From the IMG/VR virus record IMGVR_UViG_3300025065_000002: a stretch of DNA of 60,000 nt. One strand, given 5' to 3'. Numbering within the stretch: the first letter of the stretch is position 1; every line of letters begins with the position of its first letter. The position numbers were made by a program, and so were the translations under genes. The stretch comes from a virus. The notes below the pieces were generated by a model. It was not told where the DNA came from and did not search any database. It was given only the letters and a program-made list of their open reading frames with translations. Below are positions 1 to 60,000 of this stretch, piece after piece.

Positions 1-127
1 CGTTTGCAGGCACGTATTGATGCAACCAATCGCGTTAATGCACCCGACTTACTTGCTGACTTTGAAGCCGACGCGCCTAATGTTCTGAGTAATGATCCAG
101 CGCCTACTAATGCTCAAACAGCCACGC
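1..127. repeat. Window-wrap duplicate of 59874..60000 (circular junction of a 59,873-bp genome)
   Basis: First 127 nt (cgtttgcaggcacgtattga...caaacagccacgc) compared base by base with the last 127 nt: identical. Confidence 0.97.
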
Positions 128-3100
128 AGCTAACCGATGAAAACCCTACGGTTAATATTCCAGCGCCTAAGAAAGCACCAAGAGAGCTGTCAGATAAAGC
201 GATGGTTCGTGAAATACAGAAGCCTACCACCAAAAATACTGAGACGGACTACAGGGCAGCGTTAAACTTATCAGAAGGTCAAAACCTTGGTCGCTTAATT
301 ATGTCTAGCGGCAGAGTTTTTGATGATGCCGTAGTAAAAAGCATGGACGATAAAGGCGTCACAGTAGAAGCAACGGTCAACGGTAAACGTGGATTGCATA
401 AGGGTTTGCAATACCAAACCGTGGATGCAGGTATTAACAACACAAAGAGTTATGCTGAGCAACAAGCAGCGCAGGAAAGCCAAGCAACCCATGAATCTAA
501 GCTTGCAGAGAAGTACGGCTTTAACGATAGTAATAAACTTGATCATGGCGAGCTATCTATCCCTAATCGCACAAAGAACATTGATAGTGAGCTTGATAGG
601 TATAAAGCAGATAAAGCAAAAATTGACGCTAAAAAACTTGATGAAGTTAAAACCAAGAACACTGAAAAGGCAGAAGCAGAGACAGAGCGCTTGTTGCCAA
701 TCAAAGAGCAGGCGCAAGCAGAATACAAGCAGTACGGCACAGCAATGGTCAACGCTTATAAAGATAAGCTTGAGGCGCAAGGGGTGAATGCGCGTGACTT
801 TATACGTGATGAAGCGAAATACAACCCCGAGTCATTCTTGAAGTTATCTAAAAAATTCCAAGAAGAGCAGCAAGCTGAACCTCAGTCTCAAGCGGAAAAA
901 TCGGAAGCGAAAGCCATTAAGCCGCAGTTGAATTGGACTAAAGATGCCAACGGCAGGAAGATATGGCGTGCTGATAACGGTATGATTATAACCGATGAAA
1001 GCATGGTTGTAGGCGGCGTCAGAAACAAATTTTTCTTTCTTTATGAAAACCAAACAGAGCGATATGCTGGCAACAATGTAGAGCGCGGTGAGTCTTTGTC
1101 TGAGGCAAAAGATAAGGCTGAAAGCCTGGTTAAATCAAAACCAGAAGCCGCGCCGGAAACCAAAAAACCGACTGCTAAAACTGAACCATCCGATAATCCT
1201 AGCGCCACTGGTGACTGGCAAACGCAAGTGAATGGCAATGAGTTCCGCATTAACGAAGACGGGATTACTGTACGCAAGCATGACCGAGTTGTTCATATTC
1301 GCGGTGCAAACTCTATAACCGCCAGCAAAAAAGCGAAAGAGCTTGCCAACCAAGATATTCGCGAGCTTCATTATATCGCTGCAAAAGAAGATGCTAGCGA
1401 CCCGTTTAGCGAGGGTTCTATCTGGCTTGATGGCAATGGGGATATGGTGCGCAAAAAAGGAACCAAGAAACCTACTGGCTCCTTACTGCCAATCCTAAAG
1501 CAAGCTGAAACTAAAACAGCACCTAAAAAAGCAGACAAGCCAGCCACGCCTACCGCACCAGTCGCAGAGATTGAGGATTTTGGAGAGAAGATAACTGGTG
1601 CGCGTAAAGACATGCAATCGTTCTATCAAAAAGAAATGACAGACGACGATATTATTAACCAGCCACTCAGCAAGATATGGCCCAAGAAAGACGTTGATGC
1701 CATCGAAGATACGCAGATGGCAGCACTTGCTACCGTTTTTCGTAGCGCCATACCAAGTAAACCAAGAAAAGGTTATAAGCTTGACAGATGGGTAGCGACT
1801 GTAAAAACTTTTCGTGGTGTTATGCAGAGTATGGTTAGCGACACTATTCCATTTGATAAAATTATGGATGGACTGATAGCAAGCGAGAGAATGAGTGAGT
1901 ATGCTTATCATGCAAAACTACTGGCGAAACTAGACAGGGAACAGTGGTCGCGCATTGATAAAGTTGATCCGCAGATAGGCTATCAAAAAAGAAACGAGGC
2001 TGGCGATTACATTCCCTTCGTTGGCTTTGCTGTGACCATCGACAAGAGAACGCATACTTTTAACACTGAGCAAAGAGATATATCAGAGATTATCGACAAG
2101 GTTAATAATCTACTGGGTGGCGAGGTCAAGACGCAAGCATTGAAATTTGACTTGTATAGTCGCGGTCGCGGCGATGCTAAGTCGTGGTTTATCACCCAAG
2201 CCAGCGACAAAGATAAGACGCCGCTTATTGAATTTAACGACAGGGATGCTGCTAGAGCGTTTCTAAAAGAAAACAACAGCGAGCTATCTGAGCTGTGGGA
2301 TCAACACAAAGAGCGCGTAAACGTCAAAAAATCTGACATGCGCTCGAATGTCAACCGTGAGCGCATCGGCCCCGACCATCGCGGCGGTCAAGACGTAACG
2401 ACCGAACAGTTTATGAACACGTTTGGCTTACGTGGCGGTCAGTTTGGTAACTGGGTAAAGCAAGGCGCCAACAGCAAAGACCGTCAGAATATTCTGAACG
2501 ATGCTTATGATGCCTTTATGGACTTGGCAGGCGTGCTTAATATTCCACCTGAAGCGATTGGCTTAGGCGGCAAACTTGCTATGTCGTTTGGTGCTCGCGG
2601 TAAAGGCCGCGCCATGGCGCACTATGAGCCGTCGCAAGTCATCATCAACCTAACCAAAACGCAAGGCGCAGGCTCGCTTGCTCATGAATGGTTCCATGCG
2701 TTAGACAATCACTTCACCTCGTTCCGTGATGATCCTAATCGCTTGACCAGTAAAGAGAATGCTTATATCACCTATAAGCCCGAGCCAATGCTGATTATGA
2801 AAGATCAGAACGGCAATCCTAGTCGTATGCGCCCAATAACAGAGATGCGGCGCAAGCAGTTGTACGAGATGAATAAGAACCGCGCCTACTTACCCGAAAA
2901 CTTTATGCCCGACCCTAATCATAAAGAAGGTGTGCGCCCACAAGTTGAAGTGGCTTTTGCAAACCTGGTAGAGACGCTAGACGAATCACCAATGAAAGCT
3001 CGAGCTGTCACCATTGATAAAGGTGCGCCTGATGGTTATTGGTCACGCATTATCGAGCGTGCAGCGCGAGCGTTTGAAAGCTATGTGATTAACAAGTTAG

Positions 3101-6100
3101 AGAAGCAGGGCGCGCGCAGCGACTTCTTAGCCAACATCACACCTGAAGATGCCTTCCCTCGTAATATGGACAGATACCCATACTTACTACAGAGTGAGAT
3201 GGCGCCAGTGGCAGAAGCGTTTGATAACTTATTTGCCACTCTTGACAGTAAAGCTTCGGAAGACGGTAACGGCAAAACACTTTTTAGTCGTGCCGGACAG
3301 TTAAATGAAGCGATAGATAAAGTGAAGGCTGGCGCGATTGGCAGTACGCAGACCACCCGCCAGCAAGTCATTGGCAAACTAAACGATAAGTTTGGTAAAG
3401 AAACCATTACTAAGCTCATGAGCGACGGCAAACTTGATATCAAAGTGCTGTCCGACTTTATGCAAGACGGCAAGCTGACTATCCCTAGTGATGTCGATGG
3501 TCTATACCACAACGGCAAGGCCACCTTGATTGCAGACAACCTATCTGACGATATGATTATCCCGACCTTCTTACATGAGCTTGGTGGTCATGGTGGGATG
3601 CAAGGCTTGATGGACAAGAAAGCCTACGACGCGCTGATGAGAGATTTTGACAGCCTGGTTAAAGCAGGCGACCCATTAGCCATGCAAGCAAAAGCGATGG
3701 CGGATAAAGTCGCACGTAATGAGCAAGACGCACTCGATGAGTATCTGCCGTACCTAATCACACTTACCTCACGCCAGCAAGCCAAGCAAGGCAAGGTGGC
3801 TGGCATGATCAATCGTATGGTCATGGCGATACGCTCATGGCTTAAAAATACTTTAGGCGTACCGATTACCATTAACTCGCAAGATATCTTGTCACTGGCT
3901 GAACGCATGGTAAACGAGATTGAAAAGCAAGGCTCGCTAGATAACATGGCTAATGCAGCGCCACAATTTAGCGACCCGAATATTCCTGATAAGCAGATGC
4001 AGGACGTGCGCGACCAGTATGAAAATACCGATCAGTGGATGACTGCGCCTAATGGCAAGCCGACCAATTTGACTGAAAACCAGTGGGTGCAAACAAGAAC
4101 ACCAGCCTTTAAAGAATGGTTTGGTGACTGGCAGAACGACCCGAAAAATGCGTCTAAGATAGTCGACGATAATGGTGAGCCAAGAATAACCTATCATCAA
4201 ACAGATGATACGTGGAATACTTTTGACAAGTCGAAAGCCAAGGCTGGCAAGCATGACAATGAAACGCCAACAGGTATATTCGTAAAGGGTAGCGATAGAG
4301 ATATAGGTATTGGTGAGAACTTAAACCAAATGCCTTTATTTACCAATATAAAAAATCCGCTTGAACTAAAAGATAGGCAGGCAGCAAAAAAGTATTATGA
4401 AAGTAATATTGATGGCTATGCTGATATTGTCGCAAGCATGAAAAAGGATGATGACACCTATAGTAAGGCACTCGATGAAGCTGAGAGCAGTATTCAGGCT
4501 GAGTTGAAAAGAAGGTATGAGACTGGCGACCGTTCGCAAAGCTCGAAAGAGTTGTTTAAAAAATCTAGGGATATCCTGAACGAGTGGACAGCCAGTCAAC
4601 AAGCCAACTCGCTCGCTGCTAAAAAACTAATCGATGACCATTTAGCTGAAAACGATATTGACGGTGTGGTTCTTGAAGCAGATGAAGGCTCTTTTGGTCG
4701 AGAAACCGATGCGATTATTGCCATCAATAACAACCAAATCAAGTCTGCCACAGACAATATAGGCACCTTCGATAACACTAACCCTGACATCCGCTTCAGC
4801 GACCCGAACGTGCCAGCCAAACAGCTTGATGATGTTCGTACTAAACACGAAGGCACAGATGAATGGATGAAGGCGCCTAACGGTAGCGATACCAATCTAA
4901 CCGAACAACAATGGTTACAAGTTCGCACGCCAGCGTTCAAGAAATGGTTTGGGGATTGGGAGGATGACGCAGAGAATGCAAGCAAAGTCGTAGATGAAAA
5001 TGGCGAGCCGATGGTGGTTTATCATGGCAGCCCAAAAAGATTCTATAACTTTGACATAGATAACCTTGGTAAGCGCACTAATAACTTGGGGCATTTCGGT
5101 AAGGGTTTCTATTTCACACCAGATATAGATACCGCGAATAGATATGCTGGATATCGTGACTCACAAGGAGATACAGCCTATAACGATTCATCAACCACTT
5201 ATCGCGGTTACTTAAACATTAAGAAACCATTTTACGATACTTACGAAAATCTAAAGCCATACCTCGATGGTGTTGGCGTGCAAAAAATAAAAGATGGTAT
5301 AGATAGGGATTATTTAGAACAGCATATTCTTAATTACGACCCAGCTTTACAGATATTAATTGACGATGTAAACAAATCTAAAAGATATCCTGATGGAGAT
5401 AACACTTACGAGCAATATAAGAAAAACGGTGGCAAGCTTTCGGATGAATATCAGTCAGGCGTGCCTTTAGATTATGATGGGCTAGCTGGGATTCTGTTTG
5501 GAAACATATACCTAACTATGAGTGAGCGTGAGATTGACAGCATTCAAAAAATGATGGGCGCGATACCAGATAAGTATATTAGCGTGGGTTTCTCAGGGCA
5601 ACCGACTTTAGCGGAAGCAACTAGCTATGGTCAGAAGGATAATGGCATTACTGAAAACATAATGTCAGATGGGTTTGATGGGGTGATACACGCACCTGAC
5701 GGTGTGAGCAAGAAGTATATTGAGTACGTCGCCTTTAACCCCAACCAAATCAAATCCGCCACCGACAACGCTGGCACGTTTGACAGCAATAACAACGACA
5801 TCCGTTACAGCCGCGCCGCTGGTATGAATGATCAGTTCGACCCACGCAATATCGCTAAAGAAACAGCGACAAGACTTTACGACTGGGCGAGCTCCGCACC
5901 TCCTGGCAAACTATCGTGGTGGCACAAGACTATTGGCACCATGTATAACCTAGCTCAGCGCAACCCATACTTTAAACCTGTCTTCGAGAACACTGAGAAG
6001 TTTATCAACGATGTGTCGTTCTACGCAGCCAAAGCCTCAGAGCTTGCGCCAAGACTATTGCCGCAGCTTGACTCACTGCGCGATATCACCAAGTCTGCTA

Positions 6101-8775
6101 TCGGTGCCAAGGATAATGAAGCGCTAAGTAAGCCCATTTTTGAAGGTACGTTATTGTGGGGCCGCGACCTTGATGGCAAAGCAGTGCTCATCAAGGACTG
6201 GCGTAAAAAGGTAATGGCAACCTCAAAGCAAGACCGCTTGCAGATGCTAAAAGACGCCAACCGTATCACGCCAGCACAGCTGCAACAGCTTGCCACGCTA
6301 AACAACATCCAAGCCAACCGCTTTATCAATGGCATTATCGATGAAGAAGTGAACGCTGGTCTTGTCTGGACTGACAACGAGCTACGGTCTAAGTTCAATC
6401 TTGACGATAAGCAGATTGAATTATACCGAGAGTTCCGCGCTACCACAGACAATAGCCTTGATAGCATGACGCGCTCAGACATGCTCAGACGTTTGGGTAA
6501 AGATGCGACCGCTATTGAAACGGCAGTCATGGAAGCTGGCACGTTACGCGAAGCGGTCTTTACTATCGAGCAGCATATTAATGGCTTGATACAAGCCAGC
6601 CCGAAAAAAGAGAAGTCGCTAAAGAATACGTTGAAAGATATCAAGGAATCACAATTCCGCACCAATAAGCTAATCGATGATGGTTATGCGCCATTATCAC
6701 GCTTCGGTCAATACACGGTCGATGTCGTCGATAAAGACGGCAACCGTGAATACTTTGGTATGTTTGAATCTGCTTATGAAGCGCGCAAGATGAAGGGCGA
6801 GATGGATGCGCTGTATGGCGATGATCAAGACTTCACTGTTACCCAAGGCGCACTATCGAAAGAAGAGTTTAAATTGTTCGCTGGCGTGACACCTGAAACC
6901 GCTGAATTGTTTGGTGAGATGATGGGGCTTGATGCCACTGGTGACAAAGCGGCTGACGATGCGTTCCAAGAGTACCTACGCCGCACCAAAAACAACCGTA
7001 GCACCATGAAGCGCTTGATGCACCGTAAAGGTATCAAAGGTTATTCTGAAGACGTTGGCCGTGTGCTGGCGAGTTTTGTGTACTCAAATGCGCGTCATAC
7101 CTCAGCTGCTTTAAACATGGGCAACCTTGACCGTAGTATTCAAGACATACCAAAAGGCGAGGGCCAGTTAAAAGATGCTGCAGTCAAACTGGCGGAGTAC
7201 ATTAAAAACCCACAAGAAGAAGGCAACGTCATTCGTGGCTGGATGTTCGCGCAATACTTGGGTGGCTCGATTGCTTCTGCTGCAGTCAACATTACCCAAC
7301 CTATTGCCGTGTCATTCCCTTATCTGTCACAGTTCGGCGGCGCGGTCAAAGCAGCAAGCCAGCTCAAACGCTCAAGCAGTGATTGGGCCAAGTCACTGAA
7401 GAACAAGAACAATGATCACTTTGAGGCAGGCTTACGCGACGCAATCGCACGCGCTGAAGCAGATGGCACACTGTCACCACAAGAGGTTCACAACCTACTC
7501 AAGCAAGCCAGCGGTAAAAACCCACTGAGCGCCGGTGATGGTACAAAAATTGGTAACGCCAAAGCGCTGGCAGGTAACACACTGTCTCGCGTCAGTCTGG
7601 CATGGGGTTCGTTATTTAGTTTGGCAGAACAGGTCAACCGCCGCGTAACTTTTGTGGCAGCGTATCGCATGGCAGTCGAGCAAGGCATGGATAATCCGGC
7701 AGAGTTTGCTACCAAGTCGATTAAAGAAACGCAGTTTGTTTATAACAAAGCGTCACGTATGAATTGGGGGCGGGGTGCTGTCGGTGGCACGCTCATGACG
7801 TTTAAGACTTATACCGTATCTTACATTGAGCTGATGCACAGACTATGGAATCAGGGCGAGAAGGGGTCTGTTGAACGTGCCCAAGGTCGCAAAGCAACCA
7901 TGATTATGCTTGGCGTCATGTTCCTACTATCAGGTTCAGGCGGTTTACCATTTATGGAAGATGCGGAAGACTTGATTGATGGTATTGGTCAAATTATGGG
8001 CTACAACTTATCATCGAAGAAAGCACGACAAGACTTTTTGGATGCGTGGTTTGGTGAGATGATAGGGGACTTTATGGAGTCAGGCGCATCGAGTTTACCG
8101 GGTTCACCGACCGATGTATCAGGTCGATTAGGTCTTGGTAACTTAATACCAGGTACCGGTATTTTTAGAGAGCGCACCAATAATACCCGTGACGTGCTTG
8201 AGGTTGTCGGTCCGGCTGGTGATTTTGTTGGACGTGTCGCAACTGGCACCAGAGATATTGCCAAAGGCGTGGCAAACTTAGACGCCACAAGTATCAAGAA
8301 AGGTACATTAGAGCTCGCACCTACCGCCGTTCGCAACGCGGTCAAAGGTATAAGTATGGGCACATCGGGTATTTATAAAGATACCAAAGGCTATAAAGTC
8401 ACTGACGTGTCACCCGTTGATGCGGCTTTTAAATTTGCAGGATTCCAGCCGCTAAAAGTATCTAAGATTCAAGAGGCTAACTATCTTGGTCAAACGAATA
8501 CTTCTTACTACAGTTTGCGCGCCTCAAATATCCGCGCACTGTGGGCGGCTGGCGTGGTCGAAGGCAATAGCAGTAAAGTTGCTGATGCACGCGCTGCAGT
8601 TGCAGACTGGAATAACAAAAATCCTGATCAAAAAATCATCATCAAGCCCACTGATATCGCTCGCCGTGTCCGTGAGATGAAGATGGATAAGTCAGAGCGC
8701 GTCACCAAGCTGGCACCAAAGTCAATGCGCGCACAAATGGCGTCAGACTTTGCACAAGTACGTGACGGTTTTTAA
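1..8775 (+). CDS. Giant polyvalent virion protein, C-terminal part (codons 959-3882)
   Basis: ORF track 4..8775 (its TTG start is an artefact of the window edge). TAA stop at 8773-8775 is followed by an intrinsic terminator. Recognisable motifs: DFGEKITGARKD, GGQFGNWV...SLAHEWFHALDNHF, FLHELGGHGG, two YH..(G)FYFT-type modules each ending NQIKSATDN.GTFD...DIR(F/Y)S, and GYAPLSRFGQYTV. Confidence 0.9.
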   Translation, partial: RLQARIDATNRVNAPDLLADFEADAPNVLSNDPAPTNAQTATQLTDENPTVNIPAPKKAPRELSDKAMVREIQKPTTKNTETDYRAALNLSEGQNLGRLIMSSGRVFDDAVVKSMDDKGVTVEATVNGKRGLHKGLQYQTVDAGINNTKSYAEQQAAQESQATHESKLAEKYGFNDSNKLDHGELSIPNRTKNIDSELDRYKADKAKIDAKKLDEVKTKNTEKAEAETERLLPIKEQAQAEYKQYGTAMVNAYKDKLEAQGVNARDFIRDEAKYNPESFLKLSKKFQEEQQAEPQSQAEKSEAKAIKPQLNWTKDANGRKIWRADNGMIITDESMVVGGVRNKFFFLYENQTERYAGNNVERGESLSEAKDKAESLVKSKPEAAPETKKPTAKTEPSDNPSATGDWQTQVNGNEFRINEDGITVRKHDRVVHIRGANSITASKKAKELANQDIRELHYIAAKEDASDPFSEGSIWLDGNGDMVRKKGTKKPTGSLLPILKQAETKTAPKKADKPATPTAPVAEIEDFGEKITGARKDMQSFYQKEMTDDDIINQPLSKIWPKKDVDAIEDTQMAALATVFRSAIPSKPRKGYKLDRWVATVKTFRGVMQSMVSDTIPFDKIMDGLIASERMSEYAYHAKLLAKLDREQWSRIDKVDPQIGYQKRNEAGDYIPFVGFAVTIDKRTHTFNTEQRDISEIIDKVNNLLGGEVKTQALKFDLYSRGRGDAKSWFITQASDKDKTPLIEFNDRDAARAFLKENNSELSELWDQHKERVNVKKSDMRSNVNRERIGPDHRGGQDVTTEQFMNTFGLRGGQFGNWVKQGANSKDRQNILNDAYDAFMDLAGVLNIPPEAIGLGGKLAMSFGARGKGRAMAHYEPSQVIINLTKTQGAGSLAHEWFHALDNHFTSFRDDPNRLTSKENAYITYKPEPMLIMKDQNGNPSRMRPITEMRRKQLYEMNKNRAYLPENFMPDPNHKEGVRPQVEVAFANLVETLDESPMKARAVTIDKGAPDGYWSRIIERAARAFESYVINKLEKQGARSDFLANITPEDAFPRNMDRYPYLLQSEMAPVAEAFDNLFATLDSKASEDGNGKTLFSRAGQLNEAIDKVKAGAIGSTQTTRQQVIGKLNDKFGKETITKLMSDGKLDIKVLSDFMQDGKLTIPSDVDGLYHNGKATLIADNLSDDMIIPTFLHELGGHGGMQGLMDKKAYDALMRDFDSLVKAGDPLAMQAKAMADKVARNEQDALDEYLPYLITLTSRQQAKQGKVAGMINRMVMAIRSWLKNTLGVPITINSQDILSLAERMVNEIEKQGSLDNMANAAPQFSDPNIPDKQMQDVRDQYENTDQWMTAPNGKPTNLTENQWVQTRTPAFKEWFGDWQNDPKNASKIVDDNGEPRITYHQTDDTWNTFDKSKAKAGKHDNETPTGIFVKGSDRDIGIGENLNQMPLFTNIKNPLELKDRQAAKKYYESNIDGYADIVASMKKDDDTYSKALDEAESSIQAELKRRYETGDRSQSSKELFKKSRDILNEWTASQQANSLAAKKLIDDHLAENDIDGVVLEADEGSFGRETDAIIAINNNQIKSATDNIGTFDNTNPDIRFSDPNVPAKQLDDVRTKHEGTDEWMKAPNGSDTNLTEQQWLQVRTPAFKKWFGDWEDDAENASKVVDENGEPMVVYHGSPKRFYNFDIDNLGKRTNNLGHFGKGFYFTPDIDTANRYAGYRDSQGDTAYNDSSTTYRGYLNIKKPFYDTYENLKPYLDGVGVQKIKDGIDRDYLEQHILNYDPALQILIDDVNKSKRYPDGDNTYEQYKKNGGKLSDEYQSGVPLDYDGLAGILFGNIYLTMSEREIDSIQKMMGAIPDKYISVGFSGQPTLAEATSYGQKDNGITENIMSDGFDGVIHAPDGVSKKYIEYVAFNPNQIKSATDNAGTFDSNNNDIRYSRAAGMNDQFDPRNIAKETATRLYDWASSAPPGKLSWWHKTIGTMYNLAQRNPYFKPVFENTEKFINDVSFYAAKASELAPRLLPQLDSLRDITKSAIGAKDNEALSKPIFEGTLLWGRDLDGKAVLIKDWRKKVMATSKQDRLQMLKDANRITPAQLQQLATLNNIQANRFINGIIDEEVNAGLVWTDNELRSKFNLDDKQIELYREFRATTDNSLDSMTRSDMLRRLGKDATAIETAVMEAGTLREAVFTIEQHINGLIQASPKKEKSLKNTLKDIKESQFRTNKLIDDGYAPLSRFGQYTVDVVDKDGNREYFGMFESAYEARKMKGEMDALYGDDQDFTVTQGALSKEEFKLFAGVTPETAELFGEMMGLDATGDKAADDAFQEYLRRTKNNRSTMKRLMHRKGIKGYSEDVGRVLASFVYSNARHTSAALNMGNLDRSIQDIPKGEGQLKDAAVKLAEYIKNPQEEGNVIRGWMFAQYLGGSIASAAVNITQPIAVSFPYLSQFGGAVKAASQLKRSSSDWAKSLKNKNNDHFEAGLRDAIARAEADGTLSPQEVHNLLKQASGKNPLSAGDGTKIGNAKALAGNTLSRVSLAWGSLFSLAEQVNRRVTFVAAYRMAVEQGMDNPAEFATKSIKETQFVYNKASRMNWGRGAVGGTLMTFKTYTVSYIELMHRLWNQGEKGSVERAQGRKATMIMLGVMFLLSGSGGLPFMEDAEDLIDGIGQIMGYNLSSKKARQDFLDAWFGEMIGDFMESGASSLPGSPTDVSGRLGLGNLIPGTGIFRERTNNTRDVLEVVGPAGDFVGRVATGTRDIAKGVANLDATSIKKGTLELAPTAVRNAVKGISMGTSGIYKDTKGYKVTDVSPVDAAFKFAGFQPLKVSKIQEANYLGQTNTSYYSLRASNIRALWAAGVVEGNSSKVADARAAVADWNNKNPDQKIIIKPTDIARRVREMKMDKSERVTKLAPKSMRAQMASDFAQVRDGF
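2359..3135 (+). other. LPD1-type HExxH (metallopeptidase-like) module of the giant protein
   Basis: FGLRGGQFGNWVKQGANSKDRQNILNDAYDAFMDLAGVLNIP...AMSFGARGKGRAMAHYEP..INLTKTQGAGSLAHEWFHALDNHF. The HEWFH codons are at 2683-2697, followed by ERAARAFESYV. Confidence 0.65.
3967..4800 (+). other. ART-like module 1 (apparently degenerate)
   Basis: FSDPNIPDKQMQDVR...TPAFKEWFGDWQNDPKNASKIVDDNGEPRITYHQT...GIFVKG...DAIIAINNNQIKSATDNIGTFDNTNPDIRFS. It is collinear with module 2, but the Tyr (GFYFT) and Glu (IEYVAF) positions are replaced. Confidence 0.55.
4801..5811 (+). other. ART-like module 2 (H-Y-E-type signature intact)
   Basis: DPNVPAKQLDDVR...TPAFKKWFGDWEDDAENASKVVDENGEPMVVYHGS (5020-5031)...GKGFYFT (5101-5118)...YIEYVAFNPNQIKSATDNAGTFDSNNNDIRYS (Glu codon at 5722-5724). 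Confidence 0.6.
6691..6708 (+). other. PLxRFG motif of the giant protein
   Basis: Codons cca tta tca cgc ttc ggt encode PLSRFG within IDDGYAPLSRFGQYTVDVVD. Downstream are hydrophobic segments and AEQVNRRVTFVAAYRMA. Confidence 0.6.
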
Positions 8776-8810
8776 GTAGTCCAACTACCGAGGATTCCTC
8801 GAAACATCAA

Positions 8811-8838
8811 AGCTCACCCTAAGCGGTGGGCTTTTTTG
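8811..8838 (+). terminator. Intrinsic terminator after the giant gene
   Basis: Stem agctcacc / ggtgggct (8 bp including one G-U), loop ctaagc, then a T6 run. Confidence 0.8.
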
Positions 8839-8855
8839 TGTCTGATTTTTGGCAC

Positions 8856-8872
8856 ACCCCTATAAGGTTCGC
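8856..8872 (+). promoter_or_regulatory. Late-block motif copy 1 (ACCCCTATAAGGTTCGC)
   Basis: Exact 17-mer shared with 28561 and 35887; a 14-mer is shared with 55737. It lies 18 nt after the terminator T-run and 92 nt before ATG 8948. Confidence 0.6.
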
Positions 8873-8998
8873 TACTCACAACCTATCTTGATTAAATGAT
8901 GATTATTGAAACGATATATAAATCTATTAATCAGAAAAGGATTAACCATGGCGGATATGAAGTAGTACACAGGAACAAAAGTTGTTAATGCCACACCA

Positions 8999-9382
8999 AT
9001 GACTCGCCAAACATATAACGATTTGCGTGGTTGGGACTTGCCAGCAGACGAAGATGGTAGCGATGAAGGTTACTTGGTCGAATACACTGATGGTGGGCAA
9101 GCAAACACTGATGGTTACGATGGCTATGTTTCTTGGTCACCAAAAGGCGTGTTTGAGAAATCATATTTACCGTCAAGCCATCCATTAGATCGTATGGCTA
9201 TTGAAAACATGCAACTGATTGAGCGATTAAAACCGCTTGATGAATTATTAGCAAAACCACAGCCTAAGTTTATTAGTGATAAGCAATGGGCTTTACTCCA
9301 CGAACAGCAAAAACACATGACCGCCTATTTCAATACATTAGATGAGCGTATTGAAGACTTAGCTGCCGAATTGGGATTATGA
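8999..9382 (+). CDS. Hypothetical acidic protein (DEGYLVEYTDGG...YVSWSPKGVFEKSY), N-terminus apparently cut by an in-frame TAG
   Basis: ORF in the track. Its stop overlaps the next start (ATGA). The same frame extends upstream to an SD-preceded ATG at 8948 but is interrupted by TAG at 8963-8965. Confidence 0.6.
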   Translation: MTRQTYNDLRGWDLPADEDGSDEGYLVEYTDGGQANTDGYDGYVSWSPKGVFEKSYLPSSHPLDRMAIENMQLIERLKPLDELLAKPQPKFISDKQWALLHEQQKHMTAYFNTLDERIEDLAAELGL

Positions 9383-10026
9383 AAATGCCAGAATCAAACC
9401 AAGAAGTAACAAATACAGAAGGTAAAATCACTGGCGAAACCTCCGATGGTTATCATACTTTTAATGAGTTATACCATCATCGGATGGTTTTGTTCTCGAT
9501 TATCTGCAATAGCAATAAAGACAAGGCTTTTAAGTCGAAGCTACACGCTGACGGTACAATGTTCGATGACTACTTTATTGTTGGAGTCAATACGCCTGAA
9601 GGTCACTACACCTATCATTACCACATAAATAATTGGGATCGCTTCCAAGTCAAAGAGCTTGAACATGCGCCTGAATGGGATGGCCACCAGCCTTGCGATA
9701 TTGACAGACTTTTAACGCTAGAAAGTAGTGGCGACTGTCCTATTGAAGAAGGTGATGAGTTTGATTTTGGCTCAGCTATTTACTTGATGCAAAAGGGCGA
9801 GCGTGTCATGCGTGCTGGCTGGAATGGCAAAGGCATGTTTATTTACATCGTGCCAGCAGCAAGTTATCCAGCACAGCGCAATGCCAAGGGCGTATTAGTA
9901 GGTGACTATCCCAATGACATGGTTCCGTACAGCTCTTATATCGCTTTGAAGTCTGCTAGTGGCGAAGTGGTGCCATGGACTATTAGCCAGTCAGACGCAC
10001 TCGCAACCGACTGGTGCCTCGCCTAA
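9379..10026 (+). CDS. Fusion protein: WDGH-like N-terminal domain plus DUF2829 (Tad2-like) C-terminal domain
   Basis: N-terminal part: SDGYHTFNELYHHRMVLF...HADGTMFDDYFIVGV.TPEGHYTYHYH...PEWDGH. C-terminal part (about 9757-10023): FDFGSAIYLMQKGERVMRAGWNGKGMFIYIVP...PYSSYIALKSASGEVVPWTISQSDALATDW, which matches the DUF2829 consensus (GWNGKGM...PW..SQ.D.LA.DW). Confidence 0.78.
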   Translation: MKMPESNQEVTNTEGKITGETSDGYHTFNELYHHRMVLFSIICNSNKDKAFKSKLHADGTMFDDYFIVGVNTPEGHYTYHYHINNWDRFQVKELEHAPEWDGHQPCDIDRLLTLESSGDCPIEEGDEFDFGSAIYLMQKGERVMRAGWNGKGMFIYIVPAASYPAQRNAKGVLVGDYPNDMVPYSSYIALKSASGEVVPWTISQSDALATDWCLA

Positions 10027-10051
10027 ATAACACGCAGCAAAGGACAAATCA

Positions 10052-10618
10052 ATGACCATTAGATCAGCCTTCGGCAATGGCATTATCGCAATGGGCGGTT
10101 ATGTTGCCACCAAAGCCGCCGCATTATCTGCCTCAGATATCACCACGCCGTCGGTTGTTGAGGTGGTGCCAAAGAATAACGTGTACCTATTTCAAATGGC
10201 TGACCCATACCTATTGGTCGGCTTCACGGTTCCCAACTGGCTTGGCGTAGTGTTCTTTGTGATAGCGCTTATCTTTGGCACTATCGCTGGCATGAACCAA
10301 GAAACACCGATTGACGGTAAGTTTAAACGCGCTTATCTCAAGCCGTTTTATAGCTTGTCGTTTGGCATATTAGTGACCTTGTTTATCGTGCCAGCTTTTT
10401 ACCCTGACATTACTATCTGGAGCCTCATTGTTCCGGCTGGGTTTTTTGCCGCCATTGGTTCAGTGGTTATTTATTACGTGATTGCCTTCTTTACTGGCGA
10501 AAAATTATGGGCGCTTATCAATACAGAGGCCCACAGCTCTGCGCCTGACATGATAAAAGCTGTCTTTGGTTACTTCAAAGGTATCTTGATGGCGTTTATC
10601 GGGAGGAATGATAAATGA
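10052..10618 (+). CDS. Multi-pass membrane protein of the lysis cassette (holin/antiholin candidate)
   Basis: AAAGGA RBS before ATG 10052. There are 4-5 hydrophobic helices (e.g. WLGVVFFVIALIFGTIAG, FGILVTLFIVPAF, LIVPAGFFAAIGSVVIYYVIAFF). The stop overlaps the next start. Confidence 0.65.
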   Translation: MTIRSAFGNGIIAMGGYVATKAAALSASDITTPSVVEVVPKNNVYLFQMADPYLLVGFTVPNWLGVVFFVIALIFGTIAGMNQETPIDGKFKRAYLKPFYSLSFGILVTLFIVPAFYPDITIWSLIVPAGFFAAIGSVVIYYVIAFFTGEKLWALINTEAHSSAPDMIKAVFGYFKGILMAFIGRNDK

Positions 10619-10950
10619 TCATCTTTAACTTAGCGTTTTTTAATACCTTGCTTGCTCTCATTGGCATCATCGGCTGGAGCTGGGTATGGTGGTTTGGCAA
10701 GTACAAGACTGGCTGCAATGCTCGCATTCAGATGGGCGTCATCTTACTTGGCGTCGTGTGGGTGATGTTGTTTTTGGCTGATACTGTTCAGGACTTGGTG
10801 CCAACCAGTTTAACCGTGGTCAGTCGAGCGCTGGTATTAATTGGCTTATGGTGCTGTATGCCACTGCTTAAAAAGCAAGTGGAAACGCTAGAGCCCAGTG
10901 CGCCAGAAGTCAAGATTAAAAAAATTCGTATTAGAGGTAAATCATTATGA
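10615..10950 (+). CDS. Holin candidate (three TM helices, charged C-terminus)
   Basis: Hydrophobic segments are FNLAFFNTLLALIGIIGWSWVWWF, MGVILLGVVWVMLFL and ALVLIGLWCCMPLL, with the tail KIKKIRIRGKSL. It sits immediately upstream of the endolysin with an ATGA overlap. Confidence 0.6.
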   Translation: MIIFNLAFFNTLLALIGIIGWSWVWWFGKYKTGCNARIQMGVILLGVVWVMLFLADTVQDLVPTSLTVVSRALVLIGLWCCMPLLKKQVETLEPSAPEVKIKKIRIRGKSL

Positions 10951-11819
10951 CAAGCCAAGCCGTTACCGATACTGCTATTTTTGCAAAACTGCGTGAGCAT
11001 CTAGCGCCAACCAAGTTGTCGCAACTGATTGTCGATATCACCAACCAGGCCATGACTGATAATACGTTTCGTGGTGAACTCATTGAGCGCTTAGAGCTGT
11101 CAGTTAAAGAGGTTGAGATTGATGCTGGCAAGCGGCCTTATAATTTGACGATTGAAACACTTAAAAAAGTTGATCCAAACGTCAATCCAGCGGCGGTCGA
11201 AATACTTTTAAGACTGGGGCCACAGTACGGCATTATTACCAAGAAGCAAATGTGCTCATTTATCGCTAACTGTATTCATGAGTCAAGCGCATTCAATGCT
11301 AAACGCGAGAGTTTTAATTATCGCCCTGAGCGCTTGCGAGCTGTATTCCCTAGCAGGATTAAGTCTATTGCAGACGCCAAGGCGCTACTGGCAAAAGGGC
11401 AGGTCGCTGTTGCCAACTATTTGTATGGTGGTCGCTATGGCAATCGCCCTAACACCAATGACGGCTGGCATTATCGCGGTGGCGGCTGGACTGGGAACAC
11501 TTTCCGCGATAATTATTTTATTTTGCAAAATATGACCGGCATTAAGTTTGGGGACAATCCTAAACTGATTGAAGACATGGAAAACGCGGCCATCGCTGCA
11601 ATGGAATTTTGGCGTATCAATGGCTGCAATGAAAAGGCTGAAAAGATTAATACTTACTCGAACGGCTATACGCTTAATACACTAAACAGTAAAGGCATTG
11701 AAACCAAAGACTATAAGATGAATTATGGCGCTCGTATTATCCGTCAAACGGTCAATGGTGGCTTGAATGGTTATACCGAGTTTTGCCAAGCGCTTGAGAA
11801 GTGTTTGCGGTATTTATAG
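10947..11819 (+). CDS. Endolysin, glycoside hydrolase family 19 (chitinase-like) with about 90-aa N-terminal extension
   Basis: CIHESSAFNAKRESFNY (two Glu with GH19 spacing), ANYLYGGRYGN and GWHYRGGGWTGNTFRDNY. It follows the holin candidates. Confidence 0.8.
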   Translation: MTSQAVTDTAIFAKLREHLAPTKLSQLIVDITNQAMTDNTFRGELIERLELSVKEVEIDAGKRPYNLTIETLKKVDPNVNPAAVEILLRLGPQYGIITKKQMCSFIANCIHESSAFNAKRESFNYRPERLRAVFPSRIKSIADAKALLAKGQVAVANYLYGGRYGNRPNTNDGWHYRGGGWTGNTFRDNYFILQNMTGIKFGDNPKLIEDMENAAIAAMEFWRINGCNEKAEKINTYSNGYTLNTLNSKGIETKDYKMNYGARIIRQTVNGGLNGYTEFCQALEKCLRYL

Positions 11820-11850
11820 CTAAACATAGCTAACTTTAGCTATGTTTAGC
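11819..11850. repeat. Perfect 14-bp inverted repeat (gctaaacatagcta / tagctatgtttagc) overlapping the endolysin stop
   Basis: Arms at 11819-11832 and 11837-11850 with a 4-nt spacer. It contains ATAGCTA units related to the ATAGTTA units at 12471-12622. Confidence 0.8.
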
Positions 11851-11901
11851 TGCTATAATAGCTACACAAAACAAAATAGCCTCCATATCTGTTATGTTTT
11901 C

Positions 11902-11931
11902 GCCCATCTATTAATTTAGATGGGCTTTTTT
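11902..11931 (+). terminator. Intrinsic terminator ending the late transcript
   Basis: Stem gcccatcta / tagatgggc (9 bp), loop ttaatt, then a T6 run. Confidence 0.85.
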
Positions 11932-11943
11932 ATTGCCAAAATT

Positions 11944-11995
11944 TTGCGTTCATGAACGCAAGAACGCAAATGAACGCAAATGAACGCAAAAACGC
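11944..11995. repeat. TGAACGCAA array: 18-bp perfect palindrome plus three further direct copies
   Basis: ttgcgttcatgaacgcaa (11944-11961) is followed by gaacgcaaa, tgaacgcaaa, tgaacgcaaa and aacgc. Confidence 0.85.
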
Positions 11996-12038
11996 TGAAA
12001 CCCTTATAGATCAGCCGGGAGCCATAAGAATAGCAATA

Positions 12039-12113
12039 TCTAAACTTTGTCTAAGTTGGTCTAAGTTGGTCTAAAACCACACCTCAATGTCTAAACTACC
12101 CTAAAAGTTAGAC
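12039..12113. repeat. Helically phased (G)TCTAA array
   Basis: TCTAA or CCTAA units start at 12039, 12050, 12060, 12070, 12090 and 12100 (10-bp register, including ttggtctaag x2 then ttggtctaaa). An inverted ttagac lies at 12108-12113. Confidence 0.8.
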
Positions 12114-12154
12114 GTAAAAAAGCCGCTAGATATTAGCCTTTCTAGCGGCTTTTT
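12114..12154. terminator. Bidirectional intrinsic terminator-like hairpin
   Basis: An A-run, then stem gccgctaga (12122-12130) / tctagcggc (12141-12149), then a T5 run. Confidence 0.7.
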
Positions 12155-12449
12155 GCCTCACAATACCTTAGTACAACTTTACGGGTATCAATCGGATGAC
12201 TCATGCGCGGTGAGAAGTATAAGGAAACGCACATCATCTGCCAGTGTTTTTGCATGTCGTAGCACCGCTGGTCTGACTACGTTCGCTCTATCTGGAAACC
12301 CAGCCCTAGCGACTAGGGATTACTGCGTCAATCAACTACAAGGAATGGTGATAATCATAGCACGCTATTACCTAACACACCATAGACACACAAAAATAAA
12401 ACAACTTAAATTATATCTTTTAAATCATGCGCTTGTTAAACCGTGTGCG

Positions 12450-12467
12450 CTCCCGCCATCTCCACCA
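12450..12467 (+). other. attP core candidate: mimic of the 3-prime end of tmRNA (ssrA)
   Basis: ctcccgccatctccacca matches 17 of 18 nt of my recollection of the E. coli ssrA 3-prime end (CTCCCGCCAGCTCCACCA). It covers the T-stem 3-prime half CCCGC, the acceptor strand and ACCA. No complete T-arm or tRNA-like body lies upstream. Confidence 0.55.
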
Positions 12468-12470
12468 TAT

Positions 12471-12622
12471 ATAGTTAGACAATGTAAAACATAGTTAAAC
12501 AAAGCAAGACGTAAAAACCTACTAAACCCCTTAAAACACTACGTTTCAAGGGGTTTTTAGTGCCTAAGCCCATGTTAATAAAGCATAGTTGAGCATTGAC
12601 AAACATAGTTAAGCATAGTATT
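12471..12622. repeat. ATAGTTA arm-type repeat family
   Basis: atagtta(g/a)a at 12471, 12491 and 12605; atagttga at 12585; atagtatt at 12615. All lie between the core and int. Confidence 0.7.
12527..12558 (+). terminator. Intrinsic terminator-like hairpin downstream of the tmRNA-like core
   Basis: Stem cccctt (12527-12532) / aagggg (12548-12553), then a T5 run. The loop is long (15 nt). Confidence 0.5.
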
Positions 12623-12624
12623 AA
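12596..12624 (+). promoter_or_regulatory. Candidate int promoter
   Basis: TTGACA (12596-12601), a 17-nt spacer, then TATTAA (12619-12624). It overlaps two ATAGTTA repeats. Confidence 0.45.
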
Positions 12625-12667
12625 TGCACACAACACACACACGTATTGACACACGGAATTGGCAACC

Positions 12668-13813
12668 ATGATAACCAAAGACGCACAAGTAAAAGCCCTA
12701 AAACCAGAGGATAAGCGCTACTCAAAATCGTTAGGCGATGGTTTATCTATCGATGTTATGCCGTCTGGAAAAAAGTCATGGGTGCTGGCTTATGTTAAGG
12801 CTGGCAAGCGCACACGAACTAAGCTTGGCACATATCCAGTGTTATCACTTAAAGATGCTCGCACGCTCGCGCAAGAAATGCAGCGCCAAGCCATCATGGG
12901 TTATAACGACATACTGGTTGAGGGTTTAGTGCAAGAATGGCTATCTGTGTACTCGCCAGCATGGACAAGCCAAAAGTATCACGATACGGTCGTGTATCGA
13001 CTAGAATTAGTGACACACCGCATTGCAAAGGTAAAAGCGAACGATGTTAATCGCGCCATGATATCGAACGAGATCAGCTTACTTATCGCCAACGGCACCA
13101 TAGAGACAGCAAACCGATGTTTGCGTCTGCTTAACTCATTGTTTGACTATGCGCTGGCCAAAGACTATGTTCAGAATAATCCTTGCTCATTGGTTAGTAA
13201 GATGATACCGTCGCGCAAAGTGATTAACATGCCTTGTCTGCCTATTACTGAAATGCCAAAATTTTGGACCAAGCTTAATTATATGGATATGCAGTTTGAG
13301 ACAAAACAGGCAATCGCTTTATATAACTACCTTGCCTGCCGCCCAAGTGAGCTTGCAAAGGCAAGATGGGATACGGGAGAGTTTGATTTAGATAATGGTG
13401 TGTGGTTGATACCAGCACACAGAATGAAGATGCGCCAAGAGCACATGATACCGCTGACTGAAAAACCATTAGAGATATTGCGCGAGATTTACGCTAATCG
13501 TACCAATGATGAGTATGTGTTTAAGAAAAAGAACAAGCCATGGGAACACATGCCAACCGAAACGCCACTGGCAGCAATCAAGCGTGCGGCTGGGGCTGGC
13601 AAGATGACCACACACGGCTTTAGGTCATTATTATCGACGCACGCCAACGCCTCAAAAGAGTTCGATAAGGATGTTATCGAGCGTCACCTGGCACACGTAC
13701 CGGAGAATAAAGGCCGCTTTGCCTACAATCGCGCTGACTACTGGGACGAGCGCGTTCGTCTTATGGAATGGTGGTCAGATATTGTTACACCTTGGATTTA
13801 TGGACAGGCATAA
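12668..13813 (+). CDS. int: Tyrosine integrase, P4-like (DUF4102-type N-terminal arm-binding domain)
   Basis: The N-terminus KDAQVKALKPEDKRYSKSLGDGLSIDVMPSGKKSWVLAY...LGTYPVLSLKDAR is typical of P4-type integrases. The C-terminus has HGFRSLLSTHA, ERHLAH and Y in FAYNRADYW. The track starts at TTG 12659; I prefer ATG 12668. Confidence 0.9.
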   Translation: MITKDAQVKALKPEDKRYSKSLGDGLSIDVMPSGKKSWVLAYVKAGKRTRTKLGTYPVLSLKDARTLAQEMQRQAIMGYNDILVEGLVQEWLSVYSPAWTSQKYHDTVVYRLELVTHRIAKVKANDVNRAMISNEISLLIANGTIETANRCLRLLNSLFDYALAKDYVQNNPCSLVSKMIPSRKVINMPCLPITEMPKFWTKLNYMDMQFETKQAIALYNYLACRPSELAKARWDTGEFDLDNGVWLIPAHRMKMRQEHMIPLTEKPLEILREIYANRTNDEYVFKKKNKPWEHMPTETPLAAIKRAAGAGKMTTHGFRSLLSTHANASKEFDKDVIERHLAHVPENKGRFAYNRADYWDERVRLMEWWSDIVTPWIYGQA

Positions 13814-13834
13814 AAAAAGGCGCATTAAGCGCCT
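13812..13834 (-). terminator. Intrinsic terminator of the leftward early operon
   Basis: On the minus strand: stem ggcgc / gcgcc with a 5-nt loop, followed by a U7 run (A-run 13812-13818 on the plus strand). Confidence 0.7.
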
Positions 13835-14025
13835 TCCTCGTCTGTAATATCTTCATCGGAAAATTCTATCTCTTTTATTCTATCGACCGTTGATTGCTTC
13901 CACCATTTTAACTGCTTATTGGTTCTGTCTGGCGGGTACTGGTCCATATAGTTATCGCGAAAGGTGCGAGGGTCTTTAAACCCTAACTCTCTTGCTGTTT
14001 CTGTCATACTCAACCATCTAATCAT
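13825..14025 (-). CDS. Excisionase/DNA-binding protein candidate
   Basis: A small protein adjacent to int and convergent with it. It has an HTH-like segment MTETARELGFKDPRTFRDNYMD and an acidic tail. Confidence 0.55.
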   Translation of the reverse strand: MIRWLSMTETARELGFKDPRTFRDNYMDQYPPDRTNKQLKWWKQSTVDRIKEIEFSDEDITDEEGA

Positions 14026-14037
14026 TATCGCTCTCCA

Positions 14038-14184
14038 TCAAGCCATATTAAAAGAAACACTTGCTTCAACATCAAACTCAGTTTGGCAGTCGTTGCAAGT
14101 CGCGGTCAGTATTTCACCGTCCATAACCAACACGCTACTTACTTCATAACCACCGCCACATTCCGGACAATTAGCATCACCCAT
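14038..14184 (-). CDS. 48-aa zinc-ribbon protein (below the ORF-track length cut-off)
   Basis: My translation is MGDANCPECGGGYEVSSVLVMDGEILTATCNDCQTEFDVEASVSFNMA, with CxxC...CxxC. An AGGAG RBS lies 5 nt upstream. The ORF fills the gap between two operon genes. Confidence 0.55.
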   Translation of the reverse strand: MGDANCPECGGGYEVSSVLVMDGEILTATCNDCQTEFDVEASVSFNMA

Positions 14185-14193
14185 ATCAATCTC

Positions 14194-14952
14194 CTACACG
14201 TTAATATTAATATTGCCGGTTATGGCATCAAGACACGCCTTAACCAGATAAGCGTTGTCGTGATTTTTTATAATCCACTGTAAGTAACTGCGATCAGTGA
14301 CCGCTATATCTTTGATAGATTTACCTTGGTGCTTACCAAACGTGAAAGTAAGCGGAATCCGCGCTTCCTCGCTGGCAAGATACAACTGCTCCATGCTATC
14401 GATATTACCCAGCTCGCATAGGTGCTCTAGCAGCCATAGCGTAAACGTCACATCCCAACCAGCATTGTGAGCATTGCGGCAATACTGGCGCGCTAAATCA
14501 GGATTGATAGCATAGGTGAGTGCGCCTAGTGAGTGACTATCTAAGTCTGGTAGTAATCGACGTGCCAGCGCTTGCGTACAAATACGTTTGTACTGGCTAA
14601 CATCAACGCCAGCATTGGCCGCAACTTGGATGTCGAAGTCTGCATTGTGAGCGATGATGTAAGCTTCACCGACTGGCAGATATTGCGGTACCACTATCTT
14701 ATGATTGCGATAATCTTTTACGTCGTCTGGCGTAATGTGACTGACTGCCATCGCACCGTAGCTGATACGGCGGTCAGGGCAACAGTTGATAGTGTGACTA
14801 GGTACGCCGTCACCAATATCGCTATACATCTTTTCAGCGACGATATAACCATCTTCATGAAAGCGTATATTGCGATACCCAAGCTGTGTAGCTTCTGCTT
14901 CCTTGCTAACATCCGTTGCTTCAAAATCTATAATCATTGCTGGCGTGTTCAT
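14194..14952 (-). CDS. DEDDh (DnaQ/ExoX-like) 3-5 exonuclease with DUF3820-like C-terminal tail
   Basis: IIDFEATD (Exo I), IIAHNADFD (Exo II), HNAGWD (H-x4-D, Exo III). The C-terminus is FGKHQGKSIKDIAVTDRSYLQWI. Confidence 0.8.
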   Translation of the reverse strand: MNTPAMIIDFEATDVSKEAEATQLGYRNIRFHEDGYIVAEKMYSDIGDGVPSHTINCCPDRRISYGAMAVSHITPDDVKDYRNHKIVVPQYLPVGEAYIIAHNADFDIQVAANAGVDVSQYKRICTQALARRLLPDLDSHSLGALTYAINPDLARQYCRNAHNAGWDVTFTLWLLEHLCELGNIDSMEQLYLASEEARIPLTFTFGKHQGKSIKDIAVTDRSYLQWIIKNHDNAYLVKACLDAITGNININV

Positions 14953-15485
14953 ACTTTTGCTTCCTTAGTAAATTCATCCCATAGGTATTCATGGTCAAAC
15001 GGCTGCACCACACCCATAACTGGCACTTTCTTTTCTTGCTCAGCTTTGAGCGCTTCAACGTCAATTTCTTTAGGAAACTTAGACATATCTTTTTGCGCTC
15101 GCACCACAACATACGACTTACTCATAATGACTGCACCGCTACCATTCCTTGCTGCATCAAACGCCATGTTTGCCGCGTCTGGTATCGTGCGTCTATCGCC
15201 GTAACCCTGATAGTCAATCGTGGCACAGTACATTTCACCATCTGCCATACATACATGACCAGTGACGACAAACTTACGCGGCGATTCTAGTATCTCTTTG
15301 CGCACTTTCGGGTTAACCCAGTCATCAAAGTATTCAGTTCGATTTCTAACCTGATCGCCAGTGAGTGAGGTATCGAGGGGAATTTTCATGTAACCTTCGT
15401 ACATTTCCGGCTTGCCAGCTTTAACCTGGTTCGCCTTTTTGACTGCCGCCTTCTTGCGCTTATCACGGTTTTTAATCTTTGCCAT
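14949..15485 (-). CDS. Hypothetical protein with basic N-terminus
   Basis: ORF in the track with AGGAGG-like RBS (ggaggcattacc before the ATG). Its stop overlaps the next start. Confidence 0.65.
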   Translation of the reverse strand: MAKIKNRDKRKKAAVKKANQVKAGKPEMYEGYMKIPLDTSLTGDQVRNRTEYFDDWVNPKVRKEILESPRKFVVTGHVCMADGEMYCATIDYQGYGDRRTIPDAANMAFDAARNGSGAVIMSKSYVVVRAQKDMSKFPKEIDVEALKAEQEKKVPVMGVVQPFDHEYLWDEFTKEAKV

Positions 15486-15497
15486 TGGTAATGCCTC

Positions 15498-15842
15498 CTA
15501 GTGCTTGCCAGCTACATGATGCAAGTTAATATCTTGACCTTGCTCTCGCGCTTGCTGTATAGAATTATCCATTTGGCGAGTTAGGTTGGTGATAAGCTCC
15601 ATCATTAGCAGCATAGGCTTTTCGATTGAGCCGTCCTTAACCAAGTAATCAAAGTTTTGAGCCAATGCAGATGCTTGTATGCTCATCATCATTGACGCCG
15701 TACCAGCACAAAGTATCGATAGTCTGTCGCTATCATCTGTAAGCGTTGAGATAACTACCATTGCTTGCGCTCTGTCGTCGCCAGTGACTTCATTGAAGTT
15801 GTCAATCAAGCTCTGAGATTCTTTTTCGATATTCTTATCCAT
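15498..15842 (-). CDS. Hypothetical protein
   Basis: ORF in the track, in operon context with tight spacing to the downstream gene. Confidence 0.6.
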   Translation of the reverse strand: MDKNIEKESQSLIDNFNEVTGDDRAQAMVVISTLTDDSDRLSILCAGTASMMMSIQASALAQNFDYLVKDGSIEKPMLLMMELITNLTRQMDNSIQQAREQGQDINLHHVAGKH

Positions 15843-15986
15843 AGTATTTCTTCCGTAGTAGTTGAAAATAAGGTGTTTAGGCTGGCAGTTGTCCTTTCAA
15901 ACTAACCCCAGCGTCATAGCCTTGGTGAGCCATCGCCTCACCAACTAGCTGATACCAGTTGCCTAAACGATTGATGGTTTATTCAA

Positions 15987-16418
15987 TTAATACTTTTTAC
16001 CGCCGTCTTTGACACGGTTTTCCATCTTATGATCTGCACGCTGGGCGTTGTAAGCCAGTTTTTCAGCGATAGCGCCGCCTAGGTCGTAACCTTTCCCGCC
16101 AGCCAAGTCGCAAATGCGGATAACTGCATCCGCTAATTCAACTTCCATCATTCTTCGGTGCGGTAGATGGTCGTCCATCAAGCCTTTACGATCACCTTCC
16201 ATTGCCTCGCTAAGCTCACTTACGCACAGCATTAGCATCTGACCGGTGTTGCGTTTCATACCACTGCCGTCAGCATCGCCTAGGTACTCGCCAGTCTCAG
16301 GGCAAGTCCACCAGCCGCCGTTAATACTAGCTGTGTGGCAAGCGTCCTGTAATAGCATTACGGCGTCAGCAAGTGGCTGGCCTGTTAAAACTGGGGTTAA
16401 GTCTTTCTTAGAGTCCAT
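15987..16418 (-). CDS. MazG-like nucleoside triphosphate pyrophosphohydrolase
   Basis: LMLCVSELSEAMEGDRKG...EVELADAVIRICDLAG...IAEKLAYNAQR is the all-alpha NTP-PPase EExxE/D pattern. Confidence 0.72.
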   Translation of the reverse strand: MDSKKDLTPVLTGQPLADAVMLLQDACHTASINGGWWTCPETGEYLGDADGSGMKRNTGQMLMLCVSELSEAMEGDRKGLMDDHLPHRRMMEVELADAVIRICDLAGGKGYDLGGAIAEKLAYNAQRADHKMENRVKDGGKKY

Positions 16419-16481
16419 GATTTTTACCTTTAAGTAGAAGTAGGGCAGCTTACGGCTGCAAATCGGTATTCCAAAAATTAA

Positions 16482-17042
16482 CTAGCCAGCAAAATAAGGG
16501 GCGAATGGAATATCGTCGTCTACCGGACCAGGTGGCATACTTGTTTGCTGCTGATTGTTCGCTGGTGCGTTATTGCTTTGCTGTGTTTGTGGCGGCTGAC
16601 CTTGGCTGGTCATCTGGTTATTAAAACCTTGCTGCTGATTTTGCGACTGATTATTCTGATAACCTTGCGCTGGCTGGTTGTAATTGCCTTGCTGATTGTT
16701 ACTGCCACTAGCGCCATCTAGCATTTGCATCTGGTCAGCGCGTATCTCAGTCACGTAGCGGTCAGTACCGTCGTCAGCTTGATACTTACGGGTGCGTAGA
16801 CTGCCTTCGATGTAAACTTTTGAGCCTTTACGCAAATACTGTGCTGCAATCTCACCCAAGCGATTAAACAGTGATATGCGATGCCATTCGGTAGCTTCAC
16901 GTTTTTCACCAGATTGTTTATCGGTCCACTGCTCAGACGTAGCGACTGAGATATTGGTCACGCTACCACCATTACTGAATTGTCGGTGCTCAGGGTCGTT
17001 CCCAAGATTGCCAATGATTAGGACTTTATTAACTCCGCGCAT
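16482..17042 (-). CDS. ssb: Single-stranded DNA-binding protein
   Basis: [18 protein letters not shown]...[37 protein letters not shown], then a Q/N/G-rich linker and a C-terminal DDDIPF tip. Confidence 0.95.
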
Positions 17043-17043
17043 C

Positions 17044-18132
17044 TTACTGTTCCTCTAATTGTTGGCTGTCTGCCATTGATTGAACACCATCATCAAGAAT
17101 GGCATCTACATAATCATCTAAACTACTTTCATCTTGTGGCTGCTCTTGCTCGTAGCTTGATCGCGCGGCTTGGATAATCTGAGCATCTATCGTCGCTTTG
17201 AGTTTGTTTTGATACTTATCAAAATGAGCTGCTGGTATCATTGTCACGTCTGGAATCGCCTTTTTGATATTAGCGATAGAGTCTGGATTGGTAATACATG
17301 CAATCATCTTTTTTAAGATACTGGCTTGCTCGTCATCCACGTACTCAATGGCTGGCTCGCTGGCGTGCATCTGACTGACCTGCGATATCGCAGATGGTTG
17401 ATTGTTCTGCTGTTTCGGGGTAACGTCGCGTGCTTCGGTAAAGTCCTCGACTTCATCCTTGGTGTAGATACCCATCGTGACTTCAGGCGCATAAACACGG
17501 CCAAAGAAAGCAGCGGCACGATACATTGCCATTTGCTGCGGCATCGTCTGCCACTTACTGCCTTTCTTGAAGTACCAGCCTTCTTGTATTGCCATTTCAA
17601 GGGTAATAGGAGAGGACTTGACCACCTTGCCGGACGCTTTATCGGTAGCCCAAGCCACACAAGAAAAGTCATTCATATTGACAGACTTATTAAGCGTTTC
17701 TTTATTGCCGTTATTCCAAGCTGTTTCGGTATAGGCGATATCTTTATTGCCTAAGTCGGTAAACTCGAATTGCAAGGTAGTAAAGCGCCCACACGAATTA
17801 ATACCTGCAATAATAAATTGCGATGACCAAGCTGGACGTCCTTCAATCAGATATAAGTTCTGCATAATCATTAAAGGATCAGCACCTAAACGACTGGACA
17901 TATTGAGAGCCAATAGGCAGTTTGCGACCGCATTAGGGTTTTCGGTATAATTTGTGTTTTTGCCTTTACCGTAGCCAGTGGTCTTAGCTACCCAACTTTG
18001 GTAAATCTCAGGAACAATATTTGAGCTGGCGAGTAATTTAGCGGCTTCCATAACTTCTGAAAAATTTTGAAAGTTAAACAAACTACTGCCTGTCGCATTC
18101 ATTTGCGCGGTTACTTGTACGTCGCTATTCAT
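17044..18132 (-). CDS. recT: RecT-family single-strand annealing recombinase
   Basis: [14 protein letters not shown]..., [57 protein letters not shown]. It is adjacent to ssb. Confidence 0.78.
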
Positions 18133-18305
18133 TAGTTACTCTCCTCACCAAGACCAAACACGCTATCAAACTGCGCTAATAGTTGGCCCATCATTTGTTT
18201 TTCAGCTTCAGCGCTGGCTTGTTCGCTGATATTGTTCGCAAACCAGTGCTGTTCTTCCTGATCCATCCATTCCCAGCCAGCGGCGTCTTGTTGATACTCA
18301 CTCAT
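18132..18305 (-). CDS. Hypothetical 57-aa acidic protein
   Basis: I prefer Met at 18305 (MSEYQQDAAGWEW...) because it has a GGGAGG RBS and an ATGAGTGA overlap with the upstream gene. The track ORF 18132..18389 extends further. Confidence 0.55.
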   Translation of the reverse strand: MSEYQQDAAGWEWMDQEEQHWFANNISEQASAEAEKQMMGQLLAQFDSVFGLGEESN

Positions 18306-18645
18306 GATCGTCGCCTCCCAGCCCAAACAAGTAATTAACCTTGTCGTGTGCTTGCTTGACTGCTTCGCGTGCTTTCTTCGCGCCAGCAATCAAAGTTTTA
18401 ATATCAAGCTCTGCTAAATCGTTCTCTAAGCGAGAAACTTCGCACCCAAGGTGATAGACTTCGTTTTGCAGCTCGTCACAACCATCACAAGAACCATCAT
18501 TTTCAATTTGTACTGAGCCATGACTGATTGGCAGTGCATCCAACGTGATAGCCAACTCATAAGCTAAGCTATCAGGGTCGCAATCAAGACCTTCATCGAT
18601 AAGTTCGGCGTCGGTCATCGTTTTATAGCTGATTCTGCTACTCAT
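18298..18645 (-). CDS. Hypothetical protein
   Basis: ORF in the track, translationally coupled on both sides. Confidence 0.6.
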   Translation of the reverse strand: MSSRISYKTMTDAELIDEGLDCDPDSLAYELAITLDALPISHGSVQIENDGSCDGCDELQNEVYHLGCEVSRLENDLAELDIKTLIAGAKKAREAVKQAHDKVNYLFGLGGDDHE

Positions 18646-18848
18646 GATTCCACCTCACTTTTTAGCACCAAGTTGTATTGCTCAGGCATTTGAACCATAG
18701 GCTTATCTTTAGTTATAGCGCCTAAAGACAGCCTTAGCATCACTTGCTGCTCTTGGGTCATGCCTATCTGCACTATACGACCGTCAGCCGTTCGCTTGAT
18801 TAAGCCGATATGCTCGATATCATCTGCAAAACCGTGATTTAAACTCAT
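18642..18848 (-). CDS. Hypothetical protein
   Basis: ORF in the track, with overlapping stop/start on both sides. Confidence 0.6.
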   Translation of the reverse strand: MSLNHGFADDIEHIGLIKRTADGRIVQIGMTQEQQVMLRLSLGAITKDKPMVQMPEQYNLVLKSEVES

Positions 18849-19126
18849 GACTTTCTCCCATACGCCTTAGCGATAACATCGTTTGCATGGCGCGCCGTCT
18901 TAGCCTGCTGGCTCGCCTCGTATTCTTCCCAGCTCATATCATCATCGCTGTCCGGATTGGTGTTTTCTTCCAGATAAAGCTTGTGCTCTAAATGCACTTG
19001 GTCTTGCGCCTCAATGCCAGTTGCTAGGGCATTGGCACCAGTTGCGATGACGGCGCTGGCGAGTAGGGCGGATATTGCGAGCTTAGCGGTCAGCTCGACG
19101 TTGACTAACTTTAATAATTGTTTCAT
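18845..19126 (-). CDS. Hypothetical protein with N-terminal signal/anchor helix and acidic C-terminus
   Basis: LTAKLAISALLASAVIATGANALATG. A GGAGA RBS precedes the ATG. Confidence 0.6.
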   Translation of the reverse strand: MKQLLKLVNVELTAKLAISALLASAVIATGANALATGIEAQDQVHLEHKLYLEENTNPDSDDDMSWEEYEASQQAKTARHANDVIAKAYGRKS

Positions 19127-19151
19127 AATGGGTCTCCGTAGTAGGAATTAC

Positions 19152-19182
19152 CCCAGTCAATTTGCCTTGACTGGGTTTTTTT
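19152..19182 (+). terminator. Plus-strand intrinsic terminator inside the minus-strand operon
   Basis: Stem cccagtcaa / ttgactggg (9 bp), a 6-nt loop and a T7 run on the plus strand. On the minus strand the hairpin has no U-tract. Confidence 0.6.
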
Positions 19183-19351
19183 ATGCCTGAATTTTGGCAA
19201 GGGCTGTGATTAAAGCGTCTGCGTGCTTAACTGCGGTTTCTGCCATTTCGTAGCTACCAACGCGCTTGCCAGCATTGGCAGTAATAATCCCTTGCATGAC
19301 TGCCGCGGCTAACTGGTCGCGTCGGCTTAACGGTTCTGATTGATTACTCAT
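19181..19351 (-). CDS. 56-aa hypothetical protein, first gene after PL (below the ORF-track cut-off)
   Basis: My translation is MSNQSEPLSRRDQLAAAVMQGIITANAGKRVGSYEMAETAVKHADALITALAKIQA, with AGGA 9 nt upstream. Confidence 0.5.
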   Translation of the reverse strand: MSNQSEPLSRRDQLAAAVMQGIITANAGKRVGSYEMAETAVKHADALITALAKIQA

Positions 19352-19408
19352 AAGAGGGTCCTAATTTGATTAATACAAAGAATCAGGTAATTACTGCTAC
19401 CCTTTCAA

Positions 19409-19424
19409 GTTAACCAAAGTTTAC
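19409..19424. promoter_or_regulatory. Operator OL (gttaac caaa gtttac)
   Basis: This is the 16-bp GTAAAC-N4-GTTAAC dyad family. It overlaps the PL -10 element, and an extra gttaac half-site lies at 19429-19434. Confidence 0.6.
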
Positions 19425-19446
19425 CGAAGTTAACCAAGCCTGTCAA
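19418..19446 (-). promoter_or_regulatory. PL-like promoter of the leftward early operon
   Basis: On the minus strand: TTGACA (19446-19441), a 17-nt spacer, then TAAACT (19423-19418). The -10 element overlaps an operator. Confidence 0.65.
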
Positions 19447-19453
19447 TAATAAA

Positions 19454-19469
19454 GTTAATTGAAGTTTAC
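19454..19469. promoter_or_regulatory. Operator OL-distal (gttaat tgaa gtttac)
   Basis: Same dyad family with one mismatch, located upstream of the PL -35 element. Confidence 0.5.
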
Positions 19470-19499
19470 TTTATTTTGTAGATGGTAAATTTTAGACAC

Positions 19500-19524
19500 A
19501 AAAAAACCGCCACAACGGGCGGTT
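19500..19524 (-). terminator. Intrinsic terminator after the repressor gene
   Basis: On the minus strand: stem accgcc / ggcggt followed by a U-run (A-run 19500-19506 on the plus strand). Confidence 0.65.
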
Positions 19525-19559
19525 TATAAATCCTGCTTTACTTTAATTGGTTGTTATTA

Positions 19560-20258
19560 CTACCAGCGCTCCATGTTTGACCATTCCCAGACCCAACCAA
19601 GCACCTCAACATCACTCATATCTTCCGGCAGAACAATCTCGTCAGGGTATGCTGGATTATGGCTGCGAATTAACAGACCTCCATCTGGTCGCATGTATAG
19701 ATACTTAGTGCGCCTCATCACACCATGCCTTATACAATAAATCTTACCATCTTTAATCTCTTTTTTACTGGCGTCAGCAGTACACCTTGCGCCATCTGAT
19801 ATACGCTCGGCCATACTGTCACCATCATTCATATAACTAAAAGACTGCGTGATGCTAGCACCTGCCTTGCGAGCTGATCGCTTGCTCATTCTTATTTTTT
19901 TATCCGTCACTTCTTGTACCTCGCCCTCTTGGTTCCCTGCCGTTACAACTACCTTGTCGTAATAAGGTATCTCAAACTCATCATCATCAAGTTCGGTATC
20001 TTCATCCCAACCAACTACAGCAGAATAGCCTCGATAAGCCTCATCCCTGCCTGTGATTAAAAACTCCGCGCTGACGCCCAGCACCTCCGCCAACCCATTC
20101 ATATTACTGCCCGTTGGTTCAGACTGACCATTACGCCATTTACCTACAGCTACCTTAGATACGTTTAGCTTTTCGGCAATCTTGACGTTATTAAGACCTG
20201 ATTCGATTATCAAGTCGTTAATCCTATGCCCCATCTGCTCTAACTCAATATTGGTCAT
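19560..20258 (-). CDS. CI-like repressor (XRE HTH plus S24 LexA-type autopeptidase)
   Basis: The N-terminus LNNVKIAEKLNVSKVAVGKWRNGQSEP is an HTH. The C-terminus has GDSMAERI (Ser nucleophile) and KYLYMRPDGGLLIRSHNP (Lys region). Confidence 0.9.
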   Translation of the reverse strand: MTNIELEQMGHRINDLIIESGLNNVKIAEKLNVSKVAVGKWRNGQSEPTGSNMNGLAEVLGVSAEFLITGRDEAYRGYSAVVGWDEDTELDDDEFEIPYYDKVVVTAGNQEGEVQEVTDKKIRMSKRSARKAGASITQSFSYMNDGDSMAERISDGARCTADASKKEIKDGKIYCIRHGVMRRTKYLYMRPDGGLLIRSHNPAYPDEIVLPEDMSDVEVLGWVWEWSNMERW

Positions 20259-20270
20259 TGCCTTTACTCC

Positions 20271-20286
20271 GTAAACCTAAGTTAAC
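20271..20286. promoter_or_regulatory. Operator OR (gtaaac ctaa gttaac)
   Basis: Perfect dyad just upstream of the cI RBS. Confidence 0.6.
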
Positions 20287-20303
20287 TATCTTATCTTAAT
20301 AAG

Positions 20304-20332
20304 TTGTAATTGTTTTTTACTCGTAGTAAACT
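20304..20332 (+). promoter_or_regulatory. PR-like promoter of the rightward early operon
   Basis: TTGTAA (20304-20309), a 17-nt spacer, then TAAACT (20327-20332). The -10 hexamer is the same as in PL and overlaps an operator. Confidence 0.6.
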
Positions 20333-20341
20333 GTGGTTAAC
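20326..20341. promoter_or_regulatory. Operator OR (gtaaac tgtg gttaac)
   Basis: Perfect dyad overlapping the PR -10 element. Confidence 0.6.
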
Positions 20342-20347
20342 TTAATA

Positions 20348-20363
20348 ATTAACGGCGGTTTAC
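20348..20363. promoter_or_regulatory. Operator OR (attaac ggcg gtttac)
   Basis: Dyad with one mismatch, immediately before the cro-like ATG at 20367. Confidence 0.5.
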
Positions 20364-20366
20364 CTA

Positions 20367-20564
20367 ATGACTCTTGACGATATCAAAGTCTTCTATGGGT
20401 TTCAGTATGACGCGGAAGTTGCTCGTAAGTTTAACCTTACCAAGACCGCTATCGGTAAGTGGCGCTCAAACGGCATTCCTACCAAGCGTCAAGCTGTCAT
20501 CCAAGTTCTTACCAACAATAAGTTAAAGGCGGATTTATCAGCCTTAGCAGCAGAGGAGGCCTAA
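20367..20564 (+). CDS. Cro/YdaS-like HTH regulator
   Basis: It is divergent from cI and contains VARKFNLTKTAIGKWRSNGIPTKRQ. Confidence 0.75.
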   Translation: MTLDDIKVFYGFQYDAEVARKFNLTKTAIGKWRSNGIPTKRQAVIQVLTNNKLKADLSALAAEEA

Positions 20565-20567
20565 CTC

Positions 20568-20768
20568 ATGTACGACGACCCGAAACACATTAAAGACAAC
20601 CGCATTAACGCACGTTTTAGCGATGACGAGTACGAGGATTTAATCCGCGTCACTGGTCTGACTGGTCTGCAAAAAAGCACGCTAGTCCGTAAAGCAACGA
20701 TGAAGCTTGTCGCTGAGATTAAAGCTGAGTTTGAACGAAACCTAACCGATTATGAAGACGCAGTTTAG
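20568..20768 (+). CDS. Ribbon-helix-helix-like small protein
   Basis: AGGAGG RBS. RINARFSDDEYEDLIRVTGLTGLQKSTLVRKATMKLV has a beta-strand then two-helix pattern. Confidence 0.55.
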   Translation: MYDDPKHIKDNRINARFSDDEYEDLIRVTGLTGLQKSTLVRKATMKLVAEIKAEFERNLTDYEDAV

Positions 20769-20798
20769 GCGTTTTTCGGTTACCACAAGGGGAGGTCT

Positions 20799-20984
20799 AT
20801 GCCTGATATAGAAACGGAATTTAAAAACGATGAAGAAATGAAGCAGTTGCGATGGGCGGCAGCACAAAAGGGAATGACCGTAGAAGAGTTTACGGCCCAC
20901 GCCGCCAACCAGTTCGTCAAGAAGTCCAAAGACGATATTCGCAAGCGCATTCAAAATCCTGAACCAATCCAGATTATCAAATAG
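20799..20984 (+). CDS. Ribbon-helix-helix-like small protein
   Basis: GGGGAGG RBS. FKNDEEMKQLRWAAAQKGMTVEEFTAHAANQFV. Confidence 0.55.
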   Translation: MPDIETEFKNDEEMKQLRWAAAQKGMTVEEFTAHAANQFVKKSKDDIRKRIQNPEPIQIIK

Positions 20985-21015
20985 GTGTTTTTAAGGCACC
21001 GAAAAGGAGACAAAT

Positions 21016-21219
21016 TTGAAATCCACCGATAGAAGTCTATTTTCTTGCGAGCGCGAACGCTTAGCAGCGCTGGCAAGTGAGGCGGTCAGTGATTGCTCGC
21101 AAGAAGAAAGTGATAAAGAAGCGGACGACAAGGCGTTTTGGAAAGTCGTTTATATATTGGTTCACGTAGCAGCGGTATTACTCGTGCTGACAACGTTATA
21201 CAGAATGTGGGGGCAGTGA
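21016..21219 (+). CDS. Small tail-anchored membrane protein (TTG start)
   Basis: AAGGAG lies 6 nt before TTG 21016. The C-terminal TM is FWKVVYILVHVAAVLLVLTTLY. The stop overlaps the next start (GTGATG). Confidence 0.45.
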   Translation: MKSTDRSLFSCERERLAALASEAVSDCSQEESDKEADDKAFWKVVYILVHVAAVLLVLTTLYRMWGQ

Positions 21220-22250
21220 TGTTAAGAGAGCAGGTATTTTCAGATATTAGCAATTATCCAAAACCAGTTAATCCCGACTGGCAATCAGCGGTAGCTGAAT
21301 ATTTAGAAGAAGTGGGCGCAACTGACCTTGATGCACCGGACGCACCAAAGCGCAAAATTCAGCGTACTAACGATCAGCTATTTGTAGCGCTCCAGGGTCA
21401 GAAACGCAGAGAAGCAGAAGCAAGAGCGCAAGCTGAGTACCGAGAGGCGCAGGCACGTTTGGCAGACGGTACTGCTATTCATCGTCAAAAAAGAGAGCGC
21501 ACGCCAGTGCTATCTAAAGCGGTTAAAAGCAAAACAGTCAGACCAACAGCAGCGCCAAAGCGCAAGTACGCAAAACGCAATAGCAGTAAAGCGGCGTTTG
21601 ATGAAGCAGCAGCAATCGAAAGACGTGTGGCTATGATAAGCACGCTTAAATCAGGCGGTAAGATTGAGCAGATACCGCAAAAGCGGTGCGAAGGTGGCTA
21701 TGCAGAGTATCAAACGCAGTACACCGATATTCGCTGGATTGGCCGCGTGAAAGGACTGGTCATTGCACGCATACAGCGATTCAGAAGCAAGACTTCTTAC
21801 TTTGTCTTAGATGACTTTGAGCGCTATGAGTTGCCAGAGCCTATCAGTGGCTATGCTGAAGAAAAGCAAAAAATGCTAACCGCATTACTTAGCAAGAAGC
21901 TTGTGCTGGCAAGTGATATCGATAGCAGCGCTAAAGTTGCATCGCGAACGATTGCAGCATTGGCTGAGATACACGACTTGGACGTTTATACCGTGTTTGA
22001 AAGTCGTTCTGTGCATGGCTGGATATTCATCATGGACGAAGAAAAGCGCAAAGCTAAGCTCAAAGAAGTGGGCGATATGTTGCAGGCGCTGGATTTTTTG
22101 GAAGAACGAAAACTAAGAAAAGAAAATGACCGTCTGCCAATGCACGTACCTGACGTGATACTTGACGCGGCATACCGTGAGTTTAAGCGCGTTGCCAAAG
22201 ATGCGGGCGCGACTATAGAAGAAGTATTAGCGGTAAAAGAAAGTCAATAA
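21219..22250 (+). CDS. Hypothetical protein with central Lys/Arg-rich region
   Basis: The track ORF is 21138..22250. I prefer ATG 21219 (MLREQVF...), which is coupled to the upstream stop. Confidence 0.65.
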   Translation: MLREQVFSDISNYPKPVNPDWQSAVAEYLEEVGATDLDAPDAPKRKIQRTNDQLFVALQGQKRREAEARAQAEYREAQARLADGTAIHRQKRERTPVLSKAVKSKTVRPTAAPKRKYAKRNSSKAAFDEAAAIERRVAMISTLKSGGKIEQIPQKRCEGGYAEYQTQYTDIRWIGRVKGLVIARIQRFRSKTSYFVLDDFERYELPEPISGYAEEKQKMLTALLSKKLVLASDIDSSAKVASRTIAALAEIHDLDVYTVFESRSVHGWIFIMDEEKRKAKLKEVGDMLQALDFLEERKLRKENDRLPMHVPDVILDAAYREFKRVAKDAGATIEEVLAVKESQ

Positions 22251-22315
22251 AAAACCCTTTGATCGACGAAATCAAAGGGCCTAACAAACTTAACCTGTAA
22301 GCGGAGTATATATCC

Positions 22316-23080
22316 ATGAACGACATTATGCAAGTAAACGAAGTAAGCAAGACCATGAGCAGTCGCGAAATTGCCGAACTATGCGAAAAACGCCATGACC
22401 ATGTTTGTCGTGATATCGACAATCTTAATCAGAGCTATGAACAAATGGGCCTCCCCAAAGCTGGGGAGGGGCACTACACCCATCCAAACACGGGCAATCA
22501 GCAGCATCGCCAATTTTTACTAAGTAAAGAACAGACGATTGATTTAATAACTGGTTATCGCGCTGATATCCGTATTCGTATTAATCGTCGCTGGCAAGAA
22601 TTAGAACAGCAAGCGCAAGCAAGTAGTCCGGTCATGCCAGCACTACCTAACTTTACTAATCCAGCAGATGCAGCGATTGCATGGGCAGAAGAATATAAAG
22701 CTAAAGAAGCGGCGCAAGCTGAGGTTATCGAGTTAAAACCAAAGGCCGAAGCGCTGGCACGTATCAGCAGCGCAAAAGGCGCTACTGGTATTCGTGATAC
22801 CGCTAAAGCTGTTGGTATGCGTCAGAACGACTTTGTAGCGTGGTGTATTGATGATACCAAGCCTATGAGCCGTCGCTTCATGTATCGCGATGATAGAGGC
22901 GTGCTTAATGCGTACTCACATCGCACCAGTGCAGGACTCATGACGCAGAAGCTACAGTCGTTCGTTGGTCATGATGGGCGTGATAGAGCAGAGCCTAGAG
23001 TTAAATTTACCCCGGCTGGCGTGGCTAAGATTGCAGAGATGCTTGAGAAAGAGCGCAATAAAGAATTGGAGCCAATGTAA
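22316..23080 (+). CDS. Rha-family N-terminal domain plus KilAC-type antirepressor C-terminal domain
   Basis: TMSSREIAELCEKRHDHVCRDIDNL...NQQHRQFLLSKEQTIDLITGYRADIRIRINRRWQELE is Rha-like. The C-terminus has AKAVGMRQNDFVAWC...YRDDRG. Confidence 0.8.
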   Translation: MNDIMQVNEVSKTMSSREIAELCEKRHDHVCRDIDNLNQSYEQMGLPKAGEGHYTHPNTGNQQHRQFLLSKEQTIDLITGYRADIRIRINRRWQELEQQAQASSPVMPALPNFTNPADAAIAWAEEYKAKEAAQAEVIELKPKAEALARISSAKGATGIRDTAKAVGMRQNDFVAWCIDDTKPMSRRFMYRDDRGVLNAYSHRTSAGLMTQKLQSFVGHDGRDRAEPRVKFTPAGVAKIAEMLEKERNKELEPM

Positions 23081-24096
23081 TGACGGTACACGTTTTTAAC
23101 GTAGACGATGCAGTGAAGTACGGCATAGAAAAGGCTGTGATATTGCAGAATATGCGCTTTTGGCTGGATAAAAACAAAGCTAATGGCACTAACTTGCATG
23201 ATGGCTATTACTGGACGTACAACAGCGCAGAGGCGTTTTTCAAGATATTCCCTTACTTTAAGTCAGCTAAAGTCATCCAACGCCTACTAAAAAGCATGGT
23301 AGTAGACGGCTTATTGCTGGCTGGCAATTACAACAATAAGGGTTATGACCGCACAAAATGGTACTCAATGCCTGAATATTGCGCTGAAAGCCTTGATACA
23401 AGCCATTGTTCAAAAATGACCAATGGATTGGACAAAAATGACCAATGCAATGGTCAAGAATGTCCAATGGATTGTTCAAAAATGACCAATGCAATGGTCA
23501 AAAATGACCAACCTATACCAGATATAAACACAGATAGTAAACCAGATATAAACACAGATATTGGTACTAAAAAGAAATCATCAAAAAAACCCATTAAAAA
23601 GCTCACTGATTATCCTGATGATTTTAAACCTACTGAAAAGCAAGTAGCCAAGATGAATGAGTATGGAATCAACATACCTTTATTTTTAGAAACATTTGAA
23701 AATGGAACAAAAGCGAAGGGTATTCAATACAAGTGCTGGACTAGTGCATTTACCACTTGGATAAACAACGAGATTAAATTTCGCAAGCTTGCACCGGTAC
23801 CAGCACAAGAGAAATACGAGCCAGCATTTAACGGCTGGAACGACAGAAACCCTGATTACAAGCCACCTAGCCAGCAACCTGACGTTTACCACCCTAGTCA
23901 AGCAGAGTTCCAACCATCAGAGCCAGTCACCTACGTGCCAGCTATTGGAGACCCTAACTGGCGCTGGACAGAACCGCTACCGGGAATGAGCATTATTGAG
24001 ACTGATCGATACATCAAAGATCATAAGCGCAAAGGCGAGAACCCGAACAAGGCTTATCAGAGACTGCTTGTTGAGATGCAGGGAGAGACGGTATGA
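23080..24096 (+). CDS. Replication initiator (lambda O-like role) with embedded origin
   Basis: The N-terminal winged-helix-like region is AVILQNMRFWLDKNKANGTNLHDGYYWTYNSAEAFFKIFPYFKSAKVIQRLLKSMVVDGLL..YNNKGYDRTKWY. An iteron array sits inside the gene. Confidence 0.68.
   Translation: MTVHVFNVDDAVKYGIEKAVILQNMRFWLDKNKANGTNLHDGYYWTYNSAEAFFKIFPYFKSAKVIQRLLKSMVVDGLLLAGNYNNKGYDRTKWYSMPEYCAESLDTSHCSKMTNGLDKNDQCNGQECPMDCSKMTNAMVKNDQPIPDINTDSKPDINTDIGTKKKSSKKPIKKLTDYPDDFKPTEKQVAKMNEYGINIPLFLETFENGTKAKGIQYKCWTSAFTTWINNEIKFRKLAPVPAQEKYEPAFNGWNDRNPDYKPPSQQPDVYHPSQAEFQPSEPVTYVPAIGDPNWRWTEPLPGMSIIETDRYIKDHKRKGENPNKAYQRLLVEMQGETV
23411..23513 (+). repeat. Origin iterons: five copies of CAAAAATGACCAATG(G/C) at exact 22-bp spacing
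   Basis: Copies start at 23411, 23433, 23455 (degenerate: caagaatgtccaatgg), 23477 and 23499. Confidence 0.85.
23518..23595 (+). repeat. Direct repeat ccagatataaacacagata x2 (24-bp period) followed by an A-rich tract
   Basis: Copies at 23518-23536 and 23542-23560, followed by ttggtactaaaaagaaatcatcaaaaaaa. Confidence 0.8.
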
Positions 24097-24563
24097 AATT
24101 GATACTTGACCCATGTTGCGGTAGCAGAATGTTTTGGTTTGATAAAAAGGACGACAGAGCAGTGTTTACAGATAAACGCAGTGAGCAGCACACCTTGTGC
24201 GATGGACGTGAATTAATTATTGAGCCAGACATGGTAATGGATTTTACCGACTTACAGTTTGATGACGAGCAGTTCCAAATGGTTGTGTTTGACCCGCCTC
24301 ACTTGCGTAAAGCTGGCAAGGATTCATGGATGGCACTCAAGTACGGCAAGCTCGATGAAACTTGGCCAATTATGATTCGAGATGGTTTTGCAGAATGTTT
24401 TAGAGTGCTCAAGCCCAACGGTACGCTGATATTCAAATGGAATGAAGACCAGATTCCAGTAAAAGATATTTTGGCACTGACAGACCAAAAGCCAGTAGTA
24501 GGACACCGCAGCGGTAAGCGTAGTAACACTCATTGGATATGTTTTTTGAAGGAGATGGCATGA
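24093..24563 (+). CDS. Small SAM-dependent DNA methyltransferase (DPPH motif), orphan
   Basis: ILDPCCGSRMFWF is a motif I-like Gly-rich segment and VVFDPPHL is motif IV-like. RVLKPNGTLIFKW is also present. No restriction partner lies nearby. Confidence 0.65.
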   Translation: MKLILDPCCGSRMFWFDKKDDRAVFTDKRSEQHTLCDGRELIIEPDMVMDFTDLQFDDEQFQMVVFDPPHLRKAGKDSWMALKYGKLDETWPIMIRDGFAECFRVLKPNGTLIFKWNEDQIPVKDILALTDQKPVVGHRSGKRSNTHWICFLKEMA

Positions 24564-24706
24564 GCAAACTAAAAGACAGTCACAGAATTATCTCAATGCT
24601 AAAACAGCAAACACACGGTATATGCAATCCATCTGACTTCAAAGGTCAGGACTACATACCGCATAAAGCGCGGAATAATCGCAAGACTAAGCGAGGTAAA
24701 AAGTAA
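24560..24706 (+). CDS. 48-aa basic protein (below the ORF-track cut-off)
   Basis: My translation is MSKLKDSHRIISMLKQQTHGICNPSDFKGQDYIPHKARNNRKTKRGKK. There is an ATGA overlap upstream and a TAATG overlap downstream. Confidence 0.45.
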   Translation: MSKLKDSHRIISMLKQQTHGICNPSDFKGQDYIPHKARNNRKTKRGKK

Positions 24707-25098
24707 TGGCATCAATACAACTAGACGGCTTAACGATAGACCTCACTGATTCGATAGATCATTACAACATGTGCAACGATTCAGCGAGCGTAGAGCTATT
24801 GGGTGATAACACTCAGGTCTTAACGATCAATGTAGGGCATGACGGTTTAAAGGTACGCGCCCATTTCATCACGCTACACGATGTTATGAACGCTATCGCT
24901 GATGCCAACAGTTTTAAAGTGGTGCCGGTTATACCAGACGAGCACGCTAAAGACGCCGTTAATCATAGTGAATACTTTGATGCCGCTGGCAAGTACCACG
25001 TCAACAAGCCAGCGACTAAGCCCAAAGCAAAGCCGGTGAGCCGTAAGGCTTATCTTAAACAGACTGGCATGTTGGATTTTAGGGAGGCGGGCAAGTGA
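24706..25098 (+). CDS. Hypothetical protein
   Basis: ORF in the track with a GAGGT RBS. Confidence 0.65.
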   Translation: MASIQLDGLTIDLTDSIDHYNMCNDSASVELLGDNTQVLTINVGHDGLKVRAHFITLHDVMNAIADANSFKVVPVIPDEHAKDAVNHSEYFDAAGKYHVNKPATKPKAKPVSRKAYLKQTGMLDFREAGK

Positions 25099-25340
25099 GT
25101 AAGTTTATAGCTAAGCAATCATTAATTTTAAATGATTACGAAAGTCATCGCTCGCTATCGTTTCAATTTTACGAACGCGGCGTAGTTATTAAGAGTCGGC
25201 AGGACGAGGTAAATAATAAAGAATGTGGCGCGGACCCAAGGTATTTTTCTTGCTTAATAGTCTCGCACCTAAAAAACGATGAAGCTATCAAGCTGCGTGA
25301 CCGCCTTTTAGCTCGATATCCACTTGAGGCTGACAAGTGA
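25095..25340 (+). CDS. Hypothetical protein (GTG start)
   Basis: ORF in the track, with the start overlapping the upstream stop. Confidence 0.55.
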   Translation: MSKFIAKQSLILNDYESHRSLSFQFYERGVVIKSRQDEVNNKECGADPRYFSCLIVSHLKNDEAIKLRDRLLARYPLEADK

Positions 25341-25645
25341 AAAAAGACCCGGCCGACTATACCGCAGGCGAGCGCAAGTTCGCTGATTTAGTGGCAGCGC
25401 TCAAGGCTGGCAAGCCGAACGCTATGATCTATCGTAAAAATTCAGCGGTGACAGAGAATGGCGATTTTGTCATTGGGTTGACGTATCACAGCGAGCGCCA
25501 ACGCTACACATGCAGCGCGATTGAGATTAACGGCGTGAGAGATAACGGCAAGCTGTGCGAGTGGGATAAAAGCGGTAAGGCTGTAGATTGCGATTGTAGC
25601 GATTTGGTTATGGGTTCGGTACATACGTCGGTCAGGACTATTTAA
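25337..25645 (+). CDS. Hypothetical protein (GTG start)
   Basis: ORF in the track, with the start overlapping the upstream stop. Confidence 0.55.
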   Translation: MKKDPADYTAGERKFADLVAALKAGKPNAMIYRKNSAVTENGDFVIGLTYHSERQRYTCSAIEINGVRDNGKLCEWDKSGKAVDCDCSDLVMGSVHTSVRTI

Positions 25646-25659
25646 AAGGGCAGGAGGGT

Positions 25660-26082
25660 GTGAAATTGGCGCGAAAAAGCAGTAAAAGACCTTCTAGTCT
25701 TGAGCGGTTGGTCAGAGAAATCACCGGAGAGCCTAAAAACAAGTTTAATGCGGTAAAAAAGACAGTGGACGGTATTAAATTTGACTCTACAAGAGAGTCG
25801 AAACGCTATGAAGAGTTAAAGCTGCTTGAGCGTGCTGGCAAGATTAAAGATTTAGAGGTTCAGCCGGTTTATGAGTTGGTGAAAAGCGTGAAGTACAAGA
25901 ATGCTAAACGTGCCAAGCCAGCCATGATATATACAGCAGATTTTAGATACTGGGATATCGAAAAAGGTGAGCTGGTGGTTGAGGATGTTAAATCGGTCGC
26001 CACCGCCAAGCTAACAGATTACATAATGCGACGGCACATGATGCTGGCATTCCACGGAATAGAAGTTTTGGAAACGTATTGA
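25660..26082 (+). CDS. DUF1064-family protein (nuclease-fold, resolvase-like role proposed for the family)
   Basis: AGGAGGG RBS. NKFNAVKKTVDGIKFDSTRESKRYEELKLLERAGKIKDLEVQPVYEL...YTADFRYWD...VVEDVKS. Confidence 0.72.
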   Translation: MKLARKSSKRPSSLERLVREITGEPKNKFNAVKKTVDGIKFDSTRESKRYEELKLLERAGKIKDLEVQPVYELVKSVKYKNAKRAKPAMIYTADFRYWDIEKGELVVEDVKSVATAKLTDYIMRRHMMLAFHGIEVLETY

Positions 26083-26092
26083 GGAGCTATCA

Positions 26093-26272
26093 ATGACTGA
26101 GGAATTAAAGGCGCTAATTCAAGCGGCAAAAGCTGTCCGAAAGTCGCTAATTGAGTACGACGAAGACGAGCACGCCAGCGGTGAAATTTTTTACTGTGAA
26201 ATGATGAGCGAGTCGGTCGACTTACTATCTTACGCTGTGAAGGAATACGAGGAATCTATTAATGACAATTAA
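26093..26272 (+). CDS. 59-aa acidic protein (below the ORF-track cut-off)
   Basis: GAGGAG RBS. My translation is MTEELKALIQAAKAVRKSLIEYDEDEHASGEIFYCEMMSESVDLLSYAVKEYEESINDN. Confidence 0.5.
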   Translation: MTEELKALIQAAKAVRKSLIEYDEDEHASGEIFYCEMMSESVDLLSYAVKEYEESINDN

Positions 26273-27221
26273 ATCTAAAACGCTGGCAGGACTGGGTATG
26301 CGAACACTTGATGAGTATGTAGATAGCTTGCCAGCTCATGCTGAAAAGCCAGAAGTTTGGGTAAATATAAACGACGACAGTTGCATCAATGTTAGCCATA
26401 TTGGTAGTAAGTACGCTTATTACAGCAAAGACGGTAGCTCAGACAGTCACAGCATGGATATAAAGCATTTTACCGAGAATTATAGGCTGGCAGGACTAGG
26501 AAAAGAGTTAGCACCAGCAGCTGACGACACATTCAACGATGACACGGTAGCGCAGACTTTCGGTGTGCTAGAAAATATGCGAAAGATTATTTGTTTGAAG
26601 TGTGGTTTGGGTTACCAGCTTTACCACAACAGGGTCTCAATGGAGCGCGATGGTATGTGTCGCAAGTGTTTTGATAAGGCAAATGCTAGCAAAATGCGTC
26701 TCGTTGGTATTGCAGGCCCAGCACGCGCAGGAAAGGACACGCTCGCCAGCTATATGCTCGATAACTTAGATGGTGTTTGGTCGCGCTCATCGTTTGCAGA
26801 TCCGATGAAGGCTATGCTTAACGCCATAGACGTCGATACCAGCGATGAAGCTAAGGATTTACCCTTAAATCAATACGGCTTATCTACGCGCCACATGCTA
26901 CAAACACTTGGTACTGAATGGGGTCGTGACCGTAACGGCAATAGCTTTTGGATTGATGTTTTTTCAAGAAGCAATGCTGGCGAGTGCGTGATTGTGCCTG
27001 ATGTTCGTTTTGAGAATGAAGCGGAGCTGGTACGAGAGCATGGCGTGCTAATTCATCTGGTCGGACGCGGCGGTATTGAAGGCAGTCACGTATCAGAAAA
27101 CGCTATTGAGTTTAAGCCTGGCGATATTGTGATTGATAATTCGCGTGACTTGGCCTGGTTGCATGGTCAGGTTGATGGAAATGCGGTGTTGGGTGATTTT
27201 ATTGCGGAGGTGAGCGAGTGA
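26262..27221 (+). CDS. dNMP-kinase-like P-loop protein with about 145-aa N-terminal extension containing a CxxC...CxxC ribbon
   Basis: LVGIAGPARAGKDTLASYM is a P-loop. FADPMKAML, LQTLGTEWGRD and IVPDVRFENEAELV are also present. The N-terminal part has CLKCGLGYQLYHNRVSMERDGMCRKC. Confidence 0.68.
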   Translation: MTIKSKTLAGLGMRTLDEYVDSLPAHAEKPEVWVNINDDSCINVSHIGSKYAYYSKDGSSDSHSMDIKHFTENYRLAGLGKELAPAADDTFNDDTVAQTFGVLENMRKIICLKCGLGYQLYHNRVSMERDGMCRKCFDKANASKMRLVGIAGPARAGKDTLASYMLDNLDGVWSRSSFADPMKAMLNAIDVDTSDEAKDLPLNQYGLSTRHMLQTLGTEWGRDRNGNSFWIDVFSRSNAGECVIVPDVRFENEAELVREHGVLIHLVGRGGIEGSHVSENAIEFKPGDIVIDNSRDLAWLHGQVDGNAVLGDFIAEVSE

Positions 27222-27394
27222 GAGGCATTATTCTAGCGTTGGCCGCAATTCATTTTGCCCCTTTGGTGATTGTTGTTTGGTTAGAGCTTTTTGACTTGGT
27301 GGACTTAAAGGACGGTCAGTATGTCGCTTTAATCCTCACTTCTTTAATGGGTACTTTATTCTTGCTTGGCTTGTTGTGGTGCAACAACGAGTAA
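27218..27394 (+). CDS. 58-aa two-TM membrane protein (GTG start, below the ORF-track cut-off)
   Basis: My translation is (M)RGIILALAAIHFAPLVIVVWLELFDLVDLKDGQYVALILTSLMGTLFLLGLLWCNNE. The GTG overlaps the upstream TGA. Confidence 0.45.
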   Translation: MRGIILALAAIHFAPLVIVVWLELFDLVDLKDGQYVALILTSLMGTLFLLGLLWCNNE

Positions 27395-27503
27395 GGGTGG
27401 TAAATAAAAACCGCCCACGTTGGCAGACGTGAGCGGTTTGGCTGGCAAGTAACAGAGCAATGTTATCGCATGTTGATTATATAATACTTTGAGGACGAAT
27501 CAC

Positions 27504-27971
27504 ATGCAGATGACGAACAAGCAAAGAGTATTGGACGCGATTATCGACTTGCATAATCAGGAGCAGATAGTCACACGCGAAACGCTGTCTGACATAATTG
27601 ATTTAAAAATGTCGATTATAGACGATAACCTAACCACGCTTACTAATGATGGTTTTATTCATCGCGTGCAGCGTGGCGTCTATGTGCCGACAGTCGAGCA
27701 CAAGCCAGCGCGAATTATCAGCAAGATTGTATTGCCGGACGGCACGACAGTGATAGATATCGGTGACAAGACAGTCCTTACGCTGACACCAAAGGAGAGC
27801 AGGATACTTGGCAATCTCATGATGTGTGAGGCATTGCAGTACAGCAATATAGAGTCAGGTCATCATGCAGCGTTGACGACAGCTAAGATGGATTTAGAGT
27901 TGAAGAATATGCGCAAGGTGCTAAGAGAGTTATCAGCACACACGCAGACGGCTCAGGCTGGCTTGTTTTAA
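27504..27971 (+). CDS. Winged-helix-like DNA-binding protein, candidate late-gene regulator
   Basis: GAGGA lies 8 nt before ATG 27504. KQRVLDAIIDLHNQEQIVTRETLSDIIDLKMSIIDDNLTTLTNDGFIHRVQRGVYVP. It is one of the last early genes before the late block. Confidence 0.5.
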   Translation: MQMTNKQRVLDAIIDLHNQEQIVTRETLSDIIDLKMSIIDDNLTTLTNDGFIHRVQRGVYVPTVEHKPARIISKIVLPDGTTVIDIGDKTVLTLTPKESRILGNLMMCEALQYSNIESGHHAALTTAKMDLELKNMRKVLRELSAHTQTAQAGLF

Positions 27972-27988
27972 AAACTACGGAGTTAATT

Positions 27989-28426
27989 ATGGTTAGTCGA
28001 TTTTACTTAAATGCCGAAGATAAAATGAAAGATGGCTCGATAGACTGGGTGAATGATACCGTTAAAGCTATGTTTGTTAATACACAGATATATAACTTTG
28101 ATGCCGCGCATTCTGCTTTATCGGATATTTCTTTATCGGCGCGTGTTGGCAAAGCTGCGTCATTGACAAACAAAAGGTTTGTTTTTGATGCAGCTGCCGC
28201 AGATGACTTGTACTTTGAATATCTGATTGGCGCTATGGTTGGCAGTCTAGTTTTATACAAAGATAATGGTGAAGACGATACAAGTGACTTAATTGTTTAT
28301 ATTGGCAACTGCTTTGGCATGCCTTTTTTGCCTAACGGTGGTGACGTTACGATCACTTGGGATAGAGGTTTGAAGAAGATATTTACGCTATACGACATGC
28401 CTGCCACGACACGTAGTTGCGTGTAA
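27989..28426 (+). CDS. Paralogue of virion-module gene 40084..40491
   Basis: Blocks shared with 40084..40491 are I(D/N)W..DT.K, LSDIS.SAR, YKD.G, LI.YI and G.P..PNGGD...TWD.G..KIF.L. Confidence 0.7.
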   Translation: MVSRFYLNAEDKMKDGSIDWVNDTVKAMFVNTQIYNFDAAHSALSDISLSARVGKAASLTNKRFVFDAAAADDLYFEYLIGAMVGSLVLYKDNGEDDTSDLIVYIGNCFGMPFLPNGGDVTITWDRGLKKIFTLYDMPATTRSCV

Positions 28427-28455
28427 TTCGCAAAACCTGCAAACAAGACAACAAT

Positions 28456-28480
28456 ACCTCGCAAAACGTGAGGTTTTTTT
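28456..28480 (+). terminator. Intrinsic terminator ending the rightward early operon
   Basis: Short stem acctc / gaggt then a T7 run, followed by gtgcc as at the other late-block terminators. Confidence 0.6.
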
Positions 28481-28560
28481 GTGCCTGACAACCATTAATT
28501 GCGATAAAACGCATTAAACGCGCATTAAATTGCTCGCCAGCTCGCACAGCGTGCGTCCTT

Positions 28561-28577
28561 ACCCCTATAAGGTTCGC
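28561..28577 (+). promoter_or_regulatory. Late-block motif copy 2 (ACCCCTATAAGGTTCGC)
   Basis: Exact 17-mer, 71 nt upstream of the TerS ATG at 28632. Confidence 0.6.
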
Positions 28578-28631
28578 ACTTTTCACGTACAGGCTCTAAC
28601 ATCATGCTATTAAAGGCGTTTGGAGTCTGTC

Positions 28632-29324
28632 ATGAGTAAGAAAAACAACAAGCCCGATTGTGATTGGGAAGAAATTGAACGTCTTTATCGTGCAGACTTG
28701 CGTACCAACGCACAACTTGCGCGAGATTTCGACGTACACGCAACCACTATCACACGCAGAGCTAAGAAACATGCGTGGAAGCGTGACTTAAAGCACCGCA
28801 TTAAAGAGCGCGCTAACGCATTGGTGCAAGAGCGTGCGGTTAAAGTGCTGGCAAGTGATGATCAAACGATTGAAGAAAACGCACAAATCACAGCCAACGT
28901 GCGACTGTCTCATCGTCAAGACATTGGTGATGCTCGCAGCATTGCCATGACCTTGCTCGATGACCTGAAGGCACAGATTGGCACAGACAACCGCGCACGC
29001 TTAGAAGACTTGTTTATAGCAGCGCTACAAGCAGAAGTCGTCGATGCAAGCCAGCTTGAAGCTTATGAGCGTGTCACGTCTCTTGCTAATCACGTTCGCA
29101 TCATGAAAGAGCTTGCAGACACGATGACCAAGCTTGTGACATTAGAGCGTCAGGCTTATGGCCTCGATGACATGGACAGCTCGCCAGTCGATGCACTCAC
29201 CACATTGCTACACAGTATTGCCAATAATAACGGCAACGCGTTTGCTGTGGTCAAAGACGATCCAGCGTATGAAGACGAGCCAGCAACCAACACCATCGGT
29301 GTGAGTGGAGATGATGATGCGTAA
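28632..29324 (+). CDS. Terminase small subunit
   Basis: GGAG RBS. The N-terminal HTH is EEIERLYRADLRTNAQLARDFDVHATTITRRAKKHAW. It sits directly upstream of TerL. Confidence 0.7.
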   Translation: MSKKNNKPDCDWEEIERLYRADLRTNAQLARDFDVHATTITRRAKKHAWKRDLKHRIKERANALVQERAVKVLASDDQTIEENAQITANVRLSHRQDIGDARSIAMTLLDDLKAQIGTDNRARLEDLFIAALQAEVVDASQLEAYERVTSLANHVRIMKELADTMTKLVTLERQAYGLDDMDSSPVDALTTLLHSIANNNGNAFAVVKDDPAYEDEPATNTIGVSGDDDA

Positions 29325-29416
29325 ACGTAAAGTATTACTTGAGATTGTATTGATAGCGATTGATGTTGCATGTGTCGCTTACACCAAGCGCAAACGTAAG
29401 CGCGAAGAGCGTGATA

Positions 29417-31033
29417 ATGCCTAACATAGTCCATACCACAGCCTTAAACCCACTACCAACCGATGCAGCTGAGCTGGCAAGATGCTTGGCTGATCCCGTT
29501 TGGCGTGTGTTTAGCGGCTGTCTGTATAAGATTATGATCAAAGGTGATGACGAAGAAGATGTTGAAGCTGAAAGCTATGTCGTACCATTCAAGCCCAATG
29601 CAGCACAGAGACTATTTGTTGATAGATTGTGGCACCGCAATATTATCCTGAAGGCTCGCCAGCTTGGTTTTACCACGCTCATAGCAATCTTGTGGCTTGA
29701 CCATGCACTTTTTAATGCCGATCAGCGCTGCGGTATTATCGCGCAGGACAAGAACGCAGCCGAGGTTATCTTTCGCGATAAAGTAAAGTTTGCCTATGAG
29801 AATCTACCGGTTGAGATACGCGAGCGCTTCCCTTTAAAGCGTGACAGCGCTGCTGAGCTACTATTCGAGCACAACAACTCATCTATTCGTGTCGCAACAT
29901 CCATGCGTTCGGGCACCATTCATCGTCTGCATATCTCAGAGTTTGGCAAAATTTGCGCCAAATATCCGGACAAAGCCAAAGAGGTAATGACCGGCTCAAT
30001 CCCTGCCGTACCTGCCAGCGGCATCTTAGTCATCGAATCAACCGCCGAAGGTCGAGAGGGTGACTTCTTTCGCTTAACCCAAGCCGCGCAAAAGCATTTC
30101 TATTCACGCAAAAAGCTCTCGAGCAAAGATTATCGATTGCACTTCTACGCTTGGTGGCAAGAAGACAACTACCGTGTTAACTCACGCACTGTCGATATCA
30201 CTGACAAAGAGCATGAATACTTTGATCAAGTTGAGATGATAGCCAAGCGTGACATGGGTATCGATATGAAACTCGATCCCGATCAACGTGCTTGGTATGT
30301 CGCAATCAAGAACAGTGACTTCGTTGGCGCTGAAGAACGCATGTGGCAAGAGTACCCCTCATTCCCTGACGAGCCATTCCAAGTCAGCACAGAAGGTCAT
30401 TACTACGCAAAAGATATGCTACAGCTACGCAAACGTGGCGGTATTTGTCATATTGACGAGCTCGACATTCCAGTCGATACGTTTTGGGATATTGGCAACT
30501 CAGATGGCTGTGCTATTTGGTTCTTACAACACATGAATGGCCAAGACCGCTGGATAAGATACTACGAAGCACACAATGAGACGCTAAAACACTATGTCGC
30601 ACAGCTTAGAAGCTACGGCTATGTGTTTGGGCGCCACTTCTTACCGCACGACGCTGACCACAAGCGCTTATCAGACACGAACAAGAGCACACGCGAGATG
30701 CTAGAAGACCTCATGCCCGGTGAAGTCTTTGAAGTCGTGCCGCTTATCAGTGAGCTTATGAATGGCATTCAGCAAACAAGAGCTGCGATGAAAGGTTATT
30801 ACTTTGACGAGGTTGATTGCCAGCTCGGTATTAAGCGCGTCGAAGGTTATAAGAAAGTCTTTAGCACAAAAGATATGCGCTATACGAACAGACCAAACAA
30901 GGCGAATGGCTGTAGTGAAGGTGCTGATGCACTCAGGCAACACGCACAAGCAAAAGAGGCTGGCATGTTAGACAGGTCAGATAAAACCACCACTTACGAA
31001 GAACAAGACGCTGACGACTGGCGTGTAATGTAG
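29417..31033 (+). CDS. Terminase large subunit
   Basis: LKARQLGFTTLIA is a terminase-type deviant Walker A. Also present are IIAQDK, STAEG and the C-terminal nuclease-like FLPHDADH. The start is uncertain (the track gives 29360; I prefer ATG 29417). Confidence 0.85.
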   Translation: MPNIVHTTALNPLPTDAAELARCLADPVWRVFSGCLYKIMIKGDDEEDVEAESYVVPFKPNAAQRLFVDRLWHRNIILKARQLGFTTLIAILWLDHALFNADQRCGIIAQDKNAAEVIFRDKVKFAYENLPVEIRERFPLKRDSAAELLFEHNNSSIRVATSMRSGTIHRLHISEFGKICAKYPDKAKEVMTGSIPAVPASGILVIESTAEGREGDFFRLTQAAQKHFYSRKKLSSKDYRLHFYAWWQEDNYRVNSRTVDITDKEHEYFDQVEMIAKRDMGIDMKLDPDQRAWYVAIKNSDFVGAEERMWQEYPSFPDEPFQVSTEGHYYAKDMLQLRKRGGICHIDELDIPVDTFWDIGNSDGCAIWFLQHMNGQDRWIRYYEAHNETLKHYVAQLRSYGYVFGRHFLPHDADHKRLSDTNKSTREMLEDLMPGEVFEVVPLISELMNGIQQTRAAMKGYYFDEVDCQLGIKRVEGYKKVFSTKDMRYTNRPNKANGCSEGADALRQHAQAKEAGMLDRSDKTTTYEEQDADDWRVM

Positions 31034-31044
31034 AGGATTGAGAT

Positions 31045-33300
31045 ATGAGTATAGATGTGACAGACACGCCAGCCGACGACCAAGCGCTGAGCTTAATTGA
31101 GTATCAAGATATTATCAACGAGATTGAGGAGCAACCGCGCTGGCGAGCCATTGCTGATAGCGAGATGGATTATGCTGACGGCAATCAATTAGACGGTGAG
31201 TTGCTTAAAAGACAGCGAGATTTAGGCTTGCCGCCTGCCGTTGAGAACTTAATCGGTCCCGCGCTTAGAGCGATTCAAGGCTATGAGGCGACTGTACGAA
31301 CTGATTGGCGCGTGACACCAAACGGCGAAGTTGGCGGGCAAGACGTAGCAGATGCTTTGAATTACAAGATCAATCAAGCTGAGCGTAATAGTAAAGCCGA
31401 TAAAGCTTGCTCAGATGCGTTCGAGACGCAAATCAAGTGCGGCATTGGCTGGGTTGAAGTGAGTAAAGAGACTGACCCGTTTAAATATCCATATCGTTGC
31501 CGTAAGATTCATCGCAATGAGATTCACTGGGACATGCGAGCGACTGAAGCAGACTTGTCCGATGCTAGATGGTTGCGCCGTGCTAAATGGCTCAGAGCCG
31601 AACGTATTGCGCTGTCATTCCCTGAGCACAAAGAGATGATCATGAATCTAGGTCGCTATGGCATGAACTCGTGGTATATGTCACCAAGCTATGATGGTGG
31701 TGGTTCGACTGGGCTCGAAGGTTCGCATGGGTTAGGTCGAGGTAATACGCTGCATGAAGAGCGCTGGTACAATCCGACCAATAAAGAGCTGTGCGTGTTT
31801 GAGCTATGGTATAGACGCTGGGAGCAAGCAACGGTTATTAAGACACCTGATGGCCGCGTCGTTGAGTATGACGAGGACAATCAAAACCATGTGATGGCTG
31901 TGGCCGCTGGCATGACCAAGCCGATTATGGCAACTGTAACTCGTATGCGCCGCTCATATTGGTTGGGACCGCATTTATTGCACGACAGCCCATCGCCTTA
32001 TAGTCACACGCACTTTCCTTATGTGCCATTTTGGGGCTTTAAGGAGGATGCGACTGGCATACCTTATGGTTATGTTCGTGATATGAAATACTCGCAAGAC
32101 AGTTTGAATAGTGCGCTTGCTAAGTTGCGCTGGGGAATGTCTGTTACTCGTGTTGAACGTACCAAAGGCGCAGTTGCTATGACTGATGCTCAGTTACGCA
32201 GACAAGCCGCAAGACCGGATGGTGACATCGTGCTTGATGCTAAGCACATGGGCGAAAAAGGTGCGCGTTTTGAGATTATTCGAGACTATCAGCTGACTAG
32301 CCAGCACTATCAAATGCTGACAGAAAACAGAGAGTCAATCAGCCGCACGTCCGGTATTACGGACCCATTCCAAGGCAAAGGTAACGCACAATCAGGTTAT
32401 CAAGAGCAGCTGCAAGTCGAGCAGAGCAATCAAAGCCTAGCTGATGTGATGGATAACTTCCGCGAAGGTCGTAAGCACATGGGCGAGTTATTGTTATCGC
32501 TCATCATTGAGGACTTAGGACAAGAGCCGCAGACAATTATTATCGAAGGTGATGCTGTCACAGAAGAACGTGCAGTCACTATTAATGCGCCAGAGCGCGA
32601 TCCTGAGACTGGACAAGTCTATCTGTCTAACGATATCAGCAAGACGCGCCTCATGGTTGCACTGGAAGACGTGCCGAGCACGAATAGTTATCGCGGTCAG
32701 CAGCTCAATGCCCTAAGCGAAGTAACGAAAGCGCTTCCTGAGAAGTACATGGTTCCTGCAATCCCACACATGCTATCGCTTATGGATATTCCGAATAAGA
32801 AGAAATTCATTGAGGATATTAAAGCTGTGGATCAGCAACAATCACCGGAAGAAATCCAGCAGCAAATTGAGCAAGCCATTCAAGACGCGCTGGTCAAAGC
32901 TGGTAATGATATCAAGTTGCGCGAGCTTGAGCTTAAAGAGCGTAAAGCGGATAGCGAGATTAGAGGTATCGATGCTAAGACGGTGCAAACTGGCGTAGCT
33001 GCGAGTTATAGCGCAATGCAAGGCGGCGCTCAGATTGCACAGATGCCGCAGATAGCACCGATTGCTGATGAGATCATGATGAGTGCAGGCTATCAGCGTC
33101 CTGACCCTTACGGCGTTGATCCTAATTACTTAGCGCCCGACATGCCAGCACAGCCATTACCTGGTGATATGGCTGGCGAGTTGCCCGAAGGTGTGCAGCA
33201 AAACACCAGTCCGATGTACCCACCAGTACCGCAAGATGCTGGCTCGCCAATGCAAGGTATTGAAACGCCAACAATTACTGACAACTTGCCAGCGGAGTGA
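31045..33300 (+). CDS. Portal protein
   Basis: A 751-aa ORF immediately after TerL with a GAGGA RBS. The C-terminus is Pro/Gln-rich. The call rests on position and size. Confidence 0.75.
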   Translation: MSIDVTDTPADDQALSLIEYQDIINEIEEQPRWRAIADSEMDYADGNQLDGELLKRQRDLGLPPAVENLIGPALRAIQGYEATVRTDWRVTPNGEVGGQDVADALNYKINQAERNSKADKACSDAFETQIKCGIGWVEVSKETDPFKYPYRCRKIHRNEIHWDMRATEADLSDARWLRRAKWLRAERIALSFPEHKEMIMNLGRYGMNSWYMSPSYDGGGSTGLEGSHGLGRGNTLHEERWYNPTNKELCVFELWYRRWEQATVIKTPDGRVVEYDEDNQNHVMAVAAGMTKPIMATVTRMRRSYWLGPHLLHDSPSPYSHTHFPYVPFWGFKEDATGIPYGYVRDMKYSQDSLNSALAKLRWGMSVTRVERTKGAVAMTDAQLRRQAARPDGDIVLDAKHMGEKGARFEIIRDYQLTSQHYQMLTENRESISRTSGITDPFQGKGNAQSGYQEQLQVEQSNQSLADVMDNFREGRKHMGELLLSLIIEDLGQEPQTIIIEGDAVTEERAVTINAPERDPETGQVYLSNDISKTRLMVALEDVPSTNSYRGQQLNALSEVTKALPEKYMVPAIPHMLSLMDIPNKKKFIEDIKAVDQQQSPEEIQQQIEQAIQDALVKAGNDIKLRELELKERKADSEIRGIDAKTVQTGVAASYSAMQGGAQIAQMPQIAPIADEIMMSAGYQRPDPYGVDPNYLAPDMPAQPLPGDMAGELPEGVQQNTSPMYPPVPQDAGSPMQGIETPTITDNLPAE

Positions 33301-33412
33301 TAAACTGAATTGGTCAGCTAACGACTTGGGTAGCTCCTGAGTCGGACACGCGCATAACGCTGAGGCGCTTGCTGACATCCTTATTCAGTGATTACTTACA
33401 GCGAGTAATGAT

Positions 33413-34057
33413 ATGTCAGATAATAAAGATAAACCTCAATCTCAGATTATATCTACTGATGGCTTTCATGCCTTTGGTAATCTGCTTGATAACACCGACG
33501 AACCTATTAAGCACAAGAAGAAGCAACTACTTGTTAGGTATTATAAAAAAAGTGTTGTAAAAGACCTTGGCGAAGGAGTCAAGAGTTATATAGCAATTAC
33601 TGCACACACTACGCAGTATGATGTTACCGTCAAAGCCATTCTATCGTTTACTGATTTCAACTTAACCCACACTGTTGCCAACGCCATGATACGTGCGAAA
33701 CTTTCTGAAAAGGGATTGCATGTTGATAATATTGATTTGATTGATGCTGGTGAAAGTAAAGAGGCTTGGATTGCTCAACTAAAGCAGCGCGGTTTTAAAA
33801 TGGCTATGGATAATGATGGCTGGGTTGATGTGCATAGAATGTTCTTAGGTCAAGGTCGAAAGGATTATCACTTTTGCGATACTGATCTGAAGGTAGGTGA
33901 TAGAGCTGTCTTGGGTTGGTATGGCGAGCCTGAGAAGAATAAGTACATAGAGTTTACCTCCATAAGCAAAGGTCGTCTTGATTCTACTCAATGGAATTTT
34001 AGGTACTTAACTGGAGATGAGGTTGATCATGCTGGCGAGAACAAGGACGGTGAATAA
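33413..34057 (+). CDS. Hypothetical protein (accessory island gene 1)
   Basis: ORF in the track, with a TAATG overlap to the next gene. Confidence 0.6.
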   Translation: MSDNKDKPQSQIISTDGFHAFGNLLDNTDEPIKHKKKQLLVRYYKKSVVKDLGEGVKSYIAITAHTTQYDVTVKAILSFTDFNLTHTVANAMIRAKLSEKGLHVDNIDLIDAGESKEAWIAQLKQRGFKMAMDNDGWVDVHRMFLGQGRKDYHFCDTDLKVGDRAVLGWYGEPEKNKYIEFTSISKGRLDSTQWNFRYLTGDEVDHAGENKDGE

Positions 34058-34512
34058 TGGACTTACGCCCACCAGCTTTAATCAACAAGCAAGTAACTGA
34101 AGACATGCTTCATTGGATTATGATGCAGCCAAACACGGTTACTATGAATATAACCACCAAAGAATTTAATGTCACGCCAGCTAAAGGTGCACAAGACTAC
34201 CCGATTGAAGATAACTTGCGTCAGCTTATGCTTCGTGAGCTTACAATGATACTGGCCTATAACGGCTTTAGTTCAGAGCTTTTAAGTGACGATAAGCTCA
34301 AAGTATCTAAAGACCTATGGAGTATGGAGATTGAAAATATACTTCAGCAGATGCCTTTCGCTGATTATCTGCCACACCAGATAAAGAAAGCCTACGAACA
34401 TCATGAGTACGAAAGCCGCGACGCTGAGTATAGCACCGCTAGCTACCCAAACCGTGAGCGACTGGAGTCAATCAGGCAATTTATTATAGATAATACGGAA
34501 GGTGGTTTATGA
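34057..34512 (+). CDS. Hypothetical protein (accessory island gene 2)
   Basis: ORF in the track, translationally coupled. Confidence 0.6.
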   Translation: MDLRPPALINKQVTEDMLHWIMMQPNTVTMNITTKEFNVTPAKGAQDYPIEDNLRQLMLRELTMILAYNGFSSELLSDDKLKVSKDLWSMEIENILQQMPFADYLPHQIKKAYEHHEYESRDAEYSTASYPNRERLESIRQFIIDNTEGGL

Positions 34513-34850
34513 ACATCGACTTACTTATGAATGGTCAAGCGGAAGCAGTCAGCCTGAGCGAGCAGGGCATGACTGTCACTGAGTATATTCAACACTTAGT
34601 CTCTACCGATAACGCGCCAGCCACGATGATGGTTAATAAAAATAATGGCGTTGAGGTTCGACTTGCGTTGTCAACAACTTCGTATGATGCACCAATTAAA
34701 AAACCGGACGGCAGTAGAAGTCAGATGGTTATTAATGTTAATGACATGCTGACTGATAATGATGTGCTATTGTTTCGTGCCAAGCCAGCCACGCAAGGTG
34801 TGGGGATTGGTGAGGCGTTGCAGCAGTTGATAGATGAGGTGAAATTATGA
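34509..34850 (+). CDS. Hypothetical protein (accessory island gene 3)
   Basis: ORF in the track, with an ATGA overlap. Confidence 0.6.
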   Translation: MNIDLLMNGQAEAVSLSEQGMTVTEYIQHLVSTDNAPATMMVNKNNGVEVRLALSTTSYDAPIKKPDGSRSQMVINVNDMLTDNDVLLFRAKPATQGVGIGEALQQLIDEVKL

Positions 34851-35230
34851 GTATAAATCTATCGTGCCTGCCGCAATCGAAAGCCTTGTTAGACTTGTAT
34901 GACGATGTAAGTGAAACAGAGGTGATGGGTCGGATGATTCCGCCAGTAAGTCGCTCAATCGATTTACTGAGCGATACGCTGTATGATAAGTGTATGGTTA
35001 AACTAACCGGTGCGAATAAGTTGGCAGAGCTGTTAGATGGCGTAATGGCTAACACCATAAGTCCTCGACCACACTCTTTTGATAGTGTCATGGGTGAGAT
35101 TGGAAATAGCTTTGATAGTTTTGAGCCAGCATTGCTTAAAGCTGAACCATTTGAGATGCAACCGTTTGAATGGCCTAGATATTTAGATAGGTCGTGCATG
35201 GTGAATATTGATGTGACTCAAGTACCGTAA
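34847..35230 (+). CDS. Hypothetical protein (accessory island gene 4)
   Basis: ORF in the track, with an ATGA overlap. Confidence 0.6.
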   Translation: MSINLSCLPQSKALLDLYDDVSETEVMGRMIPPVSRSIDLLSDTLYDKCMVKLTGANKLAELLDGVMANTISPRPHSFDSVMGEIGNSFDSFEPALLKAEPFEMQPFEWPRYLDRSCMVNIDVTQVP

Positions 35231-35252
35231 GATATAGTGAGATGATATAGCT

Positions 35253-35612
35253 ATGGCAGATAAAGCTAAGTACGTTCTGATTGGCGGTGATTGTGATGGT
35301 GAGATGGTAAGTTCTTACCACTATAGAACCAGCCGAGACTATAGAGGTAATTGCGAGCCTAACAACCCTTTCGCTAGAGTGCCACCTAGACCTTCGCGAA
35401 TTATGGTTAATGATGGCGTACTACCGATAGTTGAGCCAAGGAAAGAAGAGCCGAAGGTTTACTTCAAGCACTGCCTCACCCAATTTTTTGATGGCAAGGG
35501 CGAGCCTTTTAGATATTGGTTTTACTACGTCAACGAACACATTGATCCTGACGAATTAGATATTGATCAAACTTATTTAAGGCTAAGCAGGATTTACGCT
35601 AGATCGATTTAA
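35253..35612 (+). CDS. Hypothetical protein (accessory island gene 5)
   Basis: ORF in the track. Confidence 0.55.
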   Translation: MADKAKYVLIGGDCDGEMVSSYHYRTSRDYRGNCEPNNPFARVPPRPSRIMVNDGVLPIVEPRKEEPKVYFKHCLTQFFDGKGEPFRYWFYYVNEHIDPDELDIDQTYLRLSRIYARSI

Positions 35613-35648
35613 TGTTATTCAAACAACCCAACCAAAGAGGCAATACCT

Positions 35649-35804
35649 ATGAGCTTAACAGCAGAACAAGCATTAATGCACGAAGTAGTGAATCGAATCA
35701 CTGATAAATACACTCCTTCTCAGACAGATAAGTTAGTGCAGGATGCAGAGAAAATCACTAGCGCCATTCTCAACTACACCAATGACAAGAAAGACGACGA
35801 ATAA
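35649..35804 (+). CDS. 51-aa hypothetical protein (accessory island gene 6, below the ORF-track cut-off)
   Basis: AAAGAGG RBS. My translation is MSLTAEQALMHEVVNRITDKYTPSQTDKLVQDAEKITSAILNYTNDKKDDE. Confidence 0.45.
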   Translation: MSLTAEQALMHEVVNRITDKYTPSQTDKLVQDAEKITSAILNYTNDKKDDE

Positions 35805-35834
35805 AGCTAGCCAGCTTTAACACTACAAACCCAA

Positions 35835-35858
35835 ACCACCCTTCGCGGTGGTTTTTTT
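35835..35858 (+). terminator. Intrinsic terminator after the packaging/accessory block
   Basis: Stem ccacc / ggtgg (extendable), then a T7 run, followed by gtgcc. Confidence 0.65.
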
Positions 35859-35886
35859 GTGCCAAAAATTGGCTGGTAAGCCCGAC

Positions 35887-35903
35887 ACCCCTATAAGGTT
35901 CGC
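35887..35903 (+). promoter_or_regulatory. Late-block motif copy 3 (ACCCCTATAAGGTTCGC)
   Basis: Exact 17-mer, 115 nt upstream of the scaffold ATG at 36002. Confidence 0.6.
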
Positions 35904-36001
35904 ATAAAAGCTTGCCAACGCTTAAATTGTTATCAAGCCATTGCTAGTGGCGAAACCTGTTTTTTAACGGTAGCCCTCCGACATGGGTAAAGGACAGATT
36001 A

Positions 36002-37036
36002 ATGACAGTTGATGCAAATAGTTTTATTGATGACAGCTTTAATGACGGCGATTGGTCGCCTCAAGACGCAGCACGATACTTAGAAATGAGTATGAATGGC
36101 GATACCTCGCAAGGGGAAAGTATCGACACGCCAGACGATACCGCAGCGAATGAACAGACCACTGAGCCTGATGATAAGGATGACACGCCAGCCACAGAAG
36201 CACCCACTGAAACGCCTGAGACTGAATCGAAAGAGGATGCTGAAGGTAATAACGTGGTTATGGCTCGTGATGGCGTACACACTATTCCTTATGAAAAGTT
36301 AGTCGAAGCCCGTGAGCGTGACCGTGTATCACAAGAAGCGTTAGCCGCTGCCAATGCTGAGTTGGAAGTTTTACGCAAGCAATCACAAACGCCTGCCACT
36401 GTTGCGACCACGCAGCAAGAGCAGGACATTGAGACGGCACAAGCCGCAATCAATGCTGGCGTGAACCCTGACTACTTTGGGGATTTTTCTGAAGAGGCTT
36501 TGGCAGAAGGTATTAACAAGCTGATTGATGAGCGCGTATCAGCACAAGTCGATGCTCGCGTTGCAAAAGCTTTAGAGCCGATGCAGCAAAAAGAGCAAGA
36601 GAGTGCCGCTGAAGCCCACATGCGCACGATTTACGAAGCACATACCGATGCTGATTCTATCGTTGAGAGTAGCGAGTTTGAAGCATGGAAGGCGTCACAG
36701 CCGACCTATATTCAAGCTGCACTTGATGGAGTCTTAACGCAAGGTACTGCTGAGCAAGTCGTCGAACTGCTCAATAACTTTAAGCAATCAACAACTAGCA
36801 CGCCTGCTGCCGACGCTGGCAAGCCATCGACTGATGACTTAAAAGCCAAGGCACGCGAGGCAATTAAGAATACCGCGCCTGCTATTCCTGCCAGCCTAAG
36901 TGACATACCTGGTGGACATAAAGGCGCTCTCGATATCCGCGAACAAATGGACGCAATGTCTGGCATTGAGTTGGTTGAAGCGATGGCGGATTGGTCGCCT
37001 GAGAAGCGCGAGCAATACTTAAACAATACTTTTTAG
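36002..37036 (+). CDS. Scaffolding protein
   Basis: It is highly acidic with Ala/Glu/Gln-rich helical composition and sits immediately upstream of the major capsid gene. Confidence 0.68.
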   Translation: MTVDANSFIDDSFNDGDWSPQDAARYLEMSMNGDTSQGESIDTPDDTAANEQTTEPDDKDDTPATEAPTETPETESKEDAEGNNVVMARDGVHTIPYEKLVEARERDRVSQEALAAANAELEVLRKQSQTPATVATTQQEQDIETAQAAINAGVNPDYFGDFSEEALAEGINKLIDERVSAQVDARVAKALEPMQQKEQESAAEAHMRTIYEAHTDADSIVESSEFEAWKASQPTYIQAALDGVLTQGTAEQVVELLNNFKQSTTSTPAADAGKPSTDDLKAKAREAIKNTAPAIPASLSDIPGGHKGALDIREQMDAMSGIELVEAMADWSPEKREQYLNNTF

Positions 37037-37047
37037 GAGTGGCATAG

Positions 37048-38337
37048 ATGGCTACCAAAACCCACGCCGCATACGGCGATAAGAAAAACATGGTCGTACA
37101 AGCTGCTGGCTTGTTTGCGGCTCACATGAATCGAAATGGCACCATGCAAAAGCTGACAGGCAAAATGCCTAAAGGTACTGCTGGCGCTGAAGCGACGATT
37201 CGCAAACAAACCACGCAGCACATGCCAATCGTCCAAGTACAAGACTTGGGTAAAGGCACTGGTGATGAAGTGACCTTTCACTTGCTCAATCCAGTAGGCG
37301 CTAAACCGATTATGGGCAGTAACTTTGCCGAAGGTCGCGGTACTGGTATGTCGTTCAGTGAAGACAAGCTGCGCGTCAATCAAGCACGTTTCCCGATTGA
37401 TATGGGCGATACCATGACTGGTATTCGTACACCCGTTGATTTTCGTGCAATGGGTCGTCCGGTCGCTGAGAGCTTAATGGCTCGCTACGTTGACCAGTCG
37501 CTACTCGTTCACATGGCTGGTGCTCGCGGTCATCAAAACAACATCGAGTGGGTTGTTCCTACTAAAGATGATCCGAAGTTTAAAGAGATCATGGTCAACG
37601 ATGTTAAAGCGCCAACCAAAAACCGTCACTATCTAGCCAGCGGTGCTGGTATTCAGCAATTCAAACAGACTGGCGGTGAGATTGATATCACCACAGCCGA
37701 TATGCTGAAGATGGACACCATCGATTCGATGAAGTCATTAATGGACCAAATCGCACTGCCACCACCTATCGTCAAGTTTGAAGGCGATACGATGTCAGAA
37801 GACGACCCATTACGTGTATGGATGTTGTCACCAGCTCAGTACAACAAGTTTGCTGCTGACCCGGCGTTCCGTCAATTCCAAGCTGCTGCGCTGGCTCGTG
37901 CCGCTCAAGCTGCTGGTCATCCTTTATTTAAAGGTCAGGCTGGTATCTGGAATGGCTTCTTAATGATTAAGATGCCACGTCCTATCCGCTTCTATGCTGG
38001 CGATGATATGCAGTACAGCACCTCATACACCAGTGAGCAAGAAGCAACTGCCAAAGTACCGGCGTCATTCGGTGAGAAGTTTGCGGTTGACCGCTCGCTT
38101 ATCTTAGGTGGTCAGGCGGTTGCTGAGGCAATGGCGGCTCATAAAGGTTCTGGTATGCCATTCTTCTGGTCTGAGAAAGAGCTAGATCATGGCGATAAAG
38201 TTGAGCTATTGATTGGTGCAATTCGCGGCGTCTCGAAGATTCGCTTTGATGTTGACACTGGCAATGGTCATGAGTTCACTGACTACGGTATTACAGTGGT
38301 TGATACCGCTGTTGATTCATTCGGTCGCGGTAAATAG
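37048..38337 (+). CDS. Major capsid protein
   Basis: A 429-aa ORF with an AGGAG RBS, located after the scaffold. A strong terminator lies two genes downstream. The call rests mainly on position and size. Confidence 0.75.
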   Translation: MATKTHAAYGDKKNMVVQAAGLFAAHMNRNGTMQKLTGKMPKGTAGAEATIRKQTTQHMPIVQVQDLGKGTGDEVTFHLLNPVGAKPIMGSNFAEGRGTGMSFSEDKLRVNQARFPIDMGDTMTGIRTPVDFRAMGRPVAESLMARYVDQSLLVHMAGARGHQNNIEWVVPTKDDPKFKEIMVNDVKAPTKNRHYLASGAGIQQFKQTGGEIDITTADMLKMDTIDSMKSLMDQIALPPPIVKFEGDTMSEDDPLRVWMLSPAQYNKFAADPAFRQFQAAALARAAQAAGHPLFKGQAGIWNGFLMIKMPRPIRFYAGDDMQYSTSYTSEQEATAKVPASFGEKFAVDRSLILGGQAVAEAMAAHKGSGMPFFWSEKELDHGDKVELLIGAIRGVSKIRFDVDTGNGHEFTDYGITVVDTAVDSFGRGK

Positions 38338-38348
38338 GAGCAGTAAAG

Positions 38349-38831
38349 ATGGCTACAATTAAATCAAACAGCGCAGTGATGACGAACTTCTACACCGTCA
38401 CATCGCCTTATGGTAATACCACTACCGTTGGTTATCGACTAAAGGCCAACACAGGCGGCGTCATTGCCAATGGCGATTCAGCAACAGCACCAAAAGCTGG
38501 TGATGTTATCGACTTGGGCGAGCTACTTGAAGGCTGGTTTCTAACTGATGCGCAAGTCTTTATCACTGAAGGCTTGAGTGCAACCGTAACTGGTAGCTTA
38601 GGTTTTGCTTATGAAGATGGTGTTGATGACACGACTGTACCGCAAGATGCGGAATACTTTATCAAAGCTGGTGCTGACCTTGCTACTGCTGGGCGCTTAC
38701 GTGCTAACGGCAATAAGCTGGTTGTCCTACCTAAGCCTGCGCGTTTAATCCTAACCTTGGCTGGCGCGGCTAACGCAAAAGCGGCTGATATTAAGGTTGT
38801 GGTAACAGGTGAGTTGACCGGCGCTAACTAG
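38349..38831 (+). CDS. Capsid-associated protein (decoration candidate)
   Basis: AGGAG RBS. It directly follows the capsid gene and lies upstream of the terminator. Confidence 0.45.
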   Translation: MATIKSNSAVMTNFYTVTSPYGNTTTVGYRLKANTGGVIANGDSATAPKAGDVIDLGELLEGWFLTDAQVFITEGLSATVTGSLGFAYEDGVDDTTVPQDAEYFIKAGADLATAGRLRANGNKLVVLPKPARLILTLAGAANAKAADIKVVVTGELTGAN

Positions 38832-38868
38832 CCAGCAACACGCAATAGAAGTCTAAACGATAAACAAA

Positions 38869-38903
38869 ATAGGCTGGCTGGTTTCAGTCAGTCTATTTTT
38901 TTT
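38869..38903 (+). terminator. Intrinsic terminator after the capsid genes
   Basis: Stem ataggctg / cagtctat (one G-U), then a T8 run. Confidence 0.7.
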
Positions 38904-38918
38904 AGGAGCAACCTAGCG

Positions 38919-39386
38919 ATGAGCAAGCAAGATGAAGTATCGATTAAATACATTGGGAAGCGCGAGCCGTGGCATGACCGGCTATACCGCACTGGCCTTG
39001 TCTTTGATTGCAATCAAGTACGCACTATTCCTTGGGATATGGCACGCAAGTTTTTACGTCACGAAGACCTATTCGAGAAGGTGGGTGCTGATGCGAAAGA
39101 CGAAAGTGATGAGACGCCACCGGCTGAAGATGATACGCCGAATGATAGTGATTCAAAAGCTGATGACACGCAAGCGCTGCTTGATGAGCAGACGGCTAAA
39201 AACAAAGACAAGGATGATGAGCAAACAGAGCTACAAGCTTTGTATGACCAGGTGAATGTGATGGACAAGCCAGCGCTCAAAGACTTTGCTCAAAATCACT
39301 ATCAGCAAAAAACCAATAACTCAAAGTCGGTTGAAAACATCCGTCTTGATGTCACAGCCATGATTGACCAGTTTGGAGCACCGTAA
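38919..39386 (+). CDS. Hypothetical protein with acidic central region
   Basis: ORF in the track with an AGGAG RBS. Confidence 0.6.
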   Translation: MSKQDEVSIKYIGKREPWHDRLYRTGLVFDCNQVRTIPWDMARKFLRHEDLFEKVGADAKDESDETPPAEDDTPNDSDSKADDTQALLDEQTAKNKDKDDEQTELQALYDQVNVMDKPALKDFAQNHYQQKTNNSKSVENIRLDVTAMIDQFGAP

Positions 39387-40060
39387 TGATTTTGTCTGAA
39401 TTGATACGCAGATTCCGCGTCGCAGCGTTTGATAACGAGCAGCCGTATCTATTCGCTGACCAAGACATTACCGACTGGCTGAATGATGCGGTCAAAGAAG
39501 CGGCTATCCGCGGTCGCTTGATTCATGACTCTACCACTACTGGCGTTTGTACTATCAGTACGCAGCCTAATGTGTCTATCTACGCGCTGCATGAGTCACT
39601 GTACGAGATTGATTCTATTCACTGGTTAAACGTCGATGATCCTTATCGCGTGAATCCATTGTCTTTAATCTCACAAGAGGATATGGCTGATAGATGGCAT
39701 GACTGGCGCACACGCGACTATGGTACGCCTGAGTACGCCATTCAGTACGACACGAACATTCGCCTCGTGCCAGCGCCTAATGTGGCTGGCGTGATTGCAC
39801 TTGAGGGATATCGCACGCCATTAGTGCCAATGGTACTCGATACCGATAGGCCTGAGATTAACATCATTCACCATGAGTACCTTATTCATTGGGCGCTACA
39901 CAAAGGCTTTGGGATTCCAGATTCCGAAGTTTTTGACATGAATAGATCCGCCTTGGCCGAGCAGGAGTTTACCGATTACTTCGGTATGCGACCTGATTCA
40001 GATTTACGGCGTATCACACGCGAAGATGCACCCCATGTGGTCAAGCCATTTTGGGTTTAA
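39386..40060 (+). CDS. Head-tail adaptor candidate
   Basis: Its position lies between the head and tail genes. The N-terminal pattern LSELIRRFRVAAFDNEQPYLFADQDITDWLNDAVKEA resembles adaptor/connector families. Support is weak. Confidence 0.45.
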   Translation: MILSELIRRFRVAAFDNEQPYLFADQDITDWLNDAVKEAAIRGRLIHDSTTTGVCTISTQPNVSIYALHESLYEIDSIHWLNVDDPYRVNPLSLISQEDMADRWHDWRTRDYGTPEYAIQYDTNIRLVPAPNVAGVIALEGYRTPLVPMVLDTDRPEINIIHHEYLIHWALHKGFGIPDSEVFDMNRSALAEQEFTDYFGMRPDSDLRRITREDAPHVVKPFWV

Positions 40061-40083
40061 TTTAATTAAGAGAGGGCCTTATC

Positions 40084-40491
40084 ATGGCTAATACGTTATA
40101 CGACGCCGCACGTAAGCGGTTCTTAGAAGCACAGATCAACTGGATGACTGACACAATGAAAGTCTTGCTTGTTGATACTGGCGCATACACACCGCAAGTC
40201 ACAACCCATGAATACTTATCAGACATCTCGTCTTCTGCACGTATTGCTGGTCCTGTTGTCCTTGCTAGTAAATCCACTACTGGCGGTGCCGCCGACGCCG
40301 CAGACGTTACTTTCACCTCGGTAAGTGGCGCAAGTATTGAGGCAATCGTTATTTACAAGGACACTGGTACGGAAGCTACCAGCCCGTTAATTGCTTATAT
40401 TGATACCGCCACCGGCTTGCCTATCACACCAAATGGCGGTGATATTATTGTGACTTGGGATAACGGTACGAACAAAATCTTTAAGTTATAG
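40084..40491 (+). CDS. Virion-module protein, paralogue of 27989..28426
   Basis: See 27989..28426. GAGAGG RBS. Confidence 0.7.
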   Translation: MANTLYDAARKRFLEAQINWMTDTMKVLLVDTGAYTPQVTTHEYLSDISSSARIAGPVVLASKSTTGGAADAADVTFTSVSGASIEAIVIYKDTGTEATSPLIAYIDTATGLPITPNGGDIIVTWDNGTNKIFKL

Positions 40492-40554
40492 TATGAAAGA
40501 TAAGGACCTTACTTATAAGGTCCTTATGAATATAAACAGCTTGTGAGGTTCGTT

Positions 40555-40914
40555 ATGACTGATTTAGAAAAGCCGAAAACTGCGCGTAAGAAAAAACCAC
40601 CTACTCAGACGGCTGGCGTTAATGGCATTGATGGGCATAGAGGTATGGGTGCCGCGCCTGAGCATGAGGACTTGCCAGCAAAAAAAGCAAAGCCAACTAC
40701 CGATTGGTTTAGATTGGTAAAACTCCCTGCTTTTGAAATGTTCGTTCGTGATCAGTCGGGCTTTGATATTGGCAGCCTAGCTGACGAGTGGGTAAAGAGT
40801 AGGCGTTTAATGATTGGCGATAGTGGTTTTTATGAGCAGTACGCCCTATGGCATAAAGAGCAAGGATTATGGCTTAACGAAAGCCCAGTAGGGGAGGTTT
40901 TAAATGATGACTGA
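40555..40914 (+). CDS. Hypothetical protein
   Basis: The track ORF starts at GTG 40543. I prefer ATG 40555 (MTDLEKPK...). Confidence 0.6.
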   Translation: MTDLEKPKTARKKKPPTQTAGVNGIDGHRGMGAAPEHEDLPAKKAKPTTDWFRLVKLPAFEMFVRDQSGFDIGSLADEWVKSRRLMIGDSGFYEQYALWHKEQGLWLNESPVGEVLNDD

Positions 40915-42178
40915 TAATGACTTTACTTTTATGACATCTACCCAGCTTGGCGCGCCGCAGATGAACGGCAGCACAACAAGTAATGGTCAGTTATTACAGG
41001 TTTTAGACGGGGCGTTAATTGATGGGTTTAACCAATTAACGCCAACCTCATTAACTTACGATACTAGCAGTGTAGTATTAACTTATGCTGAAAATCACGG
41101 TTATCAGAAGAAGCAGCTTATCCTAATAAGCGGCGCGACTTTAGCTGTGTTAAATGGACGGCACCGCATATCATCGACCACAGACAAAACAGTAACCATA
41201 AAGATAGTAGGGGTGACTGATGTAACAGGGGTTATAACAACAAAGGTTGCGCCATTAGGTTTTGAGTCTATGTTTGGCAGCAGCGACCCACTTAAAAGGG
41301 CGTATAGAAGCAGCAATACATTGGGCACAAGGACAGTGCTATACCTTGATATGACCATTCTCCCAGCACATGGTTATGCAGCTACCAATCCAGCCAAAAG
41401 AGCCATTGTAAGCATGTGTGAGGACATGACTGTTCTTGGTGTGCAGCAGAATAGTTATACAGACGCCAAAAACAATTTCACAAAAAACCCTACAGGCAGC
41501 TTGTTTTGGTATCAATCTCGTTTTGTTAATAAGACAACTGCGGTAACGTCTGAAAAAAATAACCAGTGGATAATAGCTGGCAATAGAGATTTTTTTGTAC
41601 TCATTCAAGATTGGCATACTTTTGATCCGGCCGCCGGATTATATAAAGATATTTATATGTTTGGTGATGTAGAGAGTTATGGCGGCGCTAGCGACAGATA
41701 TAACTGTATATGGCTTGGCAGTATGACTGAGAATGATGCTGATACAGATGTTAGATATGCGAGCAATGGAGGGAGGTTTGGTGGAAATCCTGCGGTTGCG
41801 CTGCAAGTGCAAGGTTATTTTATATCTGACTACACAGGCGTTTCAGCGCTTGACCCTATGTGCCTAACAATATCCGGATTAGTAGGGGCTGTTTCTTCAG
41901 GCATGAGCATTACCGCTAGCCCATACACCAGTTTTATACCGGAATACCCTAACGCTATTTCTAGCGGCATTGTCACTACCTCTGTTTACGCGCTGACTAA
42001 GACAGGTTATCGAGCAAGAATACCTTGCTTGCTTTGTATTCCAATGGGTATGGGTGAACTGCCTACTTATAATATGACATGGATGGGCGATGTATTTCTA
42101 AGTGCTGTTCATGGCCAGCGATCTGTGTCGTCTGCTAGCACAGGGTATGTGGCAGTAGATCCTACAGGTGAGTTATGA
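40904..42178 (+). CDS. Virion/tail structural protein
   Basis: A 424-aa ORF in the late operon, coupled to its neighbours. Confidence 0.65.
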   Translation: MMTDNDFTFMTSTQLGAPQMNGSTTSNGQLLQVLDGALIDGFNQLTPTSLTYDTSSVVLTYAENHGYQKKQLILISGATLAVLNGRHRISSTTDKTVTIKIVGVTDVTGVITTKVAPLGFESMFGSSDPLKRAYRSSNTLGTRTVLYLDMTILPAHGYAATNPAKRAIVSMCEDMTVLGVQQNSYTDAKNNFTKNPTGSLFWYQSRFVNKTTAVTSEKNNQWIIAGNRDFFVLIQDWHTFDPAAGLYKDIYMFGDVESYGGASDRYNCIWLGSMTENDADTDVRYASNGGRFGGNPAVALQVQGYFISDYTGVSALDPMCLTISGLVGAVSSGMSITASPYTSFIPEYPNAISSGIVTTSVYALTKTGYRARIPCLLCIPMGMGELPTYNMTWMGDVFLSAVHGQRSVSSASTGYVAVDPTGEL

Positions 42179-42507
42179 GCAATATCAAACTAAGGTCATT
42201 TTTATCGCAGTCTAACCTACCCATATCCTCAAGGGTAGGTGCTTTATTTAAAAATGGATATGGGGATAACGGCTATATATCAGGAAGGGTGACGGAGCTT
42301 GGTATGCCAGTAGTTAGAAGGGTCATGTGTTATCACAGGCACTCAGGCGCACTAATGGGCGTGACTAAATCAAAGTCTGACGGCACGTACCTTTTTAAAA
42401 ACCTGCTTGCTGGCTCGTATTATTTTGTGGTTTCGTTGGACGAAAATGAAGATGAGGTGCAGTACAACTTAGTTGCCCAAGACAAGGTTATTGCAAAGCT
42501 TATTTAG
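42175..42507 (+). CDS. Small beta-sandwich protein (CarboxypepD_reg-like pattern)
   Basis: GRVTELGMPVVRRVMCYHRHSGALMGVTKSKSDGTYLFKNLLAGSYYFVVS. Confidence 0.5.
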   Translation: MSNIKLRSFLSQSNLPISSRVGALFKNGYGDNGYISGRVTELGMPVVRRVMCYHRHSGALMGVTKSKSDGTYLFKNLLAGSYYFVVSLDENEDEVQYNLVAQDKVIAKLI

Positions 42508-42543
42508 CACTCTTAGGTGCATGTATATTTTAAGGGTTTCTAA

Positions 42544-45500
42544 ATGTCTGATAACGCCTACACTAATGATTACCCTTTAGATTTTACACAGGTTCTATCG
42601 GAAGTTGGCGATGATCTAAATTTTGCTCCTGATAACCTGCTCTTTATTGATCCTATCGGGATAACTACATCTGCTTTCGGCTATGCCAGCTTAGCAAGAG
42701 GCGATAGGGTTCTAGCTGTCACTGGCTTTGATGCGCTCAATATACCTACCGCTAATATTGACTTTAATAACCTATCGGGCTCATCGAGCCTAGATTTCAA
42801 CAAGACATTAACACTAGGTGATACCACACTCAACTTTGGTAGCGACGACAAAAGCCACAAGCTTTTTATACAACCACTAGGGTTTGAGTCCACCTTACTG
42901 CCATTACCTTTCCTTGAAAGTTCCATAAGGTACATAACCGGCAGCGGCTTCTATTCGCAAACCACGGGCACGCCAGCTGCCGCAAACCTTAATAAGTATT
43001 TATTTTCTAGCGCAATACCAAGCAGTCTGTCCTTTGGCTCTAGCAAGATATTTAATAACGCGCTGGTATTAAAACCAAACAGCATAGATAGTCTTGATTA
43101 CGGCAAGGCTGCGATATACAACTTAAAACAATATCTACGTCACAATCAGTCTTATAGCAATGACGAGCTATATGGCAAGCCATCGTTAGGTGGTGGTGTA
43201 AGACCGCTACTTCCCACTGGCCTTCTATCAACACTACTAGGCAAGATCGATGTTAAAAACCCAACAGAGGACCAGTTATTAAAGCCCACGGGTATTAACT
43301 CGTTAAAGATACCTGAGCATACTCTATCACCAAGAATGGTTTACGCTGATGGTTTCTATAAGCCAAAAACCGGTAGCCCTTCAGTAAGAATATCGGGAAT
43401 GTCGGTATCAGGCTTTGCTGGCACTTATTATGGCACACAAACAATATGGTTCCACACGAGAGCTTTACTACCAACTGGTGTCGTAGGCTTCTTAACAGGA
43501 AGTCCTAGGGTTTTTGATCCCACGCAGTTTGTCAGCCCACCATCATCTGTCCAGTCAGCAGTGTTTGGTGATATTGCTATCAGAAATAAGTCAAAGATAG
43601 CAAGGCCGCTTGGTATTATCGCTGGAACAGTGTCGCCTTGGTCGCTGGTAGAAAACTACAACCGAAGTTATTTAGCGCAAGGGATATACTCTCAGCTATT
43701 TGGAAGCATAAACGTAGCCAACAAAACGCCGTCGATATTCACAGAGAGTATTGAAGGCAAGGCGGCTGGCGTGCCAGCTATCGGTTATAGGTTAAGACAG
43801 GTTAAACCTAGTGGTTTTGATAGACTTGCACTAGGTTCTGCCAAGCTTATAAAGTCACCTGAGCTATCAGCTTTAGGTATCGACGCCGCTGGTTATGGTG
43901 ATACTAACATATGGTTTAAGAACAGAGTTGTTGAGCATTATGGTGTTGACTACCAAACACTAGGCACTCCTACCACATGGTTTAGATATCGGTACTATAA
44001 ACCGAAGGCGTGGCGGTCTGACAGTTATGGATATCCCGTACTAACTCATGGCAATAGAGGTATAGATGCCAGAGGTTTTGTAAATGACCGTCATGGTGTT
44101 GCGTGGATTAGCTTTAGCAACAGGGTTGTTAGTGTAAAACACATAAACAATGTATTCCCATCAACACATAAAGTCGGTGGCACCCAAACAATAAATACTG
44201 ACGGGTATATAGCCACACTTTTTGGCGAGCGCATAATACCTGAGTCAATGACTTTGTACCCACTAGGTTTTACTGGCGTTTTCGGGACAGCGGACACCAA
44301 GTTAGCAACCATGTTTATTTCCCCCTGGGGTTATATTAGCGTGGGCGATCAATACTCCGATAGATGGGGTTTAGCGGATACATATAATCTTACTCAGTAC
44401 ATAACACAAGAGTACGATTTTGATAGTGGGCTTGTGCCGCCCAAGTGGTCTGAGTGGACTCTAATAGAGAATAGGGATAAAAGCATAGGAGCTGTAGGAT
44501 CGTTATTCCAAAAGTTTGGTTACTCTAGTATATACAATAATGCAGCGCCATTACTTCCTGTGGGTATAGGCGAGCCAGCCAGCAGCACTAAAAATACTTT
44601 TGTATCTCACGACAAGCGATCGCTACCATTAATAGGTATCGAGCCGCCAGTTATTAGTACATGGTCATCTATTTATAATGCAGCCAGGGTTATAACTACT
44701 CATGGAGATAGCCATTCATTTTATGGTCAGCCGTTTACTGAAAGCAATAGACGTTATTACAAAGATATAGGGCGTATAGACGATCTTGTTTTAGGAGATC
44801 CTATGATTGCTTATAGAATTAGAGGTATAGACATAGAGTCTAGGCACTCTATAGCTCCACCGCAAATAAACCTACCTACTTTCGATTTATGGGCAAGGTA
44901 CTTGTCTTTAAGTGGTGGTGATACTTCAAGCTATGGTTTGTCAGTTCTTACTATTCAGCTTAGAAATATAGCACCATCTTGGGCACATAGAGATAAGTAT
45001 GGGCAGCCTGTACTAAAAAACGTCACACCTGAGCTGGGAGTTTATGGCCATGATAGTAGCGAGTTTGGCACTAACTCCCTAAGAACAGAGTGGCGTTATG
45101 TTCAAGCCGTTGGAGATAGTATCTCGTTATTTGGCGGCGCGTCTATCTCTGATAGAAGGTTGTTTATTGATATACGTGGTTGGCGCAGCTCGCAAGTAAA
45201 TACCAAAGCGCAGCTGGTGAAAACAGAAAGTAACCCAAACACATTACAATATATATGGCTTTCAGACGAGTCGGGTTCGGCTGGCGGTGAAGGGTATGGT
45301 ATATTTTTTGATGAAAACATACTCGGCAAAAGAGTTCCTTGGCCTTCGTTAAATCAAAACGTGCTTTACCCAAAAGGAATTAAGGTAGATGGTTATGGGT
45401 TAGCTTTTACTTGGTCTAACAACATAGTTATTGAGTCGGGCATAGCTATTGATGGCGTGCCAAAAACATTAACGGTAAGTAATTATAGCAACAAGATAGC

Positions 45501-46389
45501 TGTTACGGGTATTCCTAGGTCGGATATAAAGGTATCAATCCCAAGGGTATCGCCGCATACAATATGGTCGGTAAAAGAAGCTCCGGCTCAAGCTATTTTA
45601 AATCACGGAGCTATAGACCAGCTACACTATGTCGGAGAAAGGTTTGGCGGAGGCTCAGGTAGTTCGAGAGTGGGGCGCCCAAAAGTAGAAAGCACCATTC
45701 GGACGATTTATGTAGATAGCAATAAATCAAACCACTCTATTGTTAGTAACAGACATTCTATTGACTCAACAATAAGGATTGTTGACTGCTATGGGTTTAG
45801 GTTGGTTAGATTTGGTATTCCAAGTATTCCGTTTACACCGCAAGGCATAGAAATAAGAAGCGGAATACAGGCAACAGTCTTTGGTAGGCATAGCGTTGCC
45901 CCACCCCCTTATAACGGTCCTAGGTATTTGGAGCCACTAAGCTGGGAAAGCATGGTTTTCTCTAGGAGCAGTATAGATAACCTACATCGCCGCCTTTACG
46001 TTAAAGGCGAGGATTACTTGCTATTAGGTAAAAGCGTTGGCGGCGATAAGCCGTTTATGTGGCAAGGCTTGAGAATTGGCGAAAGAATACCTACGTCTAT
46101 TGGCGCTGGGGACACCTCTTTATTAGGATCTGCAACCATAGGTCTTTTGATAAGAGGTATTGAGCCACAAGGATTGCTAGGCTTCTCCAGTGGTTATGAT
46201 TTGGAGAGTTTTTATGAGCGCATGACGGTTGTTAATTCATATAAATACATACCTGATCAAAAAATTATCAGCGAAGCAACCATACCGTCACCCGGAGATA
46301 TGCCGACACCGGACGTGAGGTTAGGTCAAAGGATTATTACTCCGGACGGCAACTCAGATCAATTCAGAAAAGGAGGCTATCATGCCTAG
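42544..46389 (+). CDS. 1,281-aa repeat-rich virion protein (tail fibre/baseplate-like)
   Basis: Dozens of degenerate repeats with an (F/Y)G...alternating hydrophobics...G pattern, e.g. AFGYASLARGDRVLAV, YGTQTIWFHTRALLPTG, GYGDTNIWFKNRVVEHYG and RHGVAWISFSNRVVSV. Confidence 0.78.
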   Translation: MSDNAYTNDYPLDFTQVLSEVGDDLNFAPDNLLFIDPIGITTSAFGYASLARGDRVLAVTGFDALNIPTANIDFNNLSGSSSLDFNKTLTLGDTTLNFGSDDKSHKLFIQPLGFESTLLPLPFLESSIRYITGSGFYSQTTGTPAAANLNKYLFSSAIPSSLSFGSSKIFNNALVLKPNSIDSLDYGKAAIYNLKQYLRHNQSYSNDELYGKPSLGGGVRPLLPTGLLSTLLGKIDVKNPTEDQLLKPTGINSLKIPEHTLSPRMVYADGFYKPKTGSPSVRISGMSVSGFAGTYYGTQTIWFHTRALLPTGVVGFLTGSPRVFDPTQFVSPPSSVQSAVFGDIAIRNKSKIARPLGIIAGTVSPWSLVENYNRSYLAQGIYSQLFGSINVANKTPSIFTESIEGKAAGVPAIGYRLRQVKPSGFDRLALGSAKLIKSPELSALGIDAAGYGDTNIWFKNRVVEHYGVDYQTLGTPTTWFRYRYYKPKAWRSDSYGYPVLTHGNRGIDARGFVNDRHGVAWISFSNRVVSVKHINNVFPSTHKVGGTQTINTDGYIATLFGERIIPESMTLYPLGFTGVFGTADTKLATMFISPWGYISVGDQYSDRWGLADTYNLTQYITQEYDFDSGLVPPKWSEWTLIENRDKSIGAVGSLFQKFGYSSIYNNAAPLLPVGIGEPASSTKNTFVSHDKRSLPLIGIEPPVISTWSSIYNAARVITTHGDSHSFYGQPFTESNRRYYKDIGRIDDLVLGDPMIAYRIRGIDIESRHSIAPPQINLPTFDLWARYLSLSGGDTSSYGLSVLTIQLRNIAPSWAHRDKYGQPVLKNVTPELGVYGHDSSEFGTNSLRTEWRYVQAVGDSISLFGGASISDRRLFIDIRGWRSSQVNTKAQLVKTESNPNTLQYIWLSDESGSAGGEGYGIFFDENILGKRVPWPSLNQNVLYPKGIKVDGYGLAFTWSNNIVIESGIAIDGVPKTLTVSNYSNKIAVTGIPRSDIKVSIPRVSPHTIWSVKEAPAQAILNHGAIDQLHYVGERFGGGSGSSRVGRPKVESTIRTIYVDSNKSNHSIVSNRHSIDSTIRIVDCYGFRLVRFGIPSIPFTPQGIEIRSGIQATVFGRHSVAPPPYNGPRYLEPLSWESMVFSRSSIDNLHRRLYVKGEDYLLLGKSVGGDKPFMWQGLRIGERIPTSIGAGDTSLLGSATIGLLIRGIEPQGLLGFSSGYDLESFYERMTVVNSYKYIPDQKIISEATIPSPGDMPTPDVRLGQRIITPDGNSDQFRKGGYHA

Positions 46390-47560
46390 TCAAAGTTTTA
46401 TGCCATGTCGCGGTATCGATAACACCAGTGAAGATGCCGCGATGGTACAAGGTGGCCGCGAGCCATTCGTTTATATGCGCGATGTGGTGAACGCCAATGT
46501 CACGCCAGCTGGCAAGATAGATATGATTGCCAGTGGTGGAAAAGTGACTGACAGCCCTTATAAGGATATGTGGCAAAGCCCACTACATAAAGACGTGTTT
46601 GCACTATATGTTAATGACTGGGTAAAGGTGAAGATAGAAGGTAATAGCTGGTCGCATGAAACGCTTGCGACTATCGGTGATGGTGATGTATCTCATACGG
46701 TACTAAACAATCTAGTCGTGGTAGCTGGCAAGTATGGCTTATACACTTATGATGGTCATCTAGCGATACCGCTAATTACCCAAACACCGCCGCCGCCATT
46801 CTTAGCCACATTGATAGCAGACCACACCCGAACAAGAAGCATCGCTATATCCTGGTTGCGTGGCTCGATGGAGTCTAGCTTGTCTAGTTATGTGTCGATG
46901 GGTACAGATGGTGACATAGTACTACCTATGGTGACAGACCCTAATGTGACTGGCGTGAATATCTATGCTACCAATGTCGGCGGTACTGACATTCAGTTAG
47001 CAGGGACAGTCAATCGTGACGCTACCAGCTTTACTATTACTGCCGATCATAAACTTGGTATGGCGGCACAGTTCGCCCATCTATCGCCTATGCCTACCGG
47101 TAAATTTTTATGCTACTGGCGTGGTCGACTAATTACTGCAACTGCAAACGTCATTCGTTTTTCTGAACCACTGGCCTACCACTTGCATGATGAACGCCAC
47201 GGCTTTATTCAGACCAGCCAGCGTATCACCTTTATTCAGCCAGTCGAGAATGGCTTGTGGGTTGGTCAGTCTGATCATGTGATATTTATATCTGGCACCA
47301 GTCCTGAAGATATGACCATCTCCATTAAGAGCGCACAAGCTCCCATACCAAACAGCGCGATACAGATACCAAGCAATGATATTGGTGAGGCGAGCGAGGG
47401 CGGCAGCTTAGTAACTGTATGGCTGGCAAGTAACGGTTATGTGGCTGGCAGCAGTGCTGGACAGATAATTGAGTACCAAGCTGGGCGCATTAGTAATATC
47501 AGCGCTCAGTCTGGCACTACTGTAAGGTTCGACCGAAGGCTTGTCACAGCGGTAAACTGA
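46382..47560 (+). CDS. Virion structural protein
   Basis: AAGGAGG RBS and an 8-nt overlap with the upstream gene. Confidence 0.7.
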   Translation: MPSQSFMPCRGIDNTSEDAAMVQGGREPFVYMRDVVNANVTPAGKIDMIASGGKVTDSPYKDMWQSPLHKDVFALYVNDWVKVKIEGNSWSHETLATIGDGDVSHTVLNNLVVVAGKYGLYTYDGHLAIPLITQTPPPPFLATLIADHTRTRSIAISWLRGSMESSLSSYVSMGTDGDIVLPMVTDPNVTGVNIYATNVGGTDIQLAGTVNRDATSFTITADHKLGMAAQFAHLSPMPTGKFLCYWRGRLITATANVIRFSEPLAYHLHDERHGFIQTSQRITFIQPVENGLWVGQSDHVIFISGTSPEDMTISIKSAQAPIPNSAIQIPSNDIGEASEGGSLVTVWLASNGYVAGSSAGQIIEYQAGRISNISAQSGTTVRFDRRLVTAVN

Positions 47561-47591
47561 CTGAACCAACAATATGTCTTTGGAGACAGTC

Positions 47592-48182
47592 ATGACCCAC
47601 GAAAAGCAAGCAGCAATCAAGATACTAGCAGCCGCAATGGCAGCTGCTCAATACTCGGAAAATAGCGATGGCAGTATTACTACTAAAGGTGGTATTACTG
47701 CTAAGGGTGAATACTATGACCGCATCAATGGCGGCGAGTGGACACGTACTGAAAACCTTATCCCAACCGAAGGTTTGGCGCACATTCTAAACGTCGCGCT
47801 TGGCACTACGCCAAAACCTGCCAGCTACCATTTAGCGCTATTTTCAGCCGCAGCTCAACCAACCGCTAACTGGACAGCTGCAAGCTTTGCTAGTACCGCA
47901 AGTGAAATCGTCAGTATGACTGAAGGTTATAGTGCCGCAACTCGCCCAACGTGGACGCCTGCCAACACTGCTACCAATTCTATTGACAACATGGCAGCCG
48001 TTGCAAAAGTTACCATGCGAACCGCAAGCAGCTTGACGGTACAAGGCGCAGCCATGCTGACCAATAGCAGTAAAGGCAGTACCGCTGGCGCGCTCATTAG
48101 TGCTAGTAAGTATGCAGCGCCTCGCGTCTTTCAAGATGGTGATACCTACGAGATTGGCTATCGTATCAGCCTGACGGTGTAG
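47592..48182 (+). CDS. Virion structural protein
   Basis: The track ORF starts at 47574. ATG 47592 has a GGAGA RBS. Confidence 0.62.
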   Translation: MTHEKQAAIKILAAAMAAAQYSENSDGSITTKGGITAKGEYYDRINGGEWTRTENLIPTEGLAHILNVALGTTPKPASYHLALFSAAAQPTANWTAASFASTASEIVSMTEGYSAATRPTWTPANTATNSIDNMAAVAKVTMRTASSLTVQGAAMLTNSSKGSTAGALISASKYAAPRVFQDGDTYEIGYRISLTV

Positions 48183-48189
48183 GTGAGTT

Positions 48190-50769
48190 ATGCACCAGCC
48201 GCGCCCTTACGGGTTACACGTCATTGGCTTGCCACTAACTGATAAAGATGAAGCTTTTATCGGATCAGTAGCAAAGCGTATTACCAACCTCAAAGAACTA
48301 TCTAAGGTTGATAGTATTAAGATGGTGTATGACTTGCCGGACGGCGGCTATGTAATTGTGCAAGATATGGGTAGTAACTTTCGAGTCATTGCCCATAAGC
48401 CGGAATTAATAAAAGACATGCTCGCTAGTGGCATTGCGACTTACTATATACCTATGATTTACTCAGGGGTAATTACAAACGCAATAGCCTTGAAAGGTCA
48501 CGGCGTAGGCTTGCGCCTTACTGATGCAACCCTACTCAGACTTGCTGGTTACGATATCAATAAAACTTCAAAAGAAAAAGAGGTTCAATTAAGGCGATTT
48601 GTTGTTGAGTACGACGGTAGGTTTGGGGAGCTCAAACCATTAAACCCGTCGTCGTCACTTGTGGTGACTCAGTACGCCCAGCTTAGACCGACGTGGTATT
48701 CAGGTGCAATGGCTGAAGTGGTCCAAATTATAGGCGGTTACGGGCGACAAGACATCAACAACCTTCCAGCTGGCGAGTTTGAGCAAGCTCAGTTCGTACT
48801 ACCTAAAACCATTGAAGATAAGATAAAAGATGAAATGGGTGCTTATAGACTGCCAGGTTATACGGGCATGCCTAGTAGAGATGGTGGTATTAAGTATGAT
48901 TATAAATTTAATAATACGAACAGCATAGGTTTTGATGATAAAAATAAACCATGGCTTCTTAATATAGACTCTAGTGGCGTTTGGGCTATGCCACTTCCTA
49001 TTATACCGGCGACAACTACTCCAACATTTAAAGCTTATATTGCAGAAATGGGCGACGAGGAAGTTTTAAAGGTAGTTGATAGGTTTGGCGGTTTACCGAG
49101 TGGAGAGGCGTTTCCTACAGGGAAGGCTTTCCAAGCCTGGCGCCGCGCTGGAGTTGTCATAAAGGTGTGTGATACATCTGATTTTTACAGTCATATCGCT
49201 TATAGCAGTGCGTGCGGTTGGGCGGTAAACGACAGAGGGACAGAGGGTTATAATACGTGTTATGACTATATGGACGACGACGGCATAGGACTAGGGTTTA
49301 CCTACAAGCTTAGCTTATCCTTAAAAAACACGATTGATTATAAAGGATCCCCACTACGAGATTACGATAACTCTAATTATCAGCAAGCGGTGGTTAGCGC
49401 TTATATGCGATCACTGGTATCTGTAGTCAACAAAGGAACAGAAGAAGACAGAGCTATACTTTATAAGATAAGCAGATCTAGTGTGGCTGATATTTACAGC
49501 AGGGCGATAGTCACTGAGGGCAAAGATGATTATGCTTACTGGGATAATTTAGAACACGCGCCTATATCTAAACACGAAGGTCGTGTTTCAGAGGTTTATA
49601 GAGGGTACTTATATCACTTTTTAGACAAAAAATTTCAGCCGCAAATAAAATTCCCTGAGCCACTGTTAGGCGGCTGCGTATCTCACGACTTTCTACCTCT
49701 TAGTGGACGTAATAGGCAGAACCCCCCTAACAGCGACACGATTATGTTTGCATACTACATTGGGGATAGCTTGAATGTGGTTAAGTATTTCGTAAACTGG
49801 GATAGCATGATTAGGGGATCTGAGGATAATTTTGAGCGCGATATGACTGTGGGTAATTGGAGTAGGAAAGAGTACATCGGTAGCACAAAAATACAGGGGT
49901 TTTTCTATACTACTGATATCGACGAGCGTGAACTTATCGCTATCAGAGAAACCAATACTACAATAGTTGGCGCAGACAAGGGCTACGGAGGCAAGCCGAA
50001 ATTTGGTTACGATGGTCTTTTTCATATGTGCGGGACGATGTATAGAGACAGATACTACACCCATCAAAAAACGATTGTTACCGACTCTGGCAAGACGTTA
50101 GATATCGCTATATGTATTCCATACCTAGGTAGAAGCTCAATTATAAGCGCAAAAAAGACCACCATTTCCAGTCAAACCACTGTGAAGTCGCTAGATTTGT
50201 TAAGCAGGCGCGACCCAACATCTTATAGGTATTACACCTTTGATTTTGGTTTAGCGTATTTATCGATGACCATTAAAAACCCTAAAGGGCGACCAGAGCC
50301 TTGGGATGGTTACCCCGTATGGGTTGAGGAGATAAGATACCAGCCTTATGACGGCAGTGATTTTGCAGATAACGGACCGTGGCTTCCAGCTCTGCCTTAC
50401 GATGCAACATCTATTGTTAATCCTGACGGTAATACATGGGTTCAGAACTTTGGTGGTGAAAACCCCACGGCTGATGTGTATAGAATAAGCACTGAGCAAC
50501 AGTCTGTAACTACAGGGAACATCAAGGTTAGTTTGTTGAGTCCGTCCACAGTGCTAAGAAGTGTTGTTGCTGATTACGGGCACTTTGAAACATCACCTAA
50601 CGAGGTTGGTACTGTTTTTTATCGAGAGATGAGCGCTGTTGTTTTTGGAGACTCCGACTACCGTAGCGTTTCGGAGCCTGACGAAAGATCGGCGCGAGCA
50701 TACAAAGGCTACTCTAAGCTAGCTGATAGCAAATCAGCACATCATTTTATTGGAGTGATTAATGAGTAA
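48190..50769 (+). CDS. 859-aa virion protein (tailspike/receptor-binding candidate)
   Basis: A large late ORF with an AGGTGA RBS. I recognised no motif. Confidence 0.7.
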   Translation: MHQPRPYGLHVIGLPLTDKDEAFIGSVAKRITNLKELSKVDSIKMVYDLPDGGYVIVQDMGSNFRVIAHKPELIKDMLASGIATYYIPMIYSGVITNAIALKGHGVGLRLTDATLLRLAGYDINKTSKEKEVQLRRFVVEYDGRFGELKPLNPSSSLVVTQYAQLRPTWYSGAMAEVVQIIGGYGRQDINNLPAGEFEQAQFVLPKTIEDKIKDEMGAYRLPGYTGMPSRDGGIKYDYKFNNTNSIGFDDKNKPWLLNIDSSGVWAMPLPIIPATTTPTFKAYIAEMGDEEVLKVVDRFGGLPSGEAFPTGKAFQAWRRAGVVIKVCDTSDFYSHIAYSSACGWAVNDRGTEGYNTCYDYMDDDGIGLGFTYKLSLSLKNTIDYKGSPLRDYDNSNYQQAVVSAYMRSLVSVVNKGTEEDRAILYKISRSSVADIYSRAIVTEGKDDYAYWDNLEHAPISKHEGRVSEVYRGYLYHFLDKKFQPQIKFPEPLLGGCVSHDFLPLSGRNRQNPPNSDTIMFAYYIGDSLNVVKYFVNWDSMIRGSEDNFERDMTVGNWSRKEYIGSTKIQGFFYTTDIDERELIAIRETNTTIVGADKGYGGKPKFGYDGLFHMCGTMYRDRYYTHQKTIVTDSGKTLDIAICIPYLGRSSIISAKKTTISSQTTVKSLDLLSRRDPTSYRYYTFDFGLAYLSMTIKNPKGRPEPWDGYPVWVEEIRYQPYDGSDFADNGPWLPALPYDATSIVNPDGNTWVQNFGGENPTADVYRISTEQQSVTTGNIKVSLLSPSTVLRSVVADYGHFETSPNEVGTVFYREMSAVVFGDSDYRSVSEPDERSARAYKGYSKLADSKSAHHFIGVINE

Positions 50770-52147
50770 CTATAGAGACGACAATCAAGACACAGCGATT
50801 GCCAGCAGCAAAACTTTTGGTGGTCTGCGTGCCGTAGTCGATGAAGTGCTGCGCGTATCGGACGCCCTGCTTTTTGGTATTGCTATTACCGTATCTAGTA
50901 GCACCCTTGCCAGCGATGAGGTGATTGATAGCAGTATTCAAGTGTTGCATGACAGCGCTTTAATATCTGAACACGTAACAGATACCAAAGTAGCAAGCCA
51001 ACTACACATCGATAGCGCCAAAGCGAACGAGCAATACCTACACGGTCTACTGGCGGTGCAATCTGATAGCGCTACGGCCATCGATGAGATACTAAGTGGT
51101 AGCACGCGCTCGATTACCAATGACAGTGCCCAAGTATCTGACAGCACAACCAGCCAGCGCATTGTCACGCACTTAGTCACTGATAGCGCACGCGCCACAG
51201 ACAGTATCACAGCCATTGAGCGTGACCTGATTATCGATAGCCTGTTTATTGCTGATGGTGCCACCGATAAGCTGCAAGCGGTGCAATTAATCAGTGATAG
51301 TGCTGGCGCGACCGATAGCGCTATTGGCAGTATCGCAACCCTTATTACAGACAGCGCCTTTGCTTATGGGCAGCCATTCACGCAGCGCAATGTCACAAGT
51401 TTTGTGGCAGACAGTACACCTATCAGTGACCAACTGCTATTCAATCGTGCTGATATTATCATCGATGATGTAGCTATCAGTGACACGACTACTGGTAAGT
51501 TTGGTGCTACCGGCACGTTGATTGATACCGCCGTCATTAGCGATACCGTCCTTGATAGTATTATTCAAAACGCTGTCATCATGGATAGTATTGCTATCAC
51601 TGACGAGGTGATAGATAAGCTCGATGCCATGGTATTGATTATCGATGGCGCAGTGATTGAAGATAGCGTGCTTAGTAGTGGCGGCGCCCAAGGTCAAGCA
51701 TGGACAGCAAACGTCGATAGCTGGGCAATGAGCCGTTACAATCCTTACAATTACAATCGCTTGGTCGTTATCAACGGCGTGCTATATGGTGAAGCTGATG
51801 ATGGTATCTATCGCCTTGACCAAGAAGTAAGCGCAGTAACGGCCATTGTTAAAACTGGCAAGATGGATTTAGGGCGTGGTCAACTCACGCATCCAGCAAG
51901 CGCCTATCTTGAGTATGAGCTAAACGGCGGTGCCAGTATGACGGTACATAGCACCCAAAAGGGTATAGAGCAGCAATATACCTACATGCTACCAAACGAG
52001 CTGGCTGGCAAGCTGACCAATGGCCGCTTTATCTTTGGTCGCGGATTGCGTGGCCGTCACTTTGCTTTTGAATTAATCATGATCGGTACGCATGGGCATA
52101 TCAATGACCTGACTATCGAGCACTTACCAACCAGTCGGAGAGTATAA
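50762..52147 (+). CDS. Virion protein with about 13 (I/T/S)DSAxxxD repeats
   Basis: HDSALISEH, IDSAKANEQ, SDSATAIDE, NDSAQVSDS, TDSARATDS, SDSAGATDS, ... IDTAVISDT, MDSIAITDE. Confidence 0.72.
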   Translation: MSNYRDDNQDTAIASSKTFGGLRAVVDEVLRVSDALLFGIAITVSSSTLASDEVIDSSIQVLHDSALISEHVTDTKVASQLHIDSAKANEQYLHGLLAVQSDSATAIDEILSGSTRSITNDSAQVSDSTTSQRIVTHLVTDSARATDSITAIERDLIIDSLFIADGATDKLQAVQLISDSAGATDSAIGSIATLITDSAFAYGQPFTQRNVTSFVADSTPISDQLLFNRADIIIDDVAISDTTTGKFGATGTLIDTAVISDTVLDSIIQNAVIMDSIAITDEVIDKLDAMVLIIDGAVIEDSVLSSGGAQGQAWTANVDSWAMSRYNPYNYNRLVVINGVLYGEADDGIYRLDQEVSAVTAIVKTGKMDLGRGQLTHPASAYLEYELNGGASMTVHSTQKGIEQQYTYMLPNELAGKLTNGRFIFGRGLRGRHFAFELIMIGTHGHINDLTIEHLPTSRRV

Positions 52148-52148
52148 G

Positions 52149-54836
52149 ATGGCCTTAACCATTAGAGGCGCGATAGCAGACAATATGCTATACCGAGCCA
52201 CGGACACCGTGGTTGAAAAGATAAAAGACTTGGATAGCCTATCAAGACGCTACAACAATGAGTTGTCAGTGGCGCTAAGTGACATTGGCGATATTACGAT
52301 TGCCGATATACCAGCACCGATTAGACCGCAAGTGCCAGAAGCAGTAGTACCAACCTATGATATCGGCGCATTCCCAACATTCGACCCTGCCAGCCTAACC
52401 ATTCCTGCCATGCCCAACATGACGGACATTGATAGGTTTTTAAGCAATCTTGATGTGTCAGACTTGGGGCCAGAACCCGAAGCACCAGCTGAGATATCTA
52501 TCACGCCGCCACAAGCACCCGAGCTTGAACGGGTAGACCTGCCAGCACGCCCAGATATTGTGACCACGGTTGCCTTCCCTGATGCACCGACTATCGACCC
52601 GATTGTCATGCCAGAGCGCAATCAAACGACAATCACGATAGACATTCCTGACTTGCCATCGATTGATGCGGTCGCAGCGCCCGATAGACCAAACGTTGAT
52701 TTAAGCGTCAATATGCCATCCGCGCCAACGCTTACTGAGCACGACGCACCCAATGAGCCGGACTTTGATACCAGTGTTGTACTGCCAACGCTTGATGCTA
52801 TTGATAAGCTGAACGCGCCACAGCGACCTGACGTTGATGTCAATGTAGACATGCCAGCAGATTTTGATTTGGTACTGCCAGAGCTAGCACAGCTCGAAGC
52901 ATTAAAGATTGATGATTTTGTGATGCCCGACTTGAATCTGCCGGACATGCCAAACGCTGACCATCAATTTGATGAGATGGATTTTAACGAGGACTGGTGG
53001 CAAGAGCCGCCCGCTTACGATCATCCGCTGTATGACGACCTGATAACGGTTGCCAGCGACATGCTCAATAAGCCTGAAAACTTTGGTTTACCTGAAGCAG
53101 TGGTACGTGCTTTGTTTGATAAGCCACGCGAGCGTATCAGCGCCGAGGTTGAGCGCAGTGTACAAGAAGCGACTAATACTTGGGCAGGTCGTGGGTTTAG
53201 CATGCCGCCTGGTATGCTAGCCAAGCAAGTGAACGTCGCAAGACAAGAGGGGCAGCTACGTGTCGCTGATTTAAACCGTGATGTATTCATGGAAGCCAGT
53301 AAGATGCAAATCGATGCGCTAAAATTTGCGGTCGAGAAAGGCATGGCGCTGGAACAAGCAACCTATAACCGCTGGCTTGATACCACCAATCGACTATTTG
53401 AAGTGGCCAAGTACAATGTCGAGGCAAATTTTCGCTTGTACGAGTATCAATTCACCATTTTTAATGCGCAAAACGAAGGCTTTAAGATACTGGTCGATAC
53501 TTATAAGACCAAGCTTGATATGTTCGTCAGTAAAATCAGGCTGGAGATTGAGAGTAAGGTCGCCCAAGGTCAGCTGAACGCGCAAGAGCTGGAAGTCTAT
53601 AAAGCAAAATTGGCTGGTGCGGCCGCTGATGGTGAGCTGTTTAAAACCAAGATGCTTGCCGTACAAATGCGTGTCGATATTATCAAGGCGCAGTTTGATG
53701 TCTATAAAACCGATATGCAGGCTTATGCTGAGCAGCTTGGCGCTGAACGTCTAAAACTTGAGAAGTATGATATTGAAATGCGCGGCGCTCAAACTAAGGT
53801 TGGTATCGCCCAGACGCAAGCGGATATCTACGCCAAACGCATACAAGCCTATGGTGGCAAGCTCGATGGCGAACGCTTAAAGCTTGAGCTGTATAAAGCC
53901 AGTATCGATGGTGAGCAAGCCAAGTTAGGAGTGGCACAGACGCAAGCACAGATATACGGCACTGACATTCAAGCTTACACTGCCAAGCTTGGTGGTGAAA
54001 AGGTCAAGCTTGAGATGCACGAGGCGGCGCTACGCGGCGAAGCTATCAAGGCCGGTATTATGCAGACCGAAGCTGGTATCTATGAAACCGATGTACGGGC
54101 AGCACTGGCACAATCAGAGTCCGGTAAGCTTATGCTTGCCAGCTTTGAGGCGCAGATTAAAGCCAAGCAAGCTGAGCTTGGTATTGGTGAGACGCAGGCA
54201 AGAATATACAGCAGTGATATCGATGCGTACAAAGCCCAGAATGACGCGCAGAAAGTGAAGTTTGACGCCTTTGATAGTCAAGTAAAAGCGGAAACCGCTA
54301 AGGCTGAAATCTATGACAGCACCGTAAGAGCGTTTGCCAGTCGCGTACAAAGCTATGCTTCAAAAAATGATGTCAAAGTTAAGCAGGCGCAGATTAATAT
54401 TGATGCCGCTCGCGCTTATGTAACCACATACCTTGCGGATGTTGATGGGTTTAAAGCAGAGCTGCAAGCAGGGCTTGGTGAGGTGCAATACAATACACAG
54501 GTATTCCAAGCGCAGGTTGAGGGCTGGCGCGCACAAGTGGCGGCCAATACTGCCGACAGTGAGATGCAATCACGCTATGCGGATATGAACACGCGCACCA
54601 ACTTGGCTTATGCTGAGATGCAGATGAGCGAGTACAATGCCAAGGTCAGTCAAGCGCAGGAGCAAGCACGTATCGCGCTAGAGGCGGCTAAAGCTACTGG
54701 TCAATATACCGCACAGCTTGCAGCAGGGGCAATGAGTGCCGCGCACGTATCAGCGAGTATTAGCGGCTCAGGTAGTGCGGGCATCTCGTCGAGCGATAGC
54801 GAAAGTGAATCAACCAGTCATAACTATAGTTACTAG
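52149..54836 (+). CDS. 895-aa internal/ejection-type protein with Pro-Asp-rich N-terminus and 42-aa tandem repeats
   Basis: The N-terminal half has many short P..D-containing segments (e.g. PDRPNVDLSVNMP, PQRPDVDVNVDMP). From about 53717 to 54350 there are repeats with a 126-nt period (QAYAEQLGAERLKLEKYD..., QAYGGKLDGERLKLELYK..., QAYTAKLGGEKVKLEMHE...). Confidence 0.78.
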   Translation: MALTIRGAIADNMLYRATDTVVEKIKDLDSLSRRYNNELSVALSDIGDITIADIPAPIRPQVPEAVVPTYDIGAFPTFDPASLTIPAMPNMTDIDRFLSNLDVSDLGPEPEAPAEISITPPQAPELERVDLPARPDIVTTVAFPDAPTIDPIVMPERNQTTITIDIPDLPSIDAVAAPDRPNVDLSVNMPSAPTLTEHDAPNEPDFDTSVVLPTLDAIDKLNAPQRPDVDVNVDMPADFDLVLPELAQLEALKIDDFVMPDLNLPDMPNADHQFDEMDFNEDWWQEPPAYDHPLYDDLITVASDMLNKPENFGLPEAVVRALFDKPRERISAEVERSVQEATNTWAGRGFSMPPGMLAKQVNVARQEGQLRVADLNRDVFMEASKMQIDALKFAVEKGMALEQATYNRWLDTTNRLFEVAKYNVEANFRLYEYQFTIFNAQNEGFKILVDTYKTKLDMFVSKIRLEIESKVAQGQLNAQELEVYKAKLAGAAADGELFKTKMLAVQMRVDIIKAQFDVYKTDMQAYAEQLGAERLKLEKYDIEMRGAQTKVGIAQTQADIYAKRIQAYGGKLDGERLKLELYKASIDGEQAKLGVAQTQAQIYGTDIQAYTAKLGGEKVKLEMHEAALRGEAIKAGIMQTEAGIYETDVRAALAQSESGKLMLASFEAQIKAKQAELGIGETQARIYSSDIDAYKAQNDAQKVKFDAFDSQVKAETAKAEIYDSTVRAFASRVQSYASKNDVKVKQAQINIDAARAYVTTYLADVDGFKAELQAGLGEVQYNTQVFQAQVEGWRAQVAANTADSEMQSRYADMNTRTNLAYAEMQMSEYNAKVSQAQEQARIALEAAKATGQYTAQLAAGAMSAAHVSASISGSGSAGISSSDSESESTSHNYSY

Positions 54837-54842
54837 CCAGCG

Positions 54843-54878
54843 CAAAAACAAAAGCCCTGCATGATTGCGGGGCTTTTT
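54843..54878. terminator. Bidirectional intrinsic terminator
   Basis: An A-run, then stem agccctgca / tgcggggct (9 bp with one G-U), loop tgat, then a T5 run. Confidence 0.75.
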
Positions 54879-54905
54879 ATTGTCAAAAATTAATACTTAG
54901 CGCGT

Positions 54906-55727
54906 TTAATTACACTGCATCTGACCGCCGATATTTTGGCAAACCCCGCCCGTAGATGGAAAGTAAGTCTCGCCAGCGCCCTTATTGTATCTTGTGCCGT
55001 CTGTGCCCCAGCAACCAGCGCCATCGCAATTCACAATAGCACTCGGTGCAGTGTTGTTGATAATAGGAGCGCTGTACTGATAAGGCTGGTCATTACTTGG
55101 TGTGTAATAAGTCGGCGCGCGCACCACGCTTTCAGTGGGCGATGTTTCTAGTAAGGTGTTTTGATAATCATAACGGCTGACATAATCTGTGCTTTGACTT
55201 TCATACTCACCGGCAAAGCTGTCTTGTTCAGAATCAAGCGACGACCTACTGTTCTCTGCCACAAATCTTGCAATTTCTTGCCGACGTATTTCATCATCTG
55301 CTATTTGCTCTTGCAGCCAAGTATCGCTTTCTTGTGCGTAGGTATCTGCAAATCCATCAACCTCATTATCATCGTCGCCATAATTTTCAAGATAGGGGCT
55401 AGACGTATCATCTTGTTGTGGCACATAAACAACTTTAGTTTTTTCAAGCAAGGAGGGTATGACAACAGAAGCAATGATACCTATAAAAGCTATAGAGCCA
55501 ATGGCTATGAAGTATCTTTTAAAAGCGCTCTTTTCTTGATCATCTAATTCATCTTTGGGCATGAAGTAAAAAGCTATGTGAACAAACGGGCTAAAAACCA
55601 CTGCCGCAATAGCCAACAAGGAGCTGTATCCCCACATAATCCTAACGGTTTGAAATAAATACCAAAGCGCGACCACAGTGATGACGATACTTGCAAAACC
55701 TAGTATATAAATAACAACAGCTTCCAT
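54906..55727 (-). CDS. Reverse-strand moron: 3-TM membrane protein with acidic linker and Cys-rich C-terminal motif
   Basis: TM segments are AVVIYILGFASIVITVVALWYLF, LLAIAAVVFSPFVHIAFYF and FIAIGSIAFIGIIASVVIP. The C-terminus is NCDGAGCWGTDGTRYNKGAGETYFPSTGGVCQNIGGQMQCN. The track ORF extends to 55781, but that extension would read through late-motif copy 4, so I prefer Met at 55727. Confidence 0.68.
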   Translation of the reverse strand: MEAVVIYILGFASIVITVVALWYLFQTVRIMWGYSSLLAIAAVVFSPFVHIAFYFMPKDELDDQEKSAFKRYFIAIGSIAFIGIIASVVIPSLLEKTKVVYVPQQDDTSSPYLENYGDDDNEVDGFADTYAQESDTWLQEQIADDEIRRQEIARFVAENSRSSLDSEQDSFAGEYESQSTDYVSRYDYQNTLLETSPTESVVRAPTYYTPSNDQPYQYSAPIINNTAPSAIVNCDGAGCWGTDGTRYNKGAGETYFPSTGGVCQNIGGQMQCN

Positions 55728-55736
55728 GTCCTGCCC

Positions 55737-55750
55737 ACCCCTATAAGGTT
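55737..55750 (+). promoter_or_regulatory. Late-block motif copy 4 (ACCCCTATAAGGTT)
   Basis: The 14-mer is identical to the other three copies and lies 67 nt upstream of the 55804 ORF start. Confidence 0.55.
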
Positions 55751-55806
55751 TTAAGAAACTTAGTATATCCGCCATACTCATCTAAAGTCTAATTGAATTA
55801 TAGGTG

Positions 55807-56988
55807 ATGGTTATGGCATTTGGAGCAATGGGTGGCGCAGGTGGCTCTTGGGATGATGAAGAGAAAAAGAAAAGAGAGCGATTGCGTAACACGAATAGCG
55901 TTCTAGGTATCAGTGGTATTGGTCAGATGGCTAACGAAGCGGCTGCGCGTAACAAAGCCTCACAAGAAATTAGAACGCCTTACAACTCTACGGCAGAATC
56001 GCGTGCCAGCAATGCAGCGCTTCTAAATAAAATAGGGGTCGATCCAACCAACCCATACGTGAAGGGCGTGCCTAAACCCGAACCAGCTAATAACTATCCT
56101 TCTGTTTATGCTGGCAAGCAACAATCAATACCAGAGGAAGCAATATCTGGCACCTACGTTGAGCAGCCACAGCAGACCACACCGCCACGCATCGGCTTTA
56201 ATCCCGTAAATAATCCGCAAGCTATTAAAAATAATGGCTCAGGATTCCGTATGCCAAACGCGCCGCGCCGCACCATGGCTGAACAACAAGAGCGTCAAGC
56301 CTTGCTCCGTGATGCTAGTACCGCACATAAAGGCGCGCAGAATGGACAGCTTACCGCCAGTCAGATGCAGCTACGAGCTGGCATTGTTAGCGCTGATGAT
56401 AAGTATAAAAACGATCAGTACGGCGCACAGCTCGGTGCAGCAAGTCAGATGGCGCAAGCGCAAATGTCGCAAGATGGTGCCAATCAACGTGCCGTCTTAG
56501 GTGAGGCTGGCACCAATGCTCGCTTAAACTCTCAGCTTGGTTTTGATGCGGATAAGTTTCAACAGACAGCCGCCGCAGAACAGCAGAGATCTGGACTTGA
56601 TGCTCGCCGCTTAGATATGGAGCAGGCCAATAATGACGTGGCGAATTTTGCACCGAAGCAGCTTAACGCCTTGTATGAGAAATTCGATGCCGCACAAAGC
56701 GACGAAGATAGAAGCGCAATCGCTAAGCAAATTCAGGCGCTAAAAGGAACAGCCGATAAGAAAAGCAAACCTATTGTTATTACTCAAACAGGTGAATCGC
56801 CATTACCAGGCGACTTGGGCGGCGTTAAGAAAAACCCGTCTATTATTTACGACCCTGATAGCAATGAGTTTATCGACCTACCGAAAAAGGAAATCAACTT
56901 CTCTGATCCCGAAGTCCTTGCCATCGTAGGCAATCGAGATTTAAGTGATGAAGAAATGCAAGCCCAGATTGCCGCCCTATACAGTTAA
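55807..56988 (+). CDS. Gln/Ala-rich internal/ejection-type protein
   Basis: ORF in the track (GTG 55804; ATGs at 55807 and 55813). Composition is low-complexity Q/A/N-rich, and it lies directly upstream of the giant gene. Confidence 0.68.
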   Translation: MVMAFGAMGGAGGSWDDEEKKKRERLRNTNSVLGISGIGQMANEAAARNKASQEIRTPYNSTAESRASNAALLNKIGVDPTNPYVKGVPKPEPANNYPSVYAGKQQSIPEEAISGTYVEQPQQTTPPRIGFNPVNNPQAIKNNGSGFRMPNAPRRTMAEQQERQALLRDASTAHKGAQNGQLTASQMQLRAGIVSADDKYKNDQYGAQLGAASQMAQAQMSQDGANQRAVLGEAGTNARLNSQLGFDADKFQQTAAAEQQRSGLDARRLDMEQANNDVANFAPKQLNALYEKFDAAQSDEDRSAIAKQIQALKGTADKKSKPIVITQTGESPLPGDLGGVKKNPSIIYDPDSNEFIDLPKKEINFSDPEVLAIVGNRDLSDEEMQAQIAALYS

Positions 56989-56999
56989 GGTAAATACCA

Positions 57000-59900
57000 A
57001 TGAGTGATTATAAAGACGACAAAGACCCAGCATTGGAAGCAGCTCGCCAGCGCAGCCAACAGATAGCTCAATTCATTAAAGAGAATCGCGCCGCACCAAA
57101 CAAAGGGATTGGTGGGCATATACGTGACCTAGGATTAACTGCATTATCGGGCGCGGTATCTGTTCCGGAATTGGCTGTTGGTTTGGCTGACATTCCAACT
57201 GGAGGCCGTGTCGGTAAGTTTTTAGAGAACGAGGACGGCGCGTTTGGCTTTCGCCCGGGCGAGGCGAAGGCGGCAATCGCTGGCGCTAAAACAAAACGCT
57301 CGCAAGAACAGTTGCAAGAGTTTACCGATACCGAAGGACTTGGTGGTAAAGTTGGTTACGCACTAAAAAACCCTTCACTAATTACCAATACTGTAGTGGA
57401 ATCCTTGCCGTCTATGTTTGCAGGCGGCGTCATTGGTCGCGGACTAGGTGCAGCTGCTAAGGGCTTATCGCCCGTTGCCGCTGGTGCGTTAGGTGAAGGT
57501 GCAGTCGGCGCTGGCCTTGCCGCTGAACAGATACGTCAGCAAACTGACGATGGCTTATTGACTGGCAAGCAAGCAGGGCTTGCCGCTGCTACTGGTGCTA
57601 CTACCGCAGGCTTTGGTTATGCTGGTGGTCGCCTTGCTAAGAAACTTGGTATCGGTGATATTGATACCATCGTCGCTGGTGGTGGTCGTACTGCCACACC
57701 TGGAAGCGAGATTGTTGGTAGCAACGCCGTCAGCAAAGGTATCGCCAGACGTGCAGCGGAAGGCGCACTTACTGAAGGCTTACTAGAAGAGTTACCGCAA
57801 TCGGTATCTGAGACCATCTTACAGAACGAAGCGTTAGGTCGCCCGCTTAATGAAGGCGTGACCGATGCCGCCGCGCTTGGCTTATTATCCGGTGCTGCTA
57901 TGGGCGCTGGCGCTGGCATGTTTGCCCGTAATCGCAGACCAGAAGACAGAATTACACCCACTGAAGATATGGGGCAAGAGGACGCCGACTACGGTCCAAC
58001 CAATCCTAATAATCCGCTATCTGGCAGAGGTCTTCCTAATCCTACACTATTACTTGAAAACCAAGCAGCGCCGCAACTTGGCTTTCAAGGCAGAGCCAGT
58101 AATCAGTTTAACGCAGGACCAGACGGCGAAGTATTCACAGGCGACCAGTACAATGAGTATCTAGCAGGTCAGCAAGAGCGTGCCCGTAATGCGCGTGATG
58201 CTGGCATGCAGCCTAGAAATTTTGAGGATGTGACGCAATCGCCGCAAGGTTACGATCAGTTTGGCAATGACCCACGCTTGCCAGCGCCAGACGGTACGGA
58301 TTTTACCGCCAGTCAAGACGGTCAGGTTTATGGCCGTGATGATATTAATACCAGGTTAAGCCAAGAACGTGATGCCGCAGCCGAGCGCCGAGCACGCATT
58401 GCTCGCGGTGAAATCTTAGATATAACGCCAGTACCACAAGCGCCAAAACCGTCTGAGCTAATGGGACTTGACCCGAACAAAGGCAGTCTAAGTGCGGCCG
58501 CTGCCATTGCGGTGGACACGGGCGCGAGTTCAGTGGCGGCAGATTTTGAGCAGGCGAGTGCGCAATCTAGTGAGAATCCAGCGACACGCATGGCTGGTTT
58601 GGTTGAAGTTGAAACGCAAGAGCAGCCGACAGGTAGTAAGTGGCTGCAAAGTATGCGCACCAGTCTAGCTACTGCTGATATCGACAACGGCACTTATCAA
58701 GCGCTATCGCAATCGATTGAAGCTGACCCTAAGTCAGTACCAGAACGCGCACGCCTTAAAAAAGCCATTGATGCGCTGCCAAAAAAACCTGAACCTACCG
58801 CCAAAAAGATCGACCCTAAAGCTCGCGTTATTGATGAAGCTAAAGCGCAGTCTGTGGCCTACAACCCTAGAGGTGACAAAATACCGCTACAGTTTGATGT
58901 GGTTGATGCAAGTGAGCTTTTATCTAGCCATAGCAACAACTTTGTAGAAAACCCTGATTACCCGCAGCAATATCAGCCACGCGATAGAGCGGATGCTGGA
59001 TATCAAGCGCAAGTGCTTGATATCGTCAAAAAATTTAACCCCGAACTACTAGGTAAGGATAACTCTGTCAATGCTGGTAGTCCTATTGTTGGGCGTGACG
59101 ACAACCTAGTTGAGTCTGGCAATGGTCGTACTATCGCTATCCGTAGAATGTACGAGTCTGGCAAGGGAGATGCCTATCGTCAATTTGTAAATAAAAGTGC
59201 TGAAGAGTTTGGTCTTGATGCCAATGCTATCAATCAGATGCAGCAACCAGTCCTTGTACGACGCAATAATTCCGATATGGATAGAGAGCAGTTTGCCTTA
59301 CGTGCTAATGCCCCGACTGGCGCAGCTATGAGTAGCAGTGAACGTGCGAAAGCAGACGCTAAGATATTGCCAAACGCTGACCTCCTAGAGCTTGATAGCA
59401 ATGGTAGTTTAAACCTAAAAGGCAGTTATAAATTTACTCAAGCCTTCATCGGCTCGCTTGATAAAAATGAAGTAAATGAGCTTGTACTATCTAATGGAGA
59501 GTTGTCACAGACTGGGCAGAACCGAGTGTCAGGTGCACTACTTCAAAATGCTTACGGCTCATCAAAGCTAACCAAAGCAGTGACAGAAGATATTGATTCC
59601 AGCGCTAAGAACGTGCTTAAAACCTTGGTTGATAAAGCGCCACAAATAACCAAGATTAATCAATCTATTAAGGAAGGCAATCGTGAAGCCGATACTCTAT
59701 CAGAAGATATAAAGACTGCTGCTGAAACTTATATTGATCTTGTGGAGAGTGGCGCCAATATTGACGACTATCTAAATATGGAAGATATGTTTGGAGAGGG
59801 TATTAGCCCACAATCCAAAGAGATTGTCCGAGATTTCTATAGCAATGCACGCTCAGCAACTAGGATGGGGTCACGTTTGCAGGCACGTATTGATGCAACC

Positions 59901-60000
59901 AATCGCGTTAATGCACCCGACTTACTTGCTGACTTTGAAGCCGACGCGCCTAATGTTCTGAGTAATGATCCAGCGCCTACTAATGCTCAAACAGCCACGC
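57000..60000 (+). CDS. Giant polyvalent virion protein, N-terminal part (continues at nt 1 across the circular junction; full gene 57000..59873 + 1..8775 = 11,649 nt, 3,882 aa)
   Basis: ATG 57000 is preceded by an in-frame TAA at 56991 and by AAGG upstream. My manual translation of this frame to nt 60000 found no stop. The ORF track lists no ORF ending in this frame, as expected for an ORF that runs off the window. The frame matches ORF 4..8775 through the 127-nt overlap. The N-terminus has Gly/Ala-rich hydrophobic stretches (SMFAGGVIGRGLGAAAKG..., GLAAATGATTAGFGYAGG). Confidence 0.88.
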   Translation, partial: MSDYKDDKDPALEAARQRSQQIAQFIKENRAAPNKGIGGHIRDLGLTALSGAVSVPELAVGLADIPTGGRVGKFLENEDGAFGFRPGEAKAAIAGAKTKRSQEQLQEFTDTEGLGGKVGYALKNPSLITNTVVESLPSMFAGGVIGRGLGAAAKGLSPVAAGALGEGAVGAGLAAEQIRQQTDDGLLTGKQAGLAAATGATTAGFGYAGGRLAKKLGIGDIDTIVAGGGRTATPGSEIVGSNAVSKGIARRAAEGALTEGLLEELPQSVSETILQNEALGRPLNEGVTDAAALGLLSGAAMGAGAGMFARNRRPEDRITPTEDMGQEDADYGPTNPNNPLSGRGLPNPTLLLENQAAPQLGFQGRASNQFNAGPDGEVFTGDQYNEYLAGQQERARNARDAGMQPRNFEDVTQSPQGYDQFGNDPRLPAPDGTDFTASQDGQVYGRDDINTRLSQERDAAAERRARIARGEILDITPVPQAPKPSELMGLDPNKGSLSAAAAIAVDTGASSVAADFEQASAQSSENPATRMAGLVEVETQEQPTGSKWLQSMRTSLATADIDNGTYQALSQSIEADPKSVPERARLKKAIDALPKKPEPTAKKIDPKARVIDEAKAQSVAYNPRGDKIPLQFDVVDASELLSSHSNNFVENPDYPQQYQPRDRADAGYQAQVLDIVKKFNPELLGKDNSVNAGSPIVGRDDNLVESGNGRTIAIRRMYESGKGDAYRQFVNKSAEEFGLDANAINQMQQPVLVRRNNSDMDREQFALRANAPTGAAMSSSERAKADAKILPNADLLELDSNGSLNLKGSYKFTQAFIGSLDKNEVNELVLSNGELSQTGQNRVSGALLQNAYGSSKLTKAVTEDIDSSAKNVLKTLVDKAPQITKINQSIKEGNREADTLSEDIKTAAETYIDLVESGANIDDYLNMEDMFGEGISPQSKEIVRDFYSNARSATRMGSRLQARIDATNRVNAPDLLADFEADAPNVLSNDPAPTNAQTAT
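58855..59160 (+). other. ParB/sulfiredoxin-fold-like segment of the giant protein
   Basis: Translated segment reads ...DVVDASELLSSHSNNFVENPDYPQQYQPRDRADAGYQAQVLDIV...SPIVGRDDNLVESGNGRTIAIRRMY. The QPRDR and GNGRT motifs resemble the ParB-like domains described in phage and conjugative-element polyvalent proteins. Recognised by eye only. Confidence 0.5.
59874..60000. repeat. Window-wrap duplicate of 1..127
   Basis: Identical to nt 1-127. It lies inside an open reading frame and preserves that frame. Confidence 0.97.

Follow-up and report, generated by a model that had tools for sequence, protein, structure and literature searches.

The window analysed here, a stretch of 60,000 nt from the virus record IMGVR_UViG_3300025065_000002, encodes between positions 3967 and 5811 two adjacent segments that resemble ADP-ribosyltransferases (ARTs). 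The initial annotation described them as an old and retained tandem duplication, in which the second copy (module 2) had an intact H-Y-E signature and the first one (module 1) was degenerate. The question raised by this locus is thus whether module 1 is a decayed copy of module 2 or a domain in its own right. The findings presented here support, with a probability of roughly 0.8, that the two modules are adjacent ART-PolyVal domains of a polyvalent protein, that module 2 is canonical and module 1 a member of a separate subclade, and that they were paired by shuffling.

The frame 1 translation of 3967-5811 was stop-free and identical to the sequence quoted earlier, and the region had no gene of its own, being an internal segment of a giant ORF (Table 1). 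The giant ORF resumes at window position 128, since nt 1-127 recur unchanged as nt 59874-60000 (127 nt); a 1002-codon ORF exits the 3' end and its final 42 aa are the first 42 aa of window frame 1. The whole protein comprises ~3,880 aa and its gene, which wraps around a circular phage genome of ~59.9 kb, lies downstream of large tail-region genes (48190-54836) and upstream of the endolysin gene (10947-11819). The same genome carries genes for terminase, portal, major head protein and integrase; the phage is temperate, tailed and related to Shewanella phage vB_SbaS_Y11 (Y11). The giant 'methyltransferase' of Y11 (WIF21962.1, OQ927986.1; 3372 aa) is an orthologous polyvalent protein, found at the same genomic position, with 58-72% identity across the N-terminal, central and C-terminal portions; the N-terminal part was 58% identical to aa 7-1069 of the Y11 protein. 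Two features of polyvalent proteins were present, namely a very large single polypeptide joining unrelated domains with LPD domains, and a gene sited among late/virion genes, in the same order as in Y11. The giant protein is a phage polyvalent protein with the classic architecture described by Iyer, Burroughs, Anand, de Souza and Aravind (2017, PMC5512222), and the usual partners of ART-PolyVal (DdrB-ParB, HExxH peptidase-like motifs, LPD1 and LPD5) likewise occurred here. Given its motif and the same work, the HEWFH/LPD1 region is presumably the zincin-like metallopeptidase region typical of polyvalent proteins; none of the peptidase models matched it.

Table 1. Coordinates of the giant gene, its domains and the two ART modules (nt positions in the window; aa numbers of the modules count from the first residue of each module).
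Feature	Position (nt)	Strand	Details
Giant polyvalent-protein ORF, main part	1..8775	+	2924 codons + stop
LPD5 (large polyvalent-protein-associated domain 5)	2065..2421	+	PF18799, E=1e-19, aa 689-807
HEWFH (HExxH) motif + LPD1 region	2683..3249	+	HEWFH at 2683-2697
LPD1	3016-3249	+	PF18796, E=7.8e-14
Second HExxH-like motif, HELGGH	3574-3591	+	
Module 1 leader	3967..4164	+	aa 1-66; three-helix N-terminal extension, pLDDT 93-97
Module 1 ART-PolyVal core, YHQT/GSFGR subtype	4165..4770	+	PF18760 52.2 bits; AlphaFold2 pLDDT 91, pTM 0.87
Module 1 YHQT	4192-4203		
Module 1 His77	4195-4197		codon
Module 1 Gln78 + Thr79	4198-4203		codons
Module 1 Asp97	4255-4257		codon
Module 1 GIFVK	4273-4287		
Module 1 Phe105	4279-4281		codon; replaces Tyr
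Module 1 Lys107	4285-4287		codon
Module 1 Arg137	4375-4377		codon
Module 1 helical hairpin insert	4417-4650		aa 151-228; coiled-coil-like; between strands 3' and 4
Module 1 Asp239	4681-4683		codon
Module 1 Arg245	4699-4701		codon
Module 1 Ala249	4711-4713		codon; replaces Glu
Module 1 conserved-tail end (..GTFDNTNPDIRFS)	4771..4800	+	boundary with module 2
Module 2 leader	4801..4992	+	aa 1-64; three-helix element as in module 1; pLDDT 97-98
Module 2 ART-PolyVal core, canonical H-Y-E	4993..5781	+	PF18760, conservation, AlphaFold2 pLDDT 84
Module 2 YHGS	5020-5031		His codon 5023
Module 2 His75	5023-5025		codon
Module 2 GFYF	5104-5115		
Module 2 Tyr104	5110-5112		codon
Module 2 Tyr115	5143-5145		codon
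Module 2 lineage-specific helical insert	5242-5667		aa 148-289
Module 2 Asp293	5677-5679		codon
Module 2 IEYVAF	5719-5736		Glu codon 5722
Module 2 Glu308	5722-5724		codon
Module 2 conserved-tail end (..DIRYS)	5782..5811	+	
PLxRFG ('tail-700') C-terminal domain	6682..8727	+	NF032893, E=2.8e-200, aa 2228-2909
PLSRFG motif	6691-6708	+	
DdrB-like ParB domain	~58869-59267	+	PF18763 ddrB-ParB, E=9.7e-33, aa 624-756
Giant-gene N-terminal part	57000..60000	+	open from 56994; first Met codon 57000

As the initial annotation had proposed, the two modules were collinear: BLASTP aligned 3967-4800 with 4801-5811 over their whole length (E=3e-39, overall identity 30%), and the motifs, together with the His 5023 and Glu 5722 codons, were found where it had placed them. 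At the protein level, the leaders were ~69% and the tails 71% identical. The strong divergence of their DNA was also confirmed, with identities of 67.7% over 155 nt of the leader and 75.7% over 70 nt of the tail, just 34% identity at third codon positions of the leader and no detectable DNA similarity between the two cores. The leader of module 1, with predicted helices at 6-18, 37-42 and 46-52, lies outside the Pfam ART-PolyVal model, whose match begins at aa 67, and carries the motif APNG..TNLTE.QW.Q.RT..FK.WFGDW, the columns of which are near-invariant among the relatives of module 2. The full tail motif of module 1, NQIKSATDNIGTFDNTNPDIRFS, begins at nt 4732 and partly coincides with the final strand of the core; beyond strand 258-260, the model showed no regular secondary structure.

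Both modules scored above the gathering threshold of the ART-PolyVal model (PF18760, Tox-ART-HYD2 clade; 31.2 bits) and covered profile positions 1-140 of 140, module 1 with 52.2 bits (aa 67-268) and module 2 with 85.1 bits (aa 65-327), in line with the ART-like assignment made at first sight. Over its His-Tyr half, module 2 gave secondary Pfam matches to DUF3990 (E=1e-5) and PARP (E=0.0047), the latter below the PF00644 cutoff (16.9 vs 26.7 bits, aa 66-120 only), and module 1 gave no match to PF00644. For the conservation analyses, 222 unique domains of the type of module 1, the YHQT subclade, were examined along with a comparison set of 337 canonical domains. The profiles of the two subfamilies aligned with a probability of 100% in hhalign (E=2.9e-48), which paired Phe105 of module 1 with Tyr104 of module 2 and Ala249 with Glu308 and so reproduced the catalytic pairing previously drawn by eye. 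The strand 1 His was present in both modules (His77 in strand 74-79 of module 1, His75 in strand 73-77 of module 2) and was kept in 220/222 YHQT-type and 321/337 canonical domains. On strand 2, Tyr104 of module 2 (strand 103-106) is replaced by Phe105 in module 1; since this column holds Tyr in 184, Phe in 87 and Trp in 33 canonical domains, the family norm is an aromatic residue and not strictly Tyr. The strand 5 acidic residue of module 2, Glu308, stands at the start of strand 308-311 and corresponds to Ala249 in module 1; in the YHQT subclade, the column before Ala249 contains Asp, Lys or Glu and is not conserved as an acid. The Asp of the (Y/F)DG(V/I) motif common to the two modules (Asp232 in module 1, Asp293 in module 2; predicted strand 4) might be considered as the 'strand 5 Asp' of Iyer et al. 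(2017), but it does not tell the subtypes apart because it is conserved in both.

The AlphaFold2 models of both modules presented their strands in ART order, and that of module 1 matched a viral 'PolyVal ADP-Ribosyltransferase' in BFVD, itself a predicted structure (E=1.5e-19, query TM-score 0.71). Foldseek searches against the PDB were disturbed by the helical inserts. Module 2 retrieved tankyrase PARP domains as its best enzyme matches, weakly and below significance (E=0.05-0.3), and module 1 retrieved nothing significant, the hairpin insert having filled its list largely with coiled-coil proteins; the first entry, a RES toxin, had an unusable E value of ~1 and was discarded as a structural relative. 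The top match of module 2, chain 9k3a_B of the cyanophage A4 pre-ejectosome (E=1.7e-3), is no enzyme and was rejected as well (TM-score 0.26, rmsd 20 A). We did not take it as a sign of an ejection-protein role, as there was no real superposition and the ejection proteins described in the A4 pre-ejectosome paper contain no ART domain, their domains being of the lytic transglycosylase and M23 peptidase types. A PDB sequence search with the whole protein and both subfamily profiles gave no meaningful match, and there is therefore no solved relative by sequence; NCBIfam contained no model for either module. Weak structural matches headed by a non-enzyme and absent PDB sequence matches would suit a spurious resemblance, with the modules being linker or structural repeats within a tail or ejection protein and devoid of a nucleotide-binding fold. 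However, this explanation is scarcely credible in view of the PF18760 scores of 52 and 85 bits against 31.2, the secondary DUF3990 and PARP matches, the placement of the conserved His, the aromatic residue and the Glu on predicted strands 1, 2 and 5, respectively, which follow one another as in ARTs, and the failed superposition of 9k3a_B.

Module 2 presented the residues expected of the ART-PolyVal family, namely a His on strand 1, a Tyr on strand 2 and an acidic residue on strand 5. The H-Y-E signature attributed to it was upheld, as the three residues occupied columns that are also conserved in its relatives, with His in 58/60, Tyr in 51/60 (and Phe in 7) and Glu in 42/60. These relatives also conserve an A..Y element, which in module 2 runs from Ala112 to Tyr115, the second Tyr, in the helix after strand 2. 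Iyer et al. (2017) reported a single active-site configuration for ART-PolyVal, H-Y-D, whereas module 2 and most of its relatives carry Glu. The order of its motifs is that of PARP/diphtheria-toxin-like H-Y-E enzymes such as tankyrase: strand 1 carries HG[ST], strand 2 G-x-Y-F, the next helix A..Y, and strand 5 E-Y-[VI]-x-[FY]. In contrast to PARPs, module 2 has no regulatory or helical domain, and a large and unrelated helical insert separates its strands 3' and 4. Module 2 represents a complete PARP/diphtheria-toxin-like H-Y-E domain, predicted to use NAD+ for the ADP-ribosylation of a host target. The literature searched contained no ART-PolyVal domain with demonstrated biochemical activity; because of this, and of the lack of a solved relative by sequence, the use of NAD+ is something that we infer for both modules.

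Module 1 was reported to keep the His and to lack the Tyr and the Glu, and the alignments agreed, placing Phe and Ala at those columns; compared with PARPs, the second Tyr is missing too. The additional claim that it is degenerate did not hold. Among the 222 YHQT-type domains, the residues equivalent to those of module 1 were nearly invariant: His in 220, Gln in 215, Thr in 218, Asp97 in 219, Phe105 in 218, Lys107 in 221, Arg137 in 220, Asp239 in 218 and Arg245 in 197. At the Glu column, they carried Ala (113), Thr (91) or Ser (13), and an acidic residue in 0/217 aligned members. The segment Asp239-x-G-S-F-G-Arg245 lies in the loop before strand 5. The model of module 1 followed the strand order of module 2 without the helix after strand 2, and the subclade has a D-I-G loop where the canonical helix bears the second Tyr. 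The combination of His, Phe and Ala/Thr with invariant Lys, Asp and Arg and a hairpin differs from ART-PolyVal as described, and in the portions of the searched literature that were accessible the YHQT subclade was not singled out. A profile search for this subtype yielded 1,658 clusters at 50% identity (E<=1e-30), so that an apparently degenerate copy turns out to represent a conserved subtype in thousands of mobile-element proteins. Since module 1 keeps the listed invariants of this large and distinct subclade, it is not degenerate; by these sequence comparisons, it belongs to a separate and widely conserved subclade of the same family and is not a decayed module 2. This particular copy deviates at near-invariant subclade positions (Gly117->Glu, Tyr231->Ile, Thr84->Asn and Ala126->Thr) and has one extra residue inserted after position 117, and might itself be impaired within an otherwise active subclade.

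The distribution of the subtype was also distinctive. YHQT-type domains were the sole ART domain in 43/80 viral loci and 91/128 representative proteins and occurred as exactly one copy in 240 proteins and as two in none, compared with canonical arrays of up to 12. They were fused to diverse effectors, including Zeta toxin, PBECR nucleases, NUDIX and R-S-E ART domains. In the proposed mechanism, module 1 would keep the NAD-site His within YHQT, and the nicotinamide side of the pocket would have been rebuilt: an invariant Phe in place of Tyr, the D-I-G loop in place of the second-Tyr helix, Ala/Thr/Ser at the Glu column, and a gain of the near-invariant polar residues Asp97, Lys107, Arg137, Asp239 and Arg245. 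Module 1 presumably has a function of its own, non-redundant with that of module 2. Most likely, this would be an activity that depends on a nucleotide and involves a non-canonical active site or another substrate, and less likely a binding-only role; the suggestion of a different activity, offered in the initial annotation as an alternative, was the better half of its guess.

One possibility, which we put forward tentatively, is that the YHQT/GSFGR subclade is a functionally distinct enzyme on the ART-PolyVal scaffold, whose active site has moved, with His77 and Phe105 kept and Lys107, Asp239 and Arg245 replacing the Tyr/Glu machinery, and which performs another chemistry or acts on another substrate class. 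If so, it might carry out nucleic-acid or small-molecule modification, or NAD+ cleavage, and not canonical protein ADP-ribosylation, and this would explain why polyvalent proteins have one YHQT copy and canonical domains form arrays. With about the same, rather low probability, the subclade could be a conserved pseudoenzyme. Deprived of transferase chemistry, it would act by binding NAD+, ADP-ribose or a host target, or its hairpin would serve to scaffold or package the polyvalent protein. Of the four canonical nicotinamide-site elements, three are indeed gone (Tyr->Phe, the second Tyr with its helix, and Glu->Ala/Thr), the coiled-coil-like hairpin is prominent, and the presence of only one copy per protein would be in keeping with a structural role. 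Yet the near-invariant charged/polar set formed by Gln78, Thr79, Asp97, Lys107, Arg137, Asp239 and Arg245 exceeds what is normal for a structural module, and a domain that is often the only ART-type domain of its protein, fused to varied effectors, behaves like an effector itself. Moreover, H-Y-I/L members of the PARP family such as PARP10, which have no Glu at this position, still mono-ADP-ribosylate.

Regarding the role of the giant protein, analogy with the systems described by Iyer et al. (2017) suggests that it would be made late together with virion proteins, packaged, and introduced into the host with the DNA, where it may be cleaved by its own HExxH peptidase region and its effector domains would act on host molecules. 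Virion packaging, injection and proteolytic processing are thus predicted on that analogy. A functional model is Alt of phage T4, a virion-packaged ART that is delivered with the phage DNA and modifies host proteins at an early stage of infection (Iyer et al., 2017, PMC5512222), packaging being here assumed by analogy; Alt belongs to the R-S-E (Alt/VIP2) clade, shares no active-site-level homology with the modules and lies outside any polyvalent protein. The same work names ART as the most frequent modifying domain of polyvalent proteins (1-12 copies in each), and multi-copy ART-PolyVal proteins were therein already known (up to 12 copies, compared with two here). This locus is accordingly another member of a described family in a described setting with more than one ART copy, and no new system. 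The twist is modest: module 1 represents a separate conserved subtype with a putatively rebuilt nicotinamide site and a strict one-per-protein rule. As no biochemically characterised ART-PolyVal was found in the literature searched, the two subtypes side by side constitute a convenient natural test case.

We then considered how the pair arose. Adjacent and collinear, the modules have leader and tail blocks in common, their leaders are reciprocal best matches in the pool, and module 1 lacks the Tyr and Glu equivalents; all this is compatible with an ancient tandem duplication within this gene, after which module 2 would have stayed catalytic and module 1 would have lost Tyr and Glu to become a degenerate non-catalytic paralogue. 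The remaining comparisons speak against it. The two cores did not match each other by BLASTP at E<=1e-3, while the core of module 1 matched 161 other proteins in the pool and was 33-41% identical to YHQT-type domains from unrelated elements. The tails ranked only 86th-93rd for each other among BLASTP matches in the pool, and the leader score for the partner (119 bits) was barely above that for unrelated proteins (115-119). The BLASTP ranks already point to separate clades for the two cores, each with many members from unrelated elements. The shared leader and tail are family-wide boundary motifs, and some shared local history or homogenisation of the two leaders is conceivable. In addition, module 1 retains the subclade invariants listed above, and its subtype is usually the sole ART domain of its giant protein. 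An old retained duplication, as originally proposed, is therefore unlikely, and its decay version very much so; shuffling of ART cassettes between conserved leader/tail boundary motifs fits better than local duplication and decay.

Shuffling was preferred because the cores were unmatched by BLASTP, the order of the pair varies and Y11 carries one ART of a third type. Adjacent pairs occurred in both orders, YHQT-then-canonical in 11 cases and canonical-then-YHQT in 7. A megablast of positions 3000-7000 against phages retrieved Y11 alone, through the upstream 900 nt alone, with no sequenced phage containing the ART region at the DNA level. When a genome collection was scanned with both modules, no close prophage relative carrying the pair was found, and the matches were distant ART-PolyVal relatives only, from many phyla. 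At the position of the two ARTs described here, Y11 has a single ART domain of the third type (LYHGS...GMFFT...VVVSF), ~31% identical to module 1 overall, between flanks that are 61-72% identical. This comparison presents the ART position as a swappable cassette between conserved flanks, which bears on how injected phage effectors diversify.

Read in frame 1, the region 3967-5811 has no internal stop codon and gives the sequence quoted in the initial annotation, which had described the region as an old, retained tandem duplication of ART-like modules, one of them degenerate. The sequence side of this description was borne out. The two modules (3967-4800 and 4801-5811) are collinear and align end to end (BLASTP, E=3e-39), with an identity of ~69% in the leader and 71% in the tail (the N- and C-terminal blocks on either side of the ART-PolyVal core), and the middles could be aligned only with long gaps. 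All the motif and codon coordinates proved correct on checking. The DNA was, as claimed, strongly diverged: similarity was detected in two places alone, 155 nt of the leader with 67.7% identity and 70 nt of the tail with 75.7%, and the third codon positions of the leader, 34% identical between the modules, were near saturation.

The modules do not form a separate gene and are an internal part of a single ORF that occupies window positions 1-8775, with its 5′ end running off the window. Nucleotides 59874-60000 are identical to nucleotides 1-127 (127 nt); the window therefore represents a ~59,873-bp genome that is circular or was assembled as a circle, and the giant gene wraps the junction. At the other end, a 1002-codon ORF opens at 56994 (first Met at 57000) and exits the 3′ end, its last 42 amino acids being the first 42 of frame 1. 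The giant gene starts at ~57000, crosses the junction and ends at 8775, encoding a product of ~3,880 aa. In domain architecture and genomic setting, this protein is a polyvalent protein as defined by Iyer et al. 2017 (PMC5512222). According to that study, the ART is the commonest modifying domain of such proteins and is present in one or multiple copies, with an extreme of 12 in a Pseudomonas prophage protein. Other genes in the genome encode an endolysin, an integrase, the large terminase, the portal protein, the major head protein and large tail-region proteins. The nearest sequenced relative was Shewanella phage vB_SbaS_Y11 (Y11), in which the equivalent site, flanked by the tail genes on one side and the endolysin on the other, contains a 3372-aa gene annotated as methyltransferase; the two giant proteins are 58-72% identical outside the ART region. 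An NCBIfam match to the CLCA_X family (NF041907; 120.7 bits vs a cutoff of 260) covered aa 788-907 of the frame-1 protein, overlapping with the end of LPD5 and then with the HEWFH motif and the sequence immediately ahead of it. This stretch may be a metallopeptidase-like region, the match being below threshold.

Features of the giant protein, of its two ART modules and of the downstream region (window nucleotides)
Feature	Location	Position	Remark
DdrB-like ParB	giant protein		domain match
LPD5	giant protein		domain match
CLCA_X family match	giant protein	2362-2721	NF041907
HEWFH motif, then LPD1, then HELGGH motif	giant protein, in that order		
Two ART-PolyVal domains	giant protein		Pfam
PLxRFG domain	C-terminal in giant protein		NF032893, E=2.8e-200
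Leader element	module 1	4036-4164	
YHQT	module 1	4192-4203	
Thr84Asn	module 1	4216-4218	departure codon
GIFVK	module 1	4273-4287	
Gly117 to Glu, extra Leu119	module 1	4315-4323	
Ala126Thr	module 1	4342-4344	departure codon
Tyr231Ile	module 1	4657-4659	departure codon
Tail	module 1	4732-4800	
Leader element	module 2	4867-4992	
YHGS	module 2	5020-5031	His codon 5023
GFYF	module 2	5104-5115	
IEYVAF	module 2	5719-5736	Glu codon 5722
Tail	module 2	5743-5811	
Tyrosine-integrase-like gene	just downstream of lysis region	12659-13813	phrog_1, E=1.6e-49

The ART assignment of both modules was upheld by Pfam PF18760 (ART-PolyVal), whose gathering score of 31.2 bits was exceeded by module 1 (52.2 bits) and module 2 (85.1 bits) with the full profile covered. 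Two further Pfam families, DUF3990 and the PARP catalytic domain, matched the His-Tyr half of module 2 below threshold. With subfamily alignments as input, AlphaFold2 gave confident models for module 1 (pLDDT 91, pTM 0.87) and module 2 (pLDDT 84, pTM 0.78), and both presented the same order: the His closes strand 1, the aromatic residue sits on strand 2, strands 3 and 3′ lead into a helical insert, and strands 4 (DGV), 5 and 6 (QIKS) follow. The module 1 model matched predicted viral structures named 'PolyVal ADP-Ribosyltransferase' (E=1.5e-19, query TM-score 0.71) and found no significant match among solved structures, because its coiled-coil insert draws unrelated helical proteins. Among solved structures, module 2 weakly matched tankyrase PARP domains (E=0.05-0.3). 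Its best Foldseek PDB match, chain B of the cyanophage A4 pre-ejectosome (9k3a_B; E=1.7e-3, probability 0.98), was discarded, since a TM-score of 0.26 and an rmsd of 20 Å represent no true superposition; this match probably reflects the helical insert. No solved relative detectable by sequence was found for either module. Therefore, membership in the ART-PolyVal family is solid, while the connection to the ART fold at large depends on Pfam and Iyer et al. 2017, the motif order and the weak structural matches. ART identity, as a family and as multi-copy domains in polyvalent proteins, had already been described; no experimentally characterised ART-PolyVal domain was found in the accessible literature.

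Module 2 carries the complete set of His75, Tyr104, Ala112..Tyr115 and Glu308, matching the PARP/diphtheria-toxin-like H-Y-E arrangement. When it was aligned with 59 relatives (60 sequences), the His was present in 58, the strand-2 residue was Tyr in 51 and Phe in 7, the A..Y motif was kept in the helix after strand 2 (Tyr 49, Phe 8) and the strand-5 residue was Glu in 42, Gln in 5 and Asp in 2. The H-Y-E assignment made previously stands, as His75, Tyr104 and Glu308 occupy conserved columns, and the prediction for module 2 is an active transferase of this type. Among 337 canonical (module 2-like) domains collected more broadly, the aligned acidic column was Glu or Asp in ~40%, with the neighbouring column acidic in a further share; therefore, the triad is not universal even among ordinary family members.

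Full-length homologues of module 1 share a signature, YHQT ... AG..D..TP.GIF.K ... DIG..G..QM.LYANI.NP...(D/N)R, that continues after a helical insert with YDGV...D.GSFGR.T..YIAF..NQ(V/I)KSATDN. In an alignment of 58 such YHQT-type sequences, 15 positions were invariant and ~20 more were at least 90% conserved. The same pattern was found in a larger pool of 222 unique domains: His77 (220), Gln78 (215), Thr79 (218), Asp97 (219), Phe105 (218, with Tyr in only 3), Lys107 (221), Arg137 (220), Asp232 (219), Asp239 (218) and Arg245 (197, plus 10 Lys). The column of the module 2 Glu was occupied by Ala (113), Thr (91) or Ser (13) and was never acidic. Profile-profile comparison of the YHQT and canonical types (100% probability, E=2.9e-48) paired Phe105 with Tyr104 and Ala249 with Glu308. 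In the module 1 model, the helix bearing the second Tyr in module 2 is absent and a D-I-G loop takes its place, and a long helical hairpin (aa 151-228) lies between strands 3′ and 4. In the YHQT type, the nicotinamide side of the pocket is systematically rebuilt, the His side is kept and new polar residues are fixed, which indicates a changed function under selection and not decay. With these residues near-invariant across the subclade, the reading of module 1 as a degenerate duplicate is not supported. The copy in the window departs from its subclade at Gly117, replaced by Glu with an extra Leu119 (unique among the 58 sequences), and at three other near-invariant positions (Tyr231, Thr84 and Ala126), and its own function may have shifted or become weaker.

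The idea of an old duplication fared no better. In BLASTP searches of a pool made up of every collected protein and locus ORF, neither core found the other, and the module 1 core matched 161 other sequences, the best being the YHQT-type protein P0001 (41% identity). The tails ranked 86th and 93rd for each other. The leaders alone were reciprocal best matches (119 bits), and local homogenisation may have made a minor contribution to this likeness; unrelated proteins scored 115-119 bits, and several were more identical to the module 2 leader than that of module 1, up to 80%. From these near-equal leader scores and low tail ranks, leader and tail are family-wide boundary elements and do not count as evidence of a private duplication. 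Moreover, in Y11 (L081 9640-19758, aa 2090-2400) the two modules are replaced by one ART-PolyVal domain of a third type (LYHGS...GMFFT...VVVSF) between flanks 61-72% identical, and thus related phages differ in the number and type of ART cassettes. With its flanks conserved, the ART position acts like an exchangeable cassette. We conclude that the pair probably arose via cassette insertion or exchange between conserved boundaries.

The leader element, APNG..TNL.E.QW..VRT..FK.WFGDW(E/Q)ND..NASK, was more conserved among relatives than the catalytic core, with many columns at or above 90% (60 sequences), a figure possibly inflated as the relatives were gathered by shared words. For the leaders, the prediction was a three-helix extension of high confidence (pLDDT 93-98) that falls outside the Pfam ART-PolyVal model and matched no other Pfam family. 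In the tails, the last strand (QIKSA) is followed by a highly conserved TDN.GTFD..N.DIR(F/Y)S, predicted without regular structure, directly after which comes the DPN of the next module. Speculatively, the HExxH peptidase of the same protein could cut at, or dock onto, such a conserved disordered boundary.

A module 1-type profile search over 1.84 billion cluster representatives retrieved 20,624 proteins at E<=1e-3, and the stricter E<=1e-30 left 1,658. Many of these proteins have lengths of 2,000-5,500 aa. Sorting with two HMMs, one for each subtype, showed that YHQT was the sole ART domain in 43 of 80 viral loci and 91 of 128 representative proteins. Both types occurred together in ~10 loci and 19 representatives, in the orders Y-c, c-Y, c-c-Y and c-Y-c; adjacent pairs were YHQT-then-canonical in 11 cases and the reverse in 7. 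Across all fetched proteins and loci, 240 proteins carried exactly one full-length YHQT domain and none carried two, whereas canonical domains reached 1-12 full-length copies per protein (11-12 in P0338, P0339 and P0348). YHQT fusion partners included Zeta toxin, PBECR nucleases, NUDIX, MuF-C, LPD3, LPD23 and an R-S-E ART. This distribution fits an autonomous, non-redundant effector module. Of modest interest is that the odd copy stands for a large ART-PolyVal subclade with a remodelled active site and one copy per protein.

Loss of the Glu alone does not imply that module 1 is inactive, since mono-ADP-ribosylation is retained by PARP-family enzymes that lack this residue. We favour, with a probability of about 45-50% within the overall model, a distinct nucleotide-dependent activity in which Lys107, Asp239 and Arg245 would work alongside the His and Phe that were kept; a role restricted to binding or scaffolding seems less likely. 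The analysis itself shows that both modules belong to the family, which residues each subtype conserves, what topology their models predict, and that the giant protein is polyvalent in architecture and encoded among late genes. By analogy with Iyer et al. 2017 and the T4 Alt precedent, the giant protein would be packaged and enter the cell together with the DNA, possibly be processed by its own HExxH region, and, early in infection, its ART domains would then use NAD+ to modify macromolecules of the host. Finally, the tyrosine-integrase-like gene suggests that the phage is probably temperate.

Follow-up and report, generated by a model that had tools for sequence, protein, structure and literature searches.

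We found that a motif of 14 to 17 bases, repeated in the genome of a temperate phage, is a real and strongly conserved cis-element, and that it tracks one gene, that of a 155-aa winged-helix protein (27504..27971) and its relatives. We favor, with moderate confidence, the reading in which the motif is the upstream half of five sigma-70 late promoters that would depend on this protein as their activator. What was observed directly, in the genomes described below, is how the sites are built, that they are conserved and that they occur together with the protein. On the sequences compared, the arrangement is general to F116-like phages, whose hosts are many bacteria.

The DNA analyzed was a single stretch of 60,000 nucleotides (the window). 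Its last 127 nt (59874-60000) are identical to its first 127 nt (1-127), and the window is a wrap-around of a circular or circularly assembled complete phage genome of 59,873 bp. Because of this wrap-around, our counts of the motif span the whole genome. The phage is temperate, with an integrase (12659..13813), a CI-like repressor (19560..20258, minus strand), a Cro-like protein (20367..20564), an early-left operon on the minus strand (SSB, RecT, exonuclease), and an early-right operon followed by late genes on the plus strand. A DarB-like polyvalent ORF of 3,882 aa runs across the window junction (57000-59873 joined to 1-8775, plus strand), with ART-PolyVal, LPD5 and LPD1 as its only domains; it is probably transcribed from copy 4 of the motif together with gene 55813..56988. 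Among sequenced phages it is closest to Shewanella phage Y11 and Pseudoalteromonas phage Y7. By homologs of the regulator it groups with prophages of Psychrobacter and, at a greater distance, with the Hollowayvirus phages of Pseudomonas, which are F116-like. Beside the integrase region there is a match to the Rfam small RNA Proteo-phage-1 (RF03044) at 12236-12318 on the minus strand (45.9 bits, gathering score 42).

An exact search of both strands of the window recovered the 14-mer ACCCCTATAAGGTT at 8856, 28561, 35887 and 55737, always on the plus strand, in agreement with the initial annotation of this DNA. There were no further exact copies on either strand of the whole window. The copies at 8856, 28561 and 35887 continue with CGC to give a 17-mer, and the copy at 55737 continues with TTTAAG. 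By arithmetic, chance alone would yield any one 14-mer ~4e-4 times in 2 x 60 kb. A shuffle test allowing up to three mismatches was uninformative (6 found vs 3.3 expected), as was the frequency of the exact 14-mer in viral contigs, where the matches were mostly single ones, probably due to chance, along with a few relatives.

We scored the window with a position matrix that covers positions -1 to 16 of the motif and the hexamer downstream of it (see below). The matrix was trained only on 21 unrelated genome loci, with the window excluded. The four exact sites scored 23.7-28.5, compared with a maximum of 20.0 over 100 Markov shuffles of the window (mean 13.1, sd 2.2). Matrix matches in the window were at 55738, 28562, 35888, 8857 and 47517, all on the plus strand, and nothing beyond these five sites exceeded the shuffle maximum. 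The number of sites reported initially therefore holds for the four exact copies, but a fifth, degenerate site (CTACTGTAAGGTTCGAC, starting at 47517, matrix score 22.9) had been missed. This site is in coding sequence, at the 3' end of gene 46382..47560, and its conservation may come in part from coding constraint.

Table 1. Coordinates of the sites, the candidate promoter elements and the neighboring features in the window, and of the corresponding sites in related phages.
Feature	Coordinates	Strand	Remarks
Candidate late activator, 155 aa, phrog_8117 / F116 gp37 family	27504..27971	+	PHROG E-value 2.5e-46
Candidate late promoter upstream element, copy 1, CACCCCTATAAGGTTCGC	8855..8872	+	matrix score 23.7
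Candidate -10, copy 1: TTAAAT (offset 36) or TAAATG (offset 37)	8892..8898	+	predicted start ~8904-8905
Candidate late promoter upstream element, copy 2, TACCCCTATAAGGTTCGC	28560..28577	+	matrix score 26.6
-10-like hexamer, copy 2: TAACAT (offset 36)	28597..28602	+	predicted start ~28609
Candidate late promoter upstream element, copy 3, CACCCCTATAAGGTTCGC	35886..35903	+	matrix score 26.0
-10-like hexamer, copy 3: TAAATT (offset 36)	35923..35928	+	predicted start ~35935
Fifth, degenerate site, CACTACTGTAAGGTTCGA	47515..47532	+	matrix score 22.9, above null maximum
-10-like hexamer, fifth site: TAAACT (offset 37)	47553..47558	+	predicted start ~47565
Candidate late promoter upstream element, copy 4, CACCCCTATAAGGTTTTA	55736..55753	+	matrix score 28.5
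-10-like hexamer, copy 4: CATACT (offset 36)	55773..55778	+	predicted start ~55785
Intrinsic terminator ending the copy-4 transcription unit	8809..8834	+	22 nt upstream of copy 1
Intrinsic terminator ending the early-right operon	28456..28474	+	upstream of copy 2
Intrinsic terminator ending the packaging unit	35833..35854	+	upstream of copy 3
Matrix sites in Y11	12887, 24606, 56383, 5462, 48895	+	
Matrix sites in Y7	56356, 48959, 14220, 37471, 28744	+	
Matrix sites in F116	22728, 28681, 39376, 45731, 59202	+	
Counterparts of copy 1	Y11 24606, Y7 14220, F116 59202		F116 site before holin gene
Counterparts of copy 2	Y11 48895, Y7 28744, F116 22728		F116 site 3 nt after gp37 stop
Counterparts of copy 3	Y11 56383, Y7 37471, F116 28681		
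Counterparts of the fifth site	Y11 5462, Y7 48959, F116 39376		
Counterparts of copy 4	Y11 12887, Y7 56356, F116 45731		

The sites precede recognizable groups of late genes. Copy 1 comes after the terminator of the giant polyvalent-protein gene and before the accessory and lysis block that begins at 8999. Copy 2 precedes the small terminase gene (ATG at 28632), copy 3 a gene in the scaffold position (36002) and the major capsid gene, and the fifth site gene 47574/47592..48182. Copy 4 precedes gene 55813..56988 and the gene for the 3,882-aa polyvalent protein (57000..59873 joined to 1..8775). The distance from each copy to its first gene had been given as 67-115 nt, which is incorrect for copy 1: the first long ORF, at 8999, is 143 nt away. 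That ORF has no obvious ribosome-binding site. Ahead of it, in the leader downstream of copy 1, there is a mini-ORF of five codons (MADMK, 8949-8963, plus strand) with a good ribosome-binding site.

Three of the copies follow intrinsic terminators, as had been reported (Table 1), and the one upstream of copy 2 (28456..28474) follows both the regulator gene and gene 27989..28426. There were no terminators called between any of the five sites and its first gene. The T-runs of the three terminators do continue as TTTGTG(T/C)C (8835-8847, 28475-28487 and 35855-35867), as the initial annotation stated, but the continuation is not special to the late motif. It is also present after the minus-strand terminator at 19525-19504 (continuation at 19503-19494) and in Y11. 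TTTGTG(T/C)C is a general terminator-context feature of this phage on both strands, and it is not part of the motif.

The region around copy 4 contains an inserted minus-strand gene (54906-55727), located between the tail genes and copy 4; Y11 has no gene there. A sigma-70-like promoter on the minus strand (TAGACT-18-TATACT, 55762-55791) overlaps the candidate late promoter of copy 4 back to back, and the reverse complement of the CCCC in the motif supplies a GGGG just upstream of the ATG at 55727. This arrangement suggests competition between promoters, with a minus-strand gene expressed in the lysogen on one side and the late unit of copy 4 on the other.

The five sites in the window are syntenic with five sites in each of Y11, Y7 and F116 (Table 1), and the DNA flanking these sites has diverged. 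In Y11, sites of the type CCCCTGTAAGGTT are found at the same junctions. The same five late-operon starts are marked in all three phages, in line with the initial placement of the motif at the starts of late gene blocks. The weakest of the syntenic sites score below the shuffle maximum of the window (Y11 48895, 17.5; Y7 37471, 18.1; Y7 28744, 11.5; F116 39376, 16.0). Acidovorax phage AP1, a very distant relative with a regulator that is 36% identical, has five plus-strand sites of a variant form, sssGyGTAGGGTTCGCGCG, located before its small terminase gene, structural blocks and holin gene. In AP1 and in locus L138 (regulators 36-46% identical), CCCCT is degenerate and TAGGGTTCGC is stronger. 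We considered co-variation of protein and site as proof of specificity and rejected it, the shift in AP1 and L138 being too mild.

We collected 55 loci that encode a relative of the regulator. They comprised 21 genome loci, from Psychrobacter, Acinetobacter, Pseudomonas, Azoarcus and Curvibacter, and 34 viral contigs. At least one plus-strand match of 19 or more was present in every one of the 21 genome loci, and there were no minus-strand matches of 16 or more in any of them. Matches were present in 33 of the 34 viral contigs (81 matches, all on the plus strand and all downstream of the gene), and the remaining contig ends ~590 nt after the regulator gene. A simple count of the pattern gave 61 occurrences on the plus strand compared with 4 on the minus strand. 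Over the 55 loci, all strong sites were on the strand of the regulator gene and almost all were downstream of it; the 10 kb upstream of the gene was free of the motif in nearly all loci. The winged-helix protein had been put forward as a candidate for the phage factor, and the co-occurrence of its relatives with the motif, biased to one strand and mostly to the downstream side, strengthens that proposal.

No other early genes were comparably conserved among the 21 genome loci. Because the loci were collected through the protein, the co-occurrence of motif and protein is partly by construction, and the independent control consists only of two phages that lack the protein and have related portals, phage 933W and Vibrio phage douglas 12A4. 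Neither had a match above 10.4. The portal of 933W, a phage that uses a Q antiterminator, is 32% identical to that of the phage studied here.

To describe the element, 37 non-redundant sites were aligned without gaps. Information content was found over positions -1 to 16, which read (A/C)(A/C)CCCCTnTARGGTTyG(A/C), and there was no conservation upstream of the motif in this alignment. The motif is barely dyad-symmetric. Downstream of it, a -10-like hexamer of the form nAnAnT (A in second place, T in sixth) was present at a fixed offset in 28 of the 37 sites. Of these 28 hexamers, 18 begin at offset 36 and 10 at offset 37, with a background of ~2.5 per offset (binomial P ~4e-17). The start codon lies at a variable distance from the site (~55-130 nt), the -10-like hexamer at a constant one.

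If the downstream hexamer is a -10, then the 11-mer (A/C)(A/C)CCCCTnTARGG would be located at ~-47 to -37, with its center at ~-42. Positions 13-18, which read TCGCAC, TCGACA or TTTAAG and make a poor -35-like hexamer, would then form a weak -35 with a 17-bp spacer. Because the -10-like hexamer follows at a fixed offset, we read the motif as an upstream element, probably an activator site at ~-47 to -37 rather than the core of a promoter. None of the five sites was called on the plus strand in a scan with a generic sigma-70 consensus; such a scan is expected to be blind to them because the -35 is poor. Among the five candidates for the -10, that of copy 1 is the weakest, lacking the combination of A at position 2 and T at position 6 (-10 sub-score, -0.5). 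The hexamer of the fifth site overlaps the TGA stop of the upstream gene, and that of copy 4 is identical in Y11, Y7 and locus L120. In many Acinetobacter relatives (prophages L125, L127, L130-L132 and L134) the motif ahead of the small terminase gene is followed, ~25-35 nt on, by a palindrome with GATC, ATGATCAT. This palindrome overlaps the -10 predicted for the small terminase gene and may add a further layer of control, regulatory or sensitive to methylation.

Among the conserved genes of the early-right operon, 27504..27971 comes last. Only two early-region genes of the window have counterparts in both Y11 and Y7, and of these it is the longer and better conserved. F116 gp37 is 40% identical to its product over 92% of the query. 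In most loci the regulator gene is directly upstream of the first site (the gap in F116 is 3 nt). In a predicted model of the protein (pLDDT 78), the N-terminus forms a winged helix, and there are also three beta strands and a long helix at the C-terminus. The long helix points to a dimer, whereas the motif is barely dyad-symmetric, and the recognition helix is predicted to be acidic (IIDDN). Fold searches matched generic winged-helix DNA binders and nothing else, all at E-values no better than 4e-3, and the C-terminal part of the protein had no matches. There was no Pfam domain above threshold in the 155-aa protein. A stretch that looks AbrB-like (LTLTPKEARxLG) was supported by no search and was discarded.

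The N-terminus of the protein is weakly similar to the winged helices of AbiEi and DtxR, and the weak match to AbiEi covers residues ~5-76 (PADLOC E-value 5e-5; NCBIfam 19.8 bits vs a cut-off of 150). Pfam AbiEi_4 was matched in some homologs, and the homologs in BK061591.1 and BK061585.1 are annotated as 'putative AbiEi antitoxin of type IV toxin-antitoxin system'. We rejected an identity as AbiEi/AbiEii antitoxin, in that residues 5-76 are the only part that matches, far below the cut-offs, and the C-terminal two thirds of the protein are unrelated to AbiEi antitoxins. The annotation is probably an over-transfer, because only the N-terminal winged helix matches and there is no adjacent gene for an AbiEii nucleotidyltransferase toxin.

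Two further features are found next to the regulator gene. Just upstream of it is a strong hairpin with a 13-bp stem (27408-27439) that has a T-run on the minus strand only; there is no nearby minus-strand gene for it to terminate. Between the regulator gene and the early-right terminator is gene 27989-28426 (plus strand), a paralog, 41% identical, of the conserved late gene 40084-40491 (plus strand), whose counterparts in Y11 and Y7 are annotated 'minor tail subunit'. Gene 27989-28426 appears to be an early-expressed duplicate of a virion gene. There was no extra copy of this paralog in Y11, Y7 or F116, each of which had a single match, at the late gene.

In the reading we favor, the five promoters would be read by the sigma-70 RNA polymerase of the host. 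Each would consist of the element at ~-47 to -37, a poor -35-like hexamer (TCGCAC, TCGACA), a 17-bp spacer and a weak -10-like hexamer, and alone the five would be nearly silent. Transcription of the early-right operon would end with the activator gene (27504..27971), and the 155-aa protein would then bind the element beside the defective -35 and recruit or stabilize RNA polymerase, in the manner of other activators positioned beside a -35. Terminators upstream of the sites would insulate the late units from read-through, and for that reason late expression would wait for the activator. The units turned on would be those for packaging, head, tail, lysis, and ejection together with the giant polyvalent protein. 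Where transcription starts, that the 155-aa protein binds the element and that it activates are all predictions made here from sequence. Counting against this reading are the poor -10 candidate of copy 1, the near lack of dyad symmetry in the motif, the acidic recognition helix and the location of the fifth site in coding sequence. The initial annotation had described the motif as a phage-specific late promoter that needs a phage factor. Synteny and the association over 55 loci uphold that description, except that the motif is not read here as the core of the promoter.

The most serious alternative is that the motif is itself the core promoter, with TAAGGT(T) as the -10 and with RNA polymerase re-specified by a phage factor that is sigma-like or appropriates sigma, possibly the same 155-aa protein. 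Transcription would possibly start just downstream, in CGC, and the downstream hexamer would serve another purpose, for example as a sigma-dependent pause element. With A in second place and T in sixth, TAAGGT could be a -10 for a modified polymerase; TAAGGT and AAGGTT carry this combination in 25 and 22 of the 37 sites, respectively. There is no -35 conserved upstream of the motif, which is also reminiscent of T4 late promoters, since these need only a -10-type element, and the association with the protein fits equally well. We nonetheless consider this alternative unlikely. It leaves unexplained the invariant CCCC and the second hexamer at a fixed offset with a properly spaced weak -35. In addition, there was no sigma-like protein detected among the proteins of the window, and the only recognizable domain of the 155-aa protein is a generic winged helix. 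Pfam scans of nearly all the early, small and giant ORFs found no members of the RNA polymerase, sigma, Q, Ogr or Mor families, and the initial remark that there is no phage RNA polymerase gene agrees with the proteins found in the window; the presence of a highly diverged phage polymerase or sigma factor is possible. Promoters for other sigma factors were rejected. CCCCTnTA looks like the -10 of sigma-32 promoters, CCCCATnT, but the aligned sites have no conserved -35 at 13-15 bp upstream; sigma-54 and ECF promoters, judged by inspection, need spacings that the sites do not have.

It is about as doubtful that the 155-aa protein is a new kind of initiation factor, rather than an ordinary recruiter, that would act together with the 18-bp element CCCCTnTARGGTTyGM in place of recognition of the -35. 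By analogy, such a factor could take over or substitute for sigma region 4, as T4 MotA/AsiA does, or it could be a surrogate for the -35. If so, regulator and site would be a portable late-switch cassette that other mobile elements could exploit, and the cassette would have kept one DNA specificity from Psychrobacter to Curvibacter, over ~36-100% protein identity.

We regard it as very unlikely that the motif is a loading site for a Q-like processive antiterminator that makes polymerase resistant to terminators. The regulator gene is where Q would be, at the end of the early-right operon and before the late genes, and phages with related portals, such as 933W, use Q. The -10-like element after the binding site also recalls the pause element of lambda PR'. 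However, there was no Q family among the window's proteins, there are five sites rather than one, and no strong constitutive promoter was called at any of them. Further, the terminators are upstream of the sites and not between a site and its first gene.

The least credible readings take the motif out of transcription initiation by the phage. An RNA element (a signal for processing, stability or translation at the operon junctions of read-through transcripts) would account for the strict strand bias and the intergenic position, yet the consensus fold of 16 sites is only -0.17 kcal/mol with a 3-bp stem, there is no match to an Rfam family at any site, three of the sites are just downstream of strong terminators, and it is the hexamer and not the start codon that is at a constant distance. 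A DNA site with a function outside transcription, a host-factor site or a generic host repeat seems just as improbable. In F116-like phages a pac site is located close to the terminase gene (PMC12708760), and one copy of the motif is just upstream of the small terminase gene. A pac site is rejected because there are five copies on one strand, each at the start of an operon. The same counts argue against a host repeat, as does the absence of the motif from the minus strand and, in nearly all 55 loci, from the region upstream of the regulator. A site for a host factor fits poorly with conservation across gamma- and betaproteobacterial hosts of a motif that is tied to one phage gene.

Activator-dependent sigma-70 promoters, the reading we prefer, would provide a testable model of late control for a large group, the F116-like (Hollowayvirus) temperate podoviruses and prophages of Pseudomonas, Acinetobacter, Psychrobacter, Shewanella, Pseudoalteromonas and some Betaproteobacteria. 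They would define five late transcription units per genome and give a probable function to the widespread phrog_8117 / F116 gp37 family, sometimes annotated as an AbiEi antitoxin. A short, orthogonal pair of promoter and activator could be of use in annotating, silencing or engineering these phages, and F116-type capsids already serve as delivery vehicles (PMC12708760). The searchable literature on F116, Hollowayvirus and late activators, which does not extend to the original F116 genome paper, describes neither the motif nor a role for the protein.

One close functional parallel is with phage Mu, where a small phage DNA-binding protein from the preceding temporal class activates transcription. 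The middle promoter of Mu is activated by Mor and the late promoters Plys, PI, PP and Pmom by C, and the late promoters share an activator site centered in the low -40s, a usable -10 and a poor -35. Our phage would likewise have several promoters with one activator site, centered at ~-42 if the downstream hexamer is the -10. The site here is asymmetric, not a dyad as in Mu; the protein is predicted to fold as a winged helix with a long helix after it, and the Mor/C family domain was not found in the window. Phages P2, 186 and P4 (Ogr, B and Delta) are similar in having approximately four late operons with the same activator site in a temperate phage without a late antiterminator. Their activators are zinc fingers of ~72 aa that contact the alpha subunit, and the Ogr site is TGT-N12-ACA near -55; neither this site nor a zinc-finger protein (by Pfam, including the small ORFs) was found here. 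Phage P1 (Lpa) also has many identical late promoters in which a -10 is combined with a phage-specific element in place of the -35. In P1 that element is between the -10 and the -35, at ~-22, and the host protein SspA is needed, whereas the element described here would be upstream of the -35 position. As the window has neither the proteins nor the sites of the Mu, P2 and P1 systems, the phage belongs to none of the three.

With the Q / PR' system of lambda, as in 933W, our phage shares the position of the regulator gene at the end of the early-right operon and a distantly related portal and head module. It differs in having no Q homolog, five sites, and terminators that are upstream rather than downstream; 933W in turn lacks both the regulator and the motif. 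Winged-helix activators of the PhoB/OmpR type bind beside or overlapping a defective -35 and touch sigma region 4. The likeness to these is functional only, a winged-helix protein at what would be a defective -35, and there is no receiver domain and no direct-repeat site in our case. In P2, Mu and P1 it is usual for several late promoters to be identical and to depend on an activator, and the arrangement of sites seen here is the norm across the F116-like group, so that the initial description of such an arrangement as unusual was overstated. The system involves no new principle. It would be another case of many late promoters under one activator, here a putative activator that appears to be unrelated to Mu C, P2 Ogr and P1 Lpa and to belong to an uncharacterized family.

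Follow-up and report, generated by a model that had tools for sequence, protein, structure and literature searches.

What does a phage protein do that joins a WDGH domain to a Tad2-like domain and is encoded immediately ahead of the lysis genes? The question is raised by the gene at 9379..10026 of the window, by which we mean the whole 60,000-nucleotide stretch of DNA analysed; all features described below lie on its plus strand. The sequence was present at a high share of words only in DNA metagenomes, and the phage is temperate, with a genome of about 59.9 kb and a host that is probably Psychrobacter or a relative. A first-pass annotation had read the 215 amino acid product as a WDGH-like domain fused to a DUF2829 domain, and a Pfam search of the ORF bore this out, both domains scoring far above chance. 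The WDGH domain (PF25311) occupies residues 19-113 (9433..9717; 146.9 bits against a cutoff of 27, E=2.3e-43), the match spanning positions 1-96 of the 97 in the profile, and the Tad2-like domain (PF11195) occupies residues 129-214 (9763..10020; 75.3 bits against a cutoff of 25, E=5.6e-21). The window is of course a metagenomic assembly, and a neighbouring gene contains a premature stop, both of which might hint at an assembly or gene-calling artefact, or at a recent frameshift that joined two genes. However, the same uninterrupted ORF recurs on independent contigs from different samples, in four clusters at 90% identity (P0002-P0004 are intact orthologs), and WDGH-Tad2 proteins also form two further lineages that are very divergent (P0106/P0121 and P0140); an artefactual fusion is thus hardly credible. 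No copy of the full-length fusion was found in 185,579 species-representative genomes, and two loci considered as carriers, L007 and L030, were rejected because they have other architectures.

The assignment of the C-terminal half to DUF2829, the Tad2 family, also stood up, as the profile match is joined by likeness to four characterised sponges and by retention of the core ligand contacts. The sponges concerned are ModTad2 (5e-18), HgmTad2 (1e-14), SPO1 Tad2 (9e-13), and SptTad2 (9e-13), and the PDB sequence matches found by phmmer were 9eib, 8v3e, 8kbi, 8sme, and 8wjd (E 1e-12 to 5e-18). The top six PDB matches by Foldseek were all Tad2 (probability 0.97-1.0, E 4e-3 to 1e-2; 1.0 to SPO1 Tad2), for a half of the model that has a pLDDT of only 60-75 and with TM scores, normalised to the target, of 0.41-0.56. 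Five of the residues with which SPO1 Tad2 contacts gcADPR (10.1101/2023.05.01.538930), W25, N26, W73, S76, and D79, are identical here as W148, N149, W200, S203, and D206; I63, T65, and T78 are conservatively replaced by L190, S192, and S205; the water-coordinating D67 and H71 are lost, with S194 and V198 in their positions. The HgmTad2 contacts W21, N22, G23, W87, S90, and D93 (10.1101/2023.11.15.567273) are also matched.

Loss of the two water-coordinating residues is one ground for supposing that the domain is no immune-signal sponge at all, but has another ligand or has decayed, and plays a role outside Thoeris, CBASS, and Pycsar. The Tad2 family is also plastic, its homologs binding 3'cADPR, His-ADPR, N7-cADPR, cGG/cGAMP, or cUMP, and some tested homologs gave no inhibition (one of five in the case of type I Thoeris; 10.1101/2023.05.01.538930). 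We nevertheless judge this quite improbable: none of the five core contacts has changed, comparison of orthologs shows clear purifying selection on the domain, the C-terminal motif is kept intact in P0003, P0008, and P0014, and the slot that the gene occupies is common to other validated sponge families. As a sponge, the Tad2 domain most likely forms the homotetramer typical of its family, with ligand pockets formed by W148/N149 and W200/S203/S205/D206. Such a tetramer would sequester a TIR-derived ADP-ribose signal of Thoeris (3'cADPR or His-ADPR, a specificity that is not readable from sequence), and capture of the signal would keep the Thoeris effector from activation.

The slot is bordered on its left by the gene of a giant polyvalent virion-type protein, the 3' part of which lies at 4..8775; the assembly is circular and the gene wraps round its ends. 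Its Pfam domains are ART-PolyVal in two stretches, LPD5, and LPD1, with ddrB-ParB within 57000-59999. An intrinsic terminator follows (8809..8834; a 10-bp stem with five GC pairs, then a T-run), and between this and the next gene pair stands a 19-nt motif, ACACCCCTATAAGGTTCGC, at 8854..8872. The motif occurs four times in the window (at 8854, 28559, 35885, and 55735) with the invariant core ACCCCTATAAGGTT, the other copies standing before TerS/TerL/portal, before head genes, and before the operon leading to the giant protein. It is probably a late promoter that depends on an activator and has an extended -10-like TATAAG, and late expression of the fusion gene would follow from it. The first-pass annotation had placed the fusion gene behind the first motif copy and with the lysis genes; the motif is real, and the same placement is conserved in relatives. 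A 60-nt leader at 8893..8950 is a cassette-boundary repeat: blastn found it twice in locus L003 and twice in locus L006, each time before a different cassette gene. In the window it ends at the ancestral start codon of the gene upstream of the fusion, ATG 8948, after which an in-frame TAG occurs at 8963-8965 by comparison with the homologs P0025 and P0014.

That upstream gene (8999..9382) encodes 127 amino acids, of which residues 1-60 form an uncharacterised N-module (the N-part of phrog_872) and residues 63-120 (nt 9185-9358) a Sequestin domain (PF21825; 51.6 bits against a cutoff of 24.8, E=8.6e-14). R8, E12, Q47, and R61 of SequestinA correspond to R65, E69, Q103, and R117, in columns that are invariant with SequestinA-D. 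This domain had escaped the first reading of the sequence. With a Sequestin sponge domain in the overlapping gene, the fusion does not stand alone but belongs to a multi-module hotspot. The fusion gene may begin at ATG 9379, which overlaps the upstream stop (ATGA), or at ATG 9385 (M3), where its homologs begin. It would be translationally linked to the Sequestin (3'cADPR sponge) gene, and the late-motif promoter would drive both it and the lysis cassette. A 188 amino acid membrane protein (10052..10618) with several long hydrophobic stretches, for which position suggests a holin-like role, bounds the slot on the right; its gene is directly 3' of the slot also in L003, L005, L006, and L077. It is followed by a second small hydrophobic protein of the lysis cassette (10615..10950; 111 amino acids by translation, and kept in relatives), the endolysin (10947..11819; phrog_181 endolysin, E=7.4e-41), and the terminator that closes the unit (11902..11925; a 9-bp stem with five GC pairs, then a T-run).

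The contents of the slot differ between related phages. In L003 it holds WDGH-Tad2 and Acb4-Sequestin genes, in L005 Acb4-Sequestin and N-module-Tad2 genes, and in L006 an Acb4-Tad2 gene; in L077 a PGDYG-like-WDGH gene is alone in the slot, with the same giant protein upstream. Exchange also reaches within the fusion gene. Its four orthologs form a two-by-two mosaic, generated by recombination between WDGH and Tad2: members of an allele pair share 96-97% identity in WDGH and 85-98% in Tad2, and members of different pairs 85-87% and 61-67%, respectively. The site is thus a recombination hotspot through which related phages trade Acb4, Sequestin, Tad2, and WDGH modules.

The other half of the protein is highly conserved. 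Identity of the WDGH domain across phage groups is 55-75%, 46 close homologs agree without exception in 31 columns (in the pattern S, D, H, T, F, E, L, Y, H, R ... D-G-H ... D ... R), and most of these columns are kept at >=90% in a broader set made up of the top 144 WDGH representatives. The near-invariant residues S22, D23, G24, H26, T27, F28, E30, L31, Y32, H34, R35, K52, S53, H56, G59, M61, G75, Y79, H80, W86, W100, D101, G102, H103, and R110 are all present here, the sole departure being F in place of the usual W51. The AF2 model of the domain has a pLDDT of 91.1. Foldseek matched neither this domain model nor the full-length model to a WDGH-like fold in the PDB (best E=0.33, probability <=0.3), and a profile search of PDB sequences gave no relative (best E=0.84); a fold search of BFVD returned only uncharacterised WDGH or Tad2 proteins, NCBIfam and PADLOC gave no matches, and nothing relevant was found under "WDGH" or "PF25311" in open-access PMC and bioRxiv. 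Relatives of the full-length query number in the thousands, and the majority are WDGH proteins. Among isolate phages, the domain is present in those of Bacillus, Streptococcus, Lactococcus, and Klebsiella, and stand-alone proteins of about 120 amino acids are common.

Several identities for the domain were considered and rejected. It is not a validated sponge family, as the N-terminal half matches PF25311 only; it is neither Lockin nor Acb5, the LockinB and Acb5A sequences (Table S2) being unrelated; and it has no sequence or fold similarity to the known signal-degrading enzymes AcrIII-1, Acb1, Acb5, and Apyc1. None of the six supplements of the sponge-fusion discovery paper contains a WDGH motif string or names a phage that carries the domain.

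WDGH is fused to Tad2 in three lineages, between which the Tad2 halves share only 24-35% identity, fusions to Tad3 occur in both orientations, Acb4 and Sequestin accompany WDGH in P0052, and an STIV_B116/AcrIII-1-like domain does so in P0093, where a separate Tad2-like gene lies one gene away. Lar is the partner in 6 of 140 representatives. This recurrence suggests that WDGH may be an undescribed counter-defence module, although a recognisable counter-defence partner is carried by only about 9% of WDGH representatives; most extensions, of which there are 186 in 144 clusters and at either end, are unknown.

So many partners might suit a general-purpose carrier, and WDGH could be a stable accessory or oligomerisation scaffold for small effector domains that helps them to fold, sets their stoichiometry, or promotes higher-order assembly but has no counter-defence activity of its own, leaving the protein just a Tad2 sponge. 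Fusion to at least 144 unrelated extension clusters would fit, and as sponges act as homo-oligomers, an oligomerising partner could help. But a carrier with no cargo is hard to explain, and stand-alone WDGH proteins of ~120 amino acids are common, one WDGH protein occupying the L077 slot alone; moreover, the invariant positions are of polar or catalytic type (D, H, E, H, R, K, H, H, D, H, R) and not those of a hydrophobic interface. We consider a pure scaffold unlikely. The neighbours of WDGH genes raise another possibility. A census of 118 de-duplicated immediate neighbours, from 76 IMG/VR loci, contained no sponge families and no anti-defence enrichment, but mainly head-morphogenesis genes; NADAR, found twice, was the only neighbour with a counter-defence flavour. 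The case for WDGH therefore rests on its fusions and on slot sharing. WDGH might instead serve the virion or the ejected polyvalent protein, as an antidote or chaperone for the toxin-like ART-PolyVal domains or as a head accessory, the Tad2 fusion being a by-product of recombination. A WDGH gene is indeed directly 3' of the giant ART-PolyVal gene both here and in L077, stand-alone WDGH genes are mostly in head modules beside scaffold, Mu-F, portal, and capsid genes, and NADAR is an ADP-ribose-removing enzyme family. Most phages in the census nonetheless lack a polyvalent neighbour (LPD39 accounts for 1 of 118), and recurrent fusions to Tad2 in three lineages, to Tad3, to Acb4 and Sequestin, and to an AcrIII-1-like domain would not be expected of a morphogenesis factor; a virion role seems improbable.

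On balance, we lean towards the gene encoding a two-module counter-defence protein, expressed in a late unit at a shuffling hotspot, in which a Tad2 signal sponge is joined to WDGH as a second activity. WDGH is a separate, autonomously folding module whose contribution to counter-defence would be independent of that of Tad2; it would act on some conserved small molecule, an immune nucleotide for instance, either as an enzyme or as a tight binder. Such a role fits the domain best because of its invariant His, Asp, Arg, Lys, and aromatic residues and its unusually high conservation. Known sponges evolve fast, and at 55-75% identity across phyla WDGH is atypical for a sponge, which counts against this reading. 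The idea of a bifunctional anti-signalling protein, put forward in the first-pass annotation, is carried only part of the way: sponge fusions have a published precedent and the WDGH partners are circumstantially favourable, but no WDGH relative has a known function, and the census of stand-alone WDGH genes showed no counter-defence neighbours.

The chief means by which phages are known to overcome Thoeris, CBASS, Pycsar, and type III CRISPR are sponges and enzymes that cleave the signal, and new families have recently been found through their fusion to known sponges; Sequestin was uncovered in this way. WDGH is likewise found fused to Tad2, Tad3, Acb4 and Sequestin, an AcrIII-1-like domain, and Lar. 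A broader proposal, which we hold tentatively and with somewhat less than even confidence, is that PF25311 is a large counter-defence family with a new fold that destroys or captures a conserved immune signal or NAD-derived metabolite. If so, the fusion protein would inhibit in two ways, and the Sequestin gene upstream would bring the unit to three activities; an active WDGH would also be a family and a fold new to phage counter-defence, with a ready experimental handle. The locus itself shows a group of temperate phages swapping whole anti-signalling modules at one slot, presumably late-expressed, beside the lysis genes.

The Tad2 half compares closely with SPO1 Tad2 (gp34.65; 8SME/8SMF), ModTad2 (8V3E/9EIB), and HgmTad2/AcrIIA7 (8KBI), which belong to the same Pfam family at 35-40% identity and share the gcADPR-contacting GWNG and W-x-x-S-x-[ST]-D motifs and the predicted helix and antiparallel sheet. 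Overall, ModTad2, which binds His-ADPR and cUMP, is the closest, but the pocket motif SQSD is more like that of the 3'cADPR binders SPO1 and Hgm (SQTD) than that of ModTad2 (SVSD). These sponges are stand-alone proteins of about 90-104 amino acids, whereas here the domain follows a 125 amino acid WDGH domain. The upstream gene retains the four functional residues of Sequestin (PF21825; T4 Y16O, SequestinA/B) but differs in its fusion to an uncharacterised N-module and in an ancestral start broken by TAG, and it is apart from the WDGH-Tad2 gene. For WDGH, an analogy to the AcrIII-1/DUF1874 ring nuclease, Acb1, and Acb5 is conceivable, in that WDGH is likewise small and has His, Arg/Lys, and aromatic residues that do not vary, and an AcrIII-1-like domain is fused to it in P0093; those enzymes differ in sequence and fold, and the analogy is a hypothesis only. 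The nearest parallels to the whole protein are the published sponge-sponge fusions, Acb4-Tad2 (Pasteurella phage Pm86), Tad2-Sequestin, and Acb4-Sequestin, the first of which blocks both Thoeris and CBASS (10.1101/2025.07.12.664507), so that Tad2 can function behind an N-terminal partner. The logic is the same, small anti-signalling modules being stacked in one polypeptide; Tad2 is C-terminal here, as it is in the related Acb4-Tad2 proteins from this phage group (P0023, P0059, and L006), and those very architectures occupy the same hotspot in sister phages. With such fusions already published, the architecture described here is a variant on a known theme, in which the partner is WDGH rather than Acb4, Sequestin, Lockin, Acb5, Tad1, or Acb2.

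The 215-aa ORF at 9379..10026 (plus strand) encodes a WDGH domain (PF25311, residues 19-113; Pfam, 146.9 bits, E=2.3e-43) followed by a Thoeris anti-defense 2-like domain (PF11195, residues 129-214; Pfam, 75.3 bits, E=5.6e-21), and the WDGH-DUF2829 fusion read there in the first-pass annotation is thus borne out. Its ATG shares bases with the stop of the preceding gene (ATGA), and the equivalent of an ATG at 9385 is the start in its orthologs. In PHROGs, both halves matched only families of unknown function, and the gene had no match in NCBIfam or PADLOC. An assembly artefact is a very unlikely rival explanation for the fusion. No full-length copy was found in the species-representative genomes, and the sole full-length match in the 50% library was the query's own cluster; the same architecture occurs in seven 90%-identity clusters, in three lineages. 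Across these lineages, the Tad2 halves are only 24-35% identical, whereas the WDGH halves are 55-74% identical, a pattern more consistent with separate fusion events than with one old event. The partner and the architecture are uncharacterised and rare.

The Tad2 half matched only Tad2 proteins among all PDB sequences (E from 5e-18 to 1e-12): ModTad2 (9EIB/8V3E), HgmTad2/AcrIIA7 (8KBI), SPO1 Tad2 (8SME), and SptTad2 (8WJD). Its AF2 model was only moderate (pLDDT 60-75), and the six best Foldseek matches to that model in the PDB were all Tad2 (probability 0.97-1.0). SPO1 Tad2 contacts 1''-3' gcADPR through W25, N26, W73, and D79, plus T78, I63, and T65, with D67, H71, and S76 coordinating water (10.1101/2023.05.01.538930). 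By HMMER alignment to these positions, W148, N149, W200, S203, and D206 of the fusion protein match exactly, L190, S192, and S205 are conservative replacements, and S194 and V198 differ; the HgmTad2 residues W21/N22/G23 and W87/S90/T92/D93 (10.1101/2023.11.15.567273) fall on the same positions. Pfam, PDB sequence matches, contact residues, and Foldseek all support the Tad2 identity already proposed for the C-terminus. A non-immune ligand is a less likely rival explanation for this domain. Most likely, the domain would form the canonical tetramer and sequester a TIR-derived ADPR signal.

The window is a circular assembly in which bases 1-127 recur at 59874-60000 (127-nt overlap), giving a genome of ~59.87 kb. 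The element is a temperate phage, with genes for a CI-like repressor (19560-20258, minus strand), an integrase (12659-13813), TerS/TerL/portal, and the major head protein. A 34-nt repeat (ATAGTTAGACAATGTAAAACATAGTTAAACAAAG) is present twice (12471-12504 and 12585-12618) immediately upstream of the integrase gene, and these copies could be arm-type or att-related sites; ORF 23080-24096 contains a tandem array of 22-nt repeats (four or five units of ATTGnnCAAAAATGACCAATG; 23405-23511), which are iteron-like and may mark the replication origin. The source of the sequence is marine metagenomes, food-production metagenomes match it in part, and Psychrobacter is where the named relatives of the Tad2 half occur. 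A giant polyvalent protein of >3,000 aa spans the circular junction (ORF ~57000-60000 joined to 4-8775); it contains ddrB-ParB, LPD5, LPD1, and two ART-PolyVal stretches, and its ORF carries an internal repeat (4720-4800/5731-5811).

An intrinsic terminator (8809-8834) lies 3' of the giant gene and is followed by the first copy of a 19-nt motif (ACACCCCTATAAGGTTCGC) at 8854; the next strong terminator (11902-11925) is 3' of the endolysin gene. Together these delimit a five-gene transcription unit (8999-9382, 9379-10026, 10052-10618, 10615-10950, and endolysin, 10947-11819), and the fusion gene does lie behind the first late-motif copy and beside the holin-like and endolysin genes, as had been claimed. 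The other copies are at 28559 (upstream of TerS), 35885 (head genes), and 55735 (the operon into the giant protein). All four share the invariant core ACCCCTATAAGGTT, two come directly after terminators, and the operons they head (sponge plus lysis, terminase/portal, head, and giant virion protein) are all plus-strand. The motif looks like an activator-dependent late promoter (TATAAG -10, no -35), and late timing can reasonably be inferred from the genes that it accompanies.

The upstream ORF (8999-9382) contains a PF21825 domain (Pfam, E=8.6e-14), now named Sequestin and a validated 3'cADPR sponge (10.1101/2025.07.12.664507); on alignment with SequestinA-D, R65, E69, Q103, and R117 fall in invariant columns matching SequestinA R8/E12/Q47/R61. 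The ancestral start is ATG 8948, directly after a conserved 60-nt leader (8893-8950), but an in-frame TAG at 8963-8965, where homologs read MSDMKRFNALKKV..., means that the ORF can restart only at ATG 8999, which has no obvious ribosome-binding site. This could reflect N-terminal truncation, reinitiation, or a sequencing error. The Sequestin-domain and Tad2 proteins would together blunt Thoeris-type signalling late in the cycle, shortly ahead of lysis.

The slot between the giant gene and the holin-like gene differs among related phages: it holds [96 aa][WDGH-Tad2][67 aa][Acb4-Sequestin] in L003, [Acb4-Sequestin][Cys-rich N-module-Tad2] in L005, [96 aa][PGDYG-like][Acb4-Tad2] in L006, and [PGDYG-like-WDGH] alone in L077. 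In both L003 and L006, the 60-nt leader is repeated, each time ahead of a different cassette. The N-module (upstream ORF residues 1-60, 8999-9178; motif …GWDLPADEDG..GYLVE…GYVSWSPK..FE..Y) is an uncharacterised phrog_872 N-part without a Pfam family, and is joined in various phages to Sequestin, WDGH, or Tad2 (also P0025, P0192, L005:5166-5975, and L007:910-1551). The PGDYG-like module shows the same fusion behaviour (P0045, P0158, L006), and both are further candidate anti-signalling modules.

WDGH itself is abundant and unusually conserved: 7,747 matches at E<=1e-3, mostly WDGH proteins of 120-700 aa, emerged from an exhaustive search across 1.84 billion representatives, and identity to Bacillus, Streptococcus, and other phage homologs is 55-75%, with 31 invariant columns among 46 close homologs. 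The domain-only AF2 model was confident (pLDDT 91.1, pTM 0.81; helix, strand, beta-hairpin, short helix, strand, helix), and neither its fold (Foldseek; best E=0.33, probability 0.3 or less) nor its profile (best E=0.84) matched the PDB; in BFVD, only uncharacterised WDGH proteins were found. Open-access PMC and bioRxiv literature yielded no mention of WDGH or PF25311, and the WDGH motifs were absent from the supplements of 10.1101/2025.07.12.664507. Comparison with the sequences of Lockin and Acb5 led us to reject both as identities for WDGH.

Among the 144 top-ranked representatives, of which 140 carry WDGH, Pfam annotation identified Tad2-like partners in three WDGH proteins (P0001, P0121, P0140), Tad3 in two (P0144, P0207; one per orientation), and Lar in six, together with YodL, DUF551, Sequestin, and Acb4. 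P0052 is Acb4+Sequestin+WDGH, and P0093 (L079:1912-2538) joins a STIV_B116-like domain (DUF1874, AcrIII-1 ring-nuclease family) to WDGH, with a separate Tad2-like gene one gene away. Direct binding of TIR proteins or Thoeris effectors has been reported for Tad3-Tad8 (PMC13243611). A carrier or oligomerisation domain is one rival reading of WDGH, which is promiscuous (186 extensions of at least 40 aa in 144 clusters) and has a recognisable counter-defence partner in only ~9% of representatives. Most likely, WDGH adds an independent activity; its conservation and invariant His/Asp/Arg/Lys/aromatic set suggest, at slightly under an even chance, that it acts on a conserved small molecule, either enzymatically or by binding it tightly. 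Another rival is a virion or polyvalent-protein partner. The 118 de-duplicated immediate neighbours of WDGH genes (76 IMG/VR loci) were mostly scaffold, Mu-F, capsid, protease, or portal genes or unannotated ORFs, with NADAR twice and no sponge families; WDGH lies within the head module of Streptococcus phage Javan199 and a Psychrobacter-type contig, and in a small-gene block adjoining NADAR in Bacillus phage Nate. The counter-defence case is therefore built on fusions and shared slots rather than on gene neighbourhoods, and with Mu-F or polyvalent virion proteins adjacent, WDGH may instead have a virion-linked role. WDGH is a worthwhile lead as a candidate new counter-defence family, for which P0093, P0144, and P0207 are ready-made test cases beyond this phage group.

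A Tad2 sponge within a multi-module fusion is an already known kind of protein: fusions of the types Acb4 (PF13876)-Tad2, Tad2-Sequestin, and Acb4-Sequestin occur frequently and are sometimes bifunctional (10.1101/2025.07.12.664507). Among the four fusion-gene orthologs, two WDGH and two Tad2 alleles are combined in all four ways, as a 2x2 mosaic, and recombination has therefore also occurred at the inter-domain linker. The two circulating Tad2 alleles (P0001/P0003 versus P0002/P0004; also L003:3936-4577) may, from their motifs, reflect diversification of ligand specificity; Tad2 homologs variously bind 3'cADPR, His-ADPR, N7-cADPR, cyclic dinucleotides, or cUMP. Overall, the Tad2 half is nearest to ModTad2 (40% identity). 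Its pocket motif, PWTISQSD, resembles that of 3'cADPR binders (SQTD), whereas the sister-phage allele P0002/P0004 (TWAPSVSD) resembles the His-ADPR binder ModTad2, to which it is 53% identical.

Follow-up and report, generated by a model that had tools for sequence, protein, structure and literature searches.

A giant gene across the contig ends of a circular 59.9-kb phage genome probably encodes a polyvalent virion protein of the PLxRFG class

Introduction

Polyvalent proteins of phages and conjugative elements are multi-domain proteins that are encoded among late genes and whose delivery together with the DNA has been predicted (Iyer et al. 2017; PMC5512222). The same study described the N-terminal region of the N4 virion RNA polymerase (vRNAP) as the part needed for injection, and it contains no mention of 'PLxRFG'. 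Giant proteins of related build were found in virions. Gp60 of phage H66 was marked 'verified by mass spectrometry as part of the virion', JC1 gp69 was detected in virions with 51 unique peptides (PMC9144972), and gp47 of the Stx phage phi24B, which was abundant in virion proteomics and invisible in cryo-EM, was proposed to be an ejection protein (bioRxiv 10.64898/2026.04.10.717836). Giant polyvalent proteins occupy one fifth of the genome in many 55–65-kb phages, and for no protein of the PLxRFG class is a target or a solved structure known. The labels 'methyltransferase' and 'DarB-like' have been passed to family members that lack those domains.

Here, we describe such a gene in a window of 60,000 nt, the whole stretch of DNA that was analysed. 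It is an orthologue of the giant virion protein gene of F116-like phages, and its product adds a further member to an established kind of protein; among published phages, Shewanella phage Y11 is the closest.

Results

Circular genome and structure of the giant gene

The first 127 nt of the window were exactly identical to its last 127 nt, and no other matches were found among overlap lengths of 20–3,000 nt. Circular contigs built by a de Bruijn assembler with k=127 usually show just such an exact overlap of 127 nt. Thus, the contig closes to a circle of 59,873 bp, and the window represents a circular phage genome of 59.9 kb, whose host is probably Psychrobacter. The giant gene is distributed over the two window ends as follows.

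59874..60000, no strand: terminal overlap and circularisation signature, 127 nt identical to 1-127
57000..60000, + strand: giant gene, 5' part (aa 1-1000), starting at ATG 57000 and open to the window end; 59874-60000 duplicate 1-127
1..8775, + strand: giant gene, 3' part; nt 1 follows 59873 in the circle, and the stop codon is at 8773-8775

The initial annotation had proposed, from the terminal identity, that the frame opening at 57000 runs into ORF 4..8775. Both the identity and the in-frame junction were found, and translation of 57000 to 59873 followed by 1 to 8775 gave a single ORF of 11,649 nt and 3,882 aa without an internal stop. The in-frame stop noted 9 nt 5' of ATG 57000 was located as TAA at 56991-56993; the sequence AAGG occurs ahead of the start codon at 56987-56990, and the stop of the upstream gene is at 56986-56988. 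The gene accounts for 19.5% of the genome, in line with the estimated one fifth, and is the largest one present, although the cut point conceals it. Such a gene is easily lost or mis-annotated when the cut in a circular genome falls inside it, and in GenBank the record of phage Y7 seems likewise to be cut within its giant gene.

The 127-nt repeat encodes aa 959-1001 of the giant protein. Relatives were aligned unbroken over this junction, namely Y11 (aa 18-1016, 57% identity), P0124 (aa 18-1134, 73%), and P0123 (aa 7-1015, 51%). As these three align straight through the repeat region, the junction is not a chimera.

Domain organization of the giant protein

All motifs listed in the initial annotation were present in the translated protein (QPRDR at aa 659, GNGRT at 707, DFGEKITGARKD at 1484, HEWFH at 1853, FLHELGGHG at 2148, and PLSRFG at 3189), and four of the classes of profile match that it had expected (ParB-like, LPD-type, ART-PolyVal, and PLxRFG) scored above curated cut-offs. 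The protein combines several unrelated effector domains (ddrB-ParB, LPD5, LPD1, and two ART-PolyVal domains) above Pfam gathering scores, and these are the domains defined for polyvalent proteins (Iyer et al. 2017; PMC5512222), in agreement with the architecture that had been suggested.

57099..57941, + strand: N-terminal Gly/Ala-rich module (aa 34-314), hydrophobic peaks at aa 44-62 and 290-308, conserved in all relatives
58869..59267, + strand: ddrB-like ParB/Srx domain (aa 624-756), PF18763, E 3.9e-32
175..1512, + strand: Lys/Glu-rich insert (aa 1017-1462), three small unnamed sub-modules, absent from Y11 and Y7
1558..3249, + strand: LPD5 - HEWFH - LPD1 unit (aa 1478-2041), predicted CLCA_X-type zincin
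3283..3966, + strand: FLHELGGHG module (aa 2053-2280; motif 2148-2156), conserved mobile cassette without a named profile
3967..4794, + strand: ART unit 1 (aa 2281-2556; Pfam match 2347-2548), ART-PolyVal PF18760, 51.9 bits
4795..5805, + strand: ART unit 2 (aa 2557-2893; Pfam match 2623-2885), ART-PolyVal, 57.4 bits, absent from Y11 and Y7
5806..8772, + strand: conserved C-terminal region (aa 2894-3882), with the PLxRFG domain at aa 3186-3867, PLSRFG at 3189-3194, and a hydrophobic helix at 3592-3610

The Gly/Ala-rich character that had been noted for the protein was evident across the first 300 aa (Gly+Ala 29-36%). The ddrB-ParB domain scored 111 bits against a cut-off of 27.6 and covered positions 2-120 of the 121 in PF18763, with GNGRT (aa 707-711) supplying the conserved active-site arginine. 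For the Lys/Glu-rich insert, a word-indexed search gave no matches; an exhaustive HMMER search gave 78, located within proteins of 2,000-4,000 aa and in stand-alone proteins of 64-190 aa, and thus the insert is not an orphan. The stand-alone relatives matched no Pfam family.

The predicted zincin unit consists of DFGEKITGARKD at aa 1484, LPD5 at 1647-1765, HEWFHALD at 1853-1860, and LPD1 at 1964-2041. Both LPD5 (71 bits) and LPD1 (51 bits) exceeded their curated cut-offs of 27 and flank the HEWFH motif, in line with the HEWFH module proposed initially. Across 64 homologues, the H, E, H, and D of HEWFHALD were invariant, together with the downstream E1977 and E1984. In the AF2 model of the unit (pLDDT 89.6), a helix and three strands are followed by the HExxH helix, a topology that fits a zincin. 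The match to CLCA_X (NF041907), a family described as predicted phage and plasmid metalloproteases, had an E value of 7e-35 and 121 bits, below the whole-family cut-off of 260. A Foldseek comparison of the model with solved structures returned no significant match and no solved zincin.

LPD1, the helix region after HEWFH, is distinct from the FLHELGGHG module. Of the second HELGGH-type module claimed in the initial annotation, the conserved sequence proved real, although it matched no named profile. It was 93-96% identical in P0121, P0123, P0124, and P0205 and 80-84% identical in P0199 and P0122, and the sequence flanking it differs in these six relatives.

The two ART-like modules that had been recognized correspond to two ART-PolyVal matches, both above the Pfam cut-off of 31.2 bits. 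The H-Y-D clade has a catalytic triad of His in strand 1, Tyr in strand 2, and an acidic residue in strand 5. As assigned from a small alignment rather than from the Pfam seed, the triad positions are H2357, F2385, and D2528 in unit 1, where Phe replaces the catalytic Tyr of the family, and H2633, Y2662, and E2866 in unit 2, where the triad is complete with Glu instead of Asp. The units were seen as repeats by Pfam and by MAFFT alignment and were not reported by a BLASTP self-comparison. The acidic triad residue is missing from the ART units of Y11 and Y7. Since unit 1 carries Phe for Tyr and the Y11 and Y7 units lack the acidic residue, some ART units may be inactive, as judged from the residues aligned.

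The PLxRFG domain (NF032893) was matched over profile positions 2-680 of 681 with 667 bits against a cut-off of 100 (E 2.8e-200). In 95 homologues, the P, L, R, and G of the motif were invariant, and F was present in at least 90%. The hydrophobic C-terminus described initially was not borne out, as the hydrophobic helix ends about 270 residues before the end of the protein and the extreme C-terminus is charged. The AF2 model of the region was all-alpha (pLDDT 79) and had no neighbour among solved structures in the fold search (best E 0.95); sequence searches against solved structures gave no matches with either protein half or with the two profiles. The protein yields a domain map that is clean, together with two structure models that are confident but have no solved relatives.

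Two candidate homologies were rejected. For homology of the PLxRFG domain to T7 gp16, the hhalign probability of 10% obtained with a single sequence fell to 0.6% with a nine-member gp16 alignment, and for homology to the C-terminus of the vRNAP of the N4-like phage XC38, the profile probability was 0.3%. The giant protein was also not identified as an N4-like virion RNA polymerase; no polymerase profile was matched, and only the N-terminal module is in common.

Gene neighbourhood and absence of cysteine

The giant gene follows the genes for the major head protein and the head closure protein Hc3 and several large virion-module genes, as expected for a polyvalent protein. Its position matches that in Y11, F116, H66, and 8P, where the order is head closure protein, several large genes, giant gene, and lysis genes.

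50762..52147, + strand: upstream virion-module gene (461 aa, 0 Cys), 87% identical to its Y11 counterpart
52149..54836, + strand: upstream virion-module gene (895 aa, 0 Cys), 77% identical to Y11 and related to gene 021 of 8P, which is annotated 'structural protein'
55804..56988, + strand: gene directly upstream of the giant gene (394 aa, 0 Cys), C-terminal part 51% identical to Y11

Searches of these neighbours against Pfam and NCBIfam gave no matches except a spurious SMC coiled-coil. The genes at 52149 and 55804 had been called ejection-type, a view favoured by synteny and by the absence of cysteine and not by any profile.

No cysteine was present in the 5,632 residues of the giant protein and the products of the three upstream genes. 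For the giant protein itself, the count of 0 in 3,882 aa compares with 0.79% in the other genes (Poisson P ~4e-14). Cysteine was likewise absent from 30 of 39 giant relatives, from the XC38 vRNAP (0 in 3,323 residues), and from T7 gp15 and gp16. A cysteine-free run of four genes, paralleling T7 gp15/gp16, may offer an inexpensive way to recognize ejected proteins from sequence.

Discussion

Proposed role of the giant protein

We consider it likely that the product is a giant polyvalent virion protein belonging to the PLxRFG class and that its gene corresponds to those of H66 gp60 and the F116 giant protein. By analogy with its relatives, the protein is probably packaged in the virion and injected into the host with the DNA. 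We infer that it would be made late, packed into the head, and released at infection via the tail in an unfolded state, ahead of or with the DNA. Comparison of the relatives showed that the two ends of the protein are conserved while the middle cassettes are swapped, and such mosaic relatives distinguish the fixed parts, ascribed to delivery, from the exchanged ones, ascribed to effectors. The ends, that is, the Gly/Ala-rich N-terminal module and the all-helical C-terminal region of about 990 residues, would carry out the delivery and probably also contribute to a channel through the cell envelope. The latter role is proposed by analogy only, because the profile comparisons do not support homology to T7 gp16 or to the XC38 vRNAP C-terminus. 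The variable middle would consist of exchangeable enzyme cassettes acting early in the host. Among these, the ddrB-type ParB/Srx cassette may be directed at nucleotides or DNA, and the CLCA_X-type HExxH zincin (LPD5 - HEWFH - LPD1) may cut the polyprotein into units; the others would be the unnamed HELGGH module and the two putative ADP-ribosyltransferases, the second with a full H-Y-E triad.

A short xFS(R/D) motif, [RKLQM][FY]S[RDK][APS], was found exactly at four cassette borders (aa 2052, 2280, 2556, and 2893). It is conceivable, though we would rate it as rather unlikely in its entirety, that the protein is a self-processing cargo train. Its ends would then form a delivery device for very large proteins that is partly shared with N4-like vRNAPs, the absence of cysteine would have been selected for unfolded passage through the tail and periplasm, and the border motif would be the site at which the HEWFH zincin releases the ARTs and other enzymes inside the host. 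If the absence of cysteine is such a selected requirement for passage, ejection proteins could be predicted from runs of late genes that lack cysteine.

Alternatively, the protein could be mainly a structural component of the ejection channel, a functional analogue of T7 gp16 with the enzyme cassettes as accessory or partly decayed passengers. The giant gene closes a series of large genes without cysteine, just as gp16 comes after gp14 and gp15 in T7, conservation across the family is confined to the two ends, and full catalytic triads are missing in ART unit 1 and in the Y11 and Y7 units. In a Foldseek search of predicted viral structures, the PLxRFG model weakly resembled 'internal virion protein D' from three phages, namely Roseobacter phage CRP-4 (E 7e-7, TM 0.40), Vibrio phage ICP2 (E 5e-7), and Bordetella phage BB8 (E 0.015). 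However, the profile-profile probability of 0.6% against the gp16 family and the failure of the fold search to retrieve any solved T7 core structure do not favour this explanation. In addition, neither the zincin motif nor the triad of ART unit 2 is disrupted, and close relatives retain the cassettes with 80-96% identity, which argues for selection on the enzymes. A mainly structural role is therefore improbable.

A DarB-like antirestriction function, in which the protein would shield the incoming DNA from type I restriction via a methylase-helicase core as P1 DarB does, is suggested by relatives annotated 'DarB-like antirestriction', by a match of PHROG 10089 (DarB-like) to aa 133-618 (E 3e-11), and by the Eco57I-type methylase and ResIII/Helicase_C domains of the giant protein of phage Y7. 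The PHROG match, however, is confined to the shared N-terminal module, and the 'methyltransferase' label of Y11 ORF9 has no such domain underlying it. Because no methylase or helicase domain was matched in the whole giant protein at E<=0.1, nor in its unassigned segments at E<=5, this function is very unlikely. Least credible of all is an assembly artefact (a false circular join, or a sequencing error fusing two genes), for which one can cite a join based on the 127-nt overlap alone and the two CDS given for the giant gene in the F116 RefSeq record, but against which stand three independent relatives continuous through the junction and past it, a single ORF of 3,372-5,145 aa in each of H66, 8P, Y11, and Y7, and the stop-free frame of 11,649 nt.

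Comparison with known systems

The reading as a polyvalent virion protein of the PLxRFG class places the gene beside several described systems. The nearest is ORF9 of Shewanella phage vB_SbaS_Y11 (WIF21962.1, 3,372 aa; PMC10846135), which is 57-72% identical in three colinear blocks and lies among neighbouring genes matching those around the giant gene. It has the same domain order (N-terminal module, ddrB-ParB, LPD5, HEWFH, LPD1, HELGGH, ART, and PLxRFG) and lacks both the insert (aa 1017-1462) and a second ART unit; the combination of domains, which the initial annotation had taken to be uncharacterised, is hence not unprecedented. The single ART of Y11 has H-F-K at the triad positions.

H66 gp60 and the F116 giant gene (Pseudomonas, Hollowayvirus), annotated as PLxRFG domain-containing protein, share the N-terminal module (~57% identity), the C-terminal PLxRFG region (56%), and the location just before the lysis genes. 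In contrast, the middle of H66 gp60 is wholly different, with LPD23, LPD3, a SAM methylase, and two HExxH modules and without ddrB-ParB or ART. Phage 8P has only aa 34-425 and 2926-3879 of the giant protein in common.

More distant is the 'DarB-like' protein of Bcep22-like phages (gp75; JC1 gp69, 4,515 aa), which is also giant, occupies about one fifth of the genome, and has a PLxRFG-type end, the latter 23-25% identical in related Klebsiella, Erwinia, and Serratia phages. JC1 gp69 has a helicase-type (HepA superfamily) match, unlike the giant protein. Phi24B gp47 (2,811 aa) contains LPD5 and LPD1 as here and, in addition, LPD38 and a MuF-C metallopeptidase, whereas ART and ParB are not among its listed domains and PLxRFG is not mentioned (bioRxiv 10.64898/2026.04.10.717836). 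Gp14 of Acinetobacter phage XC38, an N4-like (Schitoviridae) vRNAP that is injected as a virion protein, is likewise giant and cysteine-free and shares the N-terminal Gly/Ala-rich module (BLASTP E 1e-26, 32% identity to aa 80-345 of the vRNAP); it has no PLxRFG domain, and the giant protein has no RNA polymerase domain. With the polyvalent set (PMC5512222), the giant protein has the ddrB-ParB, ART (HYD2 clade), LPD, and metallopeptidase modules in common.

Gene Structure across the Circular Junction

The two terminal 127-nt stretches of the window were identical, and no match was obtained with other overlap lengths in the end comparison; therefore, the genome is a circle of 59,873 bp. An assembler run with k = 127 leaves an overlap of exactly 127 nt on a circular contig. 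The ATG at 57000 is preceded by an in-frame TAA 9 nt upstream and by a ribosome-binding site (AAGG), and the gene before it ends with its stop codon just upstream. The ORF at 4..8775 is the in-frame continuation of the frame opened at this ATG, and around the circle the giant ORF extends from 57000 to the stop codon at 8773-8775 (11,649 nt, 3,882 aa, 19.5% of the genome). The residues encoded by the repeat correspond to aa 959-1001, and the alignments with the counterpart in Shewanella phage Y11 (57% identity, aa 18-1016) and with the giant proteins of two further relatives, P0124 (73% over aa 18-1134) and P0123 (51% over aa 7-1015), cross the junction and run through and past these residues. 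Judged from these three alignments, the junction is real, and the gene spanning the window edge, as proposed in the initial annotation, was retained.

Domain Composition of the Giant Protein

Four Pfam families exceeded their gathering scores in the giant protein, and the C-terminal region was matched by an NCBIfam model.

Profile matches in the giant protein (the ART-PolyVal units were scored separately)
aa 624-756: ddrB-ParB (Pfam, E 4e-32)
aa 1647-1765: LPD5 (Pfam, E 1e-19)
aa 1964-2041: LPD1 (Pfam, E 1e-13)
aa 2347-2548: ART-PolyVal unit 1 (Pfam, 51.9 bits; cut-off 31.2)
aa 2623-2885: ART-PolyVal unit 2 (Pfam, 57.4 bits; cut-off 31.2)
aa 3186-3867: PLxRFG domain NF032893 (NCBIfam, E 3e-200)

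Each of the ParB-like, LPD, ART-PolyVal, and PLxRFG matches expected from the sequence was thus recovered, including both ART-like modules. The two ART units share a leader (TDxWMxAPNG...TPAFKxWFGDW) and a terminal sequence (NQIKSATDNxGTFDxxNxDIR(F/Y)S). The family was defined with H-Y-D catalytic positions (Iyer et al. 2017, PMC5512222); these are His, Phe, and Asp in unit 1; His, Tyr, and Glu in unit 2; and His, Phe, and Lys in the single unit of each of phage Y11 and Pseudoalteromonas phage Y7.

The FLHELGGHG segment (aa 2053-2280), also put forward as a module, retrieved no named profile in the profile search. It was 93-96% identical in four relatives (P0121, P0123, P0124, and P0205) and 80-84% identical in two others (P0199 and P0122), with differing flanks, and distant copies occur downstream of LPD5-LPD1 units in abundant proteins of ~1,000 aa. 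From this conservation, it is regarded as a real cassette despite the absence of a named profile. The insert at aa 1017-1462, absent from Y11 and Y7, consists of three small sub-modules. These are found again at comparable positions within other proteins 2,000-4,000 aa long and, in addition, as stand-alone proteins (64-190 aa), for which no Pfam family was found.

The HEWFH motif lies after LPD5 and before LPD1. This stretch matched the CLCA_X model (E 7e-35, below the family cut-off), a family of predicted zincin metalloproteases mostly from phages and plasmids (PMC3650047). H1853, E1854, W1855, H1857, D1860, E1977, and E1984 were invariant in an alignment of 64 homologues. As most homologues carry both LPD5 and LPD1, these domains and the HExxH motif appear to form a single unit. 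A confident AlphaFold model of aa 1478-2075 (pLDDT 89.6, pTM 0.81) showed a helix, three strands, and the HExxH helix in that order, which is the zincin core described by Iyer et al. (PMC5512222). Because neither Foldseek nor profile searches retrieved a solved relative of this unit, its assignment as a peptidase is considered probable, not proven.

Proposed Virion Packaging and Ejection

Packaging was documented for several relatives. H66 gp60 is annotated as a virion protein verified by mass spectrometry, JC1 gp69 yielded 51 unique peptides from virions (PMC9144972), and phi24B gp47, which carries LPD5 and LPD1, is abundant in virions and invisible by cryo-EM and has been put forward as an ejection protein (bioRxiv 10.64898/2026.04.10.717836). 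The N-terminal module (aa 51-310) was homologous to the N-terminus of an N4-like virion RNA polymerase (E 1e-26), and in N4, the N-terminal region is the part needed for injection (Iyer et al. 2017, PMC5512222). The 3,882 residues contain no cysteine, compared with 0.79% in the other genes of the phage (P about 4e-14). Together with the three genes upstream, four consecutive genes (window 50762-56988 and 57000-8775; 5,632 residues) are free of cysteine, as are 30 of 39 giant relatives, the virion RNA polymerase of the N4-like phage XC38, and the proven ejection proteins gp15 and gp16 of T7. The absence of cysteine may reflect selection for transit of the protein as an unfolded chain. In the C-terminal model (pLDDT 79), almost the whole chain is helical, and one of the helices is strongly hydrophobic. 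A packaged and ejected role is proposed because of the packaging of relatives, the N-terminal module shared with a virion RNA polymerase, the lack of cysteine, and this helical C-terminus. We consider the giant protein to be a PLxRFG-type polyvalent virion protein, which upholds the initial reading.

Other identities were rejected. The protein is not strictly DarB-like, as no methylase or helicase was found in profile searches, and its identity as a virion RNA polymerase was discarded. The PLxRFG domain was compared with T7 gp16, and homology was not supported; its model gave no more than weak matches to structures predicted for 'internal virion protein D' in other podoviruses.

Neighbouring Genes

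Genes near the giant gene
8999-9382, + strand: crAss001_48-related gene, preceding the fusion gene
9379-10026, + strand: WDGH domain (PF25311, E 2e-43) fused to a Tad2-like Thoeris anti-defence domain (PF11195, E 6e-21), directly downstream of the giant gene
54906-55781, - strand: 291-aa ORF on the opposite strand, inside the 968-nt gap between two virion-module genes

The first two genes look like a small anti-defence cluster beside the effector gene. The 291-aa ORF had no PHROG, Pfam, or NCBIfam match, and the corresponding place in Y11 is a gap of only 139 nt; it may represent a moron, an accessory gene that was inserted here.

Relatives and Mosaicism

The nearest genomic relatives were found in three Psychrobacter assemblies (C-terminal domain 87-89% identical), and the host is thus probably Psychrobacter. 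They lie on contigs of 22-55 kb in Psychrobacter genomes, P. cibarius W1 among them, and their giant ORFs are only ~2,748 aa long.

Alignment breakpoints among relatives coincided with cassette borders. A copy of the motif [RKLQM][FY]S[RDK][APS] sits precisely at each of the four cassette borders (aa 2052, 2280, 2556, and 2893; window 3280, 3964, 4792, and 5803), and among 43 giant proteins the motif was observed 34 times, compared with an expectation of 4.5 from shuffled sequences, a count inflated by common ancestry. It may mark a joint formed by recombination or a site of processing.

Public annotations of the giant gene look wrong in three records. In Y7 (GenBank OR791114), the giant CDS starts at nt 126 while similarity reaches nt 15, so this record was probably also cut within the giant gene. 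The F116 RefSeq record splits the gene into two CDS (9839-21200). ORF9 of Y11 (11887-22005) is labelled 'methyltransferase' without a methylase domain and is mis-annotated.

The closest published relative is Y11, whose ORF9 (3,372 aa) has the same domain order and neighbouring genes. In Y7 (4,675 aa) and in F116-like Pseudomonas phages such as H66 (gp60, 3,787 aa) and 8P (5,145 aa), similarity to the window protein is confined to the N-terminal module and the C-terminal region; the middle comprises a methylase and a helicase in Y7, and LPD23, LPD3, and a methylase in H66 gp60. PLxRFG proteins that are more distantly related are present in Bcep22-like phages and in phages of Klebsiella, Erwinia, Serratia, Rhizobium, and Vibrio. 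PLxRFG-type polyvalent virion proteins are already known; the exact cassette combination, for which no second example was found, is particular to the window protein.
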